A program made the position numbers and the translations under genes. Below, in pieces: positions 1 through 64,000 of a stretch of 64,000 nt of DNA. Numbering within the stretch: position 1 is the stretch's first letter; each line of letters begins with the position of its first letter. The stretch comes from Candidatus Eiseniibacteriota bacterium (GTDB lineage: Bacteria > Eisenbacteria > RBG-16-71-46): contig OY970342.1 of assembly GCA_963717505.1 (NCBI GenBank), positions 1,696,001 to 1,760,000 on the forward strand, given 5' to 3'. The notes beneath the pieces were generated by a model. That model was given only the letters and a program-made list of their open reading frames with translations. It ran no database searches and was not told the origin of the DNA.

Positions 1-47
1 GGTCGTCGACCGCGGGCACGGCCGGGTCGTCGACCTGAGAACGCGTT

Positions 48-491
48 ATGCCCGCTATAGATCCCGAGGTCTTCCGCCTCCGCATGCCGAGTCGCCTCGA
101 GCTGTTGTCCGTGGTGGACGCGCTCGCAACCTCCCTGTGTAGCCGGATGGACTTCGATGCCGATACCACGTCCCAGGTGACGACCTCGGTCATCGAAGCC
201 GGAACCAACGCCATACAGCACGGACACCAGCGCAACGCTTCGCTGCCGGTGGACATGACGTTCTCGCTGTTTGGCGACCGGCTGGAGGTCGACGTCGTGG
301 ACACGGGACCGGGCTTCAACCCGGATTCCCTCAACGGAGACGTGACCTCGCCGGAGCACTTGTTCGATGCCCGCGGGCGCGGAATCTTCATCATGCGGAC
401 GTGCATGGACGAAGTGGATTTTCGGTTCACCCCTTCGGGGACGATCTGCCACCTGGTGAAGCGCCGGCCGGCCGCGAGCTCTGCGGGCTGA
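48..491 (+). CDS. RsbW-like anti-sigma factor / HATPase_c ATP-binding protein
   Basis: 147 aa; N-box EAGTNAIQHG, G1 box DTGPGF, G2 box GRGIFIM. Confidence 0.85.
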   Translation: MPAIDPEVFRLRMPSRLELLSVVDALATSLCSRMDFDADTTSQVTTSVIEAGTNAIQHGHQRNASLPVDMTFSLFGDRLEVDVVDTGPGFNPDSLNGDVTSPEHLFDARGRGIFIMRTCMDEVDFRFTPSGTICHLVKRRPAASSAG

Positions 492-502
492 TCGTCGAAG
501 CA

Positions 503-934
503 TTGACACGCATTCTCGCCGTCGACTGGGGCGAGCGCCGAATCGGCCTCGCGGTCAGCGATCCTGGGCGCGTTCTCGCGACCGGGCTCGAGACGCTCGA
601 GGTCCGCTCTCCCGAGGATGCGGTCGCCCGAGTCGCCGCCACCGTGAGCGAGACCGAGGCCTCGAGGGTGGTGGTCGGGCTGCCGTTGCTCCTCTCCGGG
701 GAACGTGGTGCCGCGGCCCGTGCCGCCGAACAGTTCGCCGACGCGCTGGCGCGCGCGGTCGCCGTACCGGTCGAGACCTACGATGAGCGCCTGACCTCGG
801 CGTTGAGCAGCCGCCGCATGCGCGAGGTCGGTCAACGTCCGGGACGGTTGCGCGCGCGGGTCGATCAGGGTGCCGCGATCGCGTTGCTCGAGTCGTTCCT
901 CCAGCGCCTGCGGCATCGCGAGGGCGGCGTCTGA
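503..934 (+). CDS. ruvX: Holliday junction resolvase-like / pre-16S rRNA nuclease RuvX (YqgF)
   Basis: RILAVDWGERRIGLAVSD, VVGLP and DERLTS motifs; start moved to in-frame TTG at 503; directly upstream of mltG, a common arrangement. Confidence 0.92.
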   Translation: MTRILAVDWGERRIGLAVSDPGRVLATGLETLEVRSPEDAVARVAATVSETEASRVVVGLPLLLSGERGAAARAAEQFADALARAVAVPVETYDERLTSALSSRRMREVGQRPGRLRARVDQGAAIALLESFLQRLRHREGGV

Positions 935-2058
935 TGCCGGCGCGCCGTCGAGTGGCACCCGCCTCCGGGCGCATGTTCCGCCCACGACGCTGGGCGCTCG
1001 TGTTCCTGCTGCTCGCCGGCGCCGTGGTGGCCGCGCACCTGCTGTTGCCCGCGGGCCCCTTCCCTCCCGACGAGCGGCGCGTGGTCATCGTCCAACGTGG
1101 ACAGACCCTGCGCGAGGTGGCCACGGAGCTCGAGCGGGTCGGGCTGATTCGCGGCACGCTGGGCTTTCAGGTGCTCGCCCGGTTGATGCGCCTCGATCGC
1201 GACATCAAGGCCGGTCAGTACTCGTTTCGCATGGGCTCGACCGTGCCGAGTCTGTTGCGAGCGCTCGCGCGCGGCATGAGCGGCCTCAATCTGGTGACGA
1301 TCGCCGAAGGACTCACGGCGCGCCAGGTCATCGCCCGGCTGTCCACGCACCTCGGGGTGCCGGAAGCCGCGTTCGATTCGCTGGCGAGAGATCGCGCGTT
1401 CCTCGATTCACTGGGCATCGCGGCGCCGACGATCGAAGGCTACCTGGCGCCCGACAGCTACGAATTCCTGCCGGGAACCTCGCCCGAGGTCGCGTTCCGC
1501 ACCATGGCGGTGCGTGCCCAGGGGATCCTGCTCGAGGCGGCGGCCGGACGGGATTCGCTGCCGCACTCGCTCTCGCTCCACGAGATCCTGACCCTGGCCT
1601 CGATCGTGGAATGCGAAGTGCAGGTGGGAATCGAGCGGCCCCGGGTCGCTCGCGTCTACCTCAACCGCATCGGCCGCGGCATGAGGCTGCAGGCCGATCC
1701 CACCGTGGCCTACGGCGCAGGAATGCCGCCGCGCTCGCGCGTGCTCCATCGGCATCTGCGGATCGAGTCGCCGTACAACACGTACCTGCACGAGGGCCTG
1801 CCCCCCGGCCCCATCTGCAATCCGGGTCGCGCGAGCGTTCAGGCCTCGCTCGATCCTTCGGAGGAGTCGGACGAGCTCTACTTCGTCGCGGATGGAACCG
1901 GGCGGCATCGGTTCGCGACCACCTACGAGGAACACCTGGCGAACATTCGTGAAATCCGCGGGCCGGGGGGCCTGGGGGACCCCGACAGCCGCGTCGACAC
2001 GCTCGCGGTTCGCAAGGTGCGGGCTCGAGCCGCGAGTGCTAGGCTCTCGGCCCCGTGA
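934..2058 (+). CDS. mltG: Endolytic transglycosylase MltG
   Basis: N-terminal TM helix; EGYLAPDSY, LASIVECE, LQADPTV and SPYNTYLHEGLPPGPICNPG motifs. Confidence 0.95.
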   Translation: MPARRRVAPASGRMFRPRRWALVFLLLAGAVVAAHLLLPAGPFPPDERRVVIVQRGQTLREVATELERVGLIRGTLGFQVLARLMRLDRDIKAGQYSFRMGSTVPSLLRALARGMSGLNLVTIAEGLTARQVIARLSTHLGVPEAAFDSLARDRAFLDSLGIAAPTIEGYLAPDSYEFLPGTSPEVAFRTMAVRAQGILLEAAAGRDSLPHSLSLHEILTLASIVECEVQVGIERPRVARVYLNRIGRGMRLQADPTVAYGAGMPPRSRVLHRHLRIESPYNTYLHEGLPPGPICNPGRASVQASLDPSEESDELYFVADGTGRHRFATTYEEHLANIREIRGPGGLGDPDSRVDTLAVRKVRARAASARLSAP

Positions 2059-3008
2059 GCCCATCGCAGACCCCCGACCTCATTCAGATCGTTCCTTCGG
2101 ATTCCCGCACGCGAGTTTCACCGGACACCGCCGGCGACGACGCCGAGCCGGTCGCGGACTGGACCGGTCTCCTGGCCCGGCTCCGAGCCGCGGTCGGCAA
2201 ACTCGGGTCGGCCGTGGTCGCGTACTCCGGCGGCGTGGACTCGAGCGTCGTTCTCAGAGTGGCGGTCGAGCAGCTCGGGGACCGAGCCCTCGGCGTGATC
2301 GGTCGGTCGGACTCCTACGCCCTCCACGAGTTGAACCTGGCCCTGGACCAGGCTGCCGCCTTTGGAGCCCGGGTCGAGACGGTCGCGACCGGCGAGCTGT
2401 CGGACCCGACCTTCCGCGCCAACCCACTGGACCGTTGCTACCACTGCAAGACCGAGCTGTATCGCAAGTTGGCCGAGATCTCCCGTCGCGAAGGGGGGGC
2501 CGTGATCCTCGACGGCACCATTCGAGACGACCTTGCGGACTGGCGTCCGGGGCGGCGTGCGGCGAGCGAACACGGGGTGCAGTCGCCTTTGGCCGAGCTG
2601 GGGTTCACCAAGGACACGGTTCGCCTCGTAGCCCATCACCTGGGCCTCGCGAGCCAGGACAAGCCGGCAGCGCCCTGTCTGGCCTCGCGAATCCCTTACG
2701 GCACCGAGATCTCCCCCGAGAACCTGGCGATGGTGGGGGGCGGCGAGGAACTGCTGAGACGCCTCGGATTCCGGGAGCTCCGGGTGAGGCACCACGGCAC
2801 GGTTGCCCGAATCGAGGTTGCTCCAAGCGAGTTCGGGAAGATCCTCGACCCGGGGTGCCGGGAAGCGCTGATCGGCGGTCTCAAAGCGCTCGGATATCGA
2901 CACGTGGCTCTGGATCTCGAGGGCTTCCGTTCAGGCAGCCTCAATCCTGATTCGGTCCGGCAACCCCGGAACAAAGACGGAACCGCACCCCACGAGCGGG
3001 GGATATAA
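2055..3008 (+). CDS. larE: ATP-dependent sacrificial sulfur transferase LarE family
   Basis: PP-loop AYSGGVDS; RCYHCK; RPG; CLASRIPYG; RVRHHG; DLEGFRSGSLN. GTG start overlaps mltG stop; the true start may be slightly downstream. Confidence 0.9.
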   Translation: MSPSQTPDLIQIVPSDSRTRVSPDTAGDDAEPVADWTGLLARLRAAVGKLGSAVVAYSGGVDSSVVLRVAVEQLGDRALGVIGRSDSYALHELNLALDQAAAFGARVETVATGELSDPTFRANPLDRCYHCKTELYRKLAEISRREGGAVILDGTIRDDLADWRPGRRAASEHGVQSPLAELGFTKDTVRLVAHHLGLASQDKPAAPCLASRIPYGTEISPENLAMVGGGEELLRRLGFRELRVRHHGTVARIEVAPSEFGKILDPGCREALIGGLKALGYRHVALDLEGFRSGSLNPDSVRQPRNKDGTAPHERGI

Positions 3009-3163
3009 CCCGTGCGCCCCAAGGTGGCGGTGGCACAGGAAGCGATCCTCGCTGGGATCGTGGTAGCCCGGGCCGTCAGTTCCGGACATGCCGATGATCT
3101 CGCGCCGATCGCAAGGCCCGAGAACTTCGGCATTTCGCATTTCGGGGGCAGGGGAGAAGCAGA

Positions 3164-3412
3164 ATGGCGCGTCAGGTGACATCGAAGTCCAAGCCCGCTC
3201 GCAGGTCTCAATGGAGCAGCGACCTCGGCTTTACGTGGGGGGTCCCGAACCGGGTTCTCCTCGGAGCCGGAGTGGCGGCGATCGTTTGGGGCTATGTGGC
3301 GTTGTCGAAGGGCTCGATCACCCTCGCACCCCTTCTGCTCGCCGTCGGGTACTGCGTACTCATCCCGGCATCCCTGCTCATCCGTTCAGGCGAAGAGGCC
3401 TCGGGCGAATAG
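3164..3412 (+). CDS. Small two-TM membrane protein (DUF3098-like)
   Basis: SD-like AGGGGAG upstream; two hydrophobic stretches with SITLAPLLL..GY..LIP pattern; stop codon lies inside the tRNA. Confidence 0.7.
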   Translation: MARQVTSKSKPARRSQWSSDLGFTWGVPNRVLLGAGVAAIVWGYVALSKGSITLAPLLLAVGYCVLIPASLLIRSGEEASGE

Positions 3413-3478
3413 CTCAGCTGGCAGAGCACTTGCCTTACAAGCAAGGGGTCACAGGTTCGAGCCCTGTTTCGCCCACCA
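3403..3478 (+). tRNA. tRNA-Val (anticodon TAC)
   Basis: Acceptor stem GGGCGAA/TTCGCCC, D-arm AGCTCAGCTGGCAGAGC, anticodon arm CTTGC-CTTACAA-GCAAG, T-loop GGTTCGAGCC, encoded CCA; 76 nt. Confidence 0.97.
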
Positions 3479-3547
3479 AAACCTTGGGAAACGCACGGGT
3501 TACGTCAGGGGAAGCCCTGGCCCGTCGACCATGGAGCCACGGAGTTC

Positions 3548-3569
3548 GCCCCGTCGAAGGGGCAAAAAA
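3548..3569. terminator. Hairpin with A-tract downstream of the tRNA (possible terminator)
   Basis: GCCCC-GTCGAA-GGGGC followed by AAAAAA. Confidence 0.4.
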
Positions 3570-3571
3570 CC

Positions 3572-3601
3572 TTGACATAGCGAAAGGGCGAACCCTAGAC
3601 T
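3572..3601 (+). promoter_or_regulatory. Sigma70-type promoter for the secreted-protein cluster
   Basis: TTGACA-N18-TAGACT. Confidence 0.7.
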
Positions 3602-3783
3602 TGTGGCCGTCTTGGAACGCCTTGCAGGCGCGACAATTAACGCGCATGCGCCCCGGCTTCGCGAGAAGAGGAATTCGGAAGAGCCTGAAAGGAGGTGGCC
3701 GCAGCCCTACCCGATTGCTCGCAACTCTTGCTTGTGTACGACCTTAAGCATCAGGGGATGACCCACTGTATGGAGGTGCAATA

Positions 3784-4452
3784 ATGACTGGTCTGCTTCG
3801 CAAGGCCACCCTTCTCGCGTGCGGCCTCGCTGTCGCTGCAACGAGCGCGATGGCGGCTGTTCCCAGCCCGGATGATTCGGATGTACCTTGCGGCATCAAC
3901 CTCGTCGGAACGACGGGTGGTGTCGCCGATTCGAAGGGCGAGTTTACGATTGTCGTTCGCGATCTCGCGCAGAACCCGATCGCCGGCAGCTCGGTGGTGA
4001 TCAGCTTCGATGCGTGCGAGATCGATATTCGCGTCTGCTCGGTCCAGCCGTTCTCCGGCGTGGTCGCTGACTGCTTGAGCGGTCCGGTCGGCGAAATCAG
4101 CGCGGTGACGGACGGTGCCGGTACGGTCGTGCTGCGCGTCGTCGGTGGCGCTCGGAACACGGGCGGCGGTGCCCCCGCCGAAGGTTTCAAGTGCGCAACG
4201 GTTTATGCCGATGGTGTGAATCTGACCCTCCCGGTCAGCGGCCTCAATGTCGGCGCCTTCGATGAGAACGGCGCGGGCGGTATCAACCCGGCTGACATCT
4301 CGGTGTGGCTGTCAGACTCCTTCGATGCGGACTTCGAGGGCCGTTCGGACTTCAACTGCTCGAACTCGGCCAACCCGGTCGACTTGGCGCTGCTGCTCAG
4401 CGCGTCGCTCGGCGGTGGATCGGCCACGAGCTGCGCCGCGTACTGCAACTGA
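3784..4452 (+). CDS. Secreted Cys-containing protein with Ig-like region and C-terminal dockerin-like duplicated Ca-binding motifs
   Basis: SD GGAGG; signal peptide ending AMA; FTIVVRD..NPIAG and TDGAG Ig-like pattern; DENGAGGINPADIS and DFNCSNSANPVDLA repeats. Confidence 0.75.
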   Translation: MTGLLRKATLLACGLAVAATSAMAAVPSPDDSDVPCGINLVGTTGGVADSKGEFTIVVRDLAQNPIAGSSVVISFDACEIDIRVCSVQPFSGVVADCLSGPVGEISAVTDGAGTVVLRVVGGARNTGGGAPAEGFKCATVYADGVNLTLPVSGLNVGAFDENGAGGINPADISVWLSDSFDADFEGRSDFNCSNSANPVDLALLLSASLGGGSATSCAAYCN

Positions 4453-4465
4453 AGTAACAGAATCC

Positions 4466-4494
4466 CGCGAACGCTCCGATGTGGAGCGTTCGCG
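4466..4494 (+). other. Intergenic 12-bp stem-loop without U-tract (mRNA stabiliser or partial terminator)
   Basis: CGCGAACGCTCC-GATGT-GGAGCGTTCGCG. Confidence 0.55.
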
Positions 4495-4630
4495 CCCGGT
4501 GGAGTGAACAACAGCATCCAGCTCTGCATCATCGCGAATCGACATGAAAGGTGGTGATGGCCGACCCACGATGCTTCAGGTCACCCAGGGAGATTTCTCT
4601 CACTAGCTTTTTCGCATCTCGGAGGTAGCA

Positions 4631-5362
4631 ATGAGAAAGTCCATCATCCTGACGGGTGCCATGCTCGCGCTGACGGCGTCCTTTGCCTCGGCCGCCGGCA
4701 TCAACCTGGCCTGGGACGACTGCGGACTCAACGGCACGATGGTCAAGACGGACGCTTGTAACAGCAACACGGGCGCACCGAACATGTTGGTTGCGTCCTT
4801 CGTTCCGCCGTCGAATGTCGTCGAGTTCCTCGGTCTTTCCGCCCAGATCGATATCACGTCGGAATCCGCCACGCTGCCCGATTGGTGGCGTCATGGGACC
4901 GGGCAGTGCCGCAGCACGACCGGTCTGTCGACGGGTTTCGATTTCACGAGTGGTCCGTTCAGCTGCATCGACTTCTACACCGGCGCGGCGGCGGGCGGCT
5001 TCGCGTATGACGTCGGCTATGGTTCGCCGAATCGTGCCCGGCTGCGCATTCAGTGCGCCGTGCCGTTCGAGAACCGCGGTCCGGTGAGCGACGTGGACGA
5101 GCACTACGCGTTCCGCGTCAACCTGCAGCGCGCGAAGACCACCGGTACGGGCAACTGCGCCGGCTGCAACGTACTCTCGTACATCGTCCTGAACTCGATC
5201 CAGCTGTTCCAGCCGCCCGAGCAGAACAACGACCCGGACATCTTCAACCCGGGTGGTGGTTCGATCTGCGCGACGTGGCAGGCGCCTCCGGGCACCCAGT
5301 GCCCGCTGTCGACGCCGACCAGCAAGGCGAGTTGGGGTCAGATCAAGAGCCTGTATCGGTAG
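4631..5362 (+). CDS. Secreted Cys-rich protein, paralogue 1, C-terminal SWGQIKSLYR
   Basis: SD GGAGG; signal peptide; shares LAWDDC, PDWWRHG, CxGC and VLNSIQL blocks with three downstream paralogues. Confidence 0.85.
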   Translation: MRKSIILTGAMLALTASFASAAGINLAWDDCGLNGTMVKTDACNSNTGAPNMLVASFVPPSNVVEFLGLSAQIDITSESATLPDWWRHGTGQCRSTTGLSTGFDFTSGPFSCIDFYTGAAAGGFAYDVGYGSPNRARLRIQCAVPFENRGPVSDVDEHYAFRVNLQRAKTTGTGNCAGCNVLSYIVLNSIQLFQPPEQNNDPDIFNPGGGSICATWQAPPGTQCPLSTPTSKASWGQIKSLYR

Positions 5363-5419
5363 TTTCTTGGTGTGAGCAACTAGGTCCCCCTTGCAGTTTT
5401 CTTAGCCTGGAGGCTAAAC

Positions 5420-6133
5420 ATGAAGAAGAGCTTGCTTGTCGCAGGAGCGCTCCTGGTGCTTGGAGCAGCCACGGCTTCGGCCCAGCCGGGCACCATCGGT
5501 CTCGCCTGGAACGACTGTGCCGGCCCGACCACCCAGACGTTCGCCTGCAATTCGAACGCGGGCGCGCCGTTTACGCTCGTCGGTTCGTTCACGCCGTCGA
5601 CCGAGCTGCCTGAGTTCCTCGGCATCTCGGTCGACATCAACATCCAGTTCCCGAACGTGGCGACGGTTCCCGACTGGTGGCAGCATGGCGCTGGTCTGTG
5701 CCGCGGCACGACCGGCATTGCCACCAACTTCGACTTCACCAGTGGTCCGTTCACCTGCCTCGACTTCTACGTCGGCGCGGCGGCGGGCGGCTTCGCGTAT
5801 GACGTCGGCTACGGTGCCGCGAATCGTTCGCGCCTGCGCATTCAGTTGGCAGTGCCGTTCGAGAACCGTGGCTTCATCGATCAGTCGGCGGAGTGGTACG
5901 CCTTCAAGGTGAACCTGCTCCGTGCGAAGACGACGGGCACGGGCTCGTGCGTGGGTTGCATGGAAGCGACCAACGTCGTGCTCGACGAGATCCAGCTGTT
6001 CCAGCCGCCGGAGCAGAACAACGACCCGCGGATCAGTGCGCCCAGCGCAGCGGGCAACACGGCTGGCTACCAGGCGGGCCCGACCCCGGTCAGGAATGCG
6101 ACCTGGGGCCAGGTGAAGAGCCTGTACCGGTAG
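5420..6133 (+). CDS. Secreted Cys-rich protein, paralogue 2, C-terminal TWGQVKSLYR
   Basis: SD GGAGG; signal peptide; same conserved blocks. Confidence 0.85.
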   Translation: MKKSLLVAGALLVLGAATASAQPGTIGLAWNDCAGPTTQTFACNSNAGAPFTLVGSFTPSTELPEFLGISVDINIQFPNVATVPDWWQHGAGLCRGTTGIATNFDFTSGPFTCLDFYVGAAAGGFAYDVGYGAANRSRLRIQLAVPFENRGFIDQSAEWYAFKVNLLRAKTTGTGSCVGCMEATNVVLDEIQLFQPPEQNNDPRISAPSAAGNTAGYQAGPTPVRNATWGQVKSLYR

Positions 6134-6161
6134 TTTCGTTGTAGCAGAAGGGCTTCAATCT

Positions 6162-6199
6162 TCGGGGCGACCGATCCCACGCGGTCGCCCCGATTCTTT
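6162..6199 (+). terminator. Intrinsic terminator
   Basis: TCGGGGCGACCG/CGGTCGCCCCGA 12-bp stem followed by TTCTTT. Confidence 0.75.
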
Positions 6200-6306
6200 G
6201 TGGGTCTGATGCGGTGGCGATTCGGGTGAGGAACCTCGATCAGCGGGCTCGCTCGATCGCCAGTGTGCTGCTACCATCGGGCGACCGGGCGCAAGGGGAA
6301 GTATCC

Positions 6307-7059
6307 ATGCGCGCAGTCGCGCGATTTCTATTCATCGTCATCTTCATCGTGCCCGCGGGCTTCGGGCCCCCGCCGGCCCGGGCCGACGGCGACCTCCATC
6401 TCGCCTGGGACGACTGCCGGATCACCGGGGCCGACGACGCCCCCGCGGTCTGCCTGACCAACGAAGGCGCCACCGAGCTCTTCTGCGCGTTCACGCTCGA
6501 TGCCCCGATCCCGGACGTGATCGGCATCGAGGTGGTCGTCGACATTCAGCACAGCGCCGGTCAGCTGCCCGACTGGTGGCACATGCAAGGCAAGGGCGAG
6601 TGCCGCGACGGCTCGCTACTGGCCAGCGGCGACTTCTCGACGAACGGCGTCTGCGTCGATCCCTGGCTCAATCTCGGCGGCGGCCTGGTGCTCTACGATC
6701 CGGGTCTGCCGCGCGGGCAGCCCAGCCAGGCTCGCATCCACGGGACGTACGCCATTCCCTCGGATCAGGCGCGCGAACTGGTCACGGGCGAGATGTACTA
6801 CGGACTAAAGATCGTACTCCGCAACGACCGTTCGGTATTTCCGTTCGAGTGCACCGGGTGCACGCAGCCCGCGTGTCTGGTGCTCAACCAGATCACGCTG
6901 CTCCGGGTGCCGTCGGCCGATCCGCCGGAGATTCCGCTGGTCCGCCCCGGACCCGGGAACGCGAACCGAGTGACCTGGAAAGGCGGCACTGCCGCGGACT
7001 GCACCGCGGTCCCGATCCGAAAGACGACCTGGGGCCAGATCCGAAGTCTGTACCGCTGA
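6307..7059 (+). CDS. Secreted Cys-rich protein, paralogue 3 (divergent), C-terminal TWGQIRSLYR
   Basis: ATG 6307 after AAGGGGAAG; signal peptide; LAWDDC, PDWW, CTGC..C.VLN blocks. Confidence 0.8.
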   Translation: MRAVARFLFIVIFIVPAGFGPPPARADGDLHLAWDDCRITGADDAPAVCLTNEGATELFCAFTLDAPIPDVIGIEVVVDIQHSAGQLPDWWHMQGKGECRDGSLLASGDFSTNGVCVDPWLNLGGGLVLYDPGLPRGQPSQARIHGTYAIPSDQARELVTGEMYYGLKIVLRNDRSVFPFECTGCTQPACLVLNQITLLRVPSADPPEIPLVRPGPGNANRVTWKGGTAADCTAVPIRKTTWGQIRSLYR

Positions 7060-7221
7060 TCGCGGGCTGCGGTATGCTCCCGGCCCCCGCCGGGGCGCGC
7101 CCGGGCGGCCATGGCGCCGCACGGACCGCGTACGGGGGACTGCATCCACGGTCCATCAGGGAAGTCATCGGAACACGGAGTCCACCAGCGTCCCGTCCCC
7201 CGGGACAGGAGAAAACCCGCC

Positions 7222-7947
7222 ATGAAGAACCTGCTGTGCAGTCTGCTCTTGGTCGCGGTGATGCCGGTCGCGGCCCTTGCCGAGGGGATCAACCTCTCAT
7301 GGGACGATTGCGGTGCTGCCGGAACCGACACGAAGACCTGGGTCTGTGATACGAACAGCGGGGCCCCGTTCACGCTGGTCGCGTCGTTCGTCCCGCCGGA
7401 CAACGTTCCGGAGTTCCTCGGAGTCGCGTCCCAGCTCGACTTCCGGATCGGAATCTCGACCACGCCCGACTGGTGGCGTCATGGCTCGGGTCTCTGTCGC
7501 GCCACGACCGGTCTCGCCACGAATTTCGACTTCACCGGTGGGCCGTTCTCCTGCACCGACTTCTACTCAGGTCAGGCGGCCGGTGGCTTCGCCTACGACG
7601 CCGAGTATCCGGGGCCGGGCAATCGCGCGCGCCTTCGCATTCAGCTCGCGGTGCCGTTCGAGAACAAGGGCCCGGTGGCTTCGGACACCGAGTATTACGC
7701 GCTCAAGGTCAACCTGCTCCGTTCGAACACGGGCACCTGCACCGGCTGTCTGACCGAGGCGTGCATCGTGCTGAACTCGATTCAGCTCTATCAGCCGCCG
7801 GAGCAGAACTTCGACCCCGACATCTCGACCACGGTCGCCGGCGGCCGGAGTCACGTGACCTGGCAGGCGGCGTCGATCGCGAACTGCCCGCAGAGCACCG
7901 CCGCTCGGAACGCGACCTGGGGCCAGGTGAAGAGCCTCTATCGCTAG
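7222..7947 (+). CDS. Secreted Cys-rich protein, paralogue 4, C-terminal TWGQVKSLYR
   Basis: ATG 7222 after AGGAG; signal peptide MKNLL...ALA; same conserved blocks. Confidence 0.85.
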   Translation: MKNLLCSLLLVAVMPVAALAEGINLSWDDCGAAGTDTKTWVCDTNSGAPFTLVASFVPPDNVPEFLGVASQLDFRIGISTTPDWWRHGSGLCRATTGLATNFDFTGGPFSCTDFYSGQAAGGFAYDAEYPGPGNRARLRIQLAVPFENKGPVASDTEYYALKVNLLRSNTGTCTGCLTEACIVLNSIQLYQPPEQNFDPDISTTVAGGRSHVTWQAASIANCPQSTAARNATWGQVKSLYR

Positions 7948-7969
7948 TTGCTTCGACCGTATTGCGGCG

Positions 7970-8006
7970 GCGGCCACCTTCCCGGCGGGAGGGTGGCCGC
8001 AGTCTT
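7970..8006. terminator. Terminator hairpin between convergent genes
   Basis: GCGGCCACCTTCCC/GGGAGGGTGGCCGC stem. Confidence 0.65.
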
Positions 8007-8030
8007 CGGATCGCGATGCCGAGCCCGGGG

Positions 8031-9764
8031 TCAGGGAGCCCGGAAGTCGATCGCCATCACCCGCTCGGGATGGGCCTCGACCTTGTAGCGTGGCCGATGG
8101 CGGGCGATCAGCTCCTTGACCCGTCGTTCGGACTCGATGTTCCGCATCGACTCGTCCACCAGCTGTTCGACCTCGCGGAACTCGAGTTGGCGTCCGCCGT
8201 CGTAATTCAGGAGCTGGATCACACCGAAGGAGCCCTGGCGGTCCGGTCCCTCGACCACCACGTTCCCGGGCCGCATCTCCTCGAACAAGACCTTGTGGTA
8301 AGGCCCGTGCTCGTTGTGCGATCGCGTCTGGATCGACCCGCGCGTACGACCGGCGAGCGAATCCGCGCGCAGCAGGGCCGCCGGGTCGGCGCCGGCCACC
8401 AACAGCTGCTTCAGTGAGTCGGCCTCGGCCCGGGTGCTGGCGACCATGGCCACGAACCGCACGGTCGGATAGGTGAAGTACCCCGCCTTGTTGTCCTCGT
8501 AATACTTGCGGCGCTGCTCGGGCGTGATCTGGACCAGAGACTCGACGGAATCGCGAAACAGGTTGGTGACCATCAGCTCCTCGCGCTTCTGATCGATCAA
8601 AGTGGCAGCCAAAGGGTCCTTGTCGATGCCGCGCTCGATGGCCAATTCCACCATGGTCGGCTCCAGGATGAGCGCGTCCACCTGGATCTTGATGGCCTCG
8701 AGCGTCTCCAGCGCCGGACGGAGCATCGGCGACATGCTGTGCAGAGAATGAACCAGGTCCTTCACCGTGACCTGTCCGCTCCGGTGACGGGCCAGGACGC
8801 GACCCTCGTCCGTGGGGCTGAAGTCGGGCAGGTTGGGGTCGATTTCGAGCACTGGAGCTTCATCCCCGGAGGTCAGCTTGACCGACTTGCGGAACTGCTC
8901 GGAGGCCCAAGTGCAGTTGGCCTCGTCGTAGTGAACGTCGAGCTCCGCGATCAGCTCCTTCTGGATCTGTCGGGTTCGAACCGCCGCGCGCTGGTTCTGG
9001 ATCTGGCCGATGATCGCCCGGCGCAACGGCTCGAGGGCCGGAGCCTTGGTCGGCCTGCGTTCCACGAGCTGGACCACCTGGTAGCCGCTCGGATCGCTGA
9101 TGACGTCGGTGATCTGGCCCGGCTTGAAGCTGAACACCTGGGCGGCAAGCATCGCATCGACCCCCATGCGCCCGCGCCAGCCGATGTCGCCGTCGCGCAC
9201 CCGATCCTCGGCCGTCGAGAAGCGTCGAACCGCGACGCTCCACGCGATCTTGCGCGCGACCAGGTCACGCCGCACGCGTTCCGCCGTCGCCCGGTCGGCG
9301 AACTGGATGCGCTTGAGTCGGACTTCCCACTGGAACTGCTCGTAGGTTTCCTGAATGTCCTGTTCGGTGATGTGGATCGAGTCGATGACCATGCGCTGGT
9401 AGAGGACGTTGGAGATCACGCGGTTCGAGTAGTCGCGCAGTTCCGAACGCTGGGCGAAATCGAGCGGTGCGTTGACCTCGTAGGCCAGGAGTGCCAGGAC
9501 TTCCTTGTTGATCATGGTGTTGAGGAAGGTGACGCGCCCCAGGCTGTCCGGGCGCGGGCGGGTCGGCGCGTCGGAGTCGAAGAAGGCCTGCATGAACCGT
9601 TCGGCGCGAATGACGCGGGTTTCGACCCGTGCCATCACCGTGGAGTCGGGCAGCGGCTTGGACTGGGCCGCTCCGGCGACTACCGGCAGGATCGAAAGGG
9701 AGAGCCAGAGCGAGACGGCGAACATCGTCGGGCTCGGCGGGAGAGGGCCATGCACATGGGGCAT
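8031..9764 (-). CDS. Periplasmic SurA/PrsA-like peptidylprolyl isomerase with two PpiC-type modules
   Basis: Signal-like N-terminus; S.AED...GDIGW, PGQITDVI...GYQVVQLVE; second module YYEDNK..YF..VRF. Confidence 0.8.
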   Translation of the reverse strand: MPHVHGPLPPSPTMFAVSLWLSLSILPVVAGAAQSKPLPDSTVMARVETRVIRAERFMQAFFDSDAPTRPRPDSLGRVTFLNTMINKEVLALLAYEVNAPLDFAQRSELRDYSNRVISNVLYQRMVIDSIHITEQDIQETYEQFQWEVRLKRIQFADRATAERVRRDLVARKIAWSVAVRRFSTAEDRVRDGDIGWRGRMGVDAMLAAQVFSFKPGQITDVISDPSGYQVVQLVERRPTKAPALEPLRRAIIGQIQNQRAAVRTRQIQKELIAELDVHYDEANCTWASEQFRKSVKLTSGDEAPVLEIDPNLPDFSPTDEGRVLARHRSGQVTVKDLVHSLHSMSPMLRPALETLEAIKIQVDALILEPTMVELAIERGIDKDPLAATLIDQKREELMVTNLFRDSVESLVQITPEQRRKYYEDNKAGYFTYPTVRFVAMVASTRAEADSLKQLLVAGADPAALLRADSLAGRTRGSIQTRSHNEHGPYHKVLFEEMRPGNVVVEGPDRQGSFGVIQLLNYDGGRQLEFREVEQLVDESMRNIESERRVKELIARHRPRYKVEAHPERVMAIDFRAP

Positions 9765-9950
9765 GTTCGGAGTCTCCGGGGGCGCTTCCGCGCCGGTAGT
9801 GGGGGTCGCACGCCATCGTCTCGGAACCTGATCGGCCCCGGGTTCGAAGGCTCGGAGTGCGTTCCGGGAAGCAGTCGAAAGGGCCGTTGAGTCTAATAAG
9901 GACGCTTGTCGCAGGTCAACGGCGGCTTGTGCGACTCCCCGGGTCCATGG

Positions 9951-11294
9951 TCAAGGCTCGGTCATTTCCACGAGTACTGCGTCGTTGCTGCGCACGCGCA
10001 CTCGTTTTCGCTCGCGCTCGATCAGCGCACGGAGCCGACCGGCGACCTGATCCTCGTGCCAGGCCCGGCGCACCTCGGGGCGGACCTCGTCGAGCGGCCG
10101 CACGCGGGCCGGGAGAACCGCCTGGACTCGGGTGACCCGCCAGCCGCCGGCCACCGAATCGGGTCCGATCACGGCTCCGGGCCCGGAGCGACGAGCACCT
10201 TCGAACAGGGCGCTGTCGCTCTCCGCGGAGATCTCGATCTCGTAGCGTGCACCTTGCCGGCGCCCGCGCGCCGCCAGGCTTTCGGCGTAAGCGGCGTTTG
10301 CGAGCTCGAGCGCCAGCTTCGTCGCCTCGCGGCGGCCCGGAAGCGTCAACGTGATCACCTGGAGACGAACCGGCAGCGTCCACGAAGCCGAGTGAGTTCG
10401 ATGGAAGTGCTCGAGCGCGCTCGCGTCGGGTTCCGGGATCGGATCGTAGACTTCTCGTTCCATCAGGTGACGTACCGCGATCAGCTCGCGCTCCCGTTCG
10501 AGGGCCGCCTGGAATTCGGGAGTGCGATCGATCCCCGATCGGGTGGCCTCGAGCCGCAGCCAGCGCTCGAACAGACCGTTGTCGACCAGGTTGCGCACCT
10601 GATCGGCCTCGGTGACCCGCGGACGGTAGACCGGCTGGAGGCTGGCGTAGTGGTCGACCAGGTCGCCGACTGTAAAGTTGCCGGCGGCAGCCGTCGTCGC
10701 GAGCGATTTCGCTCGCTCCTCGGTCGTGACCTCGGGGACCGCGCTGAGGGCCCGCATCTGGGCCGCGAGCGAGGAGTCCGACGAAGGTCGCGGCAAAGCC
10801 GCGAAGGCGGCGGCCATGCGTTGGAGCTGCGCCTCGTCGTAACGAGGCGCGAGGGACTGGATCGCGCGTTCCCGGGCGGCGATGCCGACGGTACCGGCGT
10901 CGGCCGCGGAATCCCCGTCTGCGGCCAGAGCGCCTCGGGCGGCCGCCAGGGCCGACTCCAGAGCGGGACGGAGCAGCATGCGATCCCGGGCCGCGGCGAA
11001 GTAGGCGCTGTCCTCCGCGGTCCAGGCCACGGGCTCGCGGGTCGCCGCCGTGGCAATCAGCTCACGGTCGACCAGGGCTTCGAGAAACCCCCGGGCCTCT
11101 TCCGGGGTAGGCACCGATGCCGAGGCCCCGGGGTGGGTTTCGGACCAGGCCCTTTGGAACGACGACACGGTGACGGCCCGCTCCCCGACGGTCGCCAGGA
11201 CCGAGTCTGGGAGGCTGGCCGCTCCGGCGGCAGCGCCCGGGGGCAGGACGAGCACCAGGGCCAGTCCTGCCGCCGAAACCTTAGAGTTCCCCAT
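9951..11294 (-). CDS. Second SurA/PrsA-like foldase (degenerate PpiC)
   Basis: Start at ATG 11294 (MGNSKVSAAGLALV..); VLATVGERAVT, FLEALVDRELI, RPLDEVRPEV SurA-like motifs; the longer track ORF is a shadow of porU. Confidence 0.7.
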   Translation of the reverse strand: MGNSKVSAAGLALVLVLPPGAAAGAASLPDSVLATVGERAVTVSSFQRAWSETHPGASASVPTPEEARGFLEALVDRELIATAATREPVAWTAEDSAYFAAARDRMLLRPALESALAAARGALAADGDSAADAGTVGIAARERAIQSLAPRYDEAQLQRMAAAFAALPRPSSDSSLAAQMRALSAVPEVTTEERAKSLATTAAAGNFTVGDLVDHYASLQPVYRPRVTEADQVRNLVDNGLFERWLRLEATRSGIDRTPEFQAALERERELIAVRHLMEREVYDPIPEPDASALEHFHRTHSASWTLPVRLQVITLTLPGRREATKLALELANAAYAESLAARGRRQGARYEIEISAESDSALFEGARRSGPGAVIGPDSVAGGWRVTRVQAVLPARVRPLDEVRPEVRRAWHEDQVAGRLRALIERERKRVRVRSNDAVLVEMTEP

Positions 11295-11320
11295 ATTCCG
11301 ATGCGCTGCGCGACTCATCC

Positions 11321-11350
11321 TTGACCGCTCCGAAAGCCAGTTCCTAGACT
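11321..11350 (+). promoter_or_regulatory. Sigma70-type promoter with very short leader to the C25 gene
   Basis: TTGACC-N18-TAGACT; ATG 10 nt downstream with no SD. Confidence 0.6.
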
Positions 11351-11360
11351 CCCCTCTTCC

Positions 11361-14300
11361 ATGCCCAACTCCCGTTTCGGCATTTCCGCCGTCCTGCTTG
11401 CGCTGGGCGCTTTTCCCGCGCTCCTGAACGCCAGCCCGGTACAGGTCCTCCAGTCCGACGCCCAGGGCGTCACGCTGCGCTGGGAGCTGCCGGAGGCTCG
11501 GAACGTAGCCGGGCCCGACGGCCGGATCACGATCGACGCGCGCCTCGACGCTCATTTGCGCGAGCCCGGCAGGCCCAGCCTGCCGTTCGTTTCGGCGACG
11601 ATCGCCCTGCCCCCGGGCGCACGTCCCGTGGCGCGGTTGGCGGAAAGCTCGCCAGAGGTGGTGTACGACGGCGTGCGAGTTGCCGTCAATGGACGCTCGG
11701 TGCTCCGCGAGAACCCGAACGACGAGGGATTCGTGCCGGCGATCGAGGCGGTGGAGCCGGTCCGGGATGGACTCTGGCCGGTGGAGGAAGTGGCACTCGG
11801 CGATCCCTTCAACGTTCGCCGGCAGCGCCTGGTGGCGGTGCGCGTCTACCCTTACCGCTACGACGAATTGGCGGCGCGCCTGGTGGAACGGCGGAGCATC
11901 ACGGTGCGCGTGGACTTCGTGGGTGCTCGCCTCACCGAGGGCGTGACCTCGCAGGATCGACATTGGGAGCCGGTGCTCAGGAACCTGGTCGTGAATTTCG
12001 AGCAGGCGCGGGCGTGGTTCGAGCGCGCCACCCCGGCTCGCCGCATCGACCCCGAGCAGCTGAGCGGCCCGGCGACCGGGCGCGCGGCGAGCGGCCGGCT
12101 GGGCGCTCAACGGGTGGGCGCTCCGAGCGCCGAGCCGAACGCCGTGGTCGCGTTCGACGAAAGCTATCCCGAAGTCCGACTGCAGACCGACACCACCGGC
12201 GTCTACGGATTCGTGTTCGACGATCTGGAAGCCAGCGGATACCCGGCGGGCGTGCCCGTGTCCGAAGTCAGCGTCCATCGCCACGAGTTCGTCGAGGGCG
12301 CGAACCCCGCCTACGTCACCATCGAGCTGCCGATCGAAGTGGATGACTGGAACGGCAACGGCACCTTCGACTCGGGGGACGCGATCCATTGCTGGGTGCT
12401 GAGCTGGGCCGACCGGTCGAAGGCGAGTTACGCCCAGCGCTACTGGGGCGTCGGCGAGGCGCTGTACGCCACCCGGATCCGGGACCGGCCCGGTTTGCGA
12501 CTGCCGAGTCGCTCCGGTTGGCACGGCCTCACGCTGACCCCGTTGGCTTCGTATCCGTTCCTCCAGCGGTTCGAACGGGAGAACTACTATTTCCCGACGC
12601 CGCCCGACACCAACTTCGATACGTTTCACTGGAACGAGCTGCTGCAGTTTGCGCGACCCGAATCCACGACGTTCGAGGTCAACCACCTCGACACCTCGCG
12701 CAGCGTGACCTTCTCGGTCACCTGGAACGGCCGCCGCAACCTGATCCGTTCGGCGTGGGCGCATGTGCGCAACGGCCGCCGCGAGATCACCTCGATCGCC
12801 GACTCGGTGCGCTGGTTCGGCCTGGCCGAGATCACGCGTAGCGCGACGCTCAACGGCTCGGCGCTGACCGAAGGGCCGACCAATGTGTTCCGCACCTGGG
12901 GCAAGAACAGCGACCTGGACCTGTTCGCCAATTGCGCCCTCAACCGCTTCGACGTCGTCTACTGGCGCGCCTTCCGGGCACTCGGCCGGAACCTGACCTG
13001 CAACAGCGGATCGACGTTGGGTTTCTTCGAGATCCAGGGCGCGGGCTTCCCGACCAACGCCATTCGGGTCTACGACGTCACCGACTCGCTCAACCCGGTG
13101 CGCCTGGTCATCGACCCAGCGCGCATCACGTTCGACGGTTCGCGGTATACCGTGGCCTTCCAGGACTCGAGCGGCGGCGAGCGCCGACGCTACGTGGCGT
13201 ACGACGTGCCCAAGATCCTGCCGGTCGAGCGCATGGCGGCGGTGACGCGCCGCAATCTGGCGGGCGGCGCGCCGGCCAGCTACCTGCTGGTGGCGCCCGA
13301 GGAATTCCTGGGCGTCGTCCAGCCGCTGGTCGATCTCCGAACCTCGCAGGGGCTCGAGGTGCGGGTGGCGCCGACCCAGTCGATCTACGACGAGTTCAAC
13401 GGCGGCCGGAAGTCGTCGTACGCGCTCAAGCGCTTCTTCCGCTACGCGTACGACAACTGGAATGCCGAGTTCGTAATGCTATTGGGCGACGGCAGCGAGG
13501 ATCCCCAGCGTCTCCTCGGGCGGGACCCGATCTTCTTCCCGGACGGCAATGCAGGACCGGACTGGGTCCCGGCGCAGAAGATCATGGGCCCGGTGCCGGC
13601 CAACGACCTGCGCGAGGCGATCCCGAGCGATACCTGGCTCGTGAACTTCTACGGCTCGGTCCCCACCGACAGCTCGAGCCTGCCGAGCATGTTCGTCGGC
13701 CGGATTCCCACCTACGACGTGACCGCCCTCCAGGCGGTGATCCAGAAGATCGTGGACTACGAGGCCATCGATCCGGACGCTCCGTGGCGGCGGAAGGCGC
13801 TCCTGCTCGCCGACGACCGGTACTCGTCGACCAGCTTCTTCGGCGGCGGCACCACCACCACCACTTACTGCAAGAAGGACTACGAAGACGTCTTCAACAC
13901 GCTCAGCGAGCGGGTACGCGAAATCATCCACGACGAGGCCGGCCTCAAGTTGATGGACGTCGAGGTGTTCGACGCTCAGTACTACATGGCCGGGTTCCGA
14001 ACCTACTTCGACGCGACGTACGACACCTGCCGCGGGGTACCGACCCAGAGCCACGCCCGGAACTGGGCTGATGCCCAGGCGTACGGCCATGCGTTCGTCA
14101 GTCCGCTGGTCCTCGCGCGTCTCAATGCCGGTGTGCTGTGGTGGAACTACCAGGGCCACGCCAACCAGTACGTGATCGCTCACGAGAACCTGTACGTCAA
14201 TGGCACCAGCTTCGACGACCGCAACCTGCTGACCAACGTCGACCGGCCGTTCCTGTTCAGCGGATTCTCGTGCCATCCGAACGGGTTCGCCGCCGCCGAG

Positions 14301-15611
14301 GAGCTCGAGGGCAACAAGGGCCCGTCCTTCGGCGAGGACCTGGTCATGCTGTCGGACCGAGGCGCGATCGCGTCGTGGGCATCCTCGGGCTACGAGATCC
14401 TGCCGTCCCAGTTCGCGACCGAGCACATCAACACCCGCTTCGCGCGCTCGCTGACCGCCGATCCGCCGCGCGACCCCACGCTCGGCGCCAACGGCGCGCG
14501 GGTCGTCCTCGGCGAGGCGATCGCGCAGGCGCTGCTCCAGAACTTCGCGGTCGAGAGCGGGACCGAGAAGACCGTCGGGATCTCCTACCTTTTGCTCGGG
14601 GATCCCGCGACGCGCTTCTCGATCGGAGCGCCACAGATCCTGGTCACCGCCAACGGCGACACGGTGACCCACGACCAGCCGGTGCGGCTGGTGACTGGGG
14701 GCGACACGCTGCGCATCGAGGCCGAGCTGGTGTCCAACGTCCAGCTCACCACGCTGACCTTCGAGTATCAGGACGCGTTCGGTACGCGCACGATTCCCAC
14801 GGCCGACTACACCGTGACGCCCGCGTTCCCGGACACCGGCGCCGGGAGCACCGGTGCCCGTCGTTTCCACCTGGTCTATCGGACGTCGCTGGCGTCGGGA
14901 TCGTACCGCTACATCCTGCGCACCACCGATCGCAATGGGCTGCCGAGCCGGTTCGACATCGTGTTCCAGCTCCAGGCCCAGCTGCGCGCCGAGGGGGCGC
15001 CGATCCGCGATGGCGATCCGGTGTCCAGCACCGCCAACCTGTCGCTGCTGTTCCTGTCGCCGATCCCGCTGACACCGGCGACCGACATCGAGCTGCGCGT
15101 GAACGGCACGCCGCAACCGTTCGCCTTCGTTCCCGCGAACAACGACACCAGCAGCCGCGAATGGCTGTTGAGCTGGACGCACCTGCCCTACGCGGCCGGC
15201 ACCTACTCGCTCGAGATCCGCCTGCAGGGCACACTGGTTGCGACCGTCACGTTCACCGTCACCGATGCGGTGAGCTTCCGCGACCTGATGGCGTTCCCCA
15301 ATCCATTCGACAACGAGTACGGCACGCGGTTCTCGTTCATGTTCGACAGCCCGGCGCCGTTCGACCTGCTGCTACGGGTGTACACGGTGTCGGGGCGGTT
15401 GATCTTCGAGCGCACCGAGCGCAGTCTGCAGCCCGGCTACCACCAGATTCCGTGGGACGGTCTCGACGCCGAGGGCGAGGAGCTGGCGAACGGGGTCTAC
15501 TTCTTCAAGCTGCTGGCGCGCAGCAGCGCCGGCTCGACCACCGAAACCGGCCGGCTGGTGAAGCTGCGCCGGCCGCGCACCGAGGAACCCGAGGAAACCG
15601 GAGCCCCATGA
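11361..15611 (+). CDS. PorU-like C25 (gingipain-family) cysteine peptidase with propeptide and FlgD/T9SS-type CTD
   Basis: Signal peptide; G.PSLP propeptide; IYDEFNGG, LLGDG, VGRIP; catalytic NYQGHA and FSCH; YLLLGDPA; C-terminal FPNPF..VYTVSGRLI..WDG.D..G..LANGVYF. Confidence 0.85.
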   Translation: MPNSRFGISAVLLALGAFPALLNASPVQVLQSDAQGVTLRWELPEARNVAGPDGRITIDARLDAHLREPGRPSLPFVSATIALPPGARPVARLAESSPEVVYDGVRVAVNGRSVLRENPNDEGFVPAIEAVEPVRDGLWPVEEVALGDPFNVRRQRLVAVRVYPYRYDELAARLVERRSITVRVDFVGARLTEGVTSQDRHWEPVLRNLVVNFEQARAWFERATPARRIDPEQLSGPATGRAASGRLGAQRVGAPSAEPNAVVAFDESYPEVRLQTDTTGVYGFVFDDLEASGYPAGVPVSEVSVHRHEFVEGANPAYVTIELPIEVDDWNGNGTFDSGDAIHCWVLSWADRSKASYAQRYWGVGEALYATRIRDRPGLRLPSRSGWHGLTLTPLASYPFLQRFERENYYFPTPPDTNFDTFHWNELLQFARPESTTFEVNHLDTSRSVTFSVTWNGRRNLIRSAWAHVRNGRREITSIADSVRWFGLAEITRSATLNGSALTEGPTNVFRTWGKNSDLDLFANCALNRFDVVYWRAFRALGRNLTCNSGSTLGFFEIQGAGFPTNAIRVYDVTDSLNPVRLVIDPARITFDGSRYTVAFQDSSGGERRRYVAYDVPKILPVERMAAVTRRNLAGGAPASYLLVAPEEFLGVVQPLVDLRTSQGLEVRVAPTQSIYDEFNGGRKSSYALKRFFRYAYDNWNAEFVMLLGDGSEDPQRLLGRDPIFFPDGNAGPDWVPAQKIMGPVPANDLREAIPSDTWLVNFYGSVPTDSSSLPSMFVGRIPTYDVTALQAVIQKIVDYEAIDPDAPWRRKALLLADDRYSSTSFFGGGTTTTTYCKKDYEDVFNTLSERVREIIHDEAGLKLMDVEVFDAQYYMAGFRTYFDATYDTCRGVPTQSHARNWADAQAYGHAFVSPLVLARLNAGVLWWNYQGHANQYVIAHENLYVNGTSFDDRNLLTNVDRPFLFSGFSCHPNGFAAAEELEGNKGPSFGEDLVMLSDRGAIASWASSGYEILPSQFATEHINTRFARSLTADPPRDPTLGANGARVVLGEAIAQALLQNFAVESGTEKTVGISYLLLGDPATRFSIGAPQILVTANGDTVTHDQPVRLVTGGDTLRIEAELVSNVQLTTLTFEYQDAFGTRTIPTADYTVTPAFPDTGAGSTGARRFHLVYRTSLASGSYRYILRTTDRNGLPSRFDIVFQLQAQLRAEGAPIRDGDPVSSTANLSLLFLSPIPLTPATDIELRVNGTPQPFAFVPANNDTSSREWLLSWTHLPYAAGTYSLEIRLQGTLVATVTFTVTDAVSFRDLMAFPNPFDNEYGTRFSFMFDSPAPFDLLLRVYTVSGRLIFERTERSLQPGYHQIPWDGLDAEGEELANGVYFFKLLARSSAGSTTETGRLVKLRRPRTEEPEETGAP

Positions 15612-17509
15612 CGCCAGGTCGCACGTCGGTGATCGCCAGCGCGCTCCTCAACGTGGTGTTGCTGGTGTCGGCCGGCATGGCGGCGGCGGCCGAATCGGCC
15701 CCCAGCCCCCGCCGCGCGATCGCGATCGCCGAAGATCAGCGGCGTTACCCGGATCTCAAGCGCTTCCTCGCGCACGCCGATTCGGCGATTCGCGCCCGCG
15801 CCGTGCTCGCGGTCGGCAGGCTCCAGGACTCGACCACCGTTCCCGATCTGCTGCCGATGCTCGACGACTCGAGCGCCACGGTGCGCGCCGAAGTGCTGTT
15901 CGCCCTCGGCCAGATCGGGCACCGCTCGGCGCGGGCGGCGCTCGAAGGCCGGCTCCAGGGCGGCTCGACCGATTCCCGCGGGCTCGCGATCGAGGCGCTG
16001 GGCAAGCTCACCGATCCGGCATCGACCCCGCGGCTGGTGCGCTTCCTCGCCGATCCCTCGCCGGCGCTCCGGCGCGAAGCCGCGATGGCGCTGTGGCGGA
16101 TCGGTGATTCGACCGCGGTCGATCACCTGCTGGCCCGGCGCAGCGATCCCGATCCCGGTGTGCGCTGGCGCGTTCTCTATGCGCTCGAGAAGATCGTCAT
16201 GCCGTCGAAAGTGGTTCTGCCGGTGGCGCTCCACCTCGACGACACCGACGCCCTGGTGCGCGCCTATGCCGTGCGAACGCTCGGGCGCCAGAAGTCGCCG
16301 AGGGCGACCGCCTACGTCACGCAGGCGGTGGGCGACGCCGACCGCAACGTCGCGGTCAATGCGATCCGAGCCCTGCAGATGATCGCCGACACGACCTGTG
16401 CCTCGTGCCTGCCCACGTTGACCGGGGCGTTGGCGCATGCCCATCCCTACATGCGGGTGACCGCGGCCACCGCTCTGGCCGACCGTTTCGCCTGGGGTCC
16501 GGCGGACAGCGCGGCACGCGCGGGGGCGATGAAGGCGCTGGACAAGGCGCTGGCCGACAGCAACGCCGCGACCCGGGGTGCTGCCGCGCGAGCGTTGCTC
16601 GCGCGCGACGGCGAACGGGCGCTCGATCGCGTGCGCCCGCTGCTCGCCGACTCGTCGCTGTACGCACGCACCGCGGTGATCACGGCGCTGACCCTGCTGC
16701 CGGCGGCCACGGTCACGCCCCTGCTGCTCGAGCGCCTGACGCCCGTGCATCCCCTGTTCGTGCGCATGACCGCGGCGGATGCGCTGGGAACCCTGAAGGC
16801 GCCCGAGGCGTTGGCCCCGCTGCGTGCGGCCCTCGAGGACTCGACCCTGCTGTACTGCGCCTCGGCGGCCGCCGCACTGGGCGAAATGGGCGACAGCGCC
16901 AGCGTGCCGGCGCTGTCGGCCGCGTACGCGAGCCGCGCACGCGACGCCGATGCCGACGCGCGCATCGCGATCCGCGACGCTCTGCGCAAACTGGCGGGCC
17001 GCGCGTACGCCGACAGCATCGAGCGCAAGTATCCGACTCCGGCGGCACCGGCCGAGTTCGCCGCCGACTTCCAGGATCCGCCGGCCTGGCGCGGAGCGGT
17101 TCTGCACACCGCCCGCGGCGCCATCGAGTGGTCGTTCTACGGCGCCGAAGCGCCTCAGACGGTGAAGAACTTCTGCCGGCTCGCCGAGCGCGGCTACTTC
17201 AACGGTCTCGCGGTTCACCGCGTGGTGCCGAACTTCGTCATCCAGGACGGCGACCCGACCGGCACCGGGTCGGGCGGCCCGGGCTACTCGATACGATGCG
17301 AGTACAACCAGCTGCGCTACGAGCCGGGCATGGTCGGCATGGCGCTCGCCGGCAAGGACACGGGCGGGAGCCAGTGGTTCATCAACCACTCGCCGCAACC
17401 GCACCTGAACGGCCGGTACACGATCTTCGCCCGCGTAGTCCGCGGCATGGAGGTCGTCCAGAACGTCGTCCAGGGCGACCGGGTGCTGAAGGTCGAGCTC
17501 CTGAAGTAG
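15608..17509 (+). CDS. Secreted HEAT-repeat protein with C-terminal cyclophilin PPIase
   Basis: ATG overlaps C25 gene stop; many VR..A..ALG HEAT repeats; HRVVPNFVIQDGDP.G.GSGGPGY and DTGGSQWFI. Confidence 0.9.
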   Translation: MTPGRTSVIASALLNVVLLVSAGMAAAAESAPSPRRAIAIAEDQRRYPDLKRFLAHADSAIRARAVLAVGRLQDSTTVPDLLPMLDDSSATVRAEVLFALGQIGHRSARAALEGRLQGGSTDSRGLAIEALGKLTDPASTPRLVRFLADPSPALRREAAMALWRIGDSTAVDHLLARRSDPDPGVRWRVLYALEKIVMPSKVVLPVALHLDDTDALVRAYAVRTLGRQKSPRATAYVTQAVGDADRNVAVNAIRALQMIADTTCASCLPTLTGALAHAHPYMRVTAATALADRFAWGPADSAARAGAMKALDKALADSNAATRGAAARALLARDGERALDRVRPLLADSSLYARTAVITALTLLPAATVTPLLLERLTPVHPLFVRMTAADALGTLKAPEALAPLRAALEDSTLLYCASAAAALGEMGDSASVPALSAAYASRARDADADARIAIRDALRKLAGRAYADSIERKYPTPAAPAEFAADFQDPPAWRGAVLHTARGAIEWSFYGAEAPQTVKNFCRLAERGYFNGLAVHRVVPNFVIQDGDPTGTGSGGPGYSIRCEYNQLRYEPGMVGMALAGKDTGGSQWFINHSPQPHLNGRYTIFARVVRGMEVVQNVVQGDRVLKVELLK

Positions 17510-18358
17510 CTAGAACGCCTGGTCGAGCCACTCCTCGAGGATCGTGCGAATCTTCACCGCACCGAGGCCGGCGTGCACCTTGACGTCATCGTGCGTGATG
17601 ATCTCGTCGGTCAGGCCGGTCGCGCGGTTGGTCACGCAGGAAATGCTCGCGCATGCCGCGCCCAGCTCGGCGGCCAGCGTCACCTCGTGCACCGTGCTCA
17701 TGCACACGACGTCGGCGCCCAGGGCTGCGGCCATCCGCACCTCGGCGGCGGTCTCGTAGCTCGGTCCGTGGCTGCCGAGCAGGACGCCGCGGTCGAGTCG
17801 GATTCTCGAACGCAATGCGGCCCGTTCCAGGGCCTGAGCGAGCGAGGGATCGTAGGGCGTCGCCACCCGGCGCCCGGCGCGGCGCTCGGTGCGCTCGGCG
17901 GGCGAGAGCAGGCCGCGCTTGCCGATGAAGTTGATGTGACTCGAAGCCAGCACCAGGTCGCCCGGCCTGAGTTCTGGATGGATCGCGCCGACCGCGTTGG
18001 TGAACACCAGGGTCCGCGCGCCGAGGGCGTGCATCACGCGCACGCCGAAGGTCACGCGATCGAGCGAATAGCCCTCGTAGCGATGGCTGCGCCCGGCGAG
18101 GATCGCGACCGGTACCCCGCGCCACGTGCCGAGCGCCAGGCGGCCGAAGTGGCCCTCCACCGTCGACGGCGGCCAGTGCGGGATCGCGCGCGTCTCGACC
18201 ACGACCGCGTCGGCCACCGCATCGACCACATCGCCCAGGCCCGAGCCGAGTGTCAGGCCGACGCGCGGGATCGACGGAGTTCGCGCGCGCAGGAATGCCA
18301 CCGCGTCGCGCACGCGGGTCTCGACGTCGTCGACCGGCAGGGCCGGGGGCTCGATCAC
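17510..18358 (-). CDS. punA: Purine nucleoside phosphorylase
   Basis: LGSGLG, GH.G.L, GRSHRYEG, TNAVG, GPSYET.AE, MSTVHE; GTG start overlapping the upstream stop. Confidence 0.9.
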   Translation of the reverse strand: MIEPPALPVDDVETRVRDAVAFLRARTPSIPRVGLTLGSGLGDVVDAVADAVVVETRAIPHWPPSTVEGHFGRLALGTWRGVPVAILAGRSHRYEGYSLDRVTFGVRVMHALGARTLVFTNAVGAIHPELRPGDLVLASSHINFIGKRGLLSPAERTERRAGRRVATPYDPSLAQALERAALRSRIRLDRGVLLGSHGPSYETAAEVRMAAALGADVVCMSTVHEVTLAAELGAACASISCVTNRATGLTDEIITHDDVKVHAGLGAVKIRTILEEWLDQAF

Positions 18359-19262
18359 TGGGGTCGCTCCGGGTCGTAGGGCACGCCGACGGCGCGCGGC
18401 GGAATCGCGCGCCCGATCAGGCCGGCGAGCGCCAGCATGGTGACGACGTAGGGCAGCATCTGCAATAGCTCGTTCGGGAACCGGGTGCCCTGGAGCGCGA
18501 TCTGGAGCGCTTCGGCGGCGCCGAACAAAAGGCAGGCGGCGGCCGCACCGACCGGATGCCATTTACCGACGATCATCGCCGCGATCGCGATGTAGCCGCG
18601 TCCCCCGGTCATGCCGTCGGTGAACGAGTGCTGCTCGCTCGCGAGCCAGGCGCCGGCCAGCCCGGCGAGCATGCCGGACACGAGGACGCCTGCCGCTCTC
18701 GTGCCACCGACCGAGAGGCCGAGCGTGGCCAGTGCCTCTGGCTTTTCGCCGGCCCCGCGAAGCCTGAGCCCGAACACCGTCCGGAACAGCGTCCACTGAG
18801 CCGTGCCGACCACGACGATTGCGAGCCAGACCAGCGGCGAGGTGAGCACGGCGCCGATTCCCGGGAGGCGCTCGAGCCCGAACAGCGCGACCGAGTCGAC
18901 GCCGGCCACCCGGCTCGAATTGGACGATGAATCGAACACGGCGATCAGCACGTACTTGCAGAGTCCGATCGCCAGCAGGTTGATGCCGAGTCCACTCGTG
19001 ATCTGGTCGGCGCGGAGAACGATGGTGACCAGGGCATGAAGGGCTGCGGTCAGGGCTCCGGCCACCAGCGCCGCGGCGACCCCGACCCACGCGCTGCCGC
19101 TCCAGTGGGCGCCGAGCGTGAACGCGAGCGCGCCGATCAGCATGATGCCTTCGAGTCCGATGTTGATCACGCCGCCGCGCTCGCTGAAGCAGGCGCCGAC
19201 CGCGGCCAGCGCGTAGGGCACGCTGATCCGCAGCGCCGCCGCCAGGAACAGGACGAGTTCCA

Positions 19263-19263
<1 letters not shown>
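18355..19263 (-). CDS. Nucleoside/sugar ABC transporter permease (NupC/YufQ type)
   Basis: SERGGVINIGLEG, FGLRLRGAGE.P, GRGYIAIAA..GKW; GTG at 19263. Confidence 0.88.
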
Positions 19264-20316
<1,053 letters not shown>

Positions 20317-20333
<17 letters not shown>

Positions 20334-21834
20334 CCTGTCCGGTCATGTACATGCCCAGCGTGCGCTCGTCGGTCATGTGGGGTGCGGTCTCGTGGACGAA
20401 ACGGCCGCCGTACATCACCAACACGCGATCGCTGAGCGCCAGGATTTCGGACAGCTCGGAGGACACGAGGAGGATCGCGCGCCCGGAATTGCGCGCGGCG
20501 ATCAGTCGTCCGTGAATGAACGCCGTGGCGCCCAGGTCGACCCCGCGCGTCGGGTGCGCGACCAGCATCACCGCAGCACCCCGCGAGATCTCGCGGGCGA
20601 TCACCAGCTTCTGCTGGTTGCCGCCCGAAAGCGTGTGAGCTGCCGCGGCCGGCGCCGGCGGGCGCACGTCGTAGTCGGCGAGCAGCGGCCGTGCATGGCG
20701 CGCCAGCGCGCGCGGCGTGAGCCACAGACCGGCGACCGTGCGGTCGTCATGCCGGCCGAGCACCAGGTTCTCGGCCACCGTCATGCCGCCGACCAGTCCG
20801 CGCCGCAGGCGATCGCCGGGCACGTGCGCGAGCCCGGCGCGAAAACGCGCGCGGGCGCCGCGCGGAGCGATGCCGCCCGCCATGCGCACGTCGCCGGCGC
20901 GGGCCGGCCGGAGTCCAGCCAGGCACTCGATCAACTCGTGCTGGCCATTGCCCTCGACTCCCGCGATGCCGACGATCTCGCCCTCGTGAATCGCGAGCGA
21001 GACGCCGCGCACGGCACTCAGGCCACGGTCGTCGGCGACCTCGAGCTGGCGCACCGAGAGCAGGACGTTGCCGGTGGCCGAGGTCCGTTCGCGGCGCGCC
21101 GGCGCCGGAGTGTGTCCGACCATCAGTTCGGCGATCCGTTCACTCGAGTACTCGGCGATCGGACCGCCTCCGACCACGCGTCCGGCGCGCATCACCGTGA
21201 CCCGATCGGCGATCGCCTGCACTTCCGCCAGTTTGTGGGTGATCAGGACGATCGCGGTGCCGGCCGCCTGCAGCTCGCGTAGCACCCGGAACAGCTCGTC
21301 GACCTCTTGGGGCGCCAGCACAGCCGTCGGCTCGTCGAGAATCAGCACCCGAGCGCCGTGATAGAGCGCTTTCAGGATCTCGACCCGCTGCTGGCCGCCC
21401 ACCGAGAGCGAGGCAACTGGGGTGCGCGGATCGACCGGCAGTCCGTGTCGCTGCGACAGCTCGGCCACCCGCCGCTCGGCTTCCGCGTGGTCGAATGCGC
21501 CGACACGCGTGCGCGGTTCGCGGCCGAGCGTGACGTTCTCGGCTACCGTCATCGGATCGATCAGCACGAAGTGCTGGTGCACCATGCCGAGCCCGAGCCG
21601 GATCGCGTCCGCCGGCCGTGCGATGCGCACCGGCCGGCCCTCGACCTCGATCCGCCCGGCGTGGGGTGCCAACAGGCCGTAGAGCACGCGCATCAGCGTG
21701 GTCTTGCCCGCGCCGTTCTCGCCGACCAGCGCGTGCAGCTCGCCGGGGAGCAGCTCGAACGCGACGTCGTCGTTGGCGACGATCCCGCCGAAACGGCGCG
21801 TGATGTTGCGCATGGCGACCACCGGGGGCGGCAT
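20317..21834 (-). CDS. Nucleoside/sugar ABC transporter ATP-binding protein (two ABC domains)
   Basis: GENGAGKTT, GMVHQHF, ILDEPT, LSGGNQQK, PTRGVD; start at ATG 21834. Confidence 0.92.
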
Positions 21835-21981
21835 GGCCGGCGAGAGTAACAGAGCCGCGTTGGCGCGGGCGCCGATCGACACCTTCGCGCGGCTACAGTC
21901 GCGTTGGACCCGGCGGCGGCGTTCGGACAGAATGCGTGGACTCGCGACCACCGTGATGCACCCGACCGAGGACCCCGATCC

Positions 21982-23148
21982 ATGTTCAAGAGATTGCGAT
22001 GGGTGATCGTGGCGCTGGCCGCGATTGCCTTGCTGGTTGTGCTACGCGTGACCTTGTTCCGCACGCCGCCGATCGAGGTCGAAACCGCGGTGATCGGACG
22101 CGGTACCGTCGAAGACGCGGTGATGAACAGCCAGGCGGGTACGGTCCGCTCCAGGCGGCGATCCCGCCTGGGCGTCGAGCGGGCCGGGCGGGTCGCCGAG
22201 ATCCCGCATCGCGAGGGCTCGCGGGTCAAGAGCGGGACGGTGCTGCTCGAGCTGGACGCCTCGACGGCCCGCGTCAGTCTCGAGGTCGCCGAGCGCGATC
22301 GCGACGCCGCGCAAGCGGCGCTGGCCGCAGCGCGCGCCTCCGCCACGCAGGCGCAGCAGGACTTCGAACGCGTCCGCCAACTGCGCGACCGCGATGTGGT
22401 CTCGCAGGGCGAGATGGACGTCGCTCAGTCGCGGCGCGACGCCACCGCGGCCGAAGCCGATGCCGCCGAGGCGCGCCTCGGCCGCGCGCAGAGCGCAGTC
22501 AAGCTCGCGCGCGACGAGATCGACAACCTGCGCGTGCGCGCGCCTTACGATGGCGTGGTCAACGCCCGCCTGGTCGAGGTCGGCGAGTCGGTCATCCCCG
22601 GCCAGCCGGTGCTCGAGCTGACCAGCCTCGATCGACTCTACGTCAGCGCTCCGATCGACGAGATCGACATCGGCCGGCTGGCCAACGGCCTGCCGGCGCG
22701 CGTGACGCTCGACCCCTATCCCGGGATCGAGTGGCGCGGCGAGGTCACCCGCGTGTCGGAAACGGTCGACGATCTCAAGGAGCAGAATCGCACGCTCGAG
22801 GTCGAAGTCGAGGTCGTCCCCGAAGCGAAACACCCCGACCCCAAGCCCGGCACGTCCGCGGACATCCAGATCATTCTCGATCGCCGCGAGGACGTGCTGC
22901 GCGTCCCGACGTTCGCGCTTGCCGAAGGCAAGCGGGTGTTGCTGCTGCAGAAGGGCCAGGCGGTCGCGCGCGAGGTCGAGGCCGGGCTCAAGAACTGGGA
23001 ATGGACCGAAGTGCGCGGCGGGCTCGCCGAAGGCGACGTGGTCATCACCAACCTCGACAAGCAGGGCGTCAAGGCGGGCGCCAGCGTGGTGGCCAAGACG
23101 CCGGCCGCTCGCGACACGGCACGGACGGCCGCAGCCGGAGGCAGCTGA
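21982..23148 (+). CDS. Efflux periplasmic adaptor (MacA/HlyD family)
   Basis: N-terminal TM, lipoyl-like halves, coiled coil, RAPYDGVV, DEIDIGRL. Confidence 0.88.
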   Translation: MFKRLRWVIVALAAIALLVVLRVTLFRTPPIEVETAVIGRGTVEDAVMNSQAGTVRSRRRSRLGVERAGRVAEIPHREGSRVKSGTVLLELDASTARVSLEVAERDRDAAQAALAAARASATQAQQDFERVRQLRDRDVVSQGEMDVAQSRRDATAAEADAAEARLGRAQSAVKLARDEIDNLRVRAPYDGVVNARLVEVGESVIPGQPVLELTSLDRLYVSAPIDEIDIGRLANGLPARVTLDPYPGIEWRGEVTRVSETVDDLKEQNRTLEVEVEVVPEAKHPDPKPGTSADIQIILDRREDVLRVPTFALAEGKRVLLLQKGQAVAREVEAGLKNWEWTEVRGGLAEGDVVITNLDKQGVKAGASVVAKTPAARDTARTAAAGGS

Positions 23149-23149
23149 C

Positions 23150-23917
23150 ATGTCTCCCGCGGACGGCCGCCCACAGAACTCCGGCGGCGCACGCGGCGCG
23201 GAAGCCGGCAGCGTCGCGACCGATGGCGCGGTCATCCGCCTCGAGCACGTCATCCGCAACTTCCCGGTCGGCGACTCGGTGGTCCACGCGCTCGACGACG
23301 TGTCGTTGGTGATTCGGCGCGGCGAGTTCGTGGCACTGATGGGCCCTTCGGGCTCCGGCAAGTCGACGTTACTCAACGTGCTCGGCTGCCTCGACACGCC
23401 GACCTCCGGCGTCTACGTGCTCGACGGCGAGCCGGTCGAGAAACTCACCGAGGACGAGCTGGCGCTGGTCCGCCAGCGCAAGCTCTCGTTCATCTTTCAG
23501 GCCTACCACCTGGTGCCGCGCATGACTGCGGCGCGCAACGTCGAGCTGCCGCTGATCTTCGCCGGCGTGGAGCCGCGCGAGCGCCGCGAGCGGGTGCGCC
23601 GAGCACTCGAGCAGGTCGGGCTCACCCACCGGATCACCCATCGCCCGGACCAGCTCTCGGGCGGTGAGCGCCAGCGGGTCGCGATTGCGCGCGCCATGGT
23701 CACCGAACCGCGCATTCTGCTGGCTGACGAGCCGACCGGAAACCTGGATTCGCGTTCGGGCGGCGAGATCGTGGCGCTGCTCGAGCGCCTGAACGCCGAG
23801 GGGCTGACCATCGTGCTGGTGACCCACGACCCCGGCGTCGCGACCCATGCGCACCGGGTGCTGCGCATGCGCGACGGCAAGCTGATCGAGAACGCCGACG
23901 AGATGGAGGCGCCATGA
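23150..23917 (+). CDS. MacB/LolD-type ABC ATP-binding protein
   Basis: GPSGSGKST, LSGGERQRVAIARA, ADEPTGNLD, VTHD. Confidence 0.92.
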   Translation: MSPADGRPQNSGGARGAEAGSVATDGAVIRLEHVIRNFPVGDSVVHALDDVSLVIRRGEFVALMGPSGSGKSTLLNVLGCLDTPTSGVYVLDGEPVEKLTEDELALVRQRKLSFIFQAYHLVPRMTAARNVELPLIFAGVEPRERRERVRRALEQVGLTHRITHRPDQLSGGERQRVAIARAMVTEPRILLADEPTGNLDSRSGGEIVALLERLNAEGLTIVLVTHDPGVATHAHRVLRMRDGKLIENADEMEAP

Positions 23918-25119
23918 AGTTCCGTGACGCTTACACGCTGGCCGCCGAGTCGCTCAAACTCCATCGGCTGCGCACCGGACTGACGCTGACCGGCATCGCG
24001 ATCGGGGTCACCGCCGTCATCCTGCTGACCGCGCTCGGCGACGCCGCCAAGGGCTACGTGGTCCGCGAATTCGCGGGCATCGGCACCAACCTGGTGATTG
24101 CCTTGCCCGGGCGCACCGAGACCACCGGCGTGCCGACCACCGGCGGCGCCACCCGCGACCTGACGCTCGAGGATGCCGAGGCGATTCGCCGCCGGGCGCG
24201 CGCGCTGAGCGATATGGCGCCGCTGTCGATGGGCTCCGGGGAGTTCTCGTACGGCGGGCGGACGCGCAACGTGTTCGTCGCGGGCACCACCGCATCGTTC
24301 GCGAGGATCCGCCACCTCGAGGTTTCAGTCGGGCGGTTTCTGCCGGCCGGCGATCCGCGCCAGGGCCAGAGCGTGGTGGTCATCGGGCAGACCATCGCGC
24401 GCGAAGTGTTCGGCGACGAGAACCCGCTCGGCAAGTCGGTGCGCATCGCCCAAACGCGTTTGCGGGTCATCGGGGTCACGGCGCCGCGCGGCCGTTCGCT
24501 GGGATTCGACTTCGACGACTTCGCGTTCGTGCCGGTCGGCACCGGCCTCAGGATGTTCAACCAGTCGAGCCTGTTTCGGGTCATGTGCGAGGCCCGGGAC
24601 GCCGCCTCGATCCAGCCGCTGATCGGGCAGATCAAGGAGATCCTGATCGAGCGCCACGACGGCCTCGAGGACTTCACGATCATCACCCAGGACGCGCTGC
24701 TCCAGACCTTCCGCTCGATCATCGACGTGCTGACCATTGCGCTGGCCGGCATCGCGGCGATCTCGCTGGCCGTCGCCGGCATCGGCATCATGAACGTCAT
24801 GCTGGTCTCGGTCTCCGAGCGCACCTCCGAGGTCGGACTGATGAAGGCGCTGGGCGCGCAGCGGCGCCAGATCGTGTCGGTGTTCCTGCTGGAAGCGATC
24901 CTGCTCTCGGCACTCGGGGCGATCGCCGGCAGCGTATTGGGCGTGACCGTGGTGCTGGCTGGCGCGCGGGTCTGGCCCGACTTCCCGTTGGCCCCGAGTC
25001 CGCAGTGGCTGGCGGTCGTGCTGGCGCTGGCGCTCGGCGCCGGTGCGTCATTCGGCCTGATGCCGGCGCGGCGCGCCGCGCGCCTGCAGCCGGCCGATGC
25101 GCTGAGGGCGGGCAAGTGA
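23914..25119 (+). CDS. MacB/FtsX-family ABC permease
   Basis: LT..GIAIGV, GIMNVMLVSVSERTSEVG..KALGA, PARRAARL.P..AL. Confidence 0.92.
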   Translation: MKFRDAYTLAAESLKLHRLRTGLTLTGIAIGVTAVILLTALGDAAKGYVVREFAGIGTNLVIALPGRTETTGVPTTGGATRDLTLEDAEAIRRRARALSDMAPLSMGSGEFSYGGRTRNVFVAGTTASFARIRHLEVSVGRFLPAGDPRQGQSVVVIGQTIAREVFGDENPLGKSVRIAQTRLRVIGVTAPRGRSLGFDFDDFAFVPVGTGLRMFNQSSLFRVMCEARDAASIQPLIGQIKEILIERHDGLEDFTIITQDALLQTFRSIIDVLTIALAGIAAISLAVAGIGIMNVMLVSVSERTSEVGLMKALGAQRRQIVSVFLLEAILLSALGAIAGSVLGVTVVLAGARVWPDFPLAPSPQWLAVVLALALGAGASFGLMPARRAARLQPADALRAGK

Positions 25120-26318
25120 ATCTGCGCGACTTGTTCGGGCTGACGATCGAGGCACTGCGCGCCCACCGCATGCGCTACGGACTGTCGGCGCTCGCAATCG
25201 CGGTCGGCGTGGCCGCGGTGGTGCTCATGTCGTCGATCGGCGAAGGCATGCGGCGCTTCATCATGGCGCAGATGAACACGTTCGGCAGCTCGGTGGTCGC
25301 GATCAACCCCGGCAAGACCGAGACCGGCGGTGTGCCCGGGGTCATGGGGGGGAGTGCCCGGCGACTCACGCTCGACGACGCGCGGGCGCTGGCGCGCATT
25401 CCGGGTGTCGCCGCGGTCGTGCCCACCGGCTACGGCTCGGCGATCGTCGAGTACGGCGGCCGGGGCCGGCGGGTCTACATCTATGGGGTCAACGATCAAG
25501 TACCCGAAGGTTGGTCGTGGCGGGTCGCCGCGGGCGAGAACATTCCCAAGATGGATTGGGATCGCTCGGCGGCGGTGACGTTGCTCGGCGCCAGGCTCAA
25601 ACGCGAGCTGTTCGGCGAAGCCAACCCACTCGGCCAGGTCGTGCGCATCGGCGAGTCGCGTTTTCGCGTGATCGGCGTGATGGAGGAGAAGGGTCAATTC
25701 CTCGGATTCGACCTCGACGACTCGGCGTTCATCCCGGTGGCGAATGCCATGCGTCTATTCAACCTGCCCGAGCTGAACGAGATCGACTTGCTCGCCGCCT
25801 CGCCCGACGCGATCGATCCGGTGGCCGAGGCCGCGGCCAAGCTCCTGCGTGAACGTCACCGCGGCCAGGAAGACGTCACGATCGTCACCCAGAAGGAAGC
25901 CCAGGAAACGGTAAACAACATTCTCGGGATCGTTTCCGCGGTGGTCACCGGCATCGCCGCGATCAGCTTGCTGGTCGGCGCGATCGGCATCCTGACCATC
26001 ATGTGGATCGTGGTGCAGGAGCGGGTGAGCGAGATCGGCCTGGTCAAGGCCCTCGGCGCCCGGGGTTCCCAGATCATCACCTGGTATCTGTTCGAGGCGG
26101 CGGTCACGGCACTGGTCGGTGGGCTCACGGGGCTCCTCGCCGGCATGGGCGGTGCGGCGTTGCTGGGTGCGGTGGTCCCGGGGCTCGAGGTGTTCACTCC
26201 GCCCGAGATGGTGATCACCGCGTGCGTGACGGCGGTCGGAGTCGGCCTCGCGGCCGGCGTCGGGCCCGCGATACGCGCGTCGCGGCTGGATCCGGTCGAA
26301 GCGCTAAGGGGGGAATGA
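25116..26318 (+). CDS. MacB/FtsX-family ABC permease (second)
   Basis: GTG overlaps previous stop; ERVSEIGLVKALGA; PAIRASRLDPVEALR. Confidence 0.9.
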   Translation: MNLRDLFGLTIEALRAHRMRYGLSALAIAVGVAAVVLMSSIGEGMRRFIMAQMNTFGSSVVAINPGKTETGGVPGVMGGSARRLTLDDARALARIPGVAAVVPTGYGSAIVEYGGRGRRVYIYGVNDQVPEGWSWRVAAGENIPKMDWDRSAAVTLLGARLKRELFGEANPLGQVVRIGESRFRVIGVMEEKGQFLGFDLDDSAFIPVANAMRLFNLPELNEIDLLAASPDAIDPVAEAAAKLLRERHRGQEDVTIVTQKEAQETVNNILGIVSAVVTGIAAISLLVGAIGILTIMWIVVQERVSEIGLVKALGARGSQIITWYLFEAAVTALVGGLTGLLAGMGGAALLGAVVPGLEVFTPPEMVITACVTAVGVGLAAGVGPAIRASRLDPVEALRGE

Positions 26319-26374
26319 GCGCGGGATTCATCGGGGCATGACGCGGTGCAGCGAACACAGTGGAGGAGGGACCC

Positions 26375-28072
26375 GTGAGGCTTATGGGCGTTTTGTGCAT
26401 ATTGGCGGCACTCGCAGGCTGCACCGCGACTCCCAAGCATGACGTCGTGCTGCGCGGCGGAATGATTTATGACGGCAGTGGCACGCCGCCGCGTACCGGC
26501 GACGTCGCGATCTCGGGCGACTCGATCGTCGCGATCGGAACGGTCCCCGAGAAAGGCAAGGTCGAGATCGACGCTCGGGGACTCGCAGTCGCACCCGGGT
26601 TCATCAACATGCTGAGCTGGTCGACCGAGTCGCTGCTCGAGGACGGTCGCTCCCAGAGCGAGATTCGCCAGGGCGTCACGCTCCAGGTCTTCGGCGAGGG
26701 CTGGTCGATGGGGCCGCTCAACGACTCGATGAAGGTGCGGACCTTGCGCGAGCAGGGCGACATCAAGTTCGACGTCGCGTGGACGACGCTCGGCCAATAC
26801 CTGGACCATCTGGTCCGCCGCGGAGTCTCGTGCAACGTCGCCTCGTTCGTGGGCGCCACCACCGTGCGCATTCACGAACTGGGCTACGAAGATCGCCGGC
26901 CCACTCCGGACGAACTGGAGCGCATGCGCGCGCTGGTCCGCCAGGGGATGGAAGAGGGCGCCCTGGGTGTCGGCTCCTCGTTGATCTACGCGCCGGCGTT
27001 CTATGCGAACACCGACGAGCTGATCGAGTTGGTGAAGGCGGCGGCCCCGTACGGCGGCATGTACGTCTCGCACCTGCGCAGCGAAGGCAATCGGCTGGTC
27101 GAGGCGGTGGACGAGCTGATTCGCATCGCCCGCGCCTCGGAGGCGCCGGCCGAGATCTATCACTTGAAGGCGGCCGGAGAGGCCAATTGGTTCAAGCTCG
27201 ATCAGGTGATCGAGCGGGTCGAAGCGGCCCGTGAGGATGGCCTGAAGATCACGACGAACATGTACACGTACACCGCCGGAGCGACCGGCCTCGATGCCGC
27301 GATGCCGCCCTGGGTGCAGGAGGGTGGTCTCCAAGAGTGGCGCGCGCGGCTCCAGGATCCCGCGACCCGCGCGCGGGTGCGTGGGGAGATGAGAACGCGC
27401 ACCGACCAATGGGAGAACTGGCTCCTGCTCGCGGGGTCGCCCGAGCGCGTCGTGCTGGTCGGCTTCAAGCAGGACTCACTCAAGTACTTGACGGGGAAAA
27501 CATTGGCGCAGGTGGCGGCCATGCGCGGCAAGTCTCCCGAAGAGACCGCGATGGATCTGGTCGTTCAGGACGACAGTCGCGTCGGCACCGTCTACTTCGT
27601 GATGTCCGAAGACAACGTGCGGCGTCAGGTCGCGCTGCCGTGGATGAGCTTCGGCTCGGACGCGGAATCGCAGGCGCCCGAGGGTGTGTTCCTGAAATCC
27701 AATCCGCACCCGCGCGCCTACGGCAACTTCGCGCGTCTGCTGGGACGCTACGTGCGGGAGGAGAAGAAGCTCTCGCTCGAGGAAGCCATCCGCAAACTCA
27801 CGTCACTGCCCGCCGAGAATCTCAAGCTCAGGCGGCGCGGCCGACTCGAGCCCGGGTATTTCGCCGACGTCGTCGTGTTCGACGCTTCCAAGATTCAAGA
27901 TCACGCGACGTTCGAGCAGCCGCATCAGTACGCGACCGGCGTCGTTCACGTGTTCGTGAACGGGACTCAGGTCCTGAAAGACGGCGAGCACACCAGCGCC
28001 AAGCCCGGCCGCGTGGTGCGCGGACCGGGATGGACGGGATGGCAGGGCGGGGGCGCAGTGGCCGCGCGCTAG
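26375..28072 (+). CDS. N-acyl-D-amino-acid deacylase (D-aminoacylase), probable lipoprotein
   Basis: SD GGAGGAGG; lipobox LAGC; APGFINMLS, SHLRSEG, FGSD, HPRAYGNF amidohydrolase motifs. Confidence 0.88.
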   Translation: MRLMGVLCILAALAGCTATPKHDVVLRGGMIYDGSGTPPRTGDVAISGDSIVAIGTVPEKGKVEIDARGLAVAPGFINMLSWSTESLLEDGRSQSEIRQGVTLQVFGEGWSMGPLNDSMKVRTLREQGDIKFDVAWTTLGQYLDHLVRRGVSCNVASFVGATTVRIHELGYEDRRPTPDELERMRALVRQGMEEGALGVGSSLIYAPAFYANTDELIELVKAAAPYGGMYVSHLRSEGNRLVEAVDELIRIARASEAPAEIYHLKAAGEANWFKLDQVIERVEAAREDGLKITTNMYTYTAGATGLDAAMPPWVQEGGLQEWRARLQDPATRARVRGEMRTRTDQWENWLLLAGSPERVVLVGFKQDSLKYLTGKTLAQVAAMRGKSPEETAMDLVVQDDSRVGTVYFVMSEDNVRRQVALPWMSFGSDAESQAPEGVFLKSNPHPRAYGNFARLLGRYVREEKKLSLEEAIRKLTSLPAENLKLRRRGRLEPGYFADVVVFDASKIQDHATFEQPHQYATGVVHVFVNGTQVLKDGEHTSAKPGRVVRGPGWTGWQGGGAVAAR

Positions 28073-28081
28073 CGTTGCGGT

Positions 28082-29314
28082 CTATGCGATTCGTGGGAAG
28101 ACGGGCCCTGCGAATCCTTGACGAATAGCCGGCGTGTGAGATTGGCCACGCGGACCGAAGCAGGTCAACGCCAGGCGTACACGCTGCTCGAGCGGTGCGT
28201 CGGCGATGGCCTCGGTGAGCGCAGCAGCACGGCGCGACTCATCTGCTCGGAGTCCGAGTGATCGGAGCCAGGGGATGACTTCGGCTGCCGCAGCTCGCGC
28301 CTTGGCTGCCTCTCGTTTCTCATGCATGAACCCATCGCCAAACGTGCCCTCGGCCTCGTATTGGTTATGGGCCCGGCAGAGCAGACGTATGCCCTCCACG
28401 GTCGCCCGGCCGCCTCGGGCCACCGGAACAACGTGGTCGAACTCGAGCCGGGTGGTGGCCGGGCATCGCTTGCCGCTGCTACCGACAAACGTGCACCTCC
28501 CGCGGTCCCGGGCCCAGACTTCGCGCTTCACATGCGCGGGGACCGTGCGCTTCCCGGTCGCCTTGCGCCGCGAGTCGGCTCGCGGACGGTCGATCGCACC
28601 GAACTTCTTCCTTTCGAGCTCCTTTCTGAGCAGCCTTAATGCGCGGCTGAATACCTGCGCGATATCCCCGGAAGGGATCTGGTGGCCGAGCAACCCCCGG
28701 ACGCACTCCAGGTCGTCATGGGTGCCTTGGTCGATGGTGAATTGAACCGCAAAGCGCTGCGTCGACAATGGTTTCACCCTGGGGAACGGCGCTGCCGCCG
28801 GTTGATCGGCGACTACTGAACCGTTGATCCCAACTTGCCCCGGGGCAAGTTGGTCGGCCTGCTCGGGTGGTGGGGCCAGAAGCGACTGAACCCTCGCGGG
28901 CACGTCCCCCCGAGGGAATCGCTCCGCGATCATTCGCTCGATTTCGGCTTTCGTCTTGTGCGTCGCGGCAGCGATCAGCTCGTCCGCGTTTGCCGGAGTC
29001 AGATGCGCCGCGAGCAAGACCGCGCCACACAAGTGAAGTCGGCCGTCCGCCAGGGCGACCAACAAGGCTGGACACTCCCGAGCCGTACGGATCACCTGGA
29101 TACGCTTGTAGGCGGCATCCTCGGACATACCGAGTTCACGAACACAGTACTCCCGCATCGACGGGTAGCCGGCCGGGAGGTAGAGCCGACGGTAGTCGGC
29201 CTCGGCGAGGTGGGCGATCAGGGCGGCGGTGGTGGCGCGATCCTGAACCACCAGAGACTTGAGGGCGGTGAGCAGCTCGCGATCGCCGAGCTGGGTCAAC
29301 GAATAGGCGCGCAT
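28082..29314 (-). CDS. HNH endonuclease with DUF222-like helical N-terminus and RuvA-C-like tail
   Basis: VWARD.GRC..C...LEFDHVVPVARGG....LLCRAHN; more A/T-rich codons than its neighbours by eye. Confidence 0.8.
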   Translation of the reverse strand: MRAYSLTQLGDRELLTALKSLVVQDRATTAALIAHLAEADYRRLYLPAGYPSMREYCVRELGMSEDAAYKRIQVIRTARECPALLVALADGRLHLCGAVLLAAHLTPANADELIAAATHKTKAEIERMIAERFPRGDVPARVQSLLAPPPEQADQLAPGQVGINGSVVADQPAAAPFPRVKPLSTQRFAVQFTIDQGTHDDLECVRGLLGHQIPSGDIAQVFSRALRLLRKELERKKFGAIDRPRADSRRKATGKRTVPAHVKREVWARDRGRCTFVGSSGKRCPATTRLEFDHVVPVARGGRATVEGIRLLCRAHNQYEAEGTFGDGFMHEKREAAKARAAAAEVIPWLRSLGLRADESRRAAALTEAIADAPLEQRVRLALTCFGPRGQSHTPAIRQGFAGPVFPRIA

Positions 29315-29571
29315 GACAGACGCTTTCTTCGGGGGCGCACCTACAGCAGAGCCGGATCCATCCGGCAGAACTCACCCATTCTCGCACGCGGGATTTCGGC
29401 GCTCAGGAATGCGCGGGCCCTGCATATCTCGAAGCGTCGCGAGATCTGTTTCTCGATGCAGGGACTTCGCTCGCCGCAGCGCATCCTGCGCGCGTTCAAG
29501 CAGTCGCGAGAAACCACCGGCGACTACGCGGCTGCATCGTCCCCAAAGCTCGTCAAGGGCTATTTTTCGAT

Positions 29572-30843
29572 CTACGGGAAGATCCCCCGCACCTTGGTCG
29601 CCTCGGCCACCCGGCTCACCGCCAGCACGTAGGCCCCGTCGCGCAGGCTGCACGTGTGCTCCTTGGCCTTGTAGGCCACCGCGCTGTAGGCGGTGGTCAT
29701 GTACTTTTCCAGCCGGCGATCGACTTCGTTCTCCTCCCAGAAGAACGAATAGAAGTCCTGCACCCACTCGAAGTACGACACGGTGACGCCGCCGGCGTTG
29801 GCCAGGATGTCGGGGATCACGGTGCGTCCGCGCTTGAACAGGATGTCGTCGGCCATCGGGGTGGTCGGACCGTTAGCGGCCTCGGCGATGATCTGCGCCT
29901 TGATGCGCATGGCGTTGGCCGAGGTGATCTGGTTCTCGAGTGCCGCCGGCACCAGGATGTCGACCGGCAGCTCGAGCAGCTGTCGATTGGTGACCGGCTT
30001 GCCGCCCTTGAAGGTCTTGAGGCTCGCCTTCTCGCCCTTGGGGCCGCGCTTCTCCTTGTGCGCCATCAGCGCCTTGGGATCGAGGCCCTTGGCCACGTAC
30101 ACGCCGCCGCCCGAGTCGGACGCCGCCACGATCCTGGCGCCCTCCTCGTGGAGTAGCTCCGCCAGGTTGCTGCCGGCGTTGCCGAAGCCCTGGATCGCGA
30201 CCGTAGCGCCCTTGAGCGACATCTTCCGCGCCTTGCATGCCTCGCGCAGCGTGAACTGCACACCACGCGCCGTCGCCTTGTCGCGCCCGCGCGAGCCGCC
30301 GAGTGACAGCGGCTTGCCGGTGACCACGCCGAGAACGGTGGCGCCCTTGGTCATGCTGTAGGTATCCATGATCCACGCCATGGTCTGCGAGTCGGTGTAG
30401 ACGTCGGGTGCGGGGATGTCCTGCCCGGGGCCGATCAGCGGCAGGATTTCGCTGGTGTACCGGCGCGTCAGTCGCTCCAGCTCGCCTCTGGACAGCGCGT
30501 GCGGGTCGACGATGACGCCGCCCTTGCCGCCGCCGAAGGGCAGGTCGAGGCAGGCGCACTTCCACGTCATCCACGACGCCAGTGCGCGCACTTCATCGAG
30601 GGTGACGTCGGGGTGGAAACGAATCCCGCCCTTGGCCGGGCCGCGCGCCATGTTGTGGGCCACACGGTAGCCCGTGAACACGCGATAGTTGCCGGTGTCC
30701 ATCCGCACCGGGATCGAGACCGTGAGCTCGCGCTTGGGGGTCGCGAGGATCGCCCTCATGCCGTCGTCGAGACCCAGTCGGCGCGCGGCGCGCTCGAACT
30801 GCGAGCGCGCGATCTTGAAGGGGTTCAGGTTCTCGCGAGGCAT
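29572..30843 (-). CDS. gdhA: Glu/Leu/Phe/Val dehydrogenase (glutamate dehydrogenase)
   Basis: GPAKGGIRFHP, MTWK, PFGGGKGG, DIPAPD, QGFGNAG, EAANGP, NAGGVTVSYFEW. Confidence 0.95.
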   Translation of the reverse strand: MPRENLNPFKIARSQFERAARRLGLDDGMRAILATPKRELTVSIPVRMDTGNYRVFTGYRVAHNMARGPAKGGIRFHPDVTLDEVRALASWMTWKCACLDLPFGGGKGGVIVDPHALSRGELERLTRRYTSEILPLIGPGQDIPAPDVYTDSQTMAWIMDTYSMTKGATVLGVVTGKPLSLGGSRGRDKATARGVQFTLREACKARKMSLKGATVAIQGFGNAGSNLAELLHEEGARIVAASDSGGGVYVAKGLDPKALMAHKEKRGPKGEKASLKTFKGGKPVTNRQLLELPVDILVPAALENQITSANAMRIKAQIIAEAANGPTTPMADDILFKRGRTVIPDILANAGGVTVSYFEWVQDFYSFFWEENEVDRRLEKYMTTAYSAVAYKAKEHTCSLRDGAYVLAVSRVAEATKVRGIFP

Positions 30844-30852
30844 CGATCCTCC

Positions 30853-31755
30853 CTAGGATTTGCGGCGCGGACGGCGGGTGCCGCCGCGCGGTTTCTCGCG
30901 TCCACCGGCCGCGGCCGCGTACGCGAGTCGAATGTTCTGTTCGTGGATCGGTTCGGTAGGGTACTCCGTCGATCGTTTGCCGGGATAGTCCAAACCGGCG
31001 AGTCCGTCGATCACCGACTCCACTGAGCGGCCCGCGCGCACCGCGTCGTGCGCCGCGTGTTCGATGGTATCGAGATAGTCCAGGTCGGCCTGGAATCGAT
31101 CTAGCACGTCCTCGCGACCCCGAGCGATCGCGCCGTGGCCGGGGATCAGGGTCTGGATCGCGCCGCCATGCGCGATCGGCAACAGCGCGTCGAGCGATTG
31201 GCGGTAGGTGTCGGGGGGCTGGTGCAGGTCGGGGATCTCGAGGTCCGAGAGCATGTCGGCCGCAATCAGCACGCCGTGCTCGGGTAGATGGACGTTGATC
31301 TGGTGCTCGCAATGCCCGGGCGCGCTCCGGAACACCAGCCGCCACGGGCCGACCATACGAAAGTGGAGCCCGCTGACTTCGTGGTCGATGCGATAGGGCG
31401 CGAACGGGCGGGGCCAGGTTTCGCCGGCAGCCGACGCCAGAGCCTCGGCTTCCTTGGAAAACGCCGCGACCTTGTCGCGCATCGCTCCCGAAAACGCATC
31501 GTGGGCGATGGTCTCGGCCTCCGGCCACCACGAGCGCCCGAGCACGTGGTCCCAGTGAGCATGAGTGAAGACCAGCGTTACCGCGACCGGCGCCACTTCG
31601 CGCACGGATTGCGCGAGGTCGTCGATCTCCGACGGCAGGATTCCCGGATCGACGATCACCGTGTGCTCGGCATGTAGCAGGAGCACGCTGTTCATCGCGT
31701 ACCGGCGACTTTGGCGGACGCGGATGCCGTTGCCGAGATCGGTCCAGCCGGCCAT
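30853..31755 (-). CDS. MBL-fold metallo-hydrolase
   Basis: THAHWDH, PGH, AADM and IPGHG motifs. Confidence 0.88.
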   Translation of the reverse strand: MAGWTDLGNGIRVRQSRRYAMNSVLLLHAEHTVIVDPGILPSEIDDLAQSVREVAPVAVTLVFTHAHWDHVLGRSWWPEAETIAHDAFSGAMRDKVAAFSKEAEALASAAGETWPRPFAPYRIDHEVSGLHFRMVGPWRLVFRSAPGHCEHQINVHLPEHGVLIAADMLSDLEIPDLHQPPDTYRQSLDALLPIAHGGAIQTLIPGHGAIARGREDVLDRFQADLDYLDTIEHAAHDAVRAGRSVESVIDGLAGLDYPGKRSTEYPTEPIHEQNIRLAYAAAAGGREKPRGGTRRPRRKS

Positions 31756-31766
31756 GGGCGTGGGAC

Positions 31767-32770
31767 TCAGCTCGAAGGCGCGCGAATGCGACCGGCGATC
31801 AGCTCGCGCTCGAGCGAGTCCACGGCGGCCTTGATCGGGTCGGGGATCAGCGCGCGGTTGCGCTCGTCGTAGACCCAGCCGACACCCTTCTCGGCGAGCC
31901 CAAACTCCTGGATTCCGCCGCGCCAGCGCCCGGCCTGGGCCTCGCGAATACAGTCGAACACCGCGACGTCGACGCGCTTGATCATCGAGGTCAGCACGAC
32001 TCCCGGGGCTTCGTCGTGCTGGTCCGAGTCGACTCCGATCGCCAGCTTGCTCAGCTCGCGCGCGGCTTCGAACACACCGAGGCCAGTCGAGCCCGACGCG
32101 TGAAAGATGATATCTGCGCCCTGGTGATACTCAGAGAGTCCGAGTTCTTTGCCTTTGGTCGGATCCTTGAACGCATTCCCCGTCGTGCCGGCGTATTTCA
32201 CGAGCACTTTGGTTCCGGGCTTCCCGGCCTCGACCCCGGCGCGATAGCCGGCCTCGAACTTCTTGATCAGCGGAATCTCCATGCCGCCGACGAATCCGAC
32301 CGTGCCGGTCTTCGACAACTGCGCGGCCAGCGCGCCGACCAGGAACGAGCCTTCCTCCTCGCGGAACTTGAGCGCGACCAGATTCGGCGGCAGCGACTCG
32401 CCCGGCGTTACCGTGTAGTCGACGCACGCGAAGTGAACGTCGGGGAACTCCTTGGCGAGCTGCTTGATGTCGTCGGTGAACAGGAAGCCGACGCCGAACA
32501 CCAGCTTGGAGCCGCCGGCGGCGAGCTGGCGCATGCCGGCCTCGCGATCGGCGCCCTCGCCGCTCTCGAGCGTGGTGAAACGAACGCCCAACTCGCGCTC
32601 GGCGCGCTCGAGCCCGGCGTAGGCGGCGTCGTTGAACGACTTGTCGCCGCGCCCTCCGACGTCGAACACCAGTCCGACTGGAAACGCGTCGCTCGCGGGC
32701 TCCGGGGTGCGCGCACCCGAGCCGCACCCGGCCAGCACGAAGACCAGGCCACGAGCCACAGCGATCTCAT
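31767..32770 (-). CDS. BMP-family nucleoside-binding lipoprotein (apparent 1-nt frameshift in the signal peptide)
   Basis: [48 protein letters not shown] plus ATG at 32770 is out of frame with the body; the in-frame alternative is GTG 32759. Confidence 0.85.
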
Positions 32771-33426
32771 CGGTGAAGTCTCCTGCCGACGCGCGCGCGC
32801 GCGCGCCGCCTCGGCGGACGCGCCACCATGCCGCGCTCGCGCGCCACGGCGGAGGCTGCTCGATCGCCCAGCTCGAAACAACGGCGGCACCGCGCCTCGT
32901 ACAGCTCCGAGCCGCCGACCACCACCAGGCCACCGCGCCGCACCTTGCGGTAGGTGCGGTTGGCAGGATTGCCGCACACCACGCAGATCGCGAGCGTCTT
33001 GGTGATGTACTCGGCGATCGCCAGCAGGCGCGGCATCGGTTCGAACGGCCGGCCTTTGTAGTCCTGGTCGAGCCCGGCAACGATCACCCGCTTGCCGCGG
33101 CCGGCGAGCGACTCGCACACCGTCACCAGGTCGTCGCCCAGGAACTGGCCTTCGTCGATGCCGATGACGTCGGCTTCGTCGGCGTGGCGCAGGATCTCGC
33201 GCGCGGTGCGCACCCGCCGCGACGGAATGCGCACGTCGCTGTGCGAGACGATGTGGTCTTCCGCGTAGCGGACGTCGAGCACGGGCTTGAAGATCTCGAC
33301 CGCCTGGCGCGCGATCTGAGCCCGGCGCAAGCGGCGGATCAGCTCCTCGGTCTTGCCGCTGTACATGCTGCCGACGATGACTTCGATCCAGCCCGTGCCG
33401 GGCCGCCGCGGATGAGGTTCGGTCAT
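32767..33426 (-). CDS. tdk: Thymidine kinase
   Basis: [26 protein letters not shown]...YEARCRRC zinc motif. Confidence 0.95.
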
Positions 33427-33435
33427 GAACGATGG

Positions 33436-33464
33436 ACGCTAGCCACGCGCGGCGGGGGTGTCAA
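33436..33464 (-). promoter_or_regulatory. Sigma70-type promoter of tdk (short leader)
   Basis: Minus strand TTGACA-N17-TAGCGT, 9 nt before ATG. Confidence 0.65.
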
Positions 33465-33485
33465 CGCTCGATCACCTCGTCCGAA

Positions 33486-34943
33486 CTACCTGGGACCGGG
33501 GAGCTTCACGACGCGCTCCTGTGGCAGGTGGTCGAGGATCGCGCGGATTGCGCGCATGCTGCCCACCCATTGCCCGGCCTGGACGCCGATGCGAAAGCCA
33601 TCCTCGCCGAACAGGTCGACGGATCCGTCCGGGGTGACGACCGCGGCCGCGCACGCTTCGAAGAAGATCGTGATGTCGCCCCCCGGCGGGGAACGCAGAG
33701 TGACGCCGCGCTCGCCGACCGTCAGGCGCGGACCCTTGGACCACGGGAAGCGGACCGTGGCGTGGCGGAACGTCTCGCCTTCGACCGATTCCTCGGACCA
33801 CACCGGATAGGACTTGAACGCGATCGGCTCGGCGCACTCCGGGGGTTGGATCAACAGCGCCGTCTTCATGGCCGAAGTCAGGCGGCGGCCGATCTCGGCC
33901 CCATCGAGCGCTTCGATCTCGGCCTGCATCTCGTCCCACGTCTGTTGCGGGGATCCGAGCAATTCGTTGAATGCCGCGTAACACGCCGAATTCCAGCCCG
34001 CGTCGGGGTCGATCCGCTGGCGGCGGTGGCCCTCGACCACCCGATTCATCTCCTCGGGAGTGGCGCCTTTGCGCGCCACTTCGCGAAGTGAGGCGACCAC
34101 GCCATCGCGCACCGTTTCGGCATTCTCGGGCAGACAGGTGGCCCACAGAGTTACGTGCCCGCGTTCCGCGTCCAACGGCTCGTACATGCCCCGAACGTCG
34201 TAGGTCAGACCTCGCTCGTAGCGGAGGTCCTGGCGCAGACGCGCGGCCGCGATGTCGAACCCGAGCGATAGCCAGTCCCGCCGCGGGACCGCGCACGACA
34301 GGCTGACGGCGCCGCCGCCGCCGCGAAACCAGGTGGGGAACGCGACGTCGGGTATGCCTTTCACCGTCGGTCCCGGCTGGCGCGAGCCGGACGGAAGCGT
34401 CAGGCGCACGCCTGAGAGCGCCGATTCGGACAGCACCAGCGCCGCGTTTCCGGCGGTGAACGATCGCGCCGCCCACGCACGCACCCGCTCGGGATCGGGG
34501 ACCAAGTGCGCCAGCTCGGGCATGCGACGCAATCCGTGTCCGGTGGCGCCGAAGCGCAGCCACAAGTGATCCTCGAGGAATCCGCTGGCAGTCGCCGCGG
34601 CTTCGGTCCGCAAGACCCGCGCCTCGTCCGGCACGCGCGTGTACGGCAGGTCGCCCAACGCCCGCGTCACATGGGTCAGGAATTCCGCGGCCTCCGCTGG
34701 AGTTCCGGTCATGCCGAACTCGGTGGTCAGGCCGGTGACCCGGCCGTTGTAGGAGTACGGCGTGCGCTCGCCGAGCCCGAACAGTCCGAGATGCTCGACC
34801 AGGTGGCTGATTCCGGATTCGACCAGGGTCTCGTCGGCGCGACCGACCCGGAACATCAACAACGCCGAGCAGCGCTCCGGACCGTCTGCGACGAACGTGG
34901 GGACGCCGTCGATCTCGGTTCGTTCGAACCCGTCGGCCGCCAT
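33486..34943 (-). CDS. M16 (insulinase) family peptidase
   Basis: FRVG.ADE...GISHLVEH inverted zinc motif; LR.ERGLTY. Confidence 0.8.
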   Translation of the reverse strand: MAADGFERTEIDGVPTFVADGPERCSALLMFRVGRADETLVESGISHLVEHLGLFGLGERTPYSYNGRVTGLTTEFGMTGTPAEAAEFLTHVTRALGDLPYTRVPDEARVLRTEAAATASGFLEDHLWLRFGATGHGLRRMPELAHLVPDPERVRAWAARSFTAGNAALVLSESALSGVRLTLPSGSRQPGPTVKGIPDVAFPTWFRGGGGAVSLSCAVPRRDWLSLGFDIAAARLRQDLRYERGLTYDVRGMYEPLDAERGHVTLWATCLPENAETVRDGVVASLREVARKGATPEEMNRVVEGHRRQRIDPDAGWNSACYAAFNELLGSPQQTWDEMQAEIEALDGAEIGRRLTSAMKTALLIQPPECAEPIAFKSYPVWSEESVEGETFRHATVRFPWSKGPRLTVGERGVTLRSPPGGDITIFFEACAAAVVTPDGSVDLFGEDGFRIGVQAGQWVGSMRAIRAILDHLPQERVVKLPGPR

Positions 34944-34957
34944 GATTCCCCCCAGGC

Positions 34958-35608
34958 TCAGGCTCGTGCGGGGACGGGCTCGACGCCGCGCTCGCGCAAC
35001 AGCTCGCGAATCTTGGTCTTGAGGAGGTCGACCGCGACCCGGTTGTGCCCGCCTTCGGGGACGATCAGGTCGGCCCAGCGCTTCGCGGGCTCGACGAACT
35101 GCAGGTGCATCGGGCGCACGCTCTCTTCGTACTGGCGCACGATGCTGTCGACCGAACGCCCGCGCTCCATCAGGTCGCGTCGCAGGCGGCGGATGAAACG
35201 GACGTCGGGATCGGCGTCGACGTAGAGCTTGATGTCCATCATCGCGCGCAGTTCGGGGTCGGTGAAGATCAGGATGCCCTCGAGCACGATGACCGTGTGT
35301 TCGCCGACCGTGCGGGTCTCCGACAGCCGGCGGTGCTCGGCGTAGTCGTAGATCGGTTGCTCGATCGCGCGACCCTCGAGCAGCTCGCGCACGTGGTGGC
35401 GCAGGAGGTCCTGGTCGAACGCGTCGGGATGGTCGAAGTTTCGCGACTCACGGTCGCGAAACGGCACGTCCTCGAGATTCTTGTAGTAGGAGTCCTGGTC
35501 GATGATCACGACGCGGTCCGACCCGAGGTCGCGCACGATGTTTCGCGCCACCAGAGTTTTGCCCGAGCCGGAGCCGCCCGCGAGGCCGATGAGGATTCGG
35601 CGCGACAC
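34958..35608 (-). CDS. udk: Uridine kinase
   Basis: GLAGGSGSGKT, QDSYY, NFDHPDAFD, RRLRRD..ERGR, VRPMHLQFVEP. Confidence 0.95.
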   Translation of the reverse strand: MSRRILIGLAGGSGSGKTLVARNIVRDLGSDRVVIIDQDSYYKNLEDVPFRDRESRNFDHPDAFDQDLLRHHVRELLEGRAIEQPIYDYAEHRRLSETRTVGEHTVIVLEGILIFTDPELRAMMDIKLYVDADPDVRFIRRLRRDLMERGRSVDSIVRQYEESVRPMHLQFVEPAKRWADLIVPEGGHNRVAVDLLKTKIRELLRERGVEPVPARA

Positions 35609-35614
35609 GGCGGC

Positions 35615-35644
35615 ACGCTAGCACCGGGTCTTGGCGGCGGGCAA
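35615..35644 (-). promoter_or_regulatory. Probable leaderless promoter of udk
   Basis: Minus strand TTGCCC-N18-TAGCGT, 6 nt before GTG. Confidence 0.55.
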
Positions 35645-35671
35645 AGGATCCCCGGCCCACGGCCTCGCGTA

Positions 35672-37075
35672 CTACTTCCCGGCGCCCTTCTCGGCCATCC
35701 GGTACATGAGCTGCGCCATGTTCGCGGGCGTCGTGAAGTAGTCCGCCCACTGCGCCAGGTTTGGCCGCTCGATCAGGTCGTAGCGGCGCCGGTACTCCCG
35801 CCAGAAGTCTTCGCCGCCCGACAGCTCGCGGGTGGCCGCCGAGGTCGCGAGCGTCATGAGCAGGCCGCGGTCGGTGGCCATGCGCTGGCGCATGTCGCGC
35901 GTCATCGGCCCGCCGATCAGCCAGCGCACGCCGGCCTGGAGCGAGTAAAACTCTTCGGGCCGGATCTGCGACTGGGTCATCGCTAGCATGGCTTCGAGGT
36001 ACGACTCGCGAATGATGCCGATCTCGTAATCACTCGCGGTCACGATCGGATAGATGCGGACCAGTTCGGGGTCGTCGATGATCGAGTACTGGAATCTCGA
36101 AGGGATCACCTTGGTGCGCGGCCAGCGCGCCGAGAACGCCGAGCCGATCATGATCGAATGGAGGAACAGGCTGGGGTGCAAGGTGTCGGACAGCGCCGGG
36201 GTGATGATCCCAATCACGCCGATCGGCTCGTCGAGGTCCGTGCGATCGACCCAGTAGAGGGCGGAATCCGGACGAGCGGGTGAGGTCTGCGCCGGGGCTT
36301 TCCCGGCGGGAATCGCACCGAACTCGCCCTGCAGCACGCGATCGAGGTCGAGGCCGGAGGCCTTGAGGTCGCCGGCCAGGCTGAGCACGGCGTTCGCGGG
36401 CACCAACCACTCGCCCGCCACGCGTCGCAGATCCTCGATCGTGACCTTCTCGATACCGCGGCCCGATGCGTAGCGCTCGGCCCGCGCGTAGCCGCCGGGT
36501 GCCGCGATCTCGCGCACCTGGTAGTAGAGTGCCGAGGCGGGCACGTCTCGATAATTGCGAGCCAGCCGGCCACGCACGTCCGACTGCGTGGCGGCGAGCA
36601 CCTTGGGGGAGATGGTGACGCCGCGCATGCGCAACGCGACCTGGTGCAAGACGCCGGGGAATTGCTGCAGTGACGCGATCTCGGTGAACCGCGTGGCACG
36701 GCGCGTGACTTCCACGTTCCAGCCCATGGGCCGTGCGCTGTCAAGGGCTTGATCATCGCGCTCGGGGATCTCGCCGGCGGCCGCGCGGAACGCGGCATTG
36801 GCGAGCAGGGTGGTCAAACCCTCGCGGCCCTCGGCGTCGTGGTCGGTGCCCAATCCGTAGGCGACCGAGATCGCGATGGCGCCGCATCCGGGGACGTCGC
36901 GGGTGACGACGCGCAGGCCGTTGGTCAGACGGAGGTGGCGAACCACCGTGCCGTCGGGGAGCGAGTCGGGAGCCGTTTGGGCTCGGGCGGCCCGTAGTGC
37001 TTCGGGGTGCGCATGACTGGCGAGCCAGAAGGCCGCGGCCAGGACCGGAATCATTGCCAGGCGAGCGAGCGACAC
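35672..37075 (-). CDS. Secreted M16-like protein, probably non-catalytic
   Basis: LTNGLRVV, G...D..G.EGL, PANAVLSLAGD; lacks HxxEH; GTG start after GAGGAG. Confidence 0.7.
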   Translation of the reverse strand: MSLARLAMIPVLAAAFWLASHAHPEALRAARAQTAPDSLPDGTVVRHLRLTNGLRVVTRDVPGCGAIAISVAYGLGTDHDAEGREGLTTLLANAAFRAAAGEIPERDDQALDSARPMGWNVEVTRRATRFTEIASLQQFPGVLHQVALRMRGVTISPKVLAATQSDVRGRLARNYRDVPASALYYQVREIAAPGGYARAERYASGRGIEKVTIEDLRRVAGEWLVPANAVLSLAGDLKASGLDLDRVLQGEFGAIPAGKAPAQTSPARPDSALYWVDRTDLDEPIGVIGIITPALSDTLHPSLFLHSIMIGSAFSARWPRTKVIPSRFQYSIIDDPELVRIYPIVTASDYEIGIIRESYLEAMLAMTQSQIRPEEFYSLQAGVRWLIGGPMTRDMRQRMATDRGLLMTLATSAATRELSGGEDFWREYRRRYDLIERPNLAQWADYFTTPANMAQLMYRMAEKGAGK

Positions 37076-37217
37076 GAATCTCCTCAAGGTCGGGTGCGCG
37101 GGGCACGTTAGGTGGGAGAGCGGGCCGTCGAGTGTACCGCGGCCGACCGGTCGGGCGACAGGGGGCCCGCTGCGGGGGACGCGCAAAGGGGTCACCCCAG
37201 CATAACCTTGCCGCTTC

Positions 37218-37247
37218 TTGACCCCTCGGTGTCGCCGTTCCTATCCT
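37218..37247 (+). promoter_or_regulatory. Sigma70-type promoter of rpiB-add (short leader)
   Basis: TTGACC-N18-TATCCT, 9 nt before ATG 37257. Confidence 0.6.
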
Positions 37248-37256
37248 CCCGCACCC

Positions 37257-37850
37257 ATGTCCGGCGCCGACGAATCCGAAGTTCGCCGCCTGGTACGCGA
37301 AGCCGTCGACCGCGCGCTTGGTGGTTCCGCCTCTGGCGGCGCTGCGCCACGCCCCGGTCCTCCGCCCGAAGCGCCCTCGTCGCCTTTGCCGGCCGCCGCG
37401 CGCCGCGTCGCACTCGGCAGCGATCACGGCGGCTACGCGCTCAAGGAAGTCCTCAAGCGAGCGATCGCCGACGATACCGACTTCGAAGTGCTCGACTGCG
37501 GCACTCACTCCTCGGAAGCGGTCGACTACCCGGACTTCGCCGCCGCGGTCGCGCGCGAGGTCGCCTCAGGCCGCTGCAGCCGCGGCATCGTCATCGATGC
37601 CGCGGGCATCGGCTCGGCGATGGCGGCCAACAAAGTCGCGGGCGTGCGCTGTGCGGTCTGCCACGACGCCGACAGCGTGGTCAACGCGCGCGAGCACAAC
37701 GACGCCAACGTCATGTCGCTCGGCGCACGCTTCGTGAATCGCGGACTGGCGACGCGTATGGCGCGTCTGTTCCTGACGCTGTCGTTCGCCGGCGGGCGCC
37801 ACGAGCGGCGCGTGCTCAAGATCATGGCACTCGAGCGCGGCAACCGCTGA
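37257..37850 (+). CDS. rpiB: Ribose-5-phosphate isomerase B
   Basis: GSDHGG, DYPD, GIGSAMAANK, AREHNDANV, FAGGRHERR; short N-terminal extension. Confidence 0.92.
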   Translation: MSGADESEVRRLVREAVDRALGGSASGGAAPRPGPPPEAPSSPLPAAARRVALGSDHGGYALKEVLKRAIADDTDFEVLDCGTHSSEAVDYPDFAAAVAREVASGRCSRGIVIDAAGIGSAMAANKVAGVRCAVCHDADSVVNAREHNDANVMSLGARFVNRGLATRMARLFLTLSFAGGRHERRVLKIMALERGNR

Positions 37851-38923
37851 TGCGCCTGACCCAACGCGTCCTGGCGCGACTGCCCAAGACCGAGCTCCAC
37901 TGCCACCTCGACGGCTGCCTACGCCCCAAGACCGTGCTCGAGCTGGCGCAGGCCCAGGGCGTGAAGCTGCCGACCAACAACCTGCCGCGCCTGACCCGCG
38001 TCCTGCAGGCTGGCCGACGCACCCGCAACCTGGGCGATTACCTCAAGATCTTCGACTACACGCTGGCGGTCATGCAGGAACGCGATGCGCTCTACCGAGT
38101 GGCGCGTGAGCTGGTCGAGGACTCGGCCGCCGAGAACATCCGTCACCTCGAAGTGCGCTACTCGCCGATCCTGCATCGCAAGCGCAAGCTGCCGTACGAG
38201 ACCATCGTCGAGACGGTCACCAAGGGGCTGTACGACGCCGGGCGCAAGCACGGCGTGTCGACCGGCGTCATCATCTGCGGCATCCGGTCGATGAATCCGC
38301 GCTACTCGCTGATGCTCGCCGAGCTGGCGGTTGCCTACAAGAGCAAGGGCGTGCTCGGTTTCGATCTCGCCGGCCAGGAGAAGGACTACCCGGCCAAGGC
38401 GCACCGTGCCGCGTTCCAGCTCGTGATCAAGAACAACGTCAACTCGACGGTGCATGGCGGCGAGGCGTTCGGCCCGGCGAGCATCGCCCAGGCGCTCCAC
38501 TACTGTGGCGCCCATCGCATCGGGCACGGCACGCGCCTGGTCGAGGATCGCGACCTGATGCGCTTCGTCAACGACCACCGGATCCCGCTCGAGGTCTGCC
38601 TGACCTCGAACGTCCAGACCCGCGTCGTACCCAGCATCCAGAAGCACCCGTTCGGTTTCTATTTCAAGGAAGGTCTCCGGGTCACCCTCAACACCGACAA
38701 CCGTCTGATGTCCGCGACCACGGTCACCGCCGAGCTGGCGCTGGCGGCCCGAGCCTTCCACCTGAGCCCCTATGAGGTGCGGCGGATCATCATCAACGGC
38801 TTCAAGAGCGCCTTCCTGCCCTACGCCCAGAAGGCCCGGATGCTGCGCGAGGTCAGTCTGGAGATCGACCGGGTCTTCATGGAGGAGTTCCCGGCCGAGT
38901 ACGACCGCCGGGTGAGCTACTAG
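37850..38923 (+). CDS. add: Adenosine deaminase
   Basis: LPKTELHCHLDG, EVRYSP, GFDLAG, TVHGGE, RIGHG, NTDN. Confidence 0.93.
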   Translation: MRLTQRVLARLPKTELHCHLDGCLRPKTVLELAQAQGVKLPTNNLPRLTRVLQAGRRTRNLGDYLKIFDYTLAVMQERDALYRVARELVEDSAAENIRHLEVRYSPILHRKRKLPYETIVETVTKGLYDAGRKHGVSTGVIICGIRSMNPRYSLMLAELAVAYKSKGVLGFDLAGQEKDYPAKAHRAAFQLVIKNNVNSTVHGGEAFGPASIAQALHYCGAHRIGHGTRLVEDRDLMRFVNDHRIPLEVCLTSNVQTRVVPSIQKHPFGFYFKEGLRVTLNTDNRLMSATTVTAELALAARAFHLSPYEVRRIIINGFKSAFLPYAQKARMLREVSLEIDRVFMEEFPAEYDRRVSY

Positions 38924-38980
38924 CCCTGCCCTCCGGCCCGCGCCCGACGGGGCGCCGAGTCGGCCCCCCTTCACTATCCC

Positions 38981-39010
38981 TTGACCCCCGGGCCGGGCCC
39001 AGCGTAGCGT
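38981..39010 (+). promoter_or_regulatory. Sigma70-type promoter of the TonB receptor operon
   Basis: TTGACC-N18-TAGCGT. Confidence 0.6.
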
Positions 39011-39048
39011 CGCCCATCCCATCTTTCGAGGTTCTCGCCAACACCCCC

Positions 39049-41838
39049 ATGCCCGTCCGATCGACCGCCATAGCATTTGTCATCGCGACACTTGCCGTGC
39101 TCGCCGCCGTCCCGGCGTTCGCGCAGGACCGGGGCTCGATCGCGGGCCGAGTGACCGACAAACGCACCGGGCACGCGGTGCCCTTCGCGACGGTCACGGT
39201 GGTCGGCGCGCAACGCGGTGCGCTGACCGACGCCGAGGGCGAGTTCCTGATTACCGGCGTTCCCGTAGGCACGTGGGAAGTCCGAATCCAGTTCCTCGGC
39301 TACGAGCCCGAATCACGCCCGGGCGTCGTGGTCGAGGTCGGCAAGCCGGCACGCGTGGACCTTCAGCTCAAAGAGGTCGTGGTCCAGCAGGAGAAAGTGG
39401 TCGAGGTCACCGCCGAGCGCCGGCTGGTCGAGGTGAAGCAGGGCGCGACCGTGCGCAGCGTGAGCGCGAGTGAGATCCGCAATCTACCGGTGCAGACGAT
39501 CGGGGAGGTGTTGCAGCAACAGGCGGGGATCAACACGGAAAACGACCAGATCCATGTGCGTGGTGGCCGCGCGGACGAGACGGTGTTCGTGGTCAACGGC
39601 GTCGCCAACCGCGATCTGGTCACCGGTAATTCCACCGCCGGACAACTCAACGCGCGGTCGGTCGCCGAGGTCAACGTCGCGACCGGCGCCTACGACGTCC
39701 GCTACGGCAACGCGATTTCTGGAGTGGTCGAGGTGCGGCTCAAGGAAGGCAGCGATCGTTTCATGGGTGGATTGACGCTGACCTCGGGACACTATGGGGG
39801 CCGCGCGTTCCAGGCGGTGATCGGCGGGCCCGACCCGATCTTCGGCCGGCTCGGGCGCGCGCTCGGACTCAAGGGCTCGTGGTCTTCGATCGTCGACGTT
39901 TCCGGCAACGCGTACCAGACGCGTTTCCTGAGCAGCATTCCCGGCTGGGCGCCCGGGCTGTTCGACTCGGATCCGCGCGATCGGCCCCGGTTGCGCTCGA
40001 CCTACGAGGACTCGTTCTTCGGCCAGAACTTCACCTACGGCGATTTCTTCACGCCCGCGGCCGACAATCGCTGGGCCGCGCGCTACGGATTGACCTGGAA
40101 GCCGAACGAACGCGACAAGTGGTCGTTCAACTTCTCGAAGCGAATCGCGGTCGATCAGGGATTCAGCCGCACGTTCATCAACGCCCAGGGCGATATCCAG
40201 GACCCGTCCTATCCGTGGATCTGGGACCATCGGATCCCCAACGCCGCGACCATCTTCGAGGACAACGTCCAGTCGTCGATCGAGTGGCGGCGCACGTTGT
40301 CGACCACCGGATATACCTCGGCGCAGTTGTCGCGTTACTTCTTCGCCCAGCGCCAGGACGTCGAGGCCCAGCTGTGGCCCGACTACGAGCGGCCCGACGA
40401 CATCGGATCGTATCCGGACTCCCTCGATCCGCGGCGCGACGACTACTTCTTGGACTCGGGTGACGACGACACCTGGCAGGATCGACGCACCGAAACCTGG
40501 GGCCTGCAGTGGGGTCTGACCCAGCGGATGAAGCGCCACGAGATCGAGGTCGGCTTCGAGCACCAGCTCCAGTCGGTGCAATACGTCACCATCGAGGAGC
40601 CGTGGATCGCCGATCCTGACGGTCTCGGCAACGCGCACGATTTGTGGCAGGTCCACCCCTGGGTCGGCAACCTGTATGCCCGGGACCGGCTCGAATTCGA
40701 AGGATTCACCGCCAACGTCGGGCTCCGCCTCGACTACTGGTTCCTGGGTCGCGAGGTCGAACAGGCGCTGGCCGACACCGCCAATCGCAACATTACGTCC
40801 GACACGCGCGACGAGTTCTACGCCGACACCTACTCGTTCTTCGGACGGCGCTACAAGTTCCACGTGTCGCCGCGCATCATCGTCGCGCATCCGATCACCG
40901 AGAACAGCAGCTTCTTCTTCAACTACGGCGAGTTCACGCAGATTCCGTCCTATCGCTACGTCTACTCCAAGTTGACCTCGGTCTCGAGCGAGTCGTTCCC
41001 GCTCAACGGCAATCCGAACCTGAATCCGCAGATCTCGGTCAACTACGAACTGGGCGCCAAGCACCAGTTCATGCCGACTGCCGCGGCCAATATTTCGTTC
41101 TTCGTCAAAGACGTCTACGACTACCCGACCGCGACCGAGTTCGACGTCTCGGGCGGGACTACGGGCGAGCCGGTGCCGATCTTCGCGTACCTGAACGGGC
41201 ATTACGCGCGCTCGAAGGGATTCGAGATCGAAGTCGAGAAGCGCCGCTCGAACTACTGGTCGGGCAAGGTCACGTACACGTTCCAGCAGATCAAGGGTAA
41301 GAGCAGCGATCCCAACGAGCAGAAGTTCATCCAGACCCAGGGTGGCGCTTCCGAGGAGCGGCTGACCGAGACCCTGGTGCGCTGGAACCGCCCGCACAAA
41401 GTGTCGGCATCGTTCGACCTGCGCTTCGACCACCAGACACCCTCGCGGTGGCTCCGGCAGTGGGGGCTCAACGTGTTCGTTCAGGGCCTGTCGGGACGGC
41501 CTTACACCCCGGCCAACGAGCGCGGCGATGCCTCGGCGGCCCCCAACTCGAAGAACGCGAAGTTCCAGACGACCACCGACCTTCGCATCAACCGTTGGTT
41601 CCAGCTCGGCAAGCAGAGGCTCGACCTCAGCCTGGCGGCGACCAATGTATTCAATGCCTACGTCATCTACCGCGTGGATCCGATGACCGGCCTCGGCCGG
41701 GTCTGGGGCGAAGGTTCCTACGATCCCGGCAACCCGTTCCTCGACGTCAACGACTACGTGCGCACCTCACAGGTCGACGATCCGTCGAACTACGGGCCTG
41801 GATCACAGTGGCGATTGTCGGTGGACTATGACTTCTAG
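39049..41838 (+). CDS. TonB-dependent receptor with N-terminal carboxypeptidase-regulatory-like domain
   Basis: GSIAGRVTD, TD.EGEF, IHVRGGR..E plug, YGNAISGVV, GNPNL.P, C-terminal YDF. Confidence 0.92.
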   Translation: MPVRSTAIAFVIATLAVLAAVPAFAQDRGSIAGRVTDKRTGHAVPFATVTVVGAQRGALTDAEGEFLITGVPVGTWEVRIQFLGYEPESRPGVVVEVGKPARVDLQLKEVVVQQEKVVEVTAERRLVEVKQGATVRSVSASEIRNLPVQTIGEVLQQQAGINTENDQIHVRGGRADETVFVVNGVANRDLVTGNSTAGQLNARSVAEVNVATGAYDVRYGNAISGVVEVRLKEGSDRFMGGLTLTSGHYGGRAFQAVIGGPDPIFGRLGRALGLKGSWSSIVDVSGNAYQTRFLSSIPGWAPGLFDSDPRDRPRLRSTYEDSFFGQNFTYGDFFTPAADNRWAARYGLTWKPNERDKWSFNFSKRIAVDQGFSRTFINAQGDIQDPSYPWIWDHRIPNAATIFEDNVQSSIEWRRTLSTTGYTSAQLSRYFFAQRQDVEAQLWPDYERPDDIGSYPDSLDPRRDDYFLDSGDDDTWQDRRTETWGLQWGLTQRMKRHEIEVGFEHQLQSVQYVTIEEPWIADPDGLGNAHDLWQVHPWVGNLYARDRLEFEGFTANVGLRLDYWFLGREVEQALADTANRNITSDTRDEFYADTYSFFGRRYKFHVSPRIIVAHPITENSSFFFNYGEFTQIPSYRYVYSKLTSVSSESFPLNGNPNLNPQISVNYELGAKHQFMPTAAANISFFVKDVYDYPTATEFDVSGGTTGEPVPIFAYLNGHYARSKGFEIEVEKRRSNYWSGKVTYTFQQIKGKSSDPNEQKFIQTQGGASEERLTETLVRWNRPHKVSASFDLRFDHQTPSRWLRQWGLNVFVQGLSGRPYTPANERGDASAAPNSKNAKFQTTTDLRINRWFQLGKQRLDLSLAATNVFNAYVIYRVDPMTGLGRVWGEGSYDPGNPFLDVNDYVRTSQVDDPSNYGPGSQWRLSVDYDF

Positions 41839-42829
41839 GAAAGCGCTCGTCGGGCTCGCGCTCCCCGTCGCGATGCTGATCACGTCACCGCCAGCGCATG
41901 CGCAGTTCTCGCTCGGCGAGCAACGCGCCGGCACCTCGTCCGGCACGTTCCTCAAGATCGGCGTCGGGGCGCGCGCCACCGGGTTCGGCGAATCGTTCGT
42001 GGCGGTGGCCAACGACCCGACCGCGATCTACTGGAACCCGGCCGGCCTGGCGTCGATGCAGCGCCAGGAAGTCTCGCTCAGCCATATCTCGTGGCCGGGC
42101 GACATCAATTTCGAGCACGTGTCCTACGTGTTGCCGGTCCAGCGCCTCGGGGGTTCGCTCGCGTTCCAACTCGGCGCGCTGAGCACCGAGATCGAGGAGA
42201 CCACCGAGTTCCAGCCGTTCGGCACCGGGCGGTCGTTCTTCTTCACCGACATCGTGGCCGGTGCCGCCTACGCGCGACGTTGGACCGACAAGCTGCTGGT
42301 CGGCGCCGGGCTCAAGTACCTGCGGGAGGACCTGGGTTCCGACGTTGGCGGACCGGTGACCGACGCGTTCCTGTTCGATCTCGGCTCCATCTACTACCTC
42401 GGCTACGGCAGCGTGCGGATCGCGGTCGCGCTGACCAACTTCGGTCCCCAGCTCCAACCGAGCGGCAACTTCGTGTCGCCGGTCAGCGGCGAGGTGCGCA
42501 GCTACGACGGCTTCGACCCGCCGATGGTGTTCCGCTACGGGGTCGCGTTCGAGCCGGTCGAGTCGGTGGAGCAGCGCCTGACCACGTCGATCGAGTTCGA
42601 CCAGCCGGCCGACAACGCGCTGCTGATGAAGGCGGGCGCCGAGTGGACCTGGCATCGCCAGTTCGCGCTGCGCACCGGCTACAACTTCGGCGCCGACGAC
42701 CTCCAGTACTCGGCCGGCGCCGGCGTGCACGTCGCGATGGGGCAGACCCAGGCGGACGTCGACTATGCCTACTCCCATGCTCGGTTCCTCGAGTCCGTGC
42801 ATCGCGTCACGTTGGGGCTTCGATTCTGA
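41828..42829 (+). CDS. PorV/PorQ-family outer-membrane beta-barrel
   Basis: FLKIGVGARATGFG..FVA.A.D..A.YWNPAGLA; LRTGY; terminal F. Confidence 0.88.
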   Translation: MTSRKALVGLALPVAMLITSPPAHAQFSLGEQRAGTSSGTFLKIGVGARATGFGESFVAVANDPTAIYWNPAGLASMQRQEVSLSHISWPGDINFEHVSYVLPVQRLGGSLAFQLGALSTEIEETTEFQPFGTGRSFFFTDIVAGAAYARRWTDKLLVGAGLKYLREDLGSDVGGPVTDAFLFDLGSIYYLGYGSVRIAVALTNFGPQLQPSGNFVSPVSGEVRSYDGFDPPMVFRYGVAFEPVESVEQRLTTSIEFDQPADNALLMKAGAEWTWHRQFALRTGYNFGADDLQYSAGAGVHVAMGQTQADVDYAYSHARFLESVHRVTLGLRF

Positions 42830-43992
42830 TGGCCACCCATCACCCGATGCCCTCGCCCGGAAAGAGTGCCTGCGCGGTGCTTGCCGTCATCGGGTTGGCG
42901 CTGCAGTCCGGCTGCGGCGCCAAGTTCGAGCTGCCGACCGAGACCCCGCAGGGCTCGATCATTCCCGGCGATGGCACCTATCAGATGGAAGCCACCTGGA
43001 CCGGAATGATCGGCGTGCGCGACCTGCTGTACACGTCGGCCGGGCAGCTCTACGTGCTGCTCAACGACGGCAGGGGCAACGTCGACCTCGATGGCTACTC
43101 GCGCTTCAAGCCCGACCCGCAGCCGCTCGGCTATCCGTTCCGGACCCTGTTCAACCCGATCCAGGTGTGCGAGGGCAAGAGCTACCTGTTCGTGCTCGAT
43201 CAGGGCGACACCTGCGCAGCGCGCACCAACGAGGACACCGGCAAGTGCCAGGCCGACTCCGCATGGAACAACAACGTCGTGGATCTATCCAAGTACTGGC
43301 GGGTCCGTGAGTACACGCTGGTCGGCGCCGGCATGGGGGGCTTCGACACGGTGAGCACGTTCACCGACACGACGTTGGCCATGGTCGAAGGCATCGCGGC
43401 CGACGATGTCGGCAACGTTTACGTGGCGGGCCTTGCGATCGTCTATGTGCCCGACTTCCTCGACCCGCGCATCAAGACCCGCACGTTCCTGTGGCAGATC
43501 CGGCGCTATCAGCGTGGCCCCGGCGACGACAACATGCCGGGCGCCAACTGGCACCGCGACATGACCTGGGTGGTTGAACAGGGGGAGGGCACCGGGTTCG
43601 TCAACGGCCCGCGCGGCATCTACTGGCGGCGGGCACTCAACGGACCCGCGCTGTTCTCGACCGAGGTCGGGACCAATCGCGCGCAGAAGCTCTACGACAA
43701 CATCAGCAACACGGCCTATTTCCAGATCACTGAAGACGATCAGGCCCAACGGCTGGCCCGCCCGCTGGACGTGGCGGCCGACGAGCTGGGCGACGTCTAT
43801 GTTGCCGACACGGAAAACCAGCGCGTCCTCCGCTACGGGCCCTCCGGCGAGTTCTTGCAGCGGGTGGACGTCGAGCCCGATGTGCAAGGACAGCTGCTCG
43901 AGGTGCCGGTGACGGTTGCTGCCGACAGCCAGTACGTGTTCGTCGGCGACTTCGACCTGGGCAAGGTGATTCGCTACCGGAGGCGTTTGTGA
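42829..43992 (+). CDS. NHL-repeat beta-propeller lipoprotein
   Basis: Lipobox-like LQSGC; P.DVAAD..GDVYVADTENQRV NHL repeats. Confidence 0.75.
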   Translation: MATHHPMPSPGKSACAVLAVIGLALQSGCGAKFELPTETPQGSIIPGDGTYQMEATWTGMIGVRDLLYTSAGQLYVLLNDGRGNVDLDGYSRFKPDPQPLGYPFRTLFNPIQVCEGKSYLFVLDQGDTCAARTNEDTGKCQADSAWNNNVVDLSKYWRVREYTLVGAGMGGFDTVSTFTDTTLAMVEGIAADDVGNVYVAGLAIVYVPDFLDPRIKTRTFLWQIRRYQRGPGDDNMPGANWHRDMTWVVEQGEGTGFVNGPRGIYWRRALNGPALFSTEVGTNRAQKLYDNISNTAYFQITEDDQAQRLARPLDVAADELGDVYVADTENQRVLRYGPSGEFLQRVDVEPDVQGQLLEVPVTVAADSQYVFVGDFDLGKVIRYRRRL

Positions 43993-46013
43993 CCCGAATC
44001 CACGCGGTCCTTGCCGTCGTCACCCTGCTGGGGCTGGCGACCTCTCCGGCGGCCGGCGACCCCGATCACCTCGCGAGACGCGGCGTCGAGCCGGCCGCGG
44101 CGCAGCAGGTGCAGGCGGATTCGATCCGATTCTCGCTGCGCGTGACCGACAACAACCTGGTCGGGATCACGATGACCAACTACGGATTCGTCGGCAACAA
44201 CTTCGTCTCGCGAGCACCCTCGCTCGAGTACCCGCTGGGCACGGCCTTCGAGCATCTGGTGCGCGGCGGGTTGTGGATCGGCGCCCGCGCGATCGACGAC
44301 GACGGCCCATTCACCGGAGTCTCGACCGCGGCGGAAGACGGCTCCCAGGGCAACGCCAGCCAGGGCGCCACCGAGTACACGCCGGCGGGGCTCGACATTC
44401 AGATTCGCTCGAGCCTGCCCAACGACCGCTACTTCAACCCCTCGTCGGTCAGCGAGCAGGACTTCGTCAGCGAATTCAGCGATCGGCCGTCGAAGCGCGT
44501 GACGGCGACCGAACGCCACCGCTCGATGAACATCCTCGTGCGTCAGGAGAATTACCAGTGGTCGTTCTCCGAGTACGCGCACACCATCATCTTCCACTAC
44601 GTGATCACCAATCTGGGGTTGCCGCTGCAGGACGCATGGGTCGGCTTCTATACCGAGTTCGCGAGCGGTCCCAAGAACCTGTACAGCGTCTGGCCGCCGA
44701 GCAGCGCCGGCAGCACGATCGGCAGCTGGTTCAACAAGAAGTGGATCGCCTACGACGACTCGCTGCGCCTGTCGCGCGAGCACTACTGCGCCGGCCAGCC
44801 GATTCCGCAGGCGTGCAATGCCGAGCTGGTGCCGCCGTGGATCGGCGTCAAGCTGTTGGGTGTGAGCCCCGGCGACGTCAAGGACACCACCGACAAGAAA
44901 GTCACGTTCGCAGCGTGGGACTACGATCCGGGCAGCGCGGCGCGCGACGAGGATCGCGAACGCTATGCGATCCTGAGCGCAGGAACCCTGCAAGCGGTGG
45001 AGGGCGACTCATTGCTTCCCGGCACCGGGGATCCGGTGCAGCTGATCGCGGTCGGTCCGTTCCCGTTGATCAACCCAGGCGACAGCATCTACGTGGACTT
45101 CGCGGTGGTGGGCGGCCTGACCGTCGAGCGCATCCAGGAGCACTCGCGCTTCGCGCAGCGGGCGTTCGACCGCGGCTACATCGTCCCGGTGCCGCCACCG
45201 TCGCCGCGCTTCCGAGCGGTAGCGCGCAACGGAACGCTCGACCTCTATTGGGACGACTCGGCCGAGAGCTTCTCCGACCCGACCAGTCGTCCGAACCCCG
45301 TCGACTTCGAGGGCTATCGCGTTTACGCGAGCGAAGATCGACAGAACCTGAATCGGATCGCACAGTTCGACAAGGCGACCCCACCCAACGACACCACCGG
45401 ATTCAACACCGGCCTCGACGTCGTGCGCCTGCCGGTGCCCGAGGTCATCGACGGCGTCGCCTACCAGTACAAGTACACGATCGGATCGCTCAAGAACGGC
45501 TTCAAGTACTACGCGGCGGTGACCTCGTACGACCTGGGCAATAGTGAAATCAGCTCGCTCGAAAGCGGCCTCACCCAGAACAAGACCATGGCGATCCCGG
45601 CGCCGGCCCCGGGCGAGCAGGCGGGCAGCGGCGACGTCGTCGTATTCCCGAATCCCTATCGCGTCGAGGCGCGGTGGGATCAGGGGGCACTGGTCCGCGA
45701 CCACTACCTGTGGTTCGCGAACCTGCCCGAGCGCTGCACGATCCGCATCTACACGCTCTCGGGCGACCTGGTGTTCGAGACCGAGTTCGACGGCGCCACC
45801 TACCAGGGGCAGGGCACGCGCGGCATCTACGACCCGAATCGCGAACTCGACGTGGATGCGCCGACCTTGTCGGGGCGCAGCTTCGGCTGGAACCTGATCA
45901 GCCAGGAGGGGCAGGCGGTGGCGACCGGTCTCTACCTGTACTCGGTCGAAGCGAACGGGGACCGGCACGTCGGCAAGTTCCTGATCGTCAAGTCGGACCG
46001 GGAGGACTTCTGA
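43989..46013 (+). CDS. Secreted protein with FN3-like domain and T9SS-like CTD
   Basis: Signal peptide; EYP.G...HL..GGLWIGA; DFEGYRVY; YYAAVTSYD; FPNPY..IRIYTLSGDLV..WNL..VATGLYLY. Confidence 0.78.
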   Translation: MTRIHAVLAVVTLLGLATSPAAGDPDHLARRGVEPAAAQQVQADSIRFSLRVTDNNLVGITMTNYGFVGNNFVSRAPSLEYPLGTAFEHLVRGGLWIGARAIDDDGPFTGVSTAAEDGSQGNASQGATEYTPAGLDIQIRSSLPNDRYFNPSSVSEQDFVSEFSDRPSKRVTATERHRSMNILVRQENYQWSFSEYAHTIIFHYVITNLGLPLQDAWVGFYTEFASGPKNLYSVWPPSSAGSTIGSWFNKKWIAYDDSLRLSREHYCAGQPIPQACNAELVPPWIGVKLLGVSPGDVKDTTDKKVTFAAWDYDPGSAARDEDRERYAILSAGTLQAVEGDSLLPGTGDPVQLIAVGPFPLINPGDSIYVDFAVVGGLTVERIQEHSRFAQRAFDRGYIVPVPPPSPRFRAVARNGTLDLYWDDSAESFSDPTSRPNPVDFEGYRVYASEDRQNLNRIAQFDKATPPNDTTGFNTGLDVVRLPVPEVIDGVAYQYKYTIGSLKNGFKYYAAVTSYDLGNSEISSLESGLTQNKTMAIPAPAPGEQAGSGDVVVFPNPYRVEARWDQGALVRDHYLWFANLPERCTIRIYTLSGDLVFETEFDGATYQGQGTRGIYDPNRELDVDAPTLSGRSFGWNLISQEGQAVATGLYLYSVEANGDRHVGKFLIVKSDREDF

Positions 46014-46014
46014 A

Positions 46015-47541
46015 ATGACGCTCGGTCCCTCGCGTCGACGCAGTTCCGAGCGCTCAGGAACCCGGCCCTCGCGCCCGCTCCGCCCGGCCTTGCTGGTGCT
46101 GGTGCCCATGGCATTGCTCGCGATCGCCGCCTGCTCGCCCAAGGAGACCTTCGTCCCGCAGCTGCCGCCCGAGACGACGATCTTCATCCAAGGACCGGTG
46201 GACCCAGTGCACCATCACGTCCATCTCTACTGGTTTGGCAGTGATCCCGACGGCGACGTCATGTACTACGAAATCCGCCTGCTGAATCCGGACTCGCTCG
46301 CCGATTCGGCGTGGGTCGCGACGACTGCGGCGGACAGCGAATTCTTCGTCTATACGCCCGATGGCTACACCGATCCCGTTCTCGAGGTGCGTGCGGTCGA
46401 CGACGACGGGCTGCGCGATCCGACGCCGGCGCGGCAGCTATTCCAGTTCCGCAACGACGCCCCAGTTGTGTCCATCGGGCCCTACCCGGTGCTGAGCGAC
46501 ACGACCTATGCGTCGTTGACGCTGAGCTGGGTCGGGATCGATCCCGACGGCGACGCTGGACGTCTGACCTATCGCATTTGGCTGAGCGGCAACCAGGATG
46601 ACGCGCGGACCACCACCGAGCGAACCTTCACCATTCCCAGCGCGGATTTCTTCGAAGGTCCGGCGGCCGACAGCAGCGTGCGCCGCGTGTACGTCCAGGC
46701 GATCGACGAAGGTGGCATGGCCAGCGCTCCCGCGATTCGGCAGTGGGTGGTGCGACCGCTGACGATCGGCGGTGGCCCGCCGCGGCTCCTGATCATCGAC
46801 GATGTTCCCTCCAACCATGAATCCACCCAAGCGGTCAACTTCCGCACCGACACGCTGTGGGCGAATGGCGCGGTGCGCAACCTGCCCGCGGGCACCTGGA
46901 GCATTCTGCGTCTCCAGTTCACGCAACCGTTTCGCTCGCCAAAAGACGCCGAGCAGACCTTCGCCAACTATGACGCGGTGATCTGGTACCGCGGGACCAA
47001 CACGACCTTTTCGACGGTGCTGCGCGACGTCCAGGACGGCATCGGGGCGGCCCTCGACGCCGGAACCAGCGTCTTGATCGAAGGCGTGGCCCTGGCCGGC
47101 GTAAGCGCGGCCACCGGTCCGCTGCGGGCGGACTTCCTGGCGCGCTACTTCGCCACCGACCACCTGTACAAGTACTTCGATGTAACCCCGGGAGACTCCT
47201 CGATCGCCTGGAGTGTGCAGATCGGGGGCGTGTTCCGGTCGGGGCCGGTGATTCCGATCGACAGTCTGCGGATCCAGCAGAACCGGGGGGGGCTGCACGG
47301 ATTCGCCGTGCCGGACACCGGCCTGGTCTTGCTCTGGGCACGGACGGGGGCCCTGTCGCAGCCGAACACCTTCGACATGCCGGTGGCGATCGCGGTGCCT
47401 CAGGCATCCGGCGGCACTGCGGCTATGGTTTCGCTCCCGTTGGTCGAAACGTCACCGTCAGGGCCCGGAGGCACGTTCCCCCAGCGAGCAACAGCCTTCG
47501 TAAACAATGTTTTCGTCCACGTGCTGGACCTCGTCCCCTGA
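46015..47541 (+). CDS. Lipoprotein with tandem Ig-like (PPET / W.G.DPDG) domains
   Basis: Lipobox IAAC; PPETTI; two W.G.DPDGD..Y and V.A.D..G repeats. Confidence 0.72.
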   Translation: MTLGPSRRRSSERSGTRPSRPLRPALLVLVPMALLAIAACSPKETFVPQLPPETTIFIQGPVDPVHHHVHLYWFGSDPDGDVMYYEIRLLNPDSLADSAWVATTAADSEFFVYTPDGYTDPVLEVRAVDDDGLRDPTPARQLFQFRNDAPVVSIGPYPVLSDTTYASLTLSWVGIDPDGDAGRLTYRIWLSGNQDDARTTTERTFTIPSADFFEGPAADSSVRRVYVQAIDEGGMASAPAIRQWVVRPLTIGGGPPRLLIIDDVPSNHESTQAVNFRTDTLWANGAVRNLPAGTWSILRLQFTQPFRSPKDAEQTFANYDAVIWYRGTNTTFSTVLRDVQDGIGAALDAGTSVLIEGVALAGVSAATGPLRADFLARYFATDHLYKYFDVTPGDSSIAWSVQIGGVFRSGPVIPIDSLRIQQNRGGLHGFAVPDTGLVLLWARTGALSQPNTFDMPVAIAVPQASGGTAAMVSLPLVETSPSGPGGTFPQRATAFVNNVFVHVLDLVP

Positions 47542-47740
47542 CATGACGGTCTAAACTCGTTTGCTGCGGGGCTCCTGACGCTCTGCTAGCATCGTGGCGG
47601 TTCCGAAAACTCGAAGCCCGGTAACTCAAGCCGGGGCAGCTGGGAATGTCGGTCCACGCCCCCAAGGACCTCGCTCCGTTCCCACGCCCGCCGCGACGAA
47701 CCCGGATCGCCGAACCGAACACATCGGAAGGGAAACCATC

Positions 47741-49837
47741 ATGCGCAAGACCGCCACCACTCTGTTGGCCAGCGCACTGCTTGTCGTGTGCGCCTCCATG
47801 GCCGGAGCCGCCGACCGCTACCCGCCGGGGCCCGGCGGAGTGTGTACCGACACGCTCAGCATCTTCCAGTTCCAGAATCCCGCCGCCGCGCCCTGCCACC
47901 CGGCAGCTCTCGACACGGTGTGGGGCCTGCGCGGCGTCATCACCGGATTCGACGCACGCGCGAGCGCCTACGGGTTCTACATGCAGGACACCGGCTTCGC
48001 GAATTGGGCCGGCGTCGACGTGTTCACTGCGGCGACCAACTATCTCGGGCCGGTACCGGGGTCCCCCTCGGGTGGCAACCTGGCGATCGGCGACATCGTC
48101 GTCGTCTACGGAACCAAGCAGGAGTTCCAGGGCGAAACCGAGATCGAAGGGCCGGACGTCACCCAGTCGACCGACGACATCATCATCCGCAAGATCAGCT
48201 CGGGGAACCCCGTGCCCGCGCCGATTGCCGGCACGACCGCGACGTTCGGCCACCTGCCGACCAATCCGAACGGCGAGCAGTACGAAGGCATGTTGGTTTC
48301 GATCGGCGTGCCGATGCGCGTTGCGCGTACGTCGCTGACCGGCGGCCTGCCGTTCAACTCGTTCCTGCTGGTGAATCAGGCCGGTCCGGCCACCGATAGC
48401 GTCCACGTCGACGGCCAGACCCTCACCGCCGTCGCGGTCACACCGCCGGCCGTCGGCACTACGGTCGCCAGCGTGCGCGGCATCTGGCACCAGCGCACGA
48501 ACAACGTCAGCTCGTTCCGCATACAGCTGCGCGACGGCAACGACATCAACATCCAGACGCCGCCGAATCTGGCGGACGCCTACCCGGTCGCGGACAACGT
48601 CGTGCGCGTGGTGTTCGACCGCAACGTCACCGCGGCCAGCGCCGAGAACGAGGCCAACTACTCGCTGGCTTCGTTGGGTTCCGTCGATCTGGCGACCTCG
48701 GTGTCGGCGAGTGCCGTGAACCTGACCATCAGCAACGGTCTGGCGGACGGCGACCTCGAAGGCGTCACCGTGGTCGGAGTGGTCGCGGCCGCGAGCGGCC
48801 TGGCGATGACCACGCCGCAGAACCTGGGCTTCGTGAACGGCGTGGTCGAGCCGTCGGTCATCCAGGAAGCCGATCCCTCGGCGCTGGCCGGCAGCCCGTG
48901 CGAGGACCGTTCGCGCTATGCGGGACCGGGCACCTCGTTCGGATCTCTGCGCGTGTCGATCCGCGGCATCAGCGTGGCGCAGTACGGCGCCCTCTACTAC
49001 ATAGTCGGCGAGAGCGGCGGGCTTCGTAACGGCGTGTCGGTGTTCGGACCGCCGGCGCCGCTGACCCGCGGCAACCGCTACGTGGTGGTCGGGTTCGTCC
49101 AGGAGTTCGGTTCCGGCCCGCAGAACGGCCGCGAGACCGAAATCGTCAGCTCGCCGCTGGTGGTCAACGAAGGACCGGTCGCAGAGCCTGCGCCGCTGAT
49201 CGAGGAAGTCGGGGCGCTCCAGGACACGACCTGCGACGCCACTTCGCCCCAGCTCTTCAGCCACCTGACGACCGGCGAAGATTACGAATGCACGCTGGTG
49301 CGCGTGGCGCGGGGACGGATCACCGAGAACCGGCTGTCGGGCCAGAGCTTCTTCATGACCGACGAGTTCGGAACCTCGGGCGATACGATCCTGGTCGCGA
49401 ACAATGCCAGCAGCTACACGTTCGATCCGGATTCGCTGCAGATCGTCCAGGTCACCGGCACGCTGTCGTCGAACAGCGCGAGTTCGCGTCGATTCCGGAT
49501 CCAGCCGCGGACCAACGCGGACATCCGCAAGATCACCGGCGCCGGAGTCGATCCGATCGTGCGCACGGTTTCGTTCTCGTCATCGCCGAATCCGGCGCGC
49601 GTGCCGAGGATGGTGTTCGCGCTGCCACAGGAGGCCGAGGTCGATCTCGCGGTCTACGATCTGTTCGGCCGCCGGATCCAGACGCTGGCCAAGGGCAAGC
49701 TCGAAGCCGGCACGCACACGCGTGAGTGGAACGGCCTGGGCACCGGCGGCGGCGTTGCCGGCTCGGGCATCTACTTCTACAAGCTGATGGTCGGCAAGGA
49801 CTACGTGAAGACCATCCAGGGAGTGAAGCTCAACTAG
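47741..49837 (+). CDS. Secreted multi-OB-fold protein with FlgD/T9SS-type CTD
   Basis: Signal peptide; two YhcR-like OB modules (GFYMQD..GV.VF..GD.V.V.G...EF..ETEI; YE..LV); PNP..VYDLFGRRI..W.G..SGIYFYKL. Confidence 0.78.
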   Translation: MRKTATTLLASALLVVCASMAGAADRYPPGPGGVCTDTLSIFQFQNPAAAPCHPAALDTVWGLRGVITGFDARASAYGFYMQDTGFANWAGVDVFTAATNYLGPVPGSPSGGNLAIGDIVVVYGTKQEFQGETEIEGPDVTQSTDDIIIRKISSGNPVPAPIAGTTATFGHLPTNPNGEQYEGMLVSIGVPMRVARTSLTGGLPFNSFLLVNQAGPATDSVHVDGQTLTAVAVTPPAVGTTVASVRGIWHQRTNNVSSFRIQLRDGNDINIQTPPNLADAYPVADNVVRVVFDRNVTAASAENEANYSLASLGSVDLATSVSASAVNLTISNGLADGDLEGVTVVGVVAAASGLAMTTPQNLGFVNGVVEPSVIQEADPSALAGSPCEDRSRYAGPGTSFGSLRVSIRGISVAQYGALYYIVGESGGLRNGVSVFGPPAPLTRGNRYVVVGFVQEFGSGPQNGRETEIVSSPLVVNEGPVAEPAPLIEEVGALQDTTCDATSPQLFSHLTTGEDYECTLVRVARGRITENRLSGQSFFMTDEFGTSGDTILVANNASSYTFDPDSLQIVQVTGTLSSNSASSRRFRIQPRTNADIRKITGAGVDPIVRTVSFSSSPNPARVPRMVFALPQEAEVDLAVYDLFGRRIQTLAKGKLEAGTHTREWNGLGTGGGVAGSGIYFYKLMVGKDYVKTIQGVKLN

Positions 49838-49873
49838 CTCTCTGCATTTCGGCGGGGCCGCACCCCGCACGCG

Positions 49874-49903
49874 CGGCCGGGTCCTGCTTTCGGGACCCGG
49901 CCG
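49874..49903 (+). terminator. Terminator-like hairpin
   Basis: CGGCCGGGTCCTG-CTTT-CGGGACCCGGCCG. Confidence 0.55.
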
Positions 49904-49973
49904 ATTGCGTTACGGGAAGGCTGCGGTGTCTCCCGGCTCGGGAAACTGGTGGGGATGACCGCTCCCGGCGCGG

Positions 49974-50002
49974 TTGGAGCGGCCTGCCGCCGGGCCTATA
50001 AT
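49974..50002 (+). promoter_or_regulatory. Sigma70-type promoter of the thioesterase/E2/lip operon
   Basis: TTGGAG-N17-TATAAT. Confidence 0.6.
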
Positions 50003-50038
50003 CGCCCGGTCCTGTCGACCGTTCCGGAGGCCCTTCAC

Positions 50039-50563
50039 CTGACGCACCCTGAGACTTTCCTGGCGCCGCGTCGCGTGCGCGACTCGGTCACCGACATGAC
50101 CCAGCTGGTCCTGCCCCACGAGGCCAACGTGCACGGCAGCGTGCTGGGCGGTACGGTCATGCACTGGATCGACCTGGCGGCGGCGGTCACCGCCAACCGC
50201 CATTGCCGCCGTCCGGTGGTGACCGCGGCAATCGACGAAATGTCGTTCCTGGCGCCGATCCTGGTCGGCCAACTGGCCTGTCTGCACGCGAAGATCACGC
50301 TGGTCGATAAGAGCAGTATGGAGATTCGCGTCACCGTGGAGTCCGAGGATCTGTTGACCGGGGAGCGGCGACACACCAGCACGGCTTACGTCACGTTCGT
50401 TGCGATCGACCCGGTGACGCGCCGGCCGGTGCGGGTGCCGCCGCTGGTATTCGAGACCGACGAAGAACGGGCCGAGCACCAACAGGCGCAGGAACGACGT
50501 CGCATTCGACTCGAACGCCGCGAAGCGATGCGTTCGGGCGGCGGCGCCACCGCCAGGTCGTAG
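50039..50563 (+). CDS. Acyl-CoA thioesterase (hotdog fold, YciA-like)
   Basis: VLP.EANVHG.VLGG..M.WID.AA, VVTA.ID, AYVTFVAID; start uncertain (CTG 50039 after GGAGG, or ATG 50096). Confidence 0.88.
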   Translation: MTHPETFLAPRRVRDSVTDMTQLVLPHEANVHGSVLGGTVMHWIDLAAAVTANRHCRRPVVTAAIDEMSFLAPILVGQLACLHAKITLVDKSSMEIRVTVESEDLLTGERRHTSTAYVTFVAIDPVTRRPVRVPPLVFETDEERAEHQQAQERRRIRLERREAMRSGGGATARS

Positions 50564-50641
50564 GAGCAGAGATCGAGGCGCGGGTTTCCCGCGCATGGAC
50601 GCCCGGCCGCGGAGCGGCCGGGCCTGCAAGGAGGAGTTGAG

Positions 50642-52012
50642 ATGCCGGTTTCGATCGTCGTGCCGCAGCTCGGCGAGAGTGTGGCCGAGGGAACGGTGTC
50701 CAAGTGGCTGAAGGCGGTGGGCGACCGGGTGCGCAAGGAAGAGCCCCTGGTCGAGATCCAGACCGACAAGATCAACGTCGAGATCCCGTCGCCGGCGGAA
50801 GGCGTGCTCGAGAAGATCCTGGTCGCCGAGGGCACGACCGTGCTCGTGGGCACCGAGATCGGAACGCTGGCGGGCGCCGGTGAAGCAGCCGGCGTGGCCG
50901 CGCCCAAGGCGCCCGCGGCCGCACCGGCCAAAGCCCCGGCACTCGCGAGCGCGGTTCCGTCTTTGAGTGCCCCTTCCGCTCCGGCGCCCCGCACCGAGAC
51001 CCCGCCGCGAGCGCCGATGGTCGCCCCGGTGCACTTTGGCGGTAATGGCGCCGACGCCGATCGCAACCGCAACCTGTCGCCGGCGGTGCGCAAGATCGTC
51101 CGCGAGAACCAGGTCGCGGCCGACGAGCTGTCGCGCATCCAGGGCTCGGGCGTGGGCGGGCGCGTGACGCGCGACGATCTACTCGACTACCTCGATCGCC
51201 GCTCGGCGCCCACGGCGACCGCGACCCTGGCGCCGCCTTCGGCGCCCCGCCCGCGCGAGAGCGCGCCCGCGCCCACCTTCCTCAAGGCCACGGTGGCGCC
51301 GGCCGCGGCCGGTCCGCGCACCGAAGTCGTTCCGTTCACCAAGGTGCGCAAGCTGATCGCCGAGAACATGGTGCGCGCCAAGCACACCGCGGCGCACACC
51401 CACTGCTTCGACGAGGCCGACATGAGCGCGATCGTCGCGCTCAAAAAGGAGTGGGGACCGCGGCTCGAAGCCCAGGGCGTCAAGCTCACCTACATGCCGT
51501 TCTTCATCAAGGCGGTGGTGGTCGCGCTCAAGGAGTTCCCGTGGATCAACGGCGAAGTCCAGGGCGAGACCATGGTGCTCAAGCGCTACTACAACATCGG
51601 CATGGCGGTCGGCCGCGACGACAAGGGCCTGATCGTGCCCAACATCAAGGACTGCGACCGCAAGAACCTGGTGCAGATCGCCGCGGAAGTGAACGACCTG
51701 GCGACCCGGGCACGGACCGAGCGCCTGAAGCCCGACGACATCCAGGACGGCACGTTCAGCATCACGAATGCCGGGGTCTATGGCGTGACCAACTCCTCGC
51801 CGGTGATCAACGTCCCCGAGGTCGCGATCCTCGGCGTGCACAAGATCGTCGAGCGGGCGGTGGTGCGCGACGGGCAGATCGTCGCCCGGCCGATGATGAA
51901 TCTGGCGATCGGCTTCGACCACCGCGTGGTCGACGGCGAGCCGGCGGCCAAGTTCCTGCGCCGAGTCGCCGAGCTGCTGGAGCGGCCCGAATTGCTGTGG
52001 TTCCACGTCTGA
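50642..52012 (+). CDS. 2-oxoacid dehydrogenase E2 dihydrolipoamide acyltransferase
   Basis: Lipoyl domain PQLGESVAEG..TDK; E3-binding SPAVRK..GSG.GGRVT; catalytic FDHRVVDG. Confidence 0.93.
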   Translation: MPVSIVVPQLGESVAEGTVSKWLKAVGDRVRKEEPLVEIQTDKINVEIPSPAEGVLEKILVAEGTTVLVGTEIGTLAGAGEAAGVAAPKAPAAAPAKAPALASAVPSLSAPSAPAPRTETPPRAPMVAPVHFGGNGADADRNRNLSPAVRKIVRENQVAADELSRIQGSGVGGRVTRDDLLDYLDRRSAPTATATLAPPSAPRPRESAPAPTFLKATVAPAAAGPRTEVVPFTKVRKLIAENMVRAKHTAAHTHCFDEADMSAIVALKKEWGPRLEAQGVKLTYMPFFIKAVVVALKEFPWINGEVQGETMVLKRYYNIGMAVGRDDKGLIVPNIKDCDRKNLVQIAAEVNDLATRARTERLKPDDIQDGTFSITNAGVYGVTNSSPVINVPEVAILGVHKIVERAVVRDGQIVARPMMNLAIGFDHRVVDGEPAAKFLRRVAELLERPELLWFHV

Positions 52013-52033
52013 GAAGTTCGGAGTGAACGCAAG

Positions 52034-52732
52034 ATGATGCTCACCGCCTGCCACCTGGGCCCGACCGACTACCGCGAGGGGCTCGAGCTGCAGCGCAGCC
52101 TGGTCGAGGCCCGCGCCGCGGGCGAGACCGGCGACCTGCTGCTGTTTCCTGACCACCCGCCGGTGCTGACCGTGGGCCGAAGCGGGCGGGAAGAGAGTCT
52201 CCGGGTGGATCGCGAAACCCTGGCGCGGCAGGGCATCGAAGTGTTCGACGTCAGCCGCGGCGGCGACGTGACCTGGCACGGGCCGGGGCAGCTGGTCGGC
52301 TATACGCTGGTCGACCTGGCCGCGCGCGGGCGCGACCTGCACGTGTTCCTGCGGGGAATCGAAGACGTACTGATCCGCGTGTTGGCCGGCTACGGCATCG
52401 CCGCCGATCGCTCGGCGGGCCGCACCGGCGTCTGGGTCGGCGAGCGCAAGATCGCCTCGATCGGGATCGCCGTGCGCCGTTGGGTCAGCTACCACGGCTT
52501 CGCGCTCAACGTGTGCCCCGAACTTGCGGCGTTCGAGGTCATCCACCCATGCGGGCTCCAGGGCGTGCGGATGACCTCGGTCGCCGATCAGCTGGGCGCA
52601 TCGGCGCCCGGGATCGACGTGGTGCGCGAGCGCGCGGCGCACGAATTCGCCGAACGGTTTGGGTACGATGGCTGCACATGGATGGCAGCCCACGAAGTGC
52701 GTTCGATGGCCGCGGGAAGGACGGCGGCATGA
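52034..52732 (+). CDS. lipB: Lipoyl(octanoyl) transferase
   Basis: HPPVLT.G, RGGDVTWHGPGQLVGY, KIASIG, HGFALN, PCG. Confidence 0.95.
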   Translation: MMLTACHLGPTDYREGLELQRSLVEARAAGETGDLLLFPDHPPVLTVGRSGREESLRVDRETLARQGIEVFDVSRGGDVTWHGPGQLVGYTLVDLAARGRDLHVFLRGIEDVLIRVLAGYGIAADRSAGRTGVWVGERKIASIGIAVRRWVSYHGFALNVCPELAAFEVIHPCGLQGVRMTSVADQLGASAPGIDVVRERAAHEFAERFGYDGCTWMAAHEVRSMAAGRTAA

Positions 52733-53163
52733 ACCGCAAAGGGCGACTGCAGATCACGTTGTTCACGGTGACTGAGGCGAACGCGACCGCGGCCGAGATC
52801 CGCCCCGAGCTGGAAGAGCTGATGCGGGCGCAGCGCGAGCTGAACCTGGTCCAGGCACGGATCGAGGTGCTGGATCTGGCGGCATCGGGGGCCACCGCCG
52901 AGAATCCCGACGCACGCGAGCTGAGAAGCCTCCAGACCCGGCGCATGGTGCTGGCGGCTCGGGTCCGCCGCGGCATCGCCCTGGTGCACCGCCGCGGGGC
53001 ACTGGTCAAGGATCTCGAGCGCGGCCTGGTCGACTTCTACGCCCTGTCCGGAGATCAGCTGGTGTTCCTGTGCTGGCAGGTGAGCGAACCCGAAGTGTCG
53101 CACTGGCACTCGCTCGCGGGGGGATTCGCGTCGCGGCAGCGGGTGGAGCGCGAGGTCGAGTGA
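52729..53163 (+). CDS. DUF2203-like protein
   Basis: FTV.EANA, VKDLERGLVDF, LCW...EP.V.HWH...GFA.R. Confidence 0.8.
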   Translation: MNRKGRLQITLFTVTEANATAAEIRPELEELMRAQRELNLVQARIEVLDLAASGATAENPDARELRSLQTRRMVLAARVRRGIALVHRRGALVKDLERGLVDFYALSGDQLVFLCWQVSEPEVSHWHSLAGGFASRQRVEREVE

Positions 53164-54299
53164 TGCTCACCGCCGAAGCGCGGCCGTTTGCCGACTACAC
53201 CGGGCTCACGGCCGGAGAGATCCGGGAACGCACCTGGGCGGCCAAGGAGGCACTCGGCGCGCGACTGGTGATCCTGGGCCACCACTATCAGCGCGAGAGC
53301 GTGATCGAATTCGCGGACTTCCGCGGCGACTCGTTCAAGCTGGCGCAGCTGGCGGCGAGTCGCGGCGACGCCGAGTTCATCGTGTTCTGTGGTGTCCATT
53401 TCATGGCCGAATCCGCCGACGTCCTGCGCCAGCCGCATCAGACGGTGATCCTGCCCGACCTGAGGGCGGGCTGTTCGATGGCCGACATGGCCCGGATCGA
53501 AGACGTCGAGGAGGCGTGGGAGCGGTTGGTCGAGGTTCATGGCGAGACGATCGTCCCGATCACGTACATGAACTCGACCGCCGCGATCAAGGCCTTCTGC
53601 GGCGCCCGCGGCGGCGTGGTGTGCACGTCGTCGAACGCGCGCACGGTGCTCGAGTGGGCGTGGGCGCAGAAGCCCCGCGCCTTCTTCTTTCCCGACCAGC
53701 ATCTCGGGCGCAACACGGCGTTCGCGATGGGAGTGCCGCTCGCGCACATGGCCGAGTGGGACTGGCGCGCCGAGCAGCTCGACCCCGCCAACGGCGATGC
53801 CTTCCGCCCCGAAATCCGGCTCATCCTGTGGCGCGGGTTCTGTTCGGTGCACACCAAGTTCCAGAAACACATGATCGACGAACTGCGCGCCGCCGACCCC
53901 AAGGTTCGGGTGCTGGTCCACCCCGAGTGTCCGTTCGAGGTGGTGCAGAACGCGGATCTGGTCGGCTCGACCGAGTTCATCATCGATCAGGTGAAGCGGG
54001 CGCCAGCCGGAACCCACTGGGCAATCGGCACCGAAATCAATCTGGTGCACCGTCTGGGGCTCGAGCACCCGGAACAGCGCATCGAGTCGCTGCAGAAGAA
54101 CGTGTGCCCGTGCGCGACCATGAACCGCATCGATCCCGCGCACCTCCTGTGGTCGCTCGAGAATCTGGCCGACGGCCACGTCGTGAATCCGGTGCGCGTT
54201 TCCGATGACGTGCGGAACCACGCGCGCACGGCGCTCGATCGGATGCTGGCGCTCAAAGGCACCGGGCAGATCGCGGCCCGCGAGATGGCGAGGGACTAG
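53163..54299 (+). CDS. nadA: Quinolinate synthase
   Basis: ILGHHYQ, GDSFKL, FCGVHFMAE, AGCSMA, CTSSNA, HPEC, GSTEFI, C.TM. Confidence 0.95.
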   Translation: MLTAEARPFADYTGLTAGEIRERTWAAKEALGARLVILGHHYQRESVIEFADFRGDSFKLAQLAASRGDAEFIVFCGVHFMAESADVLRQPHQTVILPDLRAGCSMADMARIEDVEEAWERLVEVHGETIVPITYMNSTAAIKAFCGARGGVVCTSSNARTVLEWAWAQKPRAFFFPDQHLGRNTAFAMGVPLAHMAEWDWRAEQLDPANGDAFRPEIRLILWRGFCSVHTKFQKHMIDELRAADPKVRVLVHPECPFEVVQNADLVGSTEFIIDQVKRAPAGTHWAIGTEINLVHRLGLEHPEQRIESLQKNVCPCATMNRIDPAHLLWSLENLADGHVVNPVRVSDDVRNHARTALDRMLALKGTGQIAAREMARD

Positions 54300-54394
54300 T
54301 GAGCCTGCCGAACGATCCCAGTGTGAGCCAGCCGAAAGAACTCCGAGCGAGCTTGCCGAGCGATTCCAAAGCGAGCCCGCCTAGCGATTCCCCA
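54299..54394 (+). repeat. Four degenerate 24-bp tandem repeats at the lipA 5' end
   Basis: GTGAGCCTGCCGAACGATCCCAGT / GTGAGCCAGCCGAAAGAACTCCGA / GCGAGCTTGCCGAGCGATTCCAAA / GCGAGCCCGCCTAGCGATTCCCCA. Confidence 0.7.
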
Positions 54395-55408
54395 ATCCGC
54401 ATCTATGGTGCGCCGAGACCCGCGGTGCCCGAACGGCTCCCGGTCACGCCCCGCTTTGGCGGCTGTGCTTCGGGCGCCGGGATCGGCGTCGGCGCCGACG
54501 CCGCGGCGATCGGGCACGGCCCGGGCGGCCATCGTCGCCTGCCCGACTGGCTCAAGGTGCGTCTGCCCGGGGCCGGCGAGTACGCCGGGACCAAGGCGTT
54601 GCTGCGCGAGCGGCGCCTGCACACGGTGTGCGAGGAAGCGCGCTGCCCGAACCTCGGCCACTGCTGGGAGCGCGGTACGGCGACCATCATGATCCTCGGC
54701 GACCTGTGCACGCGGCGCTGCGGCTTCTGCGCGGTCGCGCCGGGGCGGCCCAACGGCTATGTCGACTGGGAGGAGCCGATCCGCGTCGGCGAGGCGGTCG
54801 CGGCCATGGGCCTGCGCCATACGGTGATCACCTCGGTCGCGCGCGACGACCTGTCGGACGGCGGCAGCACGATCTTCGCGCAGACGATCCGCGAGATCCG
54901 CAGTCGGTCGCGGACGGTGATCGAGGTCCTGGTGCCCGACTTCCGCGGCCACGAAGACGATCTGCAGCGCGTGATCGACGCCGGCCCGGAGGTCATCAAC
55001 CACAACATCGAGACGGTCGAGCGGCTGCATCCGGTGGTGCGGCCGAGTGCCCGCTACCCACGTTCGCTCGAGCTGCTGCGCCGGGTGAAAGAGCGCGGAC
55101 ACGGCATCAAGTCCAAGTCGGGCATCATGCTCGGCCTGGGCGAGCAACCCGACGAGGTGCTCGAAACGCTGCGCGACCTGCGCGCGCACGGCTGCGACCT
55201 GTTGACCATCGGCCAGTACCTCAGGCCCTCGCCGAACCATCTGCCGGTGGTCGAGTTCGTCCACCCCGATGCGTTCCGCAAGTGGGGGGAACAGGCGGCG
55301 GCGCTCGGATTCGAGAACGTTGCGTCGGGACCGCTGGTGCGCTCTTCGTTCCACGCCGACGAGCTGGCCGGCACCGTGCGGCCGGGGGAAAGCAGCCGAG
55401 GCGCCTGA
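54299..55408 (+). CDS. lipA: Lipoyl synthase
   Basis: CEEARCPN..HC, CTRRCGFC, ITSVARDD, NHNIET, KSGIMLGLGE, VRSSF. Confidence 0.95.
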   Translation: MSLPNDPSVSQPKELRASLPSDSKASPPSDSPIRIYGAPRPAVPERLPVTPRFGGCASGAGIGVGADAAAIGHGPGGHRRLPDWLKVRLPGAGEYAGTKALLRERRLHTVCEEARCPNLGHCWERGTATIMILGDLCTRRCGFCAVAPGRPNGYVDWEEPIRVGEAVAAMGLRHTVITSVARDDLSDGGSTIFAQTIREIRSRSRTVIEVLVPDFRGHEDDLQRVIDAGPEVINHNIETVERLHPVVRPSARYPRSLELLRRVKERGHGIKSKSGIMLGLGEQPDEVLETLRDLRAHGCDLLTIGQYLRPSPNHLPVVEFVHPDAFRKWGEQAAALGFENVASGPLVRSSFHADELAGTVRPGESSRGA

Positions 55409-55418
55409 CGCCGATACC

Positions 55419-55444
55419 CCTGTGAAATCGGCACTTTTCACAGG
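55419..55444. terminator. Inverted repeat after lipA (terminator or operator)
   Basis: CCTGTGAAA-N8-TTTCACAGG. Confidence 0.45.
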
Positions 55445-55586
55445 TTCGTTCGCAGGCTATTGTCCTCCGCCGAGGTAGACCGGGACCTGATTTGGCCGCC
55501 GATTGTACGCAGTGCTCCCCTGGGGCGTTCCCCCGCTACGCGCCCTTTCCGCCGGCAAGATCGACCCCTCCGGTCGGCAATTGAAA

Positions 55587-56789
55587 ATGAAGATCGTCTG
55601 CATTGGTGGCGGGCCTGCCGGCCTCACCTTCGCCATGCTCGCTCGTCTTTGTCATCCGGAGGCGGAGGTCACGGTCCTCGAGCGCAATGCTCGCGGCGTG
55701 ACGTACGGTTGGGGCGTCGTGTTCCCGGAGGCTCTGCTCCGCGGAATGAGCCGCCACTGTCCCGACACCGCCACCGAGATCGCGCGTTCGGCGACGATGT
55801 GGATCGACCAGCACGTTCACGTTCGCGGGGCGCGCCCGGCTCATCTCGGCCGCCACGGGTACAGCATCGGCCGCGCCGAACTGCTCGAGATCCTCGGGTC
55901 GCGGGCGGAGCGTCTCGGGGTGTCGATCCAGTGCCAGGACGTCGTGGACGACCTGGGAATCCTCGAGGATGCTGACCTGGTGGTGGCCGCCGACGGTGCG
56001 AACAGCCGGTTGCGGGCGAGTCGCGCCGGGCGCTTCGGCACGCGCGTCCTGAGCGGTCAAAACCGGTACATATGGCTCGGCACCAGTCGAGAGTTCCCGG
56101 CGTTCACGTTTGGCTTCGAATCGACGCCGGCGGGATGGATCTGGTTCCACGCTTATCGCTACGCGCCGGCGGCCAGCACGTTCATTGCCGAGTGCTCGGC
56201 GGAAACCTGGCAGGGCCTGGGACTCGACCGGTTGGACGCCGCGTGCACGACCCGGCGTCTCGAGGAGATCTTCGCCGGCTACCTGGACCGCCATCGGCTC
56301 ACCGATCAGATGGGGCCGCTGGGCAAGGTCGGTTGGCAAACCTTCGGCACGATTTCGAATGAGACCTGGGTCGACGGGAACCTCGTGTTGATCGGCGACG
56401 CGGCGCACACCGCGCACTTCTCGATCGGTTCCGGAACGCTCTTGGCGGTCGGCGACGCCCTGGCCCTGGCCGATCAACTGCGCACCCGCGCGGCGCTGCC
56501 GGCCGTGCTCGCGGCCTATGAAGCGCAGCGCCGCCCTGAGGTCGAGCACTTCCAGGCCGCGGCCCGCAACAGCGCCTCGTGGTTCGAGAGGATTCCAGAG
56601 CTGATCGAGCAGCCGGCGGTGGATTTCGCCTACGGCTTGCTGCGGCGGCGCGAGGGGCCGTCGGTGCGGAGCGAGACCGGTCCGCGCTGGCGCTACCCGA
56701 TGTACCGAGCCATGCAGTGGGGTGTCTTGTCCGAAGCGCGGCGCTGGATCACGGCCACGCGACGGAGGTGGCGCCCGAAGTACCGCTAG
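55587..56789 (+). CDS. FAD-dependent monooxygenase (similar to the salicylyl-CoA 5-hydroxylase N-terminal domain)
   Basis: MKIVCIGGGPAGL, YGWGVVF, AADGANS, GDAAHTAHFSIGSGT. Confidence 0.85.
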   Translation: MKIVCIGGGPAGLTFAMLARLCHPEAEVTVLERNARGVTYGWGVVFPEALLRGMSRHCPDTATEIARSATMWIDQHVHVRGARPAHLGRHGYSIGRAELLEILGSRAERLGVSIQCQDVVDDLGILEDADLVVAADGANSRLRASRAGRFGTRVLSGQNRYIWLGTSREFPAFTFGFESTPAGWIWFHAYRYAPAASTFIAECSAETWQGLGLDRLDAACTTRRLEEIFAGYLDRHRLTDQMGPLGKVGWQTFGTISNETWVDGNLVLIGDAAHTAHFSIGSGTLLAVGDALALADQLRTRAALPAVLAAYEAQRRPEVEHFQAAARNSASWFERIPELIEQPAVDFAYGLLRRREGPSVRSETGPRWRYPMYRAMQWGVLSEARRWITATRRRWRPKYR

Positions 56790-56856
56790 GGTCCCAGGCC
56801 GAGCCGTCCTGCTCGGGGTCGGGCGGTCGCGGTGTGGCGGCGGCGCGCCCGATGCT

Positions 56857-58812
56857 CTAGCCCCGCTCGCCCTCGCCGGGGCGCAGCTCGTGGCGATCGA
56901 GCATGCGGTAGAGCGTGCTGCGCGCCACGCCCAGGGAGCGGGCGGCGCCGCTCAGATTGCCGCGCGAGTAGTTGAGCGCGCGCAACAGCGCGGCGCGCTC
57001 CGCAGACGAGCGCAGATCGCCGCGTTCGTGGGACTCGGTCGACTCCTCGATCGGCAGGTGCCAGAGCTCGATCCGCGGGGCGTCGCCGGCCAGAACCACG
57101 GCGTAGTTGAGCGCACTGCGCAATTCGCGCACGTTGCCGGGCCAGTCGTGCTTCTCGATCCACATCAGCGCATCGTGTGAAAGGGCTGGCGGCTGGCTCA
57201 GTCCGCGCGTTCGAGCGATGCCTTCGAGCAGGGCTTCGGCCAGCTCCCGGCGATCATCGCGGTCGCGCAGGGGAGGCAGCCGCAGCACGACGCCGCGCAT
57301 CCGGAAGTACAGGTCGCTGCGGAAGCGCCCCTGCTCGACCAGCGTCGGCAGCTCGCGACTGGTTGCCGCGATCAGGCGAACGTCGGCGCGACGCTCCGAG
57401 GCTTCGCCGACGCGATAGAACGTTCCGTCTTCGAGGAATCTCAACAACGCCGCCTGGGCGGGCGACGACATTTCGCCGACTTCGTCCAGGAACAGCGTTC
57501 CGCCGTCGGCTGTGGCGAGCTTCCCGGTGCGCCCGGTCGGGGCGGCGCCGGTGAACGAGCCGGGTCCATAGCCGAACAACTCGGACTCGAGCAGGGTGCC
57601 GGCGAGCGCTCCGCAGTTGACCGCGACGAACGGCGCGCGCCCGCGAGCGCTGCTGGCATGGATGGCGCGAGCGAAGATCTCCTTGCCCGCGCCGGTCTCG
57701 GCGAGCAGCAGGATCGGCAGATCGGTGCGCGCGAAGCGCGCGGCCTGGCTGCGTGCGGCGACCACCGCGGCATCGGTGCCGACGATGGTCGAGAAGGCTT
57801 CCGGTACCGAATCTCCGATGCGGGTTGCTCGCCGGCGATCGCTGCGTTGCCGCAGATGGACGATCGCCGCGAAGGGGTCGTCGGGCGGGCCGATGGGCTC
57901 GAGCTCGACGCGCAAACCGTCGGGCAGTGGGCGGCCCGCGTTGCCTCCGGTCGAACGGGATTGGACGAAACGGACGATCTCGGACGGCTGCAGTCCCGGA
58001 AGCAGGTTCCGGAAATGGGGGTTGATCCGGCGCACGTGCCCGGTCATTTCGACCAGGAGCGTCGCATGAGGGAGCCCCCCGAGCAATCGCTCCAACCCGA
58101 ACAGACCGCCCGGGTGCGCGGCGTCGTACGTGCGGGCCACGATCAGGGCCTCGATCGCCGCCGCCGTGGCGACTACGGAGGCGTGGATGAAGCTGTCCGC
58201 GGAGGCGATCGGCCCGGTGGCATCGAGGATGCCGACCAACCGTTGGCGGATGTCGCGCACGGGAGATGCATAGCAGGCCAGTCCGTGATTGCGTCGCTCG
58301 AAGTGCTCGACGCCGACCACCGACACCGGCGAATCCTCGGCCAACGTCGTTCCGATTCCGTTGGTGCCTCGGGCTTGCTCCGACCACACCGCGCCCTCGA
58401 CCACGCGGCTTTGCGTGACCATCGAACGAAACGGCTCGGAGATCCGCCGGGCGACGACCATGCCGCGGGCGTCGCAGAACAACCCGCAATAGCCGGCGCT
58501 CGCGATCGACGAAGCAAAGGCGTCGAAGGGCGCTCCAGTGGCGAGCAAGGGGGAGAATCGTTCGAGCGCCTCGGGGAGGGCGTCGAGGGCCATGCGTGGC
58601 TCGCCCGGATTGTCCGCCGACAGCCCGGTGTCCCGACACCTCTGCCACCGTCTGAGGACCAGGCTGCTTTCGATCTCATCCGGGGAACAGGCTCCGGATT
58701 GGAATCGTTCCCAGAGCTGGAGATCTGTGGCTGACTGCTGGATGGGGGTCACGTCATGAACGATATCCCCGGTTCCACAGGGCTTCAATAGCGAACCCAC
58801 CAGCGACGCCAT
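56857..58812 (-). CDS. Sigma54-dependent activator with GAF domain (AcoR-like, Fis HTH)
   Basis: W.E..RGTNGIG GAF; ETGAGKE, ESELFG, GSFTGA, LFLDEVGE, WPGNVREL, C-terminal HTH; start uncertain. Confidence 0.92.
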   Translation of the reverse strand: MASLVGSLLKPCGTGDIVHDVTPIQQSATDLQLWERFQSGACSPDEIESSLVLRRWQRCRDTGLSADNPGEPRMALDALPEALERFSPLLATGAPFDAFASSIASAGYCGLFCDARGMVVARRISEPFRSMVTQSRVVEGAVWSEQARGTNGIGTTLAEDSPVSVVGVEHFERRNHGLACYASPVRDIRQRLVGILDATGPIASADSFIHASVVATAAAIEALIVARTYDAAHPGGLFGLERLLGGLPHATLLVEMTGHVRRINPHFRNLLPGLQPSEIVRFVQSRSTGGNAGRPLPDGLRVELEPIGPPDDPFAAIVHLRQRSDRRRATRIGDSVPEAFSTIVGTDAAVVAARSQAARFARTDLPILLLAETGAGKEIFARAIHASSARGRAPFVAVNCGALAGTLLESELFGYGPGSFTGAAPTGRTGKLATADGGTLFLDEVGEMSSPAQAALLRFLEDGTFYRVGEASERRADVRLIAATSRELPTLVEQGRFRSDLYFRMRGVVLRLPPLRDRDDRRELAEALLEGIARTRGLSQPPALSHDALMWIEKHDWPGNVRELRSALNYAVVLAGDAPRIELWHLPIEESTESHERGDLRSSAERAALLRALNYSRGNLSGAARSLGVARSTLYRMLDRHELRPGEGERG

Positions 58813-58905
58813 TTCAGTGACGATTGTCGCGCTGGGCGGGTCAGCGCGTATCGTTTCGCTACACTCAACTGGCCATTCCAGGCTCCAAGACAGCCATTTC
58901 CATGG

Positions 58906-58922
58906 TCGGCCCGGCTCTTGCT
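58906..58922 (+). promoter_or_regulatory. Sigma54 (-24/-12) promoter
   Basis: TCGGCCCGGCTCTTGCT versus consensus YTGGCACGNNNNTTGCW (GG-N10-GC, 2 mismatches), divergent from the activator gene. Confidence 0.65.
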
Positions 58923-58932
58923 AGAAGATATT

Positions 58933-59020
58933 GAACAGAATCTCTCTCTGTTTAGGGAGGTGCTGTTTGCGGCCCCTTGGGTGCGGCCCCCAAGCCCGCG
59001 GCGGTGCCTCCTACTTTTTT
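58933..59020 (+). ncRNA. Candidate sigma54-driven small RNA (or terminated leader)
   Basis: Begins about 12 nt after the -12 box; 5' hairpin AACAGA/TCTGTT with CU-rich loop; long GC/GU hairpin 58956-59011 followed by T6. Confidence 0.45.
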
Positions 59021-59070
59021 GCGGGGACAAGCCCCCGTCGCCCGCGAGCTGGTTCGTCTAGAATCGCGTC

Positions 59071-59328
59071 ATGCCTCGATCCCCCGATGCAGTGAAGCGC
59101 GAGCTGCGGCAGCACATCGTCGGCCGCTACCTGCCGGGCGAAGACCCCGAACGGCTCACCGAAGACCTCGAGCTCCAGACCTCCGGTGTCCTGAACTCGG
59201 TCAACACCCTGGAACTGGTTCAGCACCTCGAGACCACCTACGGGATCTCCATGACCGCGCACGAGATCGCGACCCGGCTCTCCACGGTGCGAGCCATCGC
59301 TGCTCTGGTCGTCGAAAAGGCCACCTGA
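59071..59328 (+). CDS. Stand-alone peptidyl/acyl carrier protein
   Basis: 85 aa; GVLNSVN with the phosphopantetheine Ser; TAGAAT 6 nt before ATG suggests a leaderless start. Confidence 0.85.
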   Translation: MPRSPDAVKRELRQHIVGRYLPGEDPERLTEDLELQTSGVLNSVNTLELVQHLETTYGISMTAHEIATRLSTVRAIAALVVEKAT

Positions 59329-59334
59329 TCGACG

Positions 59335-60891
59335 ATGCTGGTCGACGGGTTCGAGCACGCCGCGAAGTCCAATCCCGGGCAGCCGGCGATCGAGGACCGC
59401 GAGGGCCGGCGACTCACCTATCGGTCGCTCGATGCGGCGGCATCGCGGATCGCGCATCGGCTTCGGATCTCGGGTGTCGCGCCCGGTGACCGTGTCGCGA
59501 TCCATCACCCCAAGTCGATCGAATCGGTCGCCGCGATTCTCGGCGTGCTCAAGGCGCGGGCCGCGTACGTTCCGCTCGACGCGAGCGCTCCGATCGAGCG
59601 CAGCCGTCACATTCTCGGCGACTGCGGGGCGAAGGTGCTGTGCACGAACCCGGACGGGGCGGCCCGGTTCGGCCCGGACGCAGGCTGCGCGATGCTCGCT
59701 CTGTCACCGATACCGGCGGACGAGGCGGATTCGTCGTGGCTCCAGGGCGCCGACCCCTCATGGCGCGCAGCCGAGCCGGTGCGCCCCGAGGATCTGAGCT
59801 ACATCCTGTACACCTCCGGGTCGACGGGCGTACCCAAGGGAGTCATGCACACCCATGCCAGCGCCGAGAGTTTCGTGAGCTGGGCGTTTCGCGCGGTCGA
59901 GCCGCGCGCCGAGGATCGCTTCAGCAGCCACGCACCGTTCCACTTCGATCTGTCCATTTTCGACCTCTACGTCTGCTTTCGTTCCGGTGGCACGCTGGTC
60001 CTGGTCGACGAGTCGCTCGGCGCTCGGCCGCTGGATCTGGCGGCATTCATCGCCGAGCGATCGATCTCGATCTGGTACTCGGTGCCTTCGATCCTGGCCC
60101 TGCTCGCGGAGCACGGAAAGCTCGCGCAACACCGTTTCGATCGCCTGCGGATCATCGTCTTCGCCGGCGAGGTGTTCCCGATTCGGCCGCTCCGGCTGCT
60201 GCAGAAGCTGCTTCCGGGGAGGACCTACTTCAATTTCTACGGCCCGACCGAGACCAACGTGTGCACCGCCTACCGCCTGCCCGGTCCGATTCCCGAGTCG
60301 CAGACGACGCCGGTGCCGATCGGGCCGGCGTGCGACAACGTCCGGGCGATGGTCCTCGATGAGGCACAGTGTCCGGTCGAGCGTGGCGGGGAGGGACTGC
60401 TCTACATCCACGCCTCGGGCCCGACCATGCTCGGCTACTGGCCGCCGAGCCCCGACGGGGAGTCGAAAGCGTTCCATCGCGCGCCTTCGGGCGAACGTTG
60501 GTATTGCACCGGCGATGTGGTCCGTGAGGATCCGGACGGCAACTATGTCTACGTCGGGCGCCGGGACCGAATGGTGAAGCGGCGGGGCTACCGCATCGAG
60601 CTGGGCGAAATCGAGAACGCCCTGAGCCAGCACGACGAAGTGCGCGAGGTGGCGGCGGTCACTGCGGACACGACCGGCCAGGGCCTCGAGATCGTCGCGT
60701 TCCTGGTTCCTGCGAGCCCGGCTGATCGCATGTCGATCATCGCGCTCAAGCAGTACTGCATGAGCCGGCTGCCCGGCTACATGTGCCCCGATCGATTCGA
60801 GTTCCTCCCAGTACTGCCGCGCACCGCCAACGACAAGGTCGACCTGCAGGCACTCGCGCGCAGCGCGCAGCGGAAGCCGGCCGGCGAATGA
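59335..60891 (+). CDS. Stand-alone amino-acid adenylation enzyme, probable L-prolyl-PCP ligase
   Basis: YTSGSTGVPKG, FDLSIFD, FAGE, YGPTETNVC, TGD, RIELGEIE, P...NDK; hand-read pocket about DLFYVAFVCK. Confidence 0.85.
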   Translation: MLVDGFEHAAKSNPGQPAIEDREGRRLTYRSLDAAASRIAHRLRISGVAPGDRVAIHHPKSIESVAAILGVLKARAAYVPLDASAPIERSRHILGDCGAKVLCTNPDGAARFGPDAGCAMLALSPIPADEADSSWLQGADPSWRAAEPVRPEDLSYILYTSGSTGVPKGVMHTHASAESFVSWAFRAVEPRAEDRFSSHAPFHFDLSIFDLYVCFRSGGTLVLVDESLGARPLDLAAFIAERSISIWYSVPSILALLAEHGKLAQHRFDRLRIIVFAGEVFPIRPLRLLQKLLPGRTYFNFYGPTETNVCTAYRLPGPIPESQTTPVPIGPACDNVRAMVLDEAQCPVERGGEGLLYIHASGPTMLGYWPPSPDGESKAFHRAPSGERWYCTGDVVREDPDGNYVYVGRRDRMVKRRGYRIELGEIENALSQHDEVREVAAVTADTTGQGLEIVAFLVPASPADRMSIIALKQYCMSRLPGYMCPDRFEFLPVLPRTANDKVDLQALARSAQRKPAGE

Positions 60892-62216
60892 TGGTGGCGA
60901 CCGCCATCGAGGCGAAGCCCAGCCGCGCCTTCGGCGCCTCCGACGTGCTGCAGAAGCTGGTCCTGATCGCCGAGCTGTTCCTGCTTTGCGTGGTGCTCGA
61001 GGAGACCCGAATCATCTCGCCGGCCTTCACCCGGATGTTCTGGGTCGTCGCCGCCGGCGTCCTGCTCAACGATTTCGTTCCGGCCCGGGTGCGGCCCGCC
61101 TTCTTCCTGGTCCTGTCTCTGGTCTGCACCGCCACCGTGCTCCAGGTGGTGCCGACTCTGGTTCTGGTCGGCGTCGGCCTGGCGTTGATTGGGGTCTGCC
61201 AGCTGCCGCTGCGGCTCGGCTACCGCATCGCGATCCTGGCGGCCATGGCAGCGGTGGTCGCCGTCTATCGCACCGGGGCTTCCTGGCTGCCCCAGCCATC
61301 CATGGACATCCTGGTGATCATTCCGGTGCTCGCGTCGATGTTCATGTTCCGCCTGTCGATCTACCTCTACGACAAGGAGAACACCAAGTCGCGGCTGCCC
61401 TGGACCCAGACGCTGAACTACTTCTTCATGCTGCCGAATGTCTGCTTCCTCCTGTTCCCGGTGGTCGACTACACGACGTTCCTCCAGTCCTACCGCGATC
61501 GCGAGCGCTGGCGGGTCCAGCAGATCGGCGTCCGCTGGATCCTGGTCGGCCTGGTTCAGCTGCTGCTCCTGCGTCTGGTCGAACTGCACGTGGTTCGCGA
61601 TCCCGACGAGCTGGTCACGCGCCTCGACCACTTCCTCTACGTGATCTCGGCGTACCTCATGTACCTGCGCGTGTCCGGCCAGTTCCACATGATCGTCGGC
61701 ATCCTGCATCTGTTCGGCTACGAGCTGCCGCGGACCAACAACAAGTATTTCCTGGCGTCGAGCTTCACCGACCTGTGGCGGCGCATCAACATTTACTGGA
61801 TGGAGTACATGCGCAAGATGATCTACTACCCGGTGCTGCTGCGATTCCGCGGCTGGGGCCCGGTGCGCGCTTCGGTCGCGGCCACGGTGTGCGTGTTCCT
61901 GGCCACCATCGTCCTGCACGCGTACCAGTACTTCTGGTTGTCGGGCGATTTCCGCGTGTCGGTCCGCGACCTGTTGTTCTGGGGTCTCCTGTGTGCGCTG
62001 GTGCTGGTCGACATGTATCGTGAACGCCGGATGCTGGAACGCCAGCGCGCGCGCGGCACGGGACCGCGCGCCGGTGGCTGGCGGTCGGTCCTGGGGGCGC
62101 TGCCGGGCACGGCCGCCACCCTGGTCGTGATGACGATCCTGTGGTCCCTGTGGTCGAGCGAGTCGATCAGCCTGGGGCGCTGGCTCGAGATCCTCGGGAA
62201 GGTCGTGGTGCCGTGA
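60888..62216 (+). CDS. MBOAT-family membrane acyltransferase (DltB/AlgI-like)
   Basis: Many TM helices; FGYELP..N.YFLA.SFTDLWRRINIYW; catalytic-position His in ATIVLH. Confidence 0.85.
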   Translation: MMVATAIEAKPSRAFGASDVLQKLVLIAELFLLCVVLEETRIISPAFTRMFWVVAAGVLLNDFVPARVRPAFFLVLSLVCTATVLQVVPTLVLVGVGLALIGVCQLPLRLGYRIAILAAMAAVVAVYRTGASWLPQPSMDILVIIPVLASMFMFRLSIYLYDKENTKSRLPWTQTLNYFFMLPNVCFLLFPVVDYTTFLQSYRDRERWRVQQIGVRWILVGLVQLLLLRLVELHVVRDPDELVTRLDHFLYVISAYLMYLRVSGQFHMIVGILHLFGYELPRTNNKYFLASSFTDLWRRINIYWMEYMRKMIYYPVLLRFRGWGPVRASVAATVCVFLATIVLHAYQYFWLSGDFRVSVRDLLFWGLLCALVLVDMYRERRMLERQRARGTGPRAGGWRSVLGALPGTAATLVVMTILWSLWSSESISLGRWLEILGKVVVP

Positions 62217-63385
62217 AGGTCGCGTGGATCGCAGTGAATGTCGCGCTGCTGGCGGTGCTCGGGGTGTTCTTCAACCGGGACGTGTACTCGCGGCTGGGGC
62301 CGGCGGCGACCCTTTACGTCGATCGCCTGCGCAGCGACGCCCTGATCAAGGAGGAGAGCCGTTCCGAGCTGTCGACCTACTACGAGGACTTGCTGTTCGA
62401 GGGCGGCAGCATCAAGGGGTATCTCGCGAGGCGCTACGAGGGATACAACTATTCGCTCGACGAGTGGGATCCGTTCGACGGCGACGACTCGCCGCACTGG
62501 CAGCCGACCGACGACCTGCGGGTCCTCGGTCCCAAGCCGTCGCAGGTCGTGATGCTCGACCGGATCGCGCACACCTTCAACTCCATCGGACTGCGGGACC
62601 GCGAGTACCCGCCGGTTCCCGCCGACGACACCTACCGGATCGTGATGCTCGGCGCGTCGAACCTGATGGCGCACGGCATTCCCGACGGCAAGGGTTTCGA
62701 GGCCCAGATCGAAGACTCGCTCAACGCCGAGCCGGTCGGTCCGTGGAAGGCGTTCGAGATCCTCAATTTCGGCTACGACTCGTACACCGAGGTCAAGAAC
62801 CTGGTCCAGATCGACCAGGGCGATGTGTTCCCGCTGCGTCCCCGGCTGGTGGTCATCATCACGCACTCGATCCACGACTTCTGGGAGTGGGATTTCATCG
62901 ACCTGGTCTCGCGCGAGCAGTACGCGCAGATCGGATATCCCTACCTGATCGACCTGGGCAAGAAGCTTCGGTCCGAGCACCGTCGCCAGTTGCGCGATTC
63001 GGAGCGCGACGACGTCGTCCGCTGGGCCTACGGAGAGCTCCGCGCGCGCTGCGCGGCGGCATCGGTGAAATGCGTGGCGGTCGGCATTCCGTTGCCGAAC
63101 AGCCTTTCGGACCCCAAGCGGCTGGAGGAGCGCATGAATCTGATCCGCTCGACCGGCATGCCGGTGATCTCGCTGCACCGGAGCCTCGAGGGGCGTGATC
63201 TGGTCGAGCTGCAGCGCGAGCCGTGGGACGATCTCCACTTGAACCTGGAGGGGCACCGGATCGTCGCCCACGACCTCTATCGCGCGCTGCTCGAACACGA
63301 CGCCGAGTTCGGGCTCGGACTCAGGGTTCGGCCCTCGGAGCCGCTCGTGACCGCCGGATCCGGTGGCAGGGCCGTGCGGCCATGA
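62213..63385 (+). CDS. Membrane-anchored SGNH-family protein (DltD/AlgJ-like)
   Basis: N-terminal TM; NSIGLRD, RIVMLGAS, LNFG, DDLHLN.EGH. Confidence 0.78.
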   Translation: MKVAWIAVNVALLAVLGVFFNRDVYSRLGPAATLYVDRLRSDALIKEESRSELSTYYEDLLFEGGSIKGYLARRYEGYNYSLDEWDPFDGDDSPHWQPTDDLRVLGPKPSQVVMLDRIAHTFNSIGLRDREYPPVPADDTYRIVMLGASNLMAHGIPDGKGFEAQIEDSLNAEPVGPWKAFEILNFGYDSYTEVKNLVQIDQGDVFPLRPRLVVIITHSIHDFWEWDFIDLVSREQYAQIGYPYLIDLGKKLRSEHRRQLRDSERDDVVRWAYGELRARCAAASVKCVAVGIPLPNSLSDPKRLEERMNLIRSTGMPVISLHRSLEGRDLVELQREPWDDLHLNLEGHRIVAHDLYRALLEHDAEFGLGLRVRPSEPLVTAGSGGRAVRP

Positions 63386-64000
63386 CGCTCGACTCGACGG
63401 CGGTTCCCCTCACTCCGGCGCAGAAGGAACTGCGCGACTCGGCCGCCGCGTTCGCCCGCAAGCATCTCGGCCCCGGGGCCGGCCACGCCGACGAGGCCGC
63501 GGCCTTCACGCGGGATGCCTGGCGGAAGTGCGCCGAGTACGGCGTCCAGGGCCTGCCGTTCCCCGAGGCCTATGGCGGCCAGGGGCAGACGGTCGAAGGC
63601 ACGATCGCGGTCATGGAAGGCCTCGGCTACGGGTGCCGGGATCATGGCCTCCTGTTCTCGATCAACGCCCACATGTGGGCGTGCGCGATGCCGATCCTCC
63701 AGTTCGGCACCCCCGATCAGAAGCAGCGCTACCTGCCGGACCTGTGCAACGGCAAGAAGATCGCGGCCAACGCAGCGAGCGAACCCGGCTCGGGATCGGA
63801 CGTGTTCAGCATGCGGACGCGGGCGGTGCGCGACGGCGACCACTACGTGCTGAATGGCTCCAAGATGTTCGTGACCAACGCGCCGGTCGCCGACCTGTTC
63901 GTGCTGTACGCGACGGTCGATCCGGAATACGGCGCCGCCGGCATCTGCTGCTTCGTGATCGAGAAGGGCACTCCCGGTCTCCAGGTCAGCCGCCCGATCG
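63382..64000 (+). CDS. Acyl-CoA dehydrogenase family, probable prolyl-PCP dehydrogenase (partial, runs off the window)
   Basis: ATG overlaps previous stop; read by hand: AWRKCAEYGVQGL.FPEAYGG, MEGLGYGCRD.GLLFSINAH.WAC, QKQRYLP, SEPGSGSD, NGSKMFVTNAP. Confidence 0.82.
   Translation, partial: MTLDSTAVPLTPAQKELRDSAAAFARKHLGPGAGHADEAAAFTRDAWRKCAEYGVQGLPFPEAYGGQGQTVEGTIAVMEGLGYGCRDHGLLFSINAHMWACAMPILQFGTPDQKQRYLPDLCNGKKIAANAASEPGSGSDVFSMRTRAVRDGDHYVLNGSKMFVTNAPVADLFVLYATVDPEYGAAGICCFVIEKGTPGLQVSRPI

What the first reader, a model, noticed from the sequence alone, without database searches (positions are those of the whole stretch)
4631..7947. Four tandem secreted paralogues ending in a conserved (S/T)WGQ(I/V)(K/R)SLYR-COOH motif: candidate short sorting signal
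Seen: C-termini TPTSKASWGQIKSLYR, TPVRNATWGQVKSLYR, VPIRKTTWGQIRSLYR and TAARNATWGQVKSLYR, each directly before the stop. The motif persists in the divergent third paralogue. All four have Sec signals and conserved Cys pairs. The tail is too short and polar for a TM anchor (unlike PEP-CTERM or LPXTG) and far shorter than the classical CTDs on other proteins in this window. Inference: it is a distinct amphipathic-helix export or anchoring signal, with the T/V-P-type linker as a possible cleavage site. It could be handled by T9SS-related machinery such as the neighbouring PorU-like protease.
Basis: partly seen in the sequence, partly recalled or inferred. Interest (0 to 1): 0.8.

Follow-up and report, generated by a model that had tools for sequence, protein, structure and literature searches.

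The report
Short C-terminal sorting tag, Eisenbacteria
Four neighbouring secreted proteins end in a 20-residue tail that turns out to be a portable address label used by many unrelated exported proteins across an uncultured bacterial phylum, standing where a much larger type IX secretion domain normally sits; no database or paper found describes it and its reader is unknown.

Summary
Observation confirmed. The four ORFs (4631-7947, + strand) end in ...[ST]WGQ[IV][KR]SLYR-stop, as reported. The tail is not a family feature. In this 4.16 Mb Candidatus Eisenbacteria genome, 26 ORFs in 12 BLAST-unrelated clusters end in a ~20-residue module (often Cys, then T-P, x4, [ST]-W-G-x-[VIL]-[KR]-x-x-[YWF]-[RHK]-COOH). 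27 of 30 core-motif hits lie within 1 residue of a stop (0.03 expected). 24 of 26 carriers pass a signal-peptide heuristic (background 152 of 400). Selection acts on the protein, not the DNA. The tag occurs across the phylum sample. Passengers are surface-type modules (choice-of-anchor V, NHL, lamin-tail, ice-binding-like); the four paralogues themselves are cohesin-like beta-sandwiches. In this genome, and in 47-67% identical homologues, the same passengers carry either this tail or a classical T9SS C-terminal domain. AlphaFold leaves the tail outside the fold in two unrelated carriers. No Pfam or NCBIfam model and no paper found describes it. The machinery is unidentified: both PorU paralogues are universal, no neighbour recurs, and the cohesin-like domain is not a general receptor. 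Best reading: a minimal sorting/anchoring tag, probably T9SS-linked. This scan has flagged the same tag before on other genomes (e.g. e1-3107520, e1-5115776, e1-2882621).

The parts
4631..5362 (+). Paralogue 1: signal peptide, cohesin-like disulfide-rich beta-sandwich (res ~21-220), linker, C-terminal tag
   Evidence: ORF. AF2 pLDDT 85.4, sandwich >89. Cohesin modules are the top structural hits: 2vo8 Z 10.2, rmsd 3.4, 131 aligned. No Pfam/NCBIfam hit.
5300..5359 (+). Tag module of paralogue 1 (Cys224 to Arg243; C-P-L-S-T-P-x4-S-W-G-Q-I-K-S-L-Y-R)
   Evidence: Coordinates. Tail HMM E 4.9e-9, 0 residues from the stop. pLDDT falls to 65/54/48, with only a short helix at 235-242.
5420..6133 (+). 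Paralogue 2 (237 aa); tag module at 6071-6130
6307..7059 (+). Paralogue 3, the divergent one (250 aa from Met at 6307); tag module at 6997-7056
   Evidence: 29-33% identical to the others but keeps the tail
7222..7947 (+). Paralogue 4 (241 aa from Met at 7222); tag module at 7885-7944
3784..4452 (+). 222-aa secreted Cys-rich protein without the tag; conserved neighbour of this family
   Evidence: 8 further homologous ORFs in the genome. Homologues lie next to tail-family genes in L036 and L096.
8031..9764 (-). SurA-like periplasmic PPIC-type peptidyl-prolyl isomerase (context)
   Evidence: PF13145 2.2e-13, PF00639 3.6e-8
9951..11318 (-). Second PPIC-type PPIase with a signal peptide (context); replaces my earlier false + strand gene call
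   Evidence: PF13145 1.1e-7
11361..15611 (+). Divergent PorU-like C25 peptidase with its own T9SS-type CTD (candidate machinery, not shown to be specific)
   Evidence: PF01364 1.4e-56, PF13860. NF033707 186 bits, below the 420 cut-off. Found in 148 of 151 genomes.
41828..42829 (+). PorV/PorQ-family outer-membrane barrel, the best PorV match in the genome (candidate shuttle, untested)
   Evidence: NF033709 177 bits, cut-off 90. More than 2000 homologues; the best 120 are 66-89% identical.
47594..49837 (+). Protein with a classical T9SS type A CTD, for contrast with the short tag
   Evidence: TIGR04183 23.5 bits (cut-off 23), PF13860

Best explanation
The four genes encode Sec-exported, disulfide-rich, cohesin-like beta-sandwich modules. 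Their shared end is one instance of a portable ~20-residue tag that must sit at the very C-terminus: often a Cys at -11 to -9, T-P at -7/-6, then [ST]-W-G-x-[VIL]-[KR]-x-x-[YWF]-[RHK]-COOH. The tag is carried by 26 proteins of 12 unrelated families in this genome, and by about 1 to 50 proteins per genome across Candidatus Eisenbacteria. It stands where a type IX secretion C-terminal domain (CTD) stands in sister proteins. Proposed mechanism: after Sec export and folding in the periplasm, the flexible tail with its free carboxylate is read by an envelope receptor. The most probable reader is part of the T9SS (the SprA translocon or one of the ~11 PorV/PorQ-family shuttle barrels). On this reading the tail is a minimal substitute for the 70-100-residue CTD. 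Shown here: portability, strict terminal position, export signals, protein-level selection, position outside the fold, interchange with the CTD. Inferred: surface destination, the T9SS as reader, any cleavage at the T-P linker. I put about 0.85 on 'sorting/anchoring tag' in general and about 0.45-0.5 on the T9SS route; the confidence given here is for the full statement including the T9SS route.
For: Portability and position: the tail HMM finds 26 ORFs at E<=4e-5, all 0-1 residues from the stop, and no strong internal hit among 35,966 ORFs. 27 of 30 core-motif hits are terminal against 0.034 expected. The carriers form 12 BLAST-unrelated clusters once the tail is removed. Export: 24 of 26 carriers pass a strict signal-peptide heuristic, against 152 of 400 background ORFs and 93 of 120 CTD proteins. 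Protein-level selection: codon-position identity is 0.61/0.64/0.46, the 60 nt downstream are at 0.28, and the near-invariant Gly uses all four codons. Passengers are surface-type modules. In this genome: choice-of-anchor V (3 carriers), NHL/ScyF-like, ice-binding-like, lamin-tail. In 103 carriers from other genomes, 24 have Pfam hits: LTD 11, NHL 6, CHRD 2, and CBM20, PPC, CarboxypepD_reg, phosphoesterase and Omp28 once each. NCBIfam names show related passengers elsewhere carry PEP-CTERM (NF035926) or MYXO-CTERM (NF041894) anchors. Interchange with the CTD: in this genome the paralogues' domain recurs (up to 68% identity) in 10 large CTD-ending proteins, and the NHL and choice-of-anchor-V carriers each have 3 CTD-ending paralogues. 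Of 22 homologues of the choice-of-anchor-V carrier, 8 end in the tail and 6 in a CTD, attached at the same column. No ORF has both signals (0 of 26 against 206). Outside the fold: AF2 models of two unrelated carriers. Distribution: 41 of 41 relatives; 125 of 151 in the phylum sample; all 5 apparently negative f10 genomes have 1-3 tails with a broader profile. T9SS present: SprA 226 bits, two PorU paralogues, ~11 PorV/PorQ-family barrels, ~206 CTD cargo. Shared carboxy-terminus: [hydrophobic]-Arg-COOH in 3.8% of 1,231 background ORFs, 33.5% of CTD proteins and 76.9% of tail carriers. Literature (passages read): the last 22 residues of Hbp35 were sufficient for T9SS secretion and attachment of GFP, and natural short CTDs of 40-55 aa exist (PMC11969387). 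Removing two C-terminal residues of RgpB traps it in the periplasm (PMC11285876). Specialised shuttles read different CTD types (PMC12618676 abstract).
Against: There is no sequence or profile similarity between the tail and this genome's CTDs (HHalign probability 0.04-0.13%). No CTD model hits the tails even at E<=10. The tail lacks the CTD motifs B and D (GxY), and AF2 draws a helix where a CTD has beta-strands. Neither PorU paralogue tracks tail abundance: 148 of 151 and 150 of 151 genomes, and 30 of 32 and 32 of 32 in the tail-poor family f10. No non-cargo gene recurs beside tail genes in 26 neighbourhoods of this genome, about 80 short external loci and 18 loci from 12 distant genomes. 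The GldL and GldM motor models found nothing in this genome, but the controls were also silent, so this is inconclusive. No localisation, cleavage or expression data exist for any carrier.
Confidence: 0.48

Rival explanations
1. The tag is a sorting or anchoring signal for separate, still unknown machinery, not the T9SS: a new pathway with its own receptor or processing enzyme, analogous in logic to sortase or exosortase systems but without a membrane-spanning segment.
For: There is no detectable similarity to the CTD. The motif is distinct and well conserved, with an invariant Trp and a semi-conserved upstream Cys (50-56% at -11 to -9, against 2.4% background). That recalls the Cys-containing signatures of the MYXO-CTERM-type signals (abstract of 10.1101/2023.06.07.544157). 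The tag and the CTD are mutually exclusive and partition by size: median 241 aa against ~800 aa. T9SS sortase paralogues do not track tag abundance.
Against: No candidate enzyme or receptor emerged from the neighbourhood analyses. All known small sorting signals of that kind need a transmembrane helix, which is absent here. The close tail/CTD swaps are most simply explained by a shared destination and possibly a shared route.
Confidence: 0.25
2. The tail is a docking or retention peptide and not an export signal. It binds non-covalently to a conserved surface or periplasmic component (a scaffold protein, LPS or a CTD-bearing carrier), so that small proteins are displayed on, or hitch-hike with, T9SS cargo.
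For: The tail is a flexible appendage that AF2 models as a short helix with W, +3 and +7 on one face, typical of short linear binding motifs. The paralogues' own domain is cohesin-like (13 chains at Z>=8 are all cohesin-type modules) and is repeated in giant CTD-anchored proteins, so scaffold-type assemblies are plausible in this organism.
Against: The one receptor I could test fails. The cohesin-like domain was found in 60 of 151 genomes and is almost confined to family f1 (56 of 59; 3 of 91 elsewhere), while the tag is phylum-wide. A docking peptide would still need a route across the outer membrane. No other conserved partner was identified.
Confidence: 0.12
3. The tail is a short amphipathic helix that anchors the protein peripherally to a membrane leaflet (inner-membrane outer face or outer-membrane inner face), as recalled for the C-terminal helices of some penicillin-binding proteins.
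For: A helix is predicted in 2 of 2 models. Trp, Tyr, Lys and Arg are typical interfacial residues.
Against: Only 8-9 residues form the helix. The invariant Trp-Gly, the conserved T-P and the strict need for the extreme C-terminus point to specific protein recognition, not generic lipid binding. The passengers are of extracellular or surface type and swap with a surface-export domain.
Confidence: 0.08
4. It is not a signal at all: a family-specific structural element, a chance motif, or a repeated DNA element at gene 3' ends.
For: None remains. Before testing, the four tandem paralogues alone could not exclude it.
Against: 12 unrelated families carry it. 27 of 30 hits are terminal against 0.034 expected. 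Codon positions 1 and 2 are more conserved than position 3, and downstream DNA is at random-level identity. The tail lies outside the fold in the models.
Confidence: 0.02

Closest known systems
T9SS type A C-terminal domain (TIGR04183 / PF18962; here in its FlgD_ig-like PF13860 form)
   Same: Sits at the extreme C-terminus of Sec-exported, surface-type cargo. Carried by the same passenger families in the same genome and in close homologues. Both end preferentially in hydrophobic-Arg-COOH. Co-occurs with SprA, PorU and PorV-family genes.
   Different: About 20 residues against 70-100. No 7-stranded beta-sandwich. No HMM or profile similarity. No motif B or GxY motif D. Found on small proteins (median 241 aa against ~800 aa).
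Short CTDs of Prevotella intermedia, and the 22-residue minimal signal of P. gingivalis Hbp35 (Ye et al. 2025, PMC11969387; passages read)
   Same: They show that a T9SS signal can be pared down (40-55 aa, three strands). They also show that the last 22 residues can be sufficient for secretion and attachment of a reporter, and that a Pro/Thr-containing site precedes the signal.
   Different: Those signals keep the canonical motifs B, D and E and are recognisable by CTD HMMs; the tail here is not. They occur in Bacteroidota, not Eisenbacteria. The 22-residue case is an engineered truncation, whereas this is a natural, phylum-wide form half the length of the shortest natural CTD.
Small tripartite C-terminal sorting domains (LPXTG/sortase, PEP-CTERM/exosortase, MYXO-CTERM/myxosortase, GlyGly-CTERM/rhombosortase; Haft 2023 preprint, abstract read)
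   Same: A short C-terminal signature on many unrelated exported proteins, including 'choice-of-anchor' passengers. It has a semi-conserved Cys just upstream, like the Cys-containing signals, and basic residues at the end.
   Different: No hydrophobic transmembrane segment follows the motif: the protein ends 8 residues after the Trp. An intramembrane or membrane-bound sorting enzyme of those kinds therefore has nothing to hold.
Type B CTDs with dedicated PorP/SprF shuttles (PMC12618676, abstract read)
   Same: A precedent that different C-terminal signals are read by different members of an outer-membrane shuttle family. This genome has ~11 PorV/PorQ-family barrels.
   Different: Type B CTDs are folded domains with five motifs and are often gene-linked to their shuttle. 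No tail gene here is adjacent to a barrel gene; the nearest is 34 kb away, by my comparison of the coordinates.
Cohesin modules of cellulosomes and of C. perfringens glycoside hydrolases (for the passenger domain only)
   Same: Fold-level resemblance: 2vo8 Z 10.2 (rmsd 3.4 A, 131 of 135 residues), 2w1n Z 9.5, 1ohz Z 8.5; all 13 chains at Z>=8 are cohesin-type modules. The domain also occurs as repeats inside giant surface proteins.
   Different: 4-9% sequence identity in the top three structural hits and no Pfam cohesin hit. The domain is ~200 aa with insertions and four probable disulfides. No dockerin partner is known, and the domain is confined to one family of the phylum.

Membership tests
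T9SS type A CTD (TIGR04183/PF18962/PF13860-like) | Folded ~70-100-residue, 7-stranded Ig-like beta-sandwich at the C-terminus | tested here: not met
   The conserved module is ~20 residues. AF2 shows a linker plus an 8-residue helix after the passenger's last strand in two carriers. The definition is taken from PMC10994853 passages.
T9SS type A CTD (TIGR04183/PF18962/PF13860-like) | Matches the curated CTD models / conserved motifs B, D (GxY) and E | tested here: not met
   No NCBIfam or Pfam hit on 11 tails of 39 aa at E<=10. HHalign against 150 of this genome's CTDs gives probability <=0.13%. This genome's CTD consensus is ..PGVYFxRL...
T9SS type A CTD (TIGR04183/PF18962/PF13860-like) | Extreme C-terminal position on Sec-exported cargo in a genome that encodes the T9SS | tested here: met
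   position, signal peptides; PorU x2, PorV family, SprA. GldL/GldM were not found, with silent controls (inconclusive).
T9SS type A CTD (TIGR04183/PF18962/PF13860-like) | Export depends on SprA/PorV, with cleavage by PorU | not testable with these tools
   The phylogenetic profiles of both PorU paralogues are uninformative because both are universal.
Prevotella-type short CTD | 40-55 residues, three beta-strands, motifs B/D/E retained, cleavage at PT/GI | tested here: not met
   Length ~20, helix predicted, motifs absent. Features taken from PMC11969387 passages.
Tripartite CTERM sorting signals (LPXTG, PEP-CTERM, MYXO-CTERM, GlyGly-CTERM...) | Signature motif followed by a hydrophobic transmembrane segment and then a basic cluster | tested here: not met
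   Only 8 residues follow the Trp, and they include Lys/Arg. The architecture is as stated in the abstract of 10.1101/2023.06.07.544157.
Tripartite CTERM sorting signals (LPXTG, PEP-CTERM, MYXO-CTERM, GlyGly-CTERM...) | Cognate sorting enzyme (sortase, exosortase, rhombosortase, CPBP-type myxosortase) co-occurring in the genome | not tested
   I did not search for these enzyme families. Without a transmembrane segment the question has low priority.
Outer-membrane-protein beta-signal | C-terminal strand of a beta-barrel ending in an aromatic residue (definition recalled, not from a call) | tested here: not met
   The last residue is Arg/His/Lys in 26 of 26. The passengers are soluble sandwiches and propellers, not barrels.
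Cohesin (passenger domain of the four paralogues) | Nine-stranded jelly-roll beta-sandwich of cohesin type | tested here: inconclusive
   VIA-align Z 10.2/9.5/8.5 with cohesin-type modules filling all 13 places at Z>=8. Foldseek TM is only 0.35-0.59. There is no Pfam cohesin hit. Fold-level likeness only.
Cohesin (passenger domain of the four paralogues) | Binds a dockerin module | not testable with these tools
   No dockerin-type Pfam hit on the tails. The domain is restricted to family f1 while the tail is phylum-wide, so the tail is not its general ligand.

The most novel reading that the evidence does not exclude
The tag is the smallest natural outer-membrane sorting signal known: a ~20-residue peptide without a transmembrane segment that by itself directs folded proteins to the cell surface. 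It would be read by machinery that matches no described sorting system: either a dedicated PorV-family shuttle acting in a new way, or an entirely new pathway shared by several uncultured FCB-group phyla.
Probability: 0.3. Interest if true: 0.9.

Novelty: new variant of a known kind. Interest (0 to 1): 0.74.

Why it matters
C-terminal sorting signals decide which proteins a bacterium displays on its surface. Every described type is either a folded domain (T9SS CTDs) or a motif followed by a membrane anchor. This tag is a third form: short, polar, with no anchor and no fold. It is nevertheless used by dozens of unrelated protein families across a widespread soil and sediment phylum, and it is interchangeable with the T9SS domain. 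If it is a minimal T9SS signal, it shows how little of the CTD is really needed and offers a very small natural tag for surface display. If it uses other machinery, a whole sorting pathway is undescribed.

Tried and rejected
(1) The cohesin-like domain as the tail's general receptor. A tail-free profile (A3) found it in 60 of 151 genomes (f1 56 of 59; 3 of 91 elsewhere), whereas the tail is phylum-wide. Rejected.
(2) Phylogenetic profiling of the window's PorU-like gene (148 of 151; f10 30 of 32) and of the canonical PorU (150 of 151; f10 32 of 32). Both are universal, so uninformative.
(3) Family f10 as a tail-negative contrast. This collapsed. A choice-of-anchor-V probe matched in 2 of 5 'negative' genomes and both proteins end in the tail. 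A broader profile (A4) finds 1-3 tails in 5 of 5. My first profile, trained on this genome alone, under-detects diverged tails.
(4) Recurrent neighbours of tail genes. I examined 26 neighbourhoods of this genome plus the short external loci, then 18 loci from 12 distant genomes. Only CTD cargo, one cargo-specific neighbour and generic kinases/regulators recur.
(5) The tail as a CTD remnant: HHalign probability <=0.13%.
(6) Complex prediction of the window's PorV-family barrel (residues 26-333) with the last 44 residues of paralogue 1. The tool returned 'no answer' (score 0.00, mark 0.32), which is neither for nor against. Only one of ~11 barrels was tried.
(7) The search for related loci with the tail alignment failed because no stretch was conserved enough; replaced by a DNA pattern scan.
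(8) A '472-aa unknown gene' at 9906-11324 (+) from my crude gene caller is an artefact. The real gene is a PPIase on the minus strand.
(9) The DNA-repeat rival is excluded.
(10) GldL and GldM models found no match, but no control genome matched either, so inconclusive.
(11) Spread outside the phylum. Genomes behind hits labelled Gemmatimonadota, Gammaproteobacteria and Phycisphaera have 1 match each and Polyangiaceae 2, even with the broader profile, so these may be mis-binned contigs. One 'Fibrobacteraceae' bin has 9. The 'Limnocylindria' and 'Saccharimonadaceae' bins give the same hit coordinates as Eisenbacteria family f1 genomes. The tool does not tell the phylum of these bins, so I could not verify the earlier notes' claim of six phyla.
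(12) Literature. Seven full-text searches listed no paper describing this tail. Supplements were not consulted.

Full report
1. THE OBSERVATION. Each has an n/h/c-type signal sequence. None matches Pfam or NCBIfam. Paralogues 1, 2 and 4 are 55-62% identical to one another; the third is 29-33% identical to them yet keeps the tail.

2. THE TAIL IS NOT A FAMILY FEATURE. The window lies in a single-contig genome of 4,162,540 bases and 67.7% G+C. A regular expression over all six frames showed many more ORFs with the same ending. A 22-residue HMM built from 26 such ends was searched against all 35,966 stop-to-stop ORFs of at least 60 aa. It found 26 ORFs at E<=4.2e-5, every one with the match 0-1 residues from the stop. 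The next hit is at E=0.015, and there is no strong internal match. The seeds were chosen as terminal, so the informative part is the absence of internal hits. As a seed-free measure, the bare core pattern occurs 30 times in 6.39 million residues, 27 times at a stop and 3 times internally, where 0.034 terminal hits are expected. With the last 24 residues removed, the 26 carriers fall into 12 clusters with no BLASTP link at 1e-3. The finding's family has five members, the fifth at genome position 2.56 Mb.

3. A PROTEIN-LEVEL SIGNAL ON EXPORTED PROTEINS. Among the 26 tails, mean pairwise identity is 0.61 and 0.64 at codon positions 1 and 2 but 0.46 at position 3. The near-invariant Gly uses GGT, GGG, GGA and GGC (5, 6, 5 and 9 times). 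The 60 nt after the stop are at 0.28 identity. So this is not a DNA repeat. A strict signal-peptide heuristic passes 24 of 26 carriers, 152 of 400 likely-coding background ORFs of similar length, and 93 of 120 CTD proteins used as positive control. The heuristic is crude and picks the best start codon, so only the contrast counts.

4. ANATOMY OF THE MODULE. In the unbiased set of this genome: Trp 100%, Gly 96%, Ser/Thr before the Trp 100%, Val/Leu/Ile at +3 100%, Lys/Arg at +4 100%, Tyr/Trp/Phe at +7 100%, Arg/His/Lys at +8 100%; at most one residue follows. Upstream, Thr at -7 is 80% and Pro at -6 is 85%. A Cys lies within -17 to -8 in 13 of 26 tails, peaking at -11 to -9 against a 2.4% background. 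In 120 external tails, 76 have a Cys in that window. W, +3 and +7 fall on one face of a helix (read directly from the sequence).

5. WHAT THE TAG IS ATTACHED TO.
- This genome. Choice-of-anchor V domain NF041895 (three carriers, one also matching the MYXO-CTERM-anchored family NF041894). NHL propellers whose best NCBIfam match is the PEP-CTERM protein ScyF (NF035926). An ice-binding-like domain (PF11999, 2.5e-62). A lamin-tail domain. The rest have no family.
- Other genomes. Of 103 carriers, 24 have a Pfam match at 1e-5: lamin-tail 11, NHL 6, CHRD 2, and CBM20, PPC, CarboxypepD_reg, phosphoesterase and Omp28 once each. 79 have none.
- The four paralogues. AF2 with 98 sequences gives a confident beta-sandwich for residues 21-220 (mean pLDDT 85.4). 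Confidence falls to 65, 54 and 48 over the last 23 residues, where only a helix at 235-242 is drawn. A search of 48,161 PDB representatives puts cohesin modules first (2vo8 Z 10.2, rmsd 3.4 A, 131 aligned; 2w1n 9.5; 1ohz 8.5), and all 13 chains at Z>=8 are cohesin-type modules. Foldseek agrees only weakly. So the four genes encode secreted cohesin-like modules. This is a likeness of fold, not of family.
- A second, unrelated carrier. For the choice-of-anchor-V carrier, modelled with 25 sequences, AF2 again gives domain, linker and a helix over W182-F189, at pLDDT about 80.

6. INTERCHANGE WITH THE T9SS DOMAIN.
- An iterated HMM finds about 206 ORFs in this genome ending in a classical FlgD_ig-like T9SS CTD (median ORF about 800 aa). 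Carriers of the short tail have a median of 241 aa. No ORF has both.
- The paralogues' domain recurs, at up to 68% identity and often several times per protein, inside 10 large CTD-ending proteins. The NHL carriers and the choice-of-anchor-V carriers each have three CTD-ending paralogues.
- Among 120 listed stand-alone homologues of paralogue 1 (193 found), 118 end in the tail, one has Ser for the Gly and one is truncated.
- Among 22 homologues of the choice-of-anchor-V carrier (query included), 8 of about 190 aa end in the tail, and 6 of about 270 aa end in a CTD (five with PF13860 precomputed; the sixth read by eye from its end). 7 stop at an Fn3-like '...AVTDLR' and one is truncated. In the alignment, tail and CTD start at the same column after the shared last strand.

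7. DISTRIBUTION.
Of the 80 loci listed with titles, 43 are titled Candidatus Eisenbacteria, 26 carry no phylum label and 11 carry other labels.
- The tail profile matches 41 of 41 relatives, with 7-53 matches each, and 125 of 151 genomes of a phylum-wide sample.
- Family f10 (small genomes) looked nearly negative (9 of 32) but is not. Two of five 'negative' genomes have a choice-of-anchor-V protein and both end in the tail. A broader profile finds 1-3 tails in all five.
- Two of the other-labelled bins give the same hit coordinates as Eisenbacteria f1 genomes. Two more have 23 and 7 matches. One 'Fibrobacteraceae' bin has 9 with the broader profile, and the rest have 1-2.
- One genome in these samples (G026) is unpublished.

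- The window holds a PorU-like C25 peptidase with its own CTD (11361-15611; NF033707 186 bits, below the 420 cut-off) and the genome's best PorV/PorQ-family barrel (41828-42829; NF033709 177 bits).
- The canonical PorU lies at 2.957-2.961 Mb and is followed by a PorV-type barrel. About ten more PorV/PorQ-family barrels exist. SprA is present.
- Neither PorU paralogue tracks tail abundance. By my comparison of the rows listed, the window's copy stays 6-12 kb from the tail-gene cluster in 11 genomes of 9 genera of family f1. This could be inherited synteny.
- The cohesin-like domain is not the receptor. No non-cargo neighbour recurs. The tail shows no profile similarity to the CTD.
- One shared feature stands out: a hydrophobic-Arg carboxy-terminus in 76.9% of tail carriers and 33.5% of CTD proteins, against 3.8% of 1,231 background ORFs.

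9. COMPARISON WITH WHAT IS KNOWN.
- No Pfam or NCBIfam (release 20.0) model matches 11 tails of 39 aa even at E<=10.
- Seven full-text searches listed no paper on such a tail.
- Known small sorting signals have a signature motif, a transmembrane segment and a basic cluster (abstract of 10.1101/2023.06.07.544157). The tail has no transmembrane segment.
- T9SS CTDs are 7-stranded sandwiches carried by PorV or by other carriers (PMC10994853 passages; PMC12618676 abstract).
- The T9SS literature nevertheless makes a very short signal plausible. P. intermedia has natural 40-55-residue, three-strand CTDs. The last 22 residues of Hbp35 were sufficient for secretion and attachment of GFP (PMC11969387 passages). 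Deleting two C-terminal residues of RgpB blocks export (PMC11285876 passages).
- That evidence, together with the tail/CTD swaps and the shared carboxy-terminus, is why I rank a T9SS-linked minimal signal first (about 0.45-0.5). A separate unknown pathway comes second (0.25), then a docking peptide (0.12) and a membrane-anchoring helix (0.08).

10. EARLIER NOTES OF THIS SCAN. At least seven earlier follow-up notes on other genomes describe the same or a sister tag and also report the machinery as unknown. I used them as leads only. One led me to the short-CTD paper, which I then read. Their claim of spread into several allied phyla I could test only in part.

11. VERDICT. The interpretation as a distinct short sorting or anchoring signal is well supported by comparative evidence. 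The helix, the cleavage site and the PorU link remain inference. The tag is a new variant of a known kind of feature (C-terminal sorting signals), with no curated model or publication found. Its function is untested because the phylum is uncultured.

Noticed in passing
G000 genome 2956854-2961228 (L147, L148) and 2397432-2401563: The canonical PorU is split into two overlapping ORFs (872 and 732 aa), whereas relatives have a single ORF of ~1430-1600 aa. The SprA gene matches in five pieces across several frames. Together with 86.7% marker completeness for a closed contig, this suggests indel errors in the assembly, or real pseudogenes.
   Followed up: partly
window 39049-42829; G000 1336656-1345581, 2700444-2707733, 3816124-3824523: A CarboxypepD_reg/TonB-dependent-receptor-like outer-membrane protein is paired with a PorV/PorQ-family barrel at four loci (in the window the two genes overlap by 11 nt). 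This recurring two-barrel unit has no function known to me.
   Followed up: no
window 3784-4452: A 222-aa secreted, Cys-rich protein without the tag has 8 further homologous ORFs in the genome. Homologues lie next to tail-family genes in two other genomes (L036, L096), so it is a conserved companion of the cohesin-like family.
   Followed up: partly
window 8031-9764 (-) and 9951-11318 (-): Two tandem SurA-like PPIC-type isomerases with signal peptides lie between the tail-gene cluster and the divergently transcribed PorU-like gene. They may be periplasmic chaperones for this cargo.
   Followed up: partly
G000 3497108-3523984: Six consecutive genes encode giant proteins (801-2274 aa). Five of them end in a T9SS CTD, and each contains one to several copies of the cohesin-like module, giving a scaffoldin-like array. 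The module family is almost confined to one family of the phylum (56 of 59 genomes there, 3 of 91 elsewhere).
   Followed up: partly
L023 = G000 2709224-2710042 (-): A lipoprotein-like ORF (lipobox-like ...SSAGC) has a tail-like motif 17 residues before its stop (HMM E=0.015). It lies beside one of the receptor-like/PorV-like pairs. This may be chance or a decayed tag.
   Followed up: no
L034/L060 and L066 (records titled Limnocylindria and Saccharimonadaceae): These MAG records give exactly the same hit coordinates as genomes that the tool groups in Eisenbacteria family f1 (G007, G104), so the submitters' taxon labels look wrong.
   Followed up: partly
window 28082-29311 (-): A 409-aa ORF with no Pfam hit has a weak NCBIfam match to the RNA-guided endonuclease IscB (E 5e-4, 19 bits, far below the cut-off).
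   Followed up: no
tails of the 26 carriers in G000: The conserved Tyr of the tag is encoded by TAT in 16 of 23 cases, although GC3 in the tails is 0.79. This is an unexplained codon preference.
   Followed up: no
L162 = G101:C1:1704000-1723999: Three tandem ~435-aa paralogues in a distant family of the phylum end in a variant tag with one extra residue before the final Arg (...YLR-stop). So the last positions tolerate small changes.
   Followed up: no

Follow-up and report, generated by a model that had tools for sequence, protein, structure and literature searches.

The operon and its surroundings

A 64,000-nucleotide stretch of DNA from Candidatus Eiseniibacteriota (hereafter the window) closes with an operon of five genes on the + strand, whose products are a carrier protein (CP), an adenylation enzyme (A), an MBOAT, an SGNH protein and an acyl-CoA-dehydrogenase-type enzyme (ACAD). 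The features of the locus, as established from ORF listing, translations and junction sequences, are:

58907..58922, + strand: possible sigma-54 -24/-12 element, CGGCCCGGCTCTTGCT, tentative, some 150 nt before the start of the carrier gene
59071..59328, + strand: stand-alone carrier protein, 85 aa, with the phosphopantetheine Ser in GVLNSVNT (Pfam PP-binding, 27.9 bits)
59335..60891, + strand: stand-alone adenylation enzyme, 518 aa, PltF-like, predicted to be specific for L-proline (Pfam AMP-binding and AMP-binding_C)
60888..62216, + strand: divergent MBOAT, 442 aa, with His344 invariant and Asn301 near-invariant (AF2 model, Foldseek, hhalign)
62213..63385, + strand: membrane-anchored SGNH-fold protein, 390 aa, with an N-terminal TM helix, GYYExL and Ser149/Asp339/His342 (AF2, Foldseek, conservation)
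63382..64000 and on past the window end, + strand: ACAD of 386 aa resembling prolyl-carrier-protein dehydrogenases (the full gene has all three ACAD Pfam domains)

The tight coupling of these genes, claimed in an earlier sequence-only reading of this DNA, is borne out by the ORFs and their translations and by the junctions: CP and A are separated by a 6-nt gap, the A and MBOAT genes overlap in ATGA, those for MBOAT and SGNH in GTGA, and those for SGNH and ACAD again in ATGA, with the ACAD start at 63382. The 3' end of the ACAD gene lies outside the window, 542 nt further on at the window-equivalent position 64542 (L001:5382-6542). The divergent neighbour of the operon, at 56857-58812 on the - strand, encodes a sigma-54 activator. 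An ORF at 62224-63198 was considered as gene 4 and rejected, because it is in the wrong frame and its translation is rich in Arg, Ala and Gly; the true frame is that of ORF 62141-63385, within which the gene occupies 62213-63385.

The putative promoter element has two mismatches to the sigma-54 consensus; of the 71 matches to the pattern in the whole window, three are of this quality. Since shuffled sequences lead one to expect 92, the pattern alone is not significant.

Carrier, adenylation and dehydrogenase proteins

The adenylation enzyme scores 356 bits against the NCBIfam AA-adenyl-dom model (cut-off 317). Its best single-domain match in the PDB is PltF (6o6e, 342 bits), with the next single A domain at 240 bits or less and the DltA entries at 191-207 bits. 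LgrA, at 415 bits, was rejected as the closest relative because its score is the sum of two domains of about 200 bits each. When the pocket segment alone is compared, PltF (121 bits) is followed by the proline ligase 7thn (82) and DltA (74), and the NCBIfam DltA models fall far under their cut-offs (265.9 of 476 and 258.5 of 559.85 bits). A does not group with DltA, in keeping with the earlier reading of its pocket as unlike that of D-Ala DltA. The pocket code DLFYVAFVCK, previously read by hand, was reproduced from the HMMER alignment of A to PltF, at residues 205, 206, 209, 248, 275, 277, 301, 309, 310 and 501; the residues are those of the printed alignments, at what we take to be the ten pocket positions. 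In the same alignment PltF reads DLLYLALVCK, the 7thn ligase DLFYIAWVCK and DltA (3dhv) DLMTLCTVA. The code has 7/10 residues in common with PltF (3/10 differ) and 8/10 with the 7thn ligase, and all 19 related A enzymes from other loci read DL[LF]Y[LF]A[LW]VCK, nine of them being identical to PltF. By pocket code and nearest relative, A is predicted to be a PltF-type prolyl-carrier ligase.

The carrier serine, Ser43, is invariant in 14/14 orthologues, and the sequence around it (LNSVN, compared with LNSMN in PltL) upholds the PltL-like NSxN motif noted before. The best PDB matches of the carrier family profile are the PCP 2my5 (59 bits), the Bmp1 carrier 6cxt_A (54.5), PltL (45.6) and PigG (44), with DltC at 34.8 bits; in NCBIfam the carrier does not reach the DltC equivalog level (17.7 of 68 bits).

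The four best PDB matches of the ACAD are all prolyl-carrier-protein dehydrogenases, namely AnaB (4irn, 424.5 bits), 6cxt (333.6) and PigA (5zw0 and 6af6, 318 and 315), and ordinary ACADs score 286 bits or less; grouping with ordinary fatty-acyl-CoA dehydrogenases, which would have counted against the earlier reading, is not seen. PMC8857579 identifies 6cxt as the pyrrolyl complex of Bmp3 with Bmp1. The two best NCBIfam families are PigA (451.5 bits) and RedW (440.6), the next scoring 315, and both lie under their equivalog cut-offs of 500 and 650 respectively. Against the RedW model, the best other ACAD of the same genome attains 276 bits, compared with 441 for this one. Judged by its nearest solved relatives, the enzyme is L-prolyl-carrier-protein dehydrogenase-like and stands apart from housekeeping ACADs.

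The nearest solved or curated relatives of all three proteins are thus those of type II NRPS pyrrole trios (PltF/PltL/PltE; PigI/PigG/PigA; RedM/RedO/RedW; Bmp1 with Bmp3), a likeness that includes the PltF code in nine of the 19 relatives and a halogenase attached in two. The sub-cut-off scores of the ACAD are one difference. Another is that in known pyrrole pathways the pyrrolyl group is handed to a PKS or NRPS or to a soluble acyltransferase, whereas the only partner of the trio in this operon is the membrane MBOAT-SGNH pair. In anatoxin-a biosynthesis, AnaC, AnaD and AnaB likewise form a trio of proline ligase, carrier and oxidase, and AnaB, to which the ACAD is closest among solved proteins, produces a pyrroline that is handed to a PKS, whereas there is no PKS near the present operon (8 kb upstream, 14 kb downstream). 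The aminocoumarins (CloN1-CloN7) provide a precedent for transfer of pyrrole-2-carbonyl from a carrier to a sugar hydroxyl, since there the pyrrole-2-carboxyl group of a carrier protein is esterified to a hydroxyl of noviose; the CloN acyltransferases are soluble and cytoplasmic and act on a small-molecule substrate with no membrane relay.

The MBOAT and SGNH proteins

The third gene product has no Pfam match even at E<=10, so the PF03062 threshold is not reached, and its only sequence match is to NCBIfam DltB (E 2e-4, 20.7 bits, cut-off 375). In Foldseek its AF2 model (pLDDT 93.4) retrieves only MBOATs at ranks 1-29, led by DltB 8jem/6bug (E 5e-8, TM 0.56-0.64) and with HHAT and PORCN also among the top matches; identity to DltB in the structural alignment is only about 10%. 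The model confirms a multi-helix MBOAT fold. His344 is invariant in 101/101 MBOAT sequences, and when it is aligned by hhalign to an AlgI/DltB-like MBOAT, Pfam-verified, from a relative (L021; probability 96.4%, E 1.4e-9), His344 falls opposite the LWHG His and Asn301 opposite the WRRWH His, so that the first His of that protein is replaced by Asn here.

The SGNH protein scores 18 bits against Pfam Lipase_GDSL_2 (cut-off 32.9) and does not reach the Pfam SGNH family threshold. Its AF2 model (pLDDT 84.7; helix at residues 2-19; residues 44-66 under pLDDT 50) gives 144 PDB matches at E<=1e-3, headed without exception by GDSL/SGNH enzymes, of which esterases and thioesterases such as TesA are the closest, and at the level of the model the SGNH fold is confirmed. 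In 101 sequences Y56, Y57, N123, R142, G147, S149 and H342 are invariant and D339, N185 and G153/G155 near-invariant, a pattern in which the predicted block I Ser, block III Asn and block V Asp/His are present. The MBOAT and SGNH labels assigned earlier therefore stand as folds, on confident models, but neither protein attains its Pfam family threshold.

The shared logic of A, carrier, MBOAT and SGNH recalls the Dlt pathway of Firmicutes (DltA, DltC, DltB, DltX, DltD), by which teichoic acids are D-alanylated, and no structure matches the MBOAT better than DltB. In the portion of PMC12148441 that deals with such systems, Dlt is the only described MBOAT-SGNH pathway with a carrier protein as donor. 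The earlier description of the operon as Dlt-like holds for fold and logic but not for orthology, given the NCBIfam scores for DltA (258.5 of 559.85), DltC (17.7 of 68) and DltB (20.7 of 375). Unlike the Dlt pathway, the operon has a PltF-like A with a proline-type pocket rather than a DltA orthologue, an extra flavin oxidase, and an internal GYYExL with no FXYXXF seen. In most relatives, a single protein of about 860 aa unites MBOAT and SGNH.

O-acetylation systems of the PatA/PatB and AlgI/AlgJ/AlgX type also combine an MBOAT with an extracytoplasmic SGNH transferase; they differ in having acetyl-CoA as donor, no carrier protein, and FXYXXF at the MBOAT C-terminus. The same portion of PMC12148441 gives these transferases a Ser/His/Asp triad, treats a tyrosine-based acyl relay as the working model, and names FXYXXF as the canonical acyl-shuttle motif. 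In bacterial MBOAT-SGNH pairs the motif sits either at the end of the MBOAT or on a microprotein like DltX. It is missing at the C-terminus of the operon's MBOAT, which ends without Tyr, and canonical MBOATs in the genomes of relatives end in F[IV]YF[QR]F. The GYYExL segment, which is invariant in the family and sits after the SGNH membrane anchor, is a candidate substitute.

Prediction of an MBOAT-carrier complex gave an ipSAE of 0.44, against 0.00 for the best control, with a partner pLDDT of 80 and runs sharing >=92% of contacts. The mark applied is reached by 116/157 solved complexes and 2/215 mismatches, though at scores <=0.60 by only 18 of the 157, and the result lends weak support to the idea that the MBOAT accepts the carrier as donor. 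A DltB-DltC complex structure has been solved, and the pass may reflect that likeness.

Co-conservation and a proposed relay

Co-conservation of MBOAT and SGNH with the trio, whose absence would have counted against the earlier reading, is borne out in two phyla, where no fewer than three gene orders are complete: CP-A-MBOAT-SGNH-ACAD (this operon), [MBOAT-SGNH]-CP-A-ACAD and ACAD-MBOAT-CP-A-SGNH. A fourth order, ACAD-[MBOAT-SGNH], is cut (L011 and L031). Within the phylum, trio genes adjoin 6/11 MBOAT-SGNH copies, of which this operon, L027, L032 and L034 are complete and L030 and L031 are cut by contig ends. All five genes are found in 7/10 loci of a Planctomycetota sample, and in one further locus (L011, a 3.9-kb contig) an ACAD lies beside MBOAT-SGNH. 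The other copies (5/11 and 2/10) have no trio gene in the available DNA; given these and the size of the fused family (977 representatives at E<=1e-30), the MBOAT-SGNH module is not bound to a proline-derived donor. In the A tree, 14/14 A enzymes from MBOAT-SGNH genomes fall in one clade (100/99), separate from A enzymes linked to hexapeptide acyltransferases, and three genomes in which MBOAT-SGNH is unlinked (G010, G056, G207) nevertheless carry an A enzyme of the same clade elsewhere.

Neither a PKS/NRPS nor a soluble pyrrolyl acyltransferase was found within 8 kb upstream and 14 kb downstream of the operon, as expected if no downstream PKS/NRPS takes the pyrrole, and the sole condensation domain of the genome is about 345 kb away with its own A-T loading protein. 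Glycan genes are likewise absent over this interval; they occur in L035 (UDP-GlcNAc 2-epimerase, Wzx-like flippase, GT4), upstream on the same strand in L049/L050 (GT2 or GT4 with a CE4 deacetylase), and in L010 (two LtaS-like sulfatase-domain proteins, GT2, PMT_2).

The gene structure, folds, conserved residues, nearest relatives and co-conservation observed here lead us, on balance, to favour a second carrier-protein-dependent MBOAT-SGNH relay, in which a proline-derived group, probably pyrrole-2-carbonyl, reaches an extracytoplasmic acceptor. The interpretation offered by the sequence-only reading is, as a whole, supported. As its pocket code and closest relatives suggest, A would adenylate L-proline and attach it to the phosphopantetheine of the carrier. 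The next step would fall to the flavin ACAD, which, to judge by its family and by the halogenase neighbours in two relatives, would oxidise the prolyl-S-carrier, most likely all the way (four electrons) to pyrrole-2-carbonyl-S-carrier. On the model of the acyl-tyrosine shuttle of DltX/PatA, the MBOAT, with His344 as catalyst, would then accept the acyl group from the carrier on the cytoplasmic side and pass it across the membrane, probably to a tyrosine of the GYYExL segment. Ser149 of the SGNH protein, with Asp339/His342, would finally take the group and place it on the acceptor, for which a glycan or some other envelope polymer is the most plausible candidate. We infer the oxidation state, the acceptor and the transfer itself.

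The same relay could move a different cargo, if the ACAD stopped after two electrons to leave a pyrroline-carbonyl group or if prolyl were moved unoxidised, but this appears unlikely. AnaB, the solved protein nearest to the ACAD (424.5 bits, with 6cxt at 334 and PigA at 318), is a two-electron oxidase giving pyrroline and not pyrrole, and the failure to reach either equivalog cut-off, PigA or RedW, points the same way; yet PigA and RedW are still the best NCBIfam families (451 and 441 bits, next 315), and A and the carrier are closest to PltF, PltL, PigG and the Bmp1 carrier of pyrrole pathways. No halogenase was found in the operon or its surroundings, which would suit a pyrroline, but in two related clusters the ACAD side carries a flavin halogenase gene (Pfam Trp_halogenase, with a WAWQIP motif), contiguous in L047, where there is also an O-methyltransferase, and about 1 kb off in L045. 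Flavin halogenases of this class act on aromatic pyrrolyl-S-carriers, and pyrrole is favoured over pyrroline because of these neighbours.

Those halogenase and methyltransferase genes, being of natural-product type, suit a small-molecule pathway equally well as polymer modification. The MBOAT-SGNH pair might accordingly be a thioesterase or an esterifying enzyme that works across the membrane and off-loads (halo)pyrrole-2-carboxylate, or an ester formed from it and a lipid or small acceptor, on the far side as a secreted natural product. The resemblance of the SGNH model to esterases and thioesterases such as TesA, and the lack of nearby glycan genes at this operon and several relatives, would fit; but glycan-synthesis genes flank the module or trio in L010, L035, L049 and L050, the invariant Tyr-Tyr segment suits a relay to a transferase, and every characterised bacterial MBOAT-SGNH pair covered in the relevant part of PMC12148441 acylates envelope polymers, and we consider off-loading improbable. 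It is much less probable still that the two halves of the operon are independent neighbours, in which case MBOAT-SGNH would use acetyl-CoA to O-acetylate a polysaccharide, as PatA/PatB do, and the trio would feed some other pathway. The copies without adjacent trio genes (5/11 and 2/10), the pairing of closely related trios with hexapeptide-repeat acyltransferases instead, and the weak complex prediction could be read in this way. They are set against two distinct interleavings with stop/start overlaps (this operon and ACAD-MBOAT-CP-A-SGNH), the single clade of MBOAT-linked A enzymes over two phyla, its retention where MBOAT-SGNH is unlinked, and an operon that contains no other acceptor enzyme, whether condensation domain, ketosynthase or other acyltransferase.

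The carrier-dependent relay to an extracytoplasmic acceptor thus remains the preferred reading. In the literature searched, no description of a pyrrole trio with an MBOAT-SGNH pair was found, in agreement with the earlier claim to that effect. The union in one operon of a proline-to-pyrrole trio and an acyltransferase pair of the type known from surface decoration predicts an undescribed surface modification.

Organisation and setting of the operon

The source genome is a single contig of 4.16 Mb (G+C about 68% in the window stretch), and the five genes under study run off the end of the window, so that the last of them was completed from L001, a stretch of the same genome that extends past it.

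Genes of the operon, in window coordinates
59071-59328, + strand, carrier protein (CP)
59335-60891, + strand, adenylation enzyme (A)
60888-62216, + strand, MBOAT-like protein
62213-63385, + strand, SGNH-like protein
63382 to window-equivalent 64542, + strand, acyl-CoA-dehydrogenase-type oxidase (ACAD); last 542 nt past the window, read from L001

The tight coupling of the five genes claimed in the sequence-only reading is confirmed by the junction sequences: a gap of 6 nt separates the CP and A genes, and the overlaps ATGA, GTGA and ATGA follow in turn. An open reading frame at 62224-63198 was considered as the SGNH gene and rejected as lying in the wrong frame and encoding an Arg/Ala/Gly-rich product; the real fourth gene occupies the frame of the open reading frame 62141-63385.

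The operon is flanked by a divergent sigma-54 activator gene upstream and a convergent peroxiredoxin gene downstream. The activator (56857-58812, -) has Sigma54_activat, AAA lid and HTH_8 domains, while its first approximately 340 residues match no family. Between activator and operon there is a -24/-12-like element (58907-58922, +) with two mismatches; such patterns are no more frequent in the window than chance would give. Just downstream of the peroxiredoxin gene lie two genes for PEGA-domain proteins (L001:7440-8411, +, and 8506-10704, -; window-equivalent 65440-68704), of which one is a fusion with a STAND/AAA ATPase. The FAD monooxygenase encoded at 55503-56789 (+) is closest to the N-terminal half of salicylyl-CoA 5-hydroxylase (372 bits, against a cut-off of 1078) and to VioD; it was rejected as a halogenase on account of this likeness, of the lack of a WxWxIP motif and of its 26% identity to the halogenase of L047, a planctomycetal locus discussed below.

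In line with the suggestion that the acyl group is not destined for a PKS or NRPS product, neither the 8 kb upstream of the operon nor the 14 kb downstream of it contain a PKS or NRPS domain. The only NRPS in the genome (G000:C1:2098924-2104388, equivalent to L053:5924-11388) comprises an A-T protein and then a C-A-T protein, accompanied by an alpha/beta hydrolase and a GT4 glycosyltransferase. Its condensation domain, the only one in the genome, is some 345 kb distant from the operon and is served by an A-T loading protein of its own. Glycan genes are likewise absent from the interval between 8 kb upstream and 14 kb downstream of the operon.

The predicted proline-type donor trio

With the NCBIfam model for amino-acid adenylation the enzyme reaches 356 bits, above the cut-off of 317, and, as had been argued from its binding pocket, it is not a DltA: it falls below both NCBIfam DltA cut-offs (265.9 versus 476, and 258.5 versus 559.85). 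Its best single-domain match in the PDB, at 342 bits, is PltF (6o6e), an L-proline-[L-prolyl-carrier protein] ligase; other single adenylation domains reach at most 240 bits, and the DltA entries 191-207. The 415 bits obtained with LgrA, which might have pointed to Gly or Val as substrate, were discounted, being the sum of two domains at about 200 bits each. Restricting the comparison to the pocket segment gives 121 bits for PltF, 82 for another proline ligase (7thn, co-crystallised with PigG) and 74 for DltA. The residues of the ten-residue pocket code were read from the printed alignments, at the positions which we take to form the pocket. The pattern DL[LF]Y[LF]A[LW]VCK holds for each of the 19 related A enzymes that were drawn from loci, and in nine of the 19 the code is identical to that of PltF.

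Pocket codes of adenylation enzymes
Operon A enzyme: DLFYVAFVCK
PltF: DLLYLALVCK
7thn ligase: DLFYIAWVCK
DltA (3dhv): DLMTLCTVA

The ACAD stands apart from ordinary acyl-CoA dehydrogenases, as the sequence-only reading anticipated. Its four best matches in the PDB are all prolyl-carrier-protein dehydrogenases (AnaB 4irn, 424.5 bits; 6cxt, 333.6; PigA 5zw0, 318; PigA 6af6, 315), and ordinary enzymes begin at 286 bits; 6cxt is Bmp3 with the Bmp1 carrier (PMC8857579). The two best NCBIfam families are PigA (451.5 bits) and RedW (440.6), both scores falling short of curated cut-offs, 500 and 650 respectively, with the next family at 315; the best other ACAD in the genome scores 276 bits with the RedW model.

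A profile built from the operon carrier together with 13 orthologues, in which the carrier serine is invariant, matches the peptidyl carrier 2my5 (59 bits), the Bmp1 carrier (54.5), PltL (45.6) and PigG (44) ahead of DltC (34.8). The PltL-like NSxN motif noticed earlier is indeed shared, LNSVN in the operon carrier standing at the same place as LNSMN in PltL. The best NCBIfam model for the carrier, at 72 bits against a cut-off of 130, is ACP_for_OlsHI, which describes the ACP that works with OlsH and OlsI in making ornithine lipids. This was pursued as a lead to ornithine-lipid synthesis and abandoned, both OlsH and OlsI (described as a GH3-like enzyme and an alpha/beta hydrolase, PMC12493201) being absent here.

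In its parts, namely adenylation enzyme, carrier, MBOAT and SGNH protein, the system resembles Dlt, but it is not a Dlt orthologue, since all three Dlt equivalog tests fail. Its donor half would work like that of the PltF/PltL/PltE class; the usual PKS/NRPS acceptor of that class is missing.

The membrane pair and a candidate tyrosine shuttle

Neither the MBOAT nor the SGNH protein is established by the Pfam and NCBIfam family HMMs, and structures of both were modelled with 100 homologues. The identities first proposed for them were recovered at the level of fold. The MBOAT model (pLDDT 93.4) retrieves only MBOATs at Foldseek ranks 1-29, DltB first and then HHAT, PORCN, MBOAT7, DGAT1, LPCAT3 and ACAT; the SGNH model (pLDDT 84.7) has 144 PDB matches at E<=1e-3, of which the top ones are all GDSL/SGNH enzymes. 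In a profile-profile alignment (probability 96.4%) with an MBOAT of a related genome whose identity is verified by Pfam, the LWHG histidine of that protein stands opposite His344 of the operon MBOAT, invariant in 101 of 101 sequences, and its WRRWH histidine opposite the near-invariant Asn301. The SGNH protein has an N-terminal membrane helix, with Ser149 and His342 invariant and Asp339 and Asn185 near-invariant.

In nine of the ten loci first examined in relatives, MBOAT and SGNH form one open frame of about 830-1025 codons. A fused query retrieves 11135 representatives from the whole library at E<=1e-3, a number that falls to 2770 at E<=1e-10 and to 977 at E<=1e-30, and 143 of the best 150 are at least 816 aa long. 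The separation of the two genes in the operon might be read as a recent frameshift. This is not favoured, because the operon's A enzyme groups (96/92) with planctomycetal clusters that also have separate MBOAT and SGNH genes, and because a GGGAAGG stretch precedes the GTG start of the SGNH gene. One fused copy in a related genome (L029:9557-12113, on G010:C2) is interrupted by one in-frame TAG and is split over two frames that overlap, so that a pseudogene or a fault of assembly may be involved.

Known MBOAT-SGNH pairs, as described in PMC12148441, relay the acyl group over the tyrosine of an FXYXXF motif, at the MBOAT's C-terminal end or on DltX. The canonical MBOATs of the related genomes end in F[IV]YF[QR]F, and the motif is absent from the MBOAT-SGNH family to which the operon proteins belong. 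That family has instead, in the stretch that links membrane anchor and SGNH domain, an invariant GYYExL (Tyr56 and Tyr57 in the operon protein), which goes with the SGNH gene where the two genes are separate. It is tempting to suggest, given the missing FXYXXF, that a tyrosine of GYYExL is a candidate stand-in for the acyl shuttle. The segment is modelled with low confidence and is presumably mobile.

Prediction of a complex between MBOAT and carrier gave an ipSAE of 0.44, against 0.00 for the best control, with a partner pLDDT of 80 and at least 92% of contacts shared between runs; for comparison, the ipSAE mark was passed by 116 solved complexes out of 157 and by two mismatches out of 215, but just 18 of these 157 complexes lie at <=0.60. 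The model weakly suggests that the MBOAT may dock the carrier; as the DltB-DltC complex has already been solved, the prediction may pass through likeness to it.

Conservation, and possible cargo and acceptor

The search of 206 genomes of the organism's own phylum with the MBOAT gave matches at E<=1e-5 in 12, of which eight (including the source genome) are strong and four weak, the latter being canonical MBOATs. Among the 11 MBOAT-SGNH gene copies seen, a complete trio of CP, A and ACAD is adjacent in the operon itself and at L027, L032 and L034; L030 and L031 have one trio gene each before the contig ends; and at L010, L028 (both copies), L029 and L033 there is none in the available DNA. For three unlinked cases the trio lies elsewhere in the genome: G207 (at L043), G010 (L035) and G056 (L040). 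Two proteins beside the unlinked trio of G010 were rejected as a distant MBOAT-SGNH pair (hhalign probability 0.3%). The proposed co-conservation of MBOAT and SGNH with the trio extends beyond the phylum: nine of 401 sampled Planctomycetota genomes matched at E<=1e-40, yielding ten loci, and seven of these contain all five genes. One further locus is a 3.9-kb contig with an ACAD gene and a fused gene, and two have no trio gene within about 9 kb.

Gene orders observed (square brackets, fused gene)
CP-A-MBOAT-SGNH-ACAD: the operon
[MBOAT-SGNH]-CP-A-ACAD: relatives
ACAD-MBOAT-CP-A-SGNH: relatives
ACAD-[MBOAT-SGNH]: truncated form

An IQ-TREE phylogeny of 20 A enzymes and two NRPS A domains from the source genome, with all rows kept and the two outgroup rows long-branched, placed all 14 A enzymes from MBOAT-SGNH genomes in one clade (100/99).

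Two planctomycetal five-gene clusters encode a flavin halogenase (L045:16197-17498, +; L047:3044-5441, -) with the Pfam Trp_halogenase domain, GGGPAGS and WAWQIP motifs and CmlS as best NCBIfam model. In L047 the halogenase gene directly adjoins the operon, and an O-methyltransferase is encoded there as well; in L045 it is separated from the ACAD gene, on the far side, by about 1 kb. In known pathways such halogenases act on aromatic pyrrolyl-S-carriers, and this favours a four-electron oxidation of the prolyl group over the formation of a pyrroline, the product of AnaB.

As to a possible acceptor, some relatives have glycan genes on the flanks of either the trio or the MBOAT-SGNH gene, as at L035 (UDP-GlcNAc 2-epimerase, a Wzx-like flippase and GT4) and at L049 and L050 (GT2 or GT4, plus a CE4 deacetylase). 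At L010 a fused MBOAT-SGNH gene lies between two LtaS-like sulfatase-domain membrane proteins and near GT2 and PMT_2 (ArnT-like) genes (features at 5388-7508, -; 14829-17000, -; and 2398-5086, +); the surroundings here are those of an envelope polymer, and the trio is absent from them, being on another contig.

PltF-like A enzymes are present in 59 of the 206 own-phylum genomes (E<=1e-60), and in six of six examined loci of a second, commoner kind the A enzyme stands beside a prolyl-carrier-type ACAD. Among the Pfam-scanned open reading frames, three of the six loci encode a WbbJ/NeuD-type hexapeptide-repeat acyltransferase, and a carrier is recognised only in L036.

Second cassette with hexapeptide-repeat acyltransferase, in genomes of relatives
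L036:8434-12259
L037:6768-10632
L042:9240-14874

This gene content suggests that the second cassette may acylate a sugar with the same proline-derived group, and the proline-oxidising donor module seems to be combined with different transferases.

According to PMC12148441, Dlt D-alanylation is the only MBOAT-SGNH envelope acylation known with a carrier-protein donor, the other MBOAT-SGNH pathways using acyl-CoA and no carrier protein. A literature search, with subscription journals and supplements outside its scope, found in titles and abstracts general work on MBOAT-SGNH and AT3 proteins and no pyrrole-donor MBOAT-SGNH system. We tentatively propose, with somewhat less than even confidence, that in bacteria of at least two phyla (that of the present organism and Planctomycetota) a glycan or another envelope polymer outside the cytoplasm receives pyrrole-2-carbonyl, halogenated in some of them. 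The MBOAT-SGNH relay responsible would be a second one that depends on a carrier protein, independent of Dlt, with GYYExL as a new tyrosine shuttle of internal position and with Asn and His in the MBOAT active site; a natural-product warhead would thereby serve as cell-surface decoration. If true, this would be a second carrier-protein-fed MBOAT-SGNH system, its cargo being a heteroaromatic acyl group that enzymes of natural-product pathways make, and would assign a donor to part of the large uncharacterised fused MBOAT-SGNH family (the 977 cluster representatives at E<=1e-30). It would provide a compact five-gene system, with a chromophoric and mass-distinct cargo, for testing the acyl-tyrosine relay model; pyrrole-forming trios would gain a role outside PKS/NRPS pathways, and bacterial surface chemistry would be widened.
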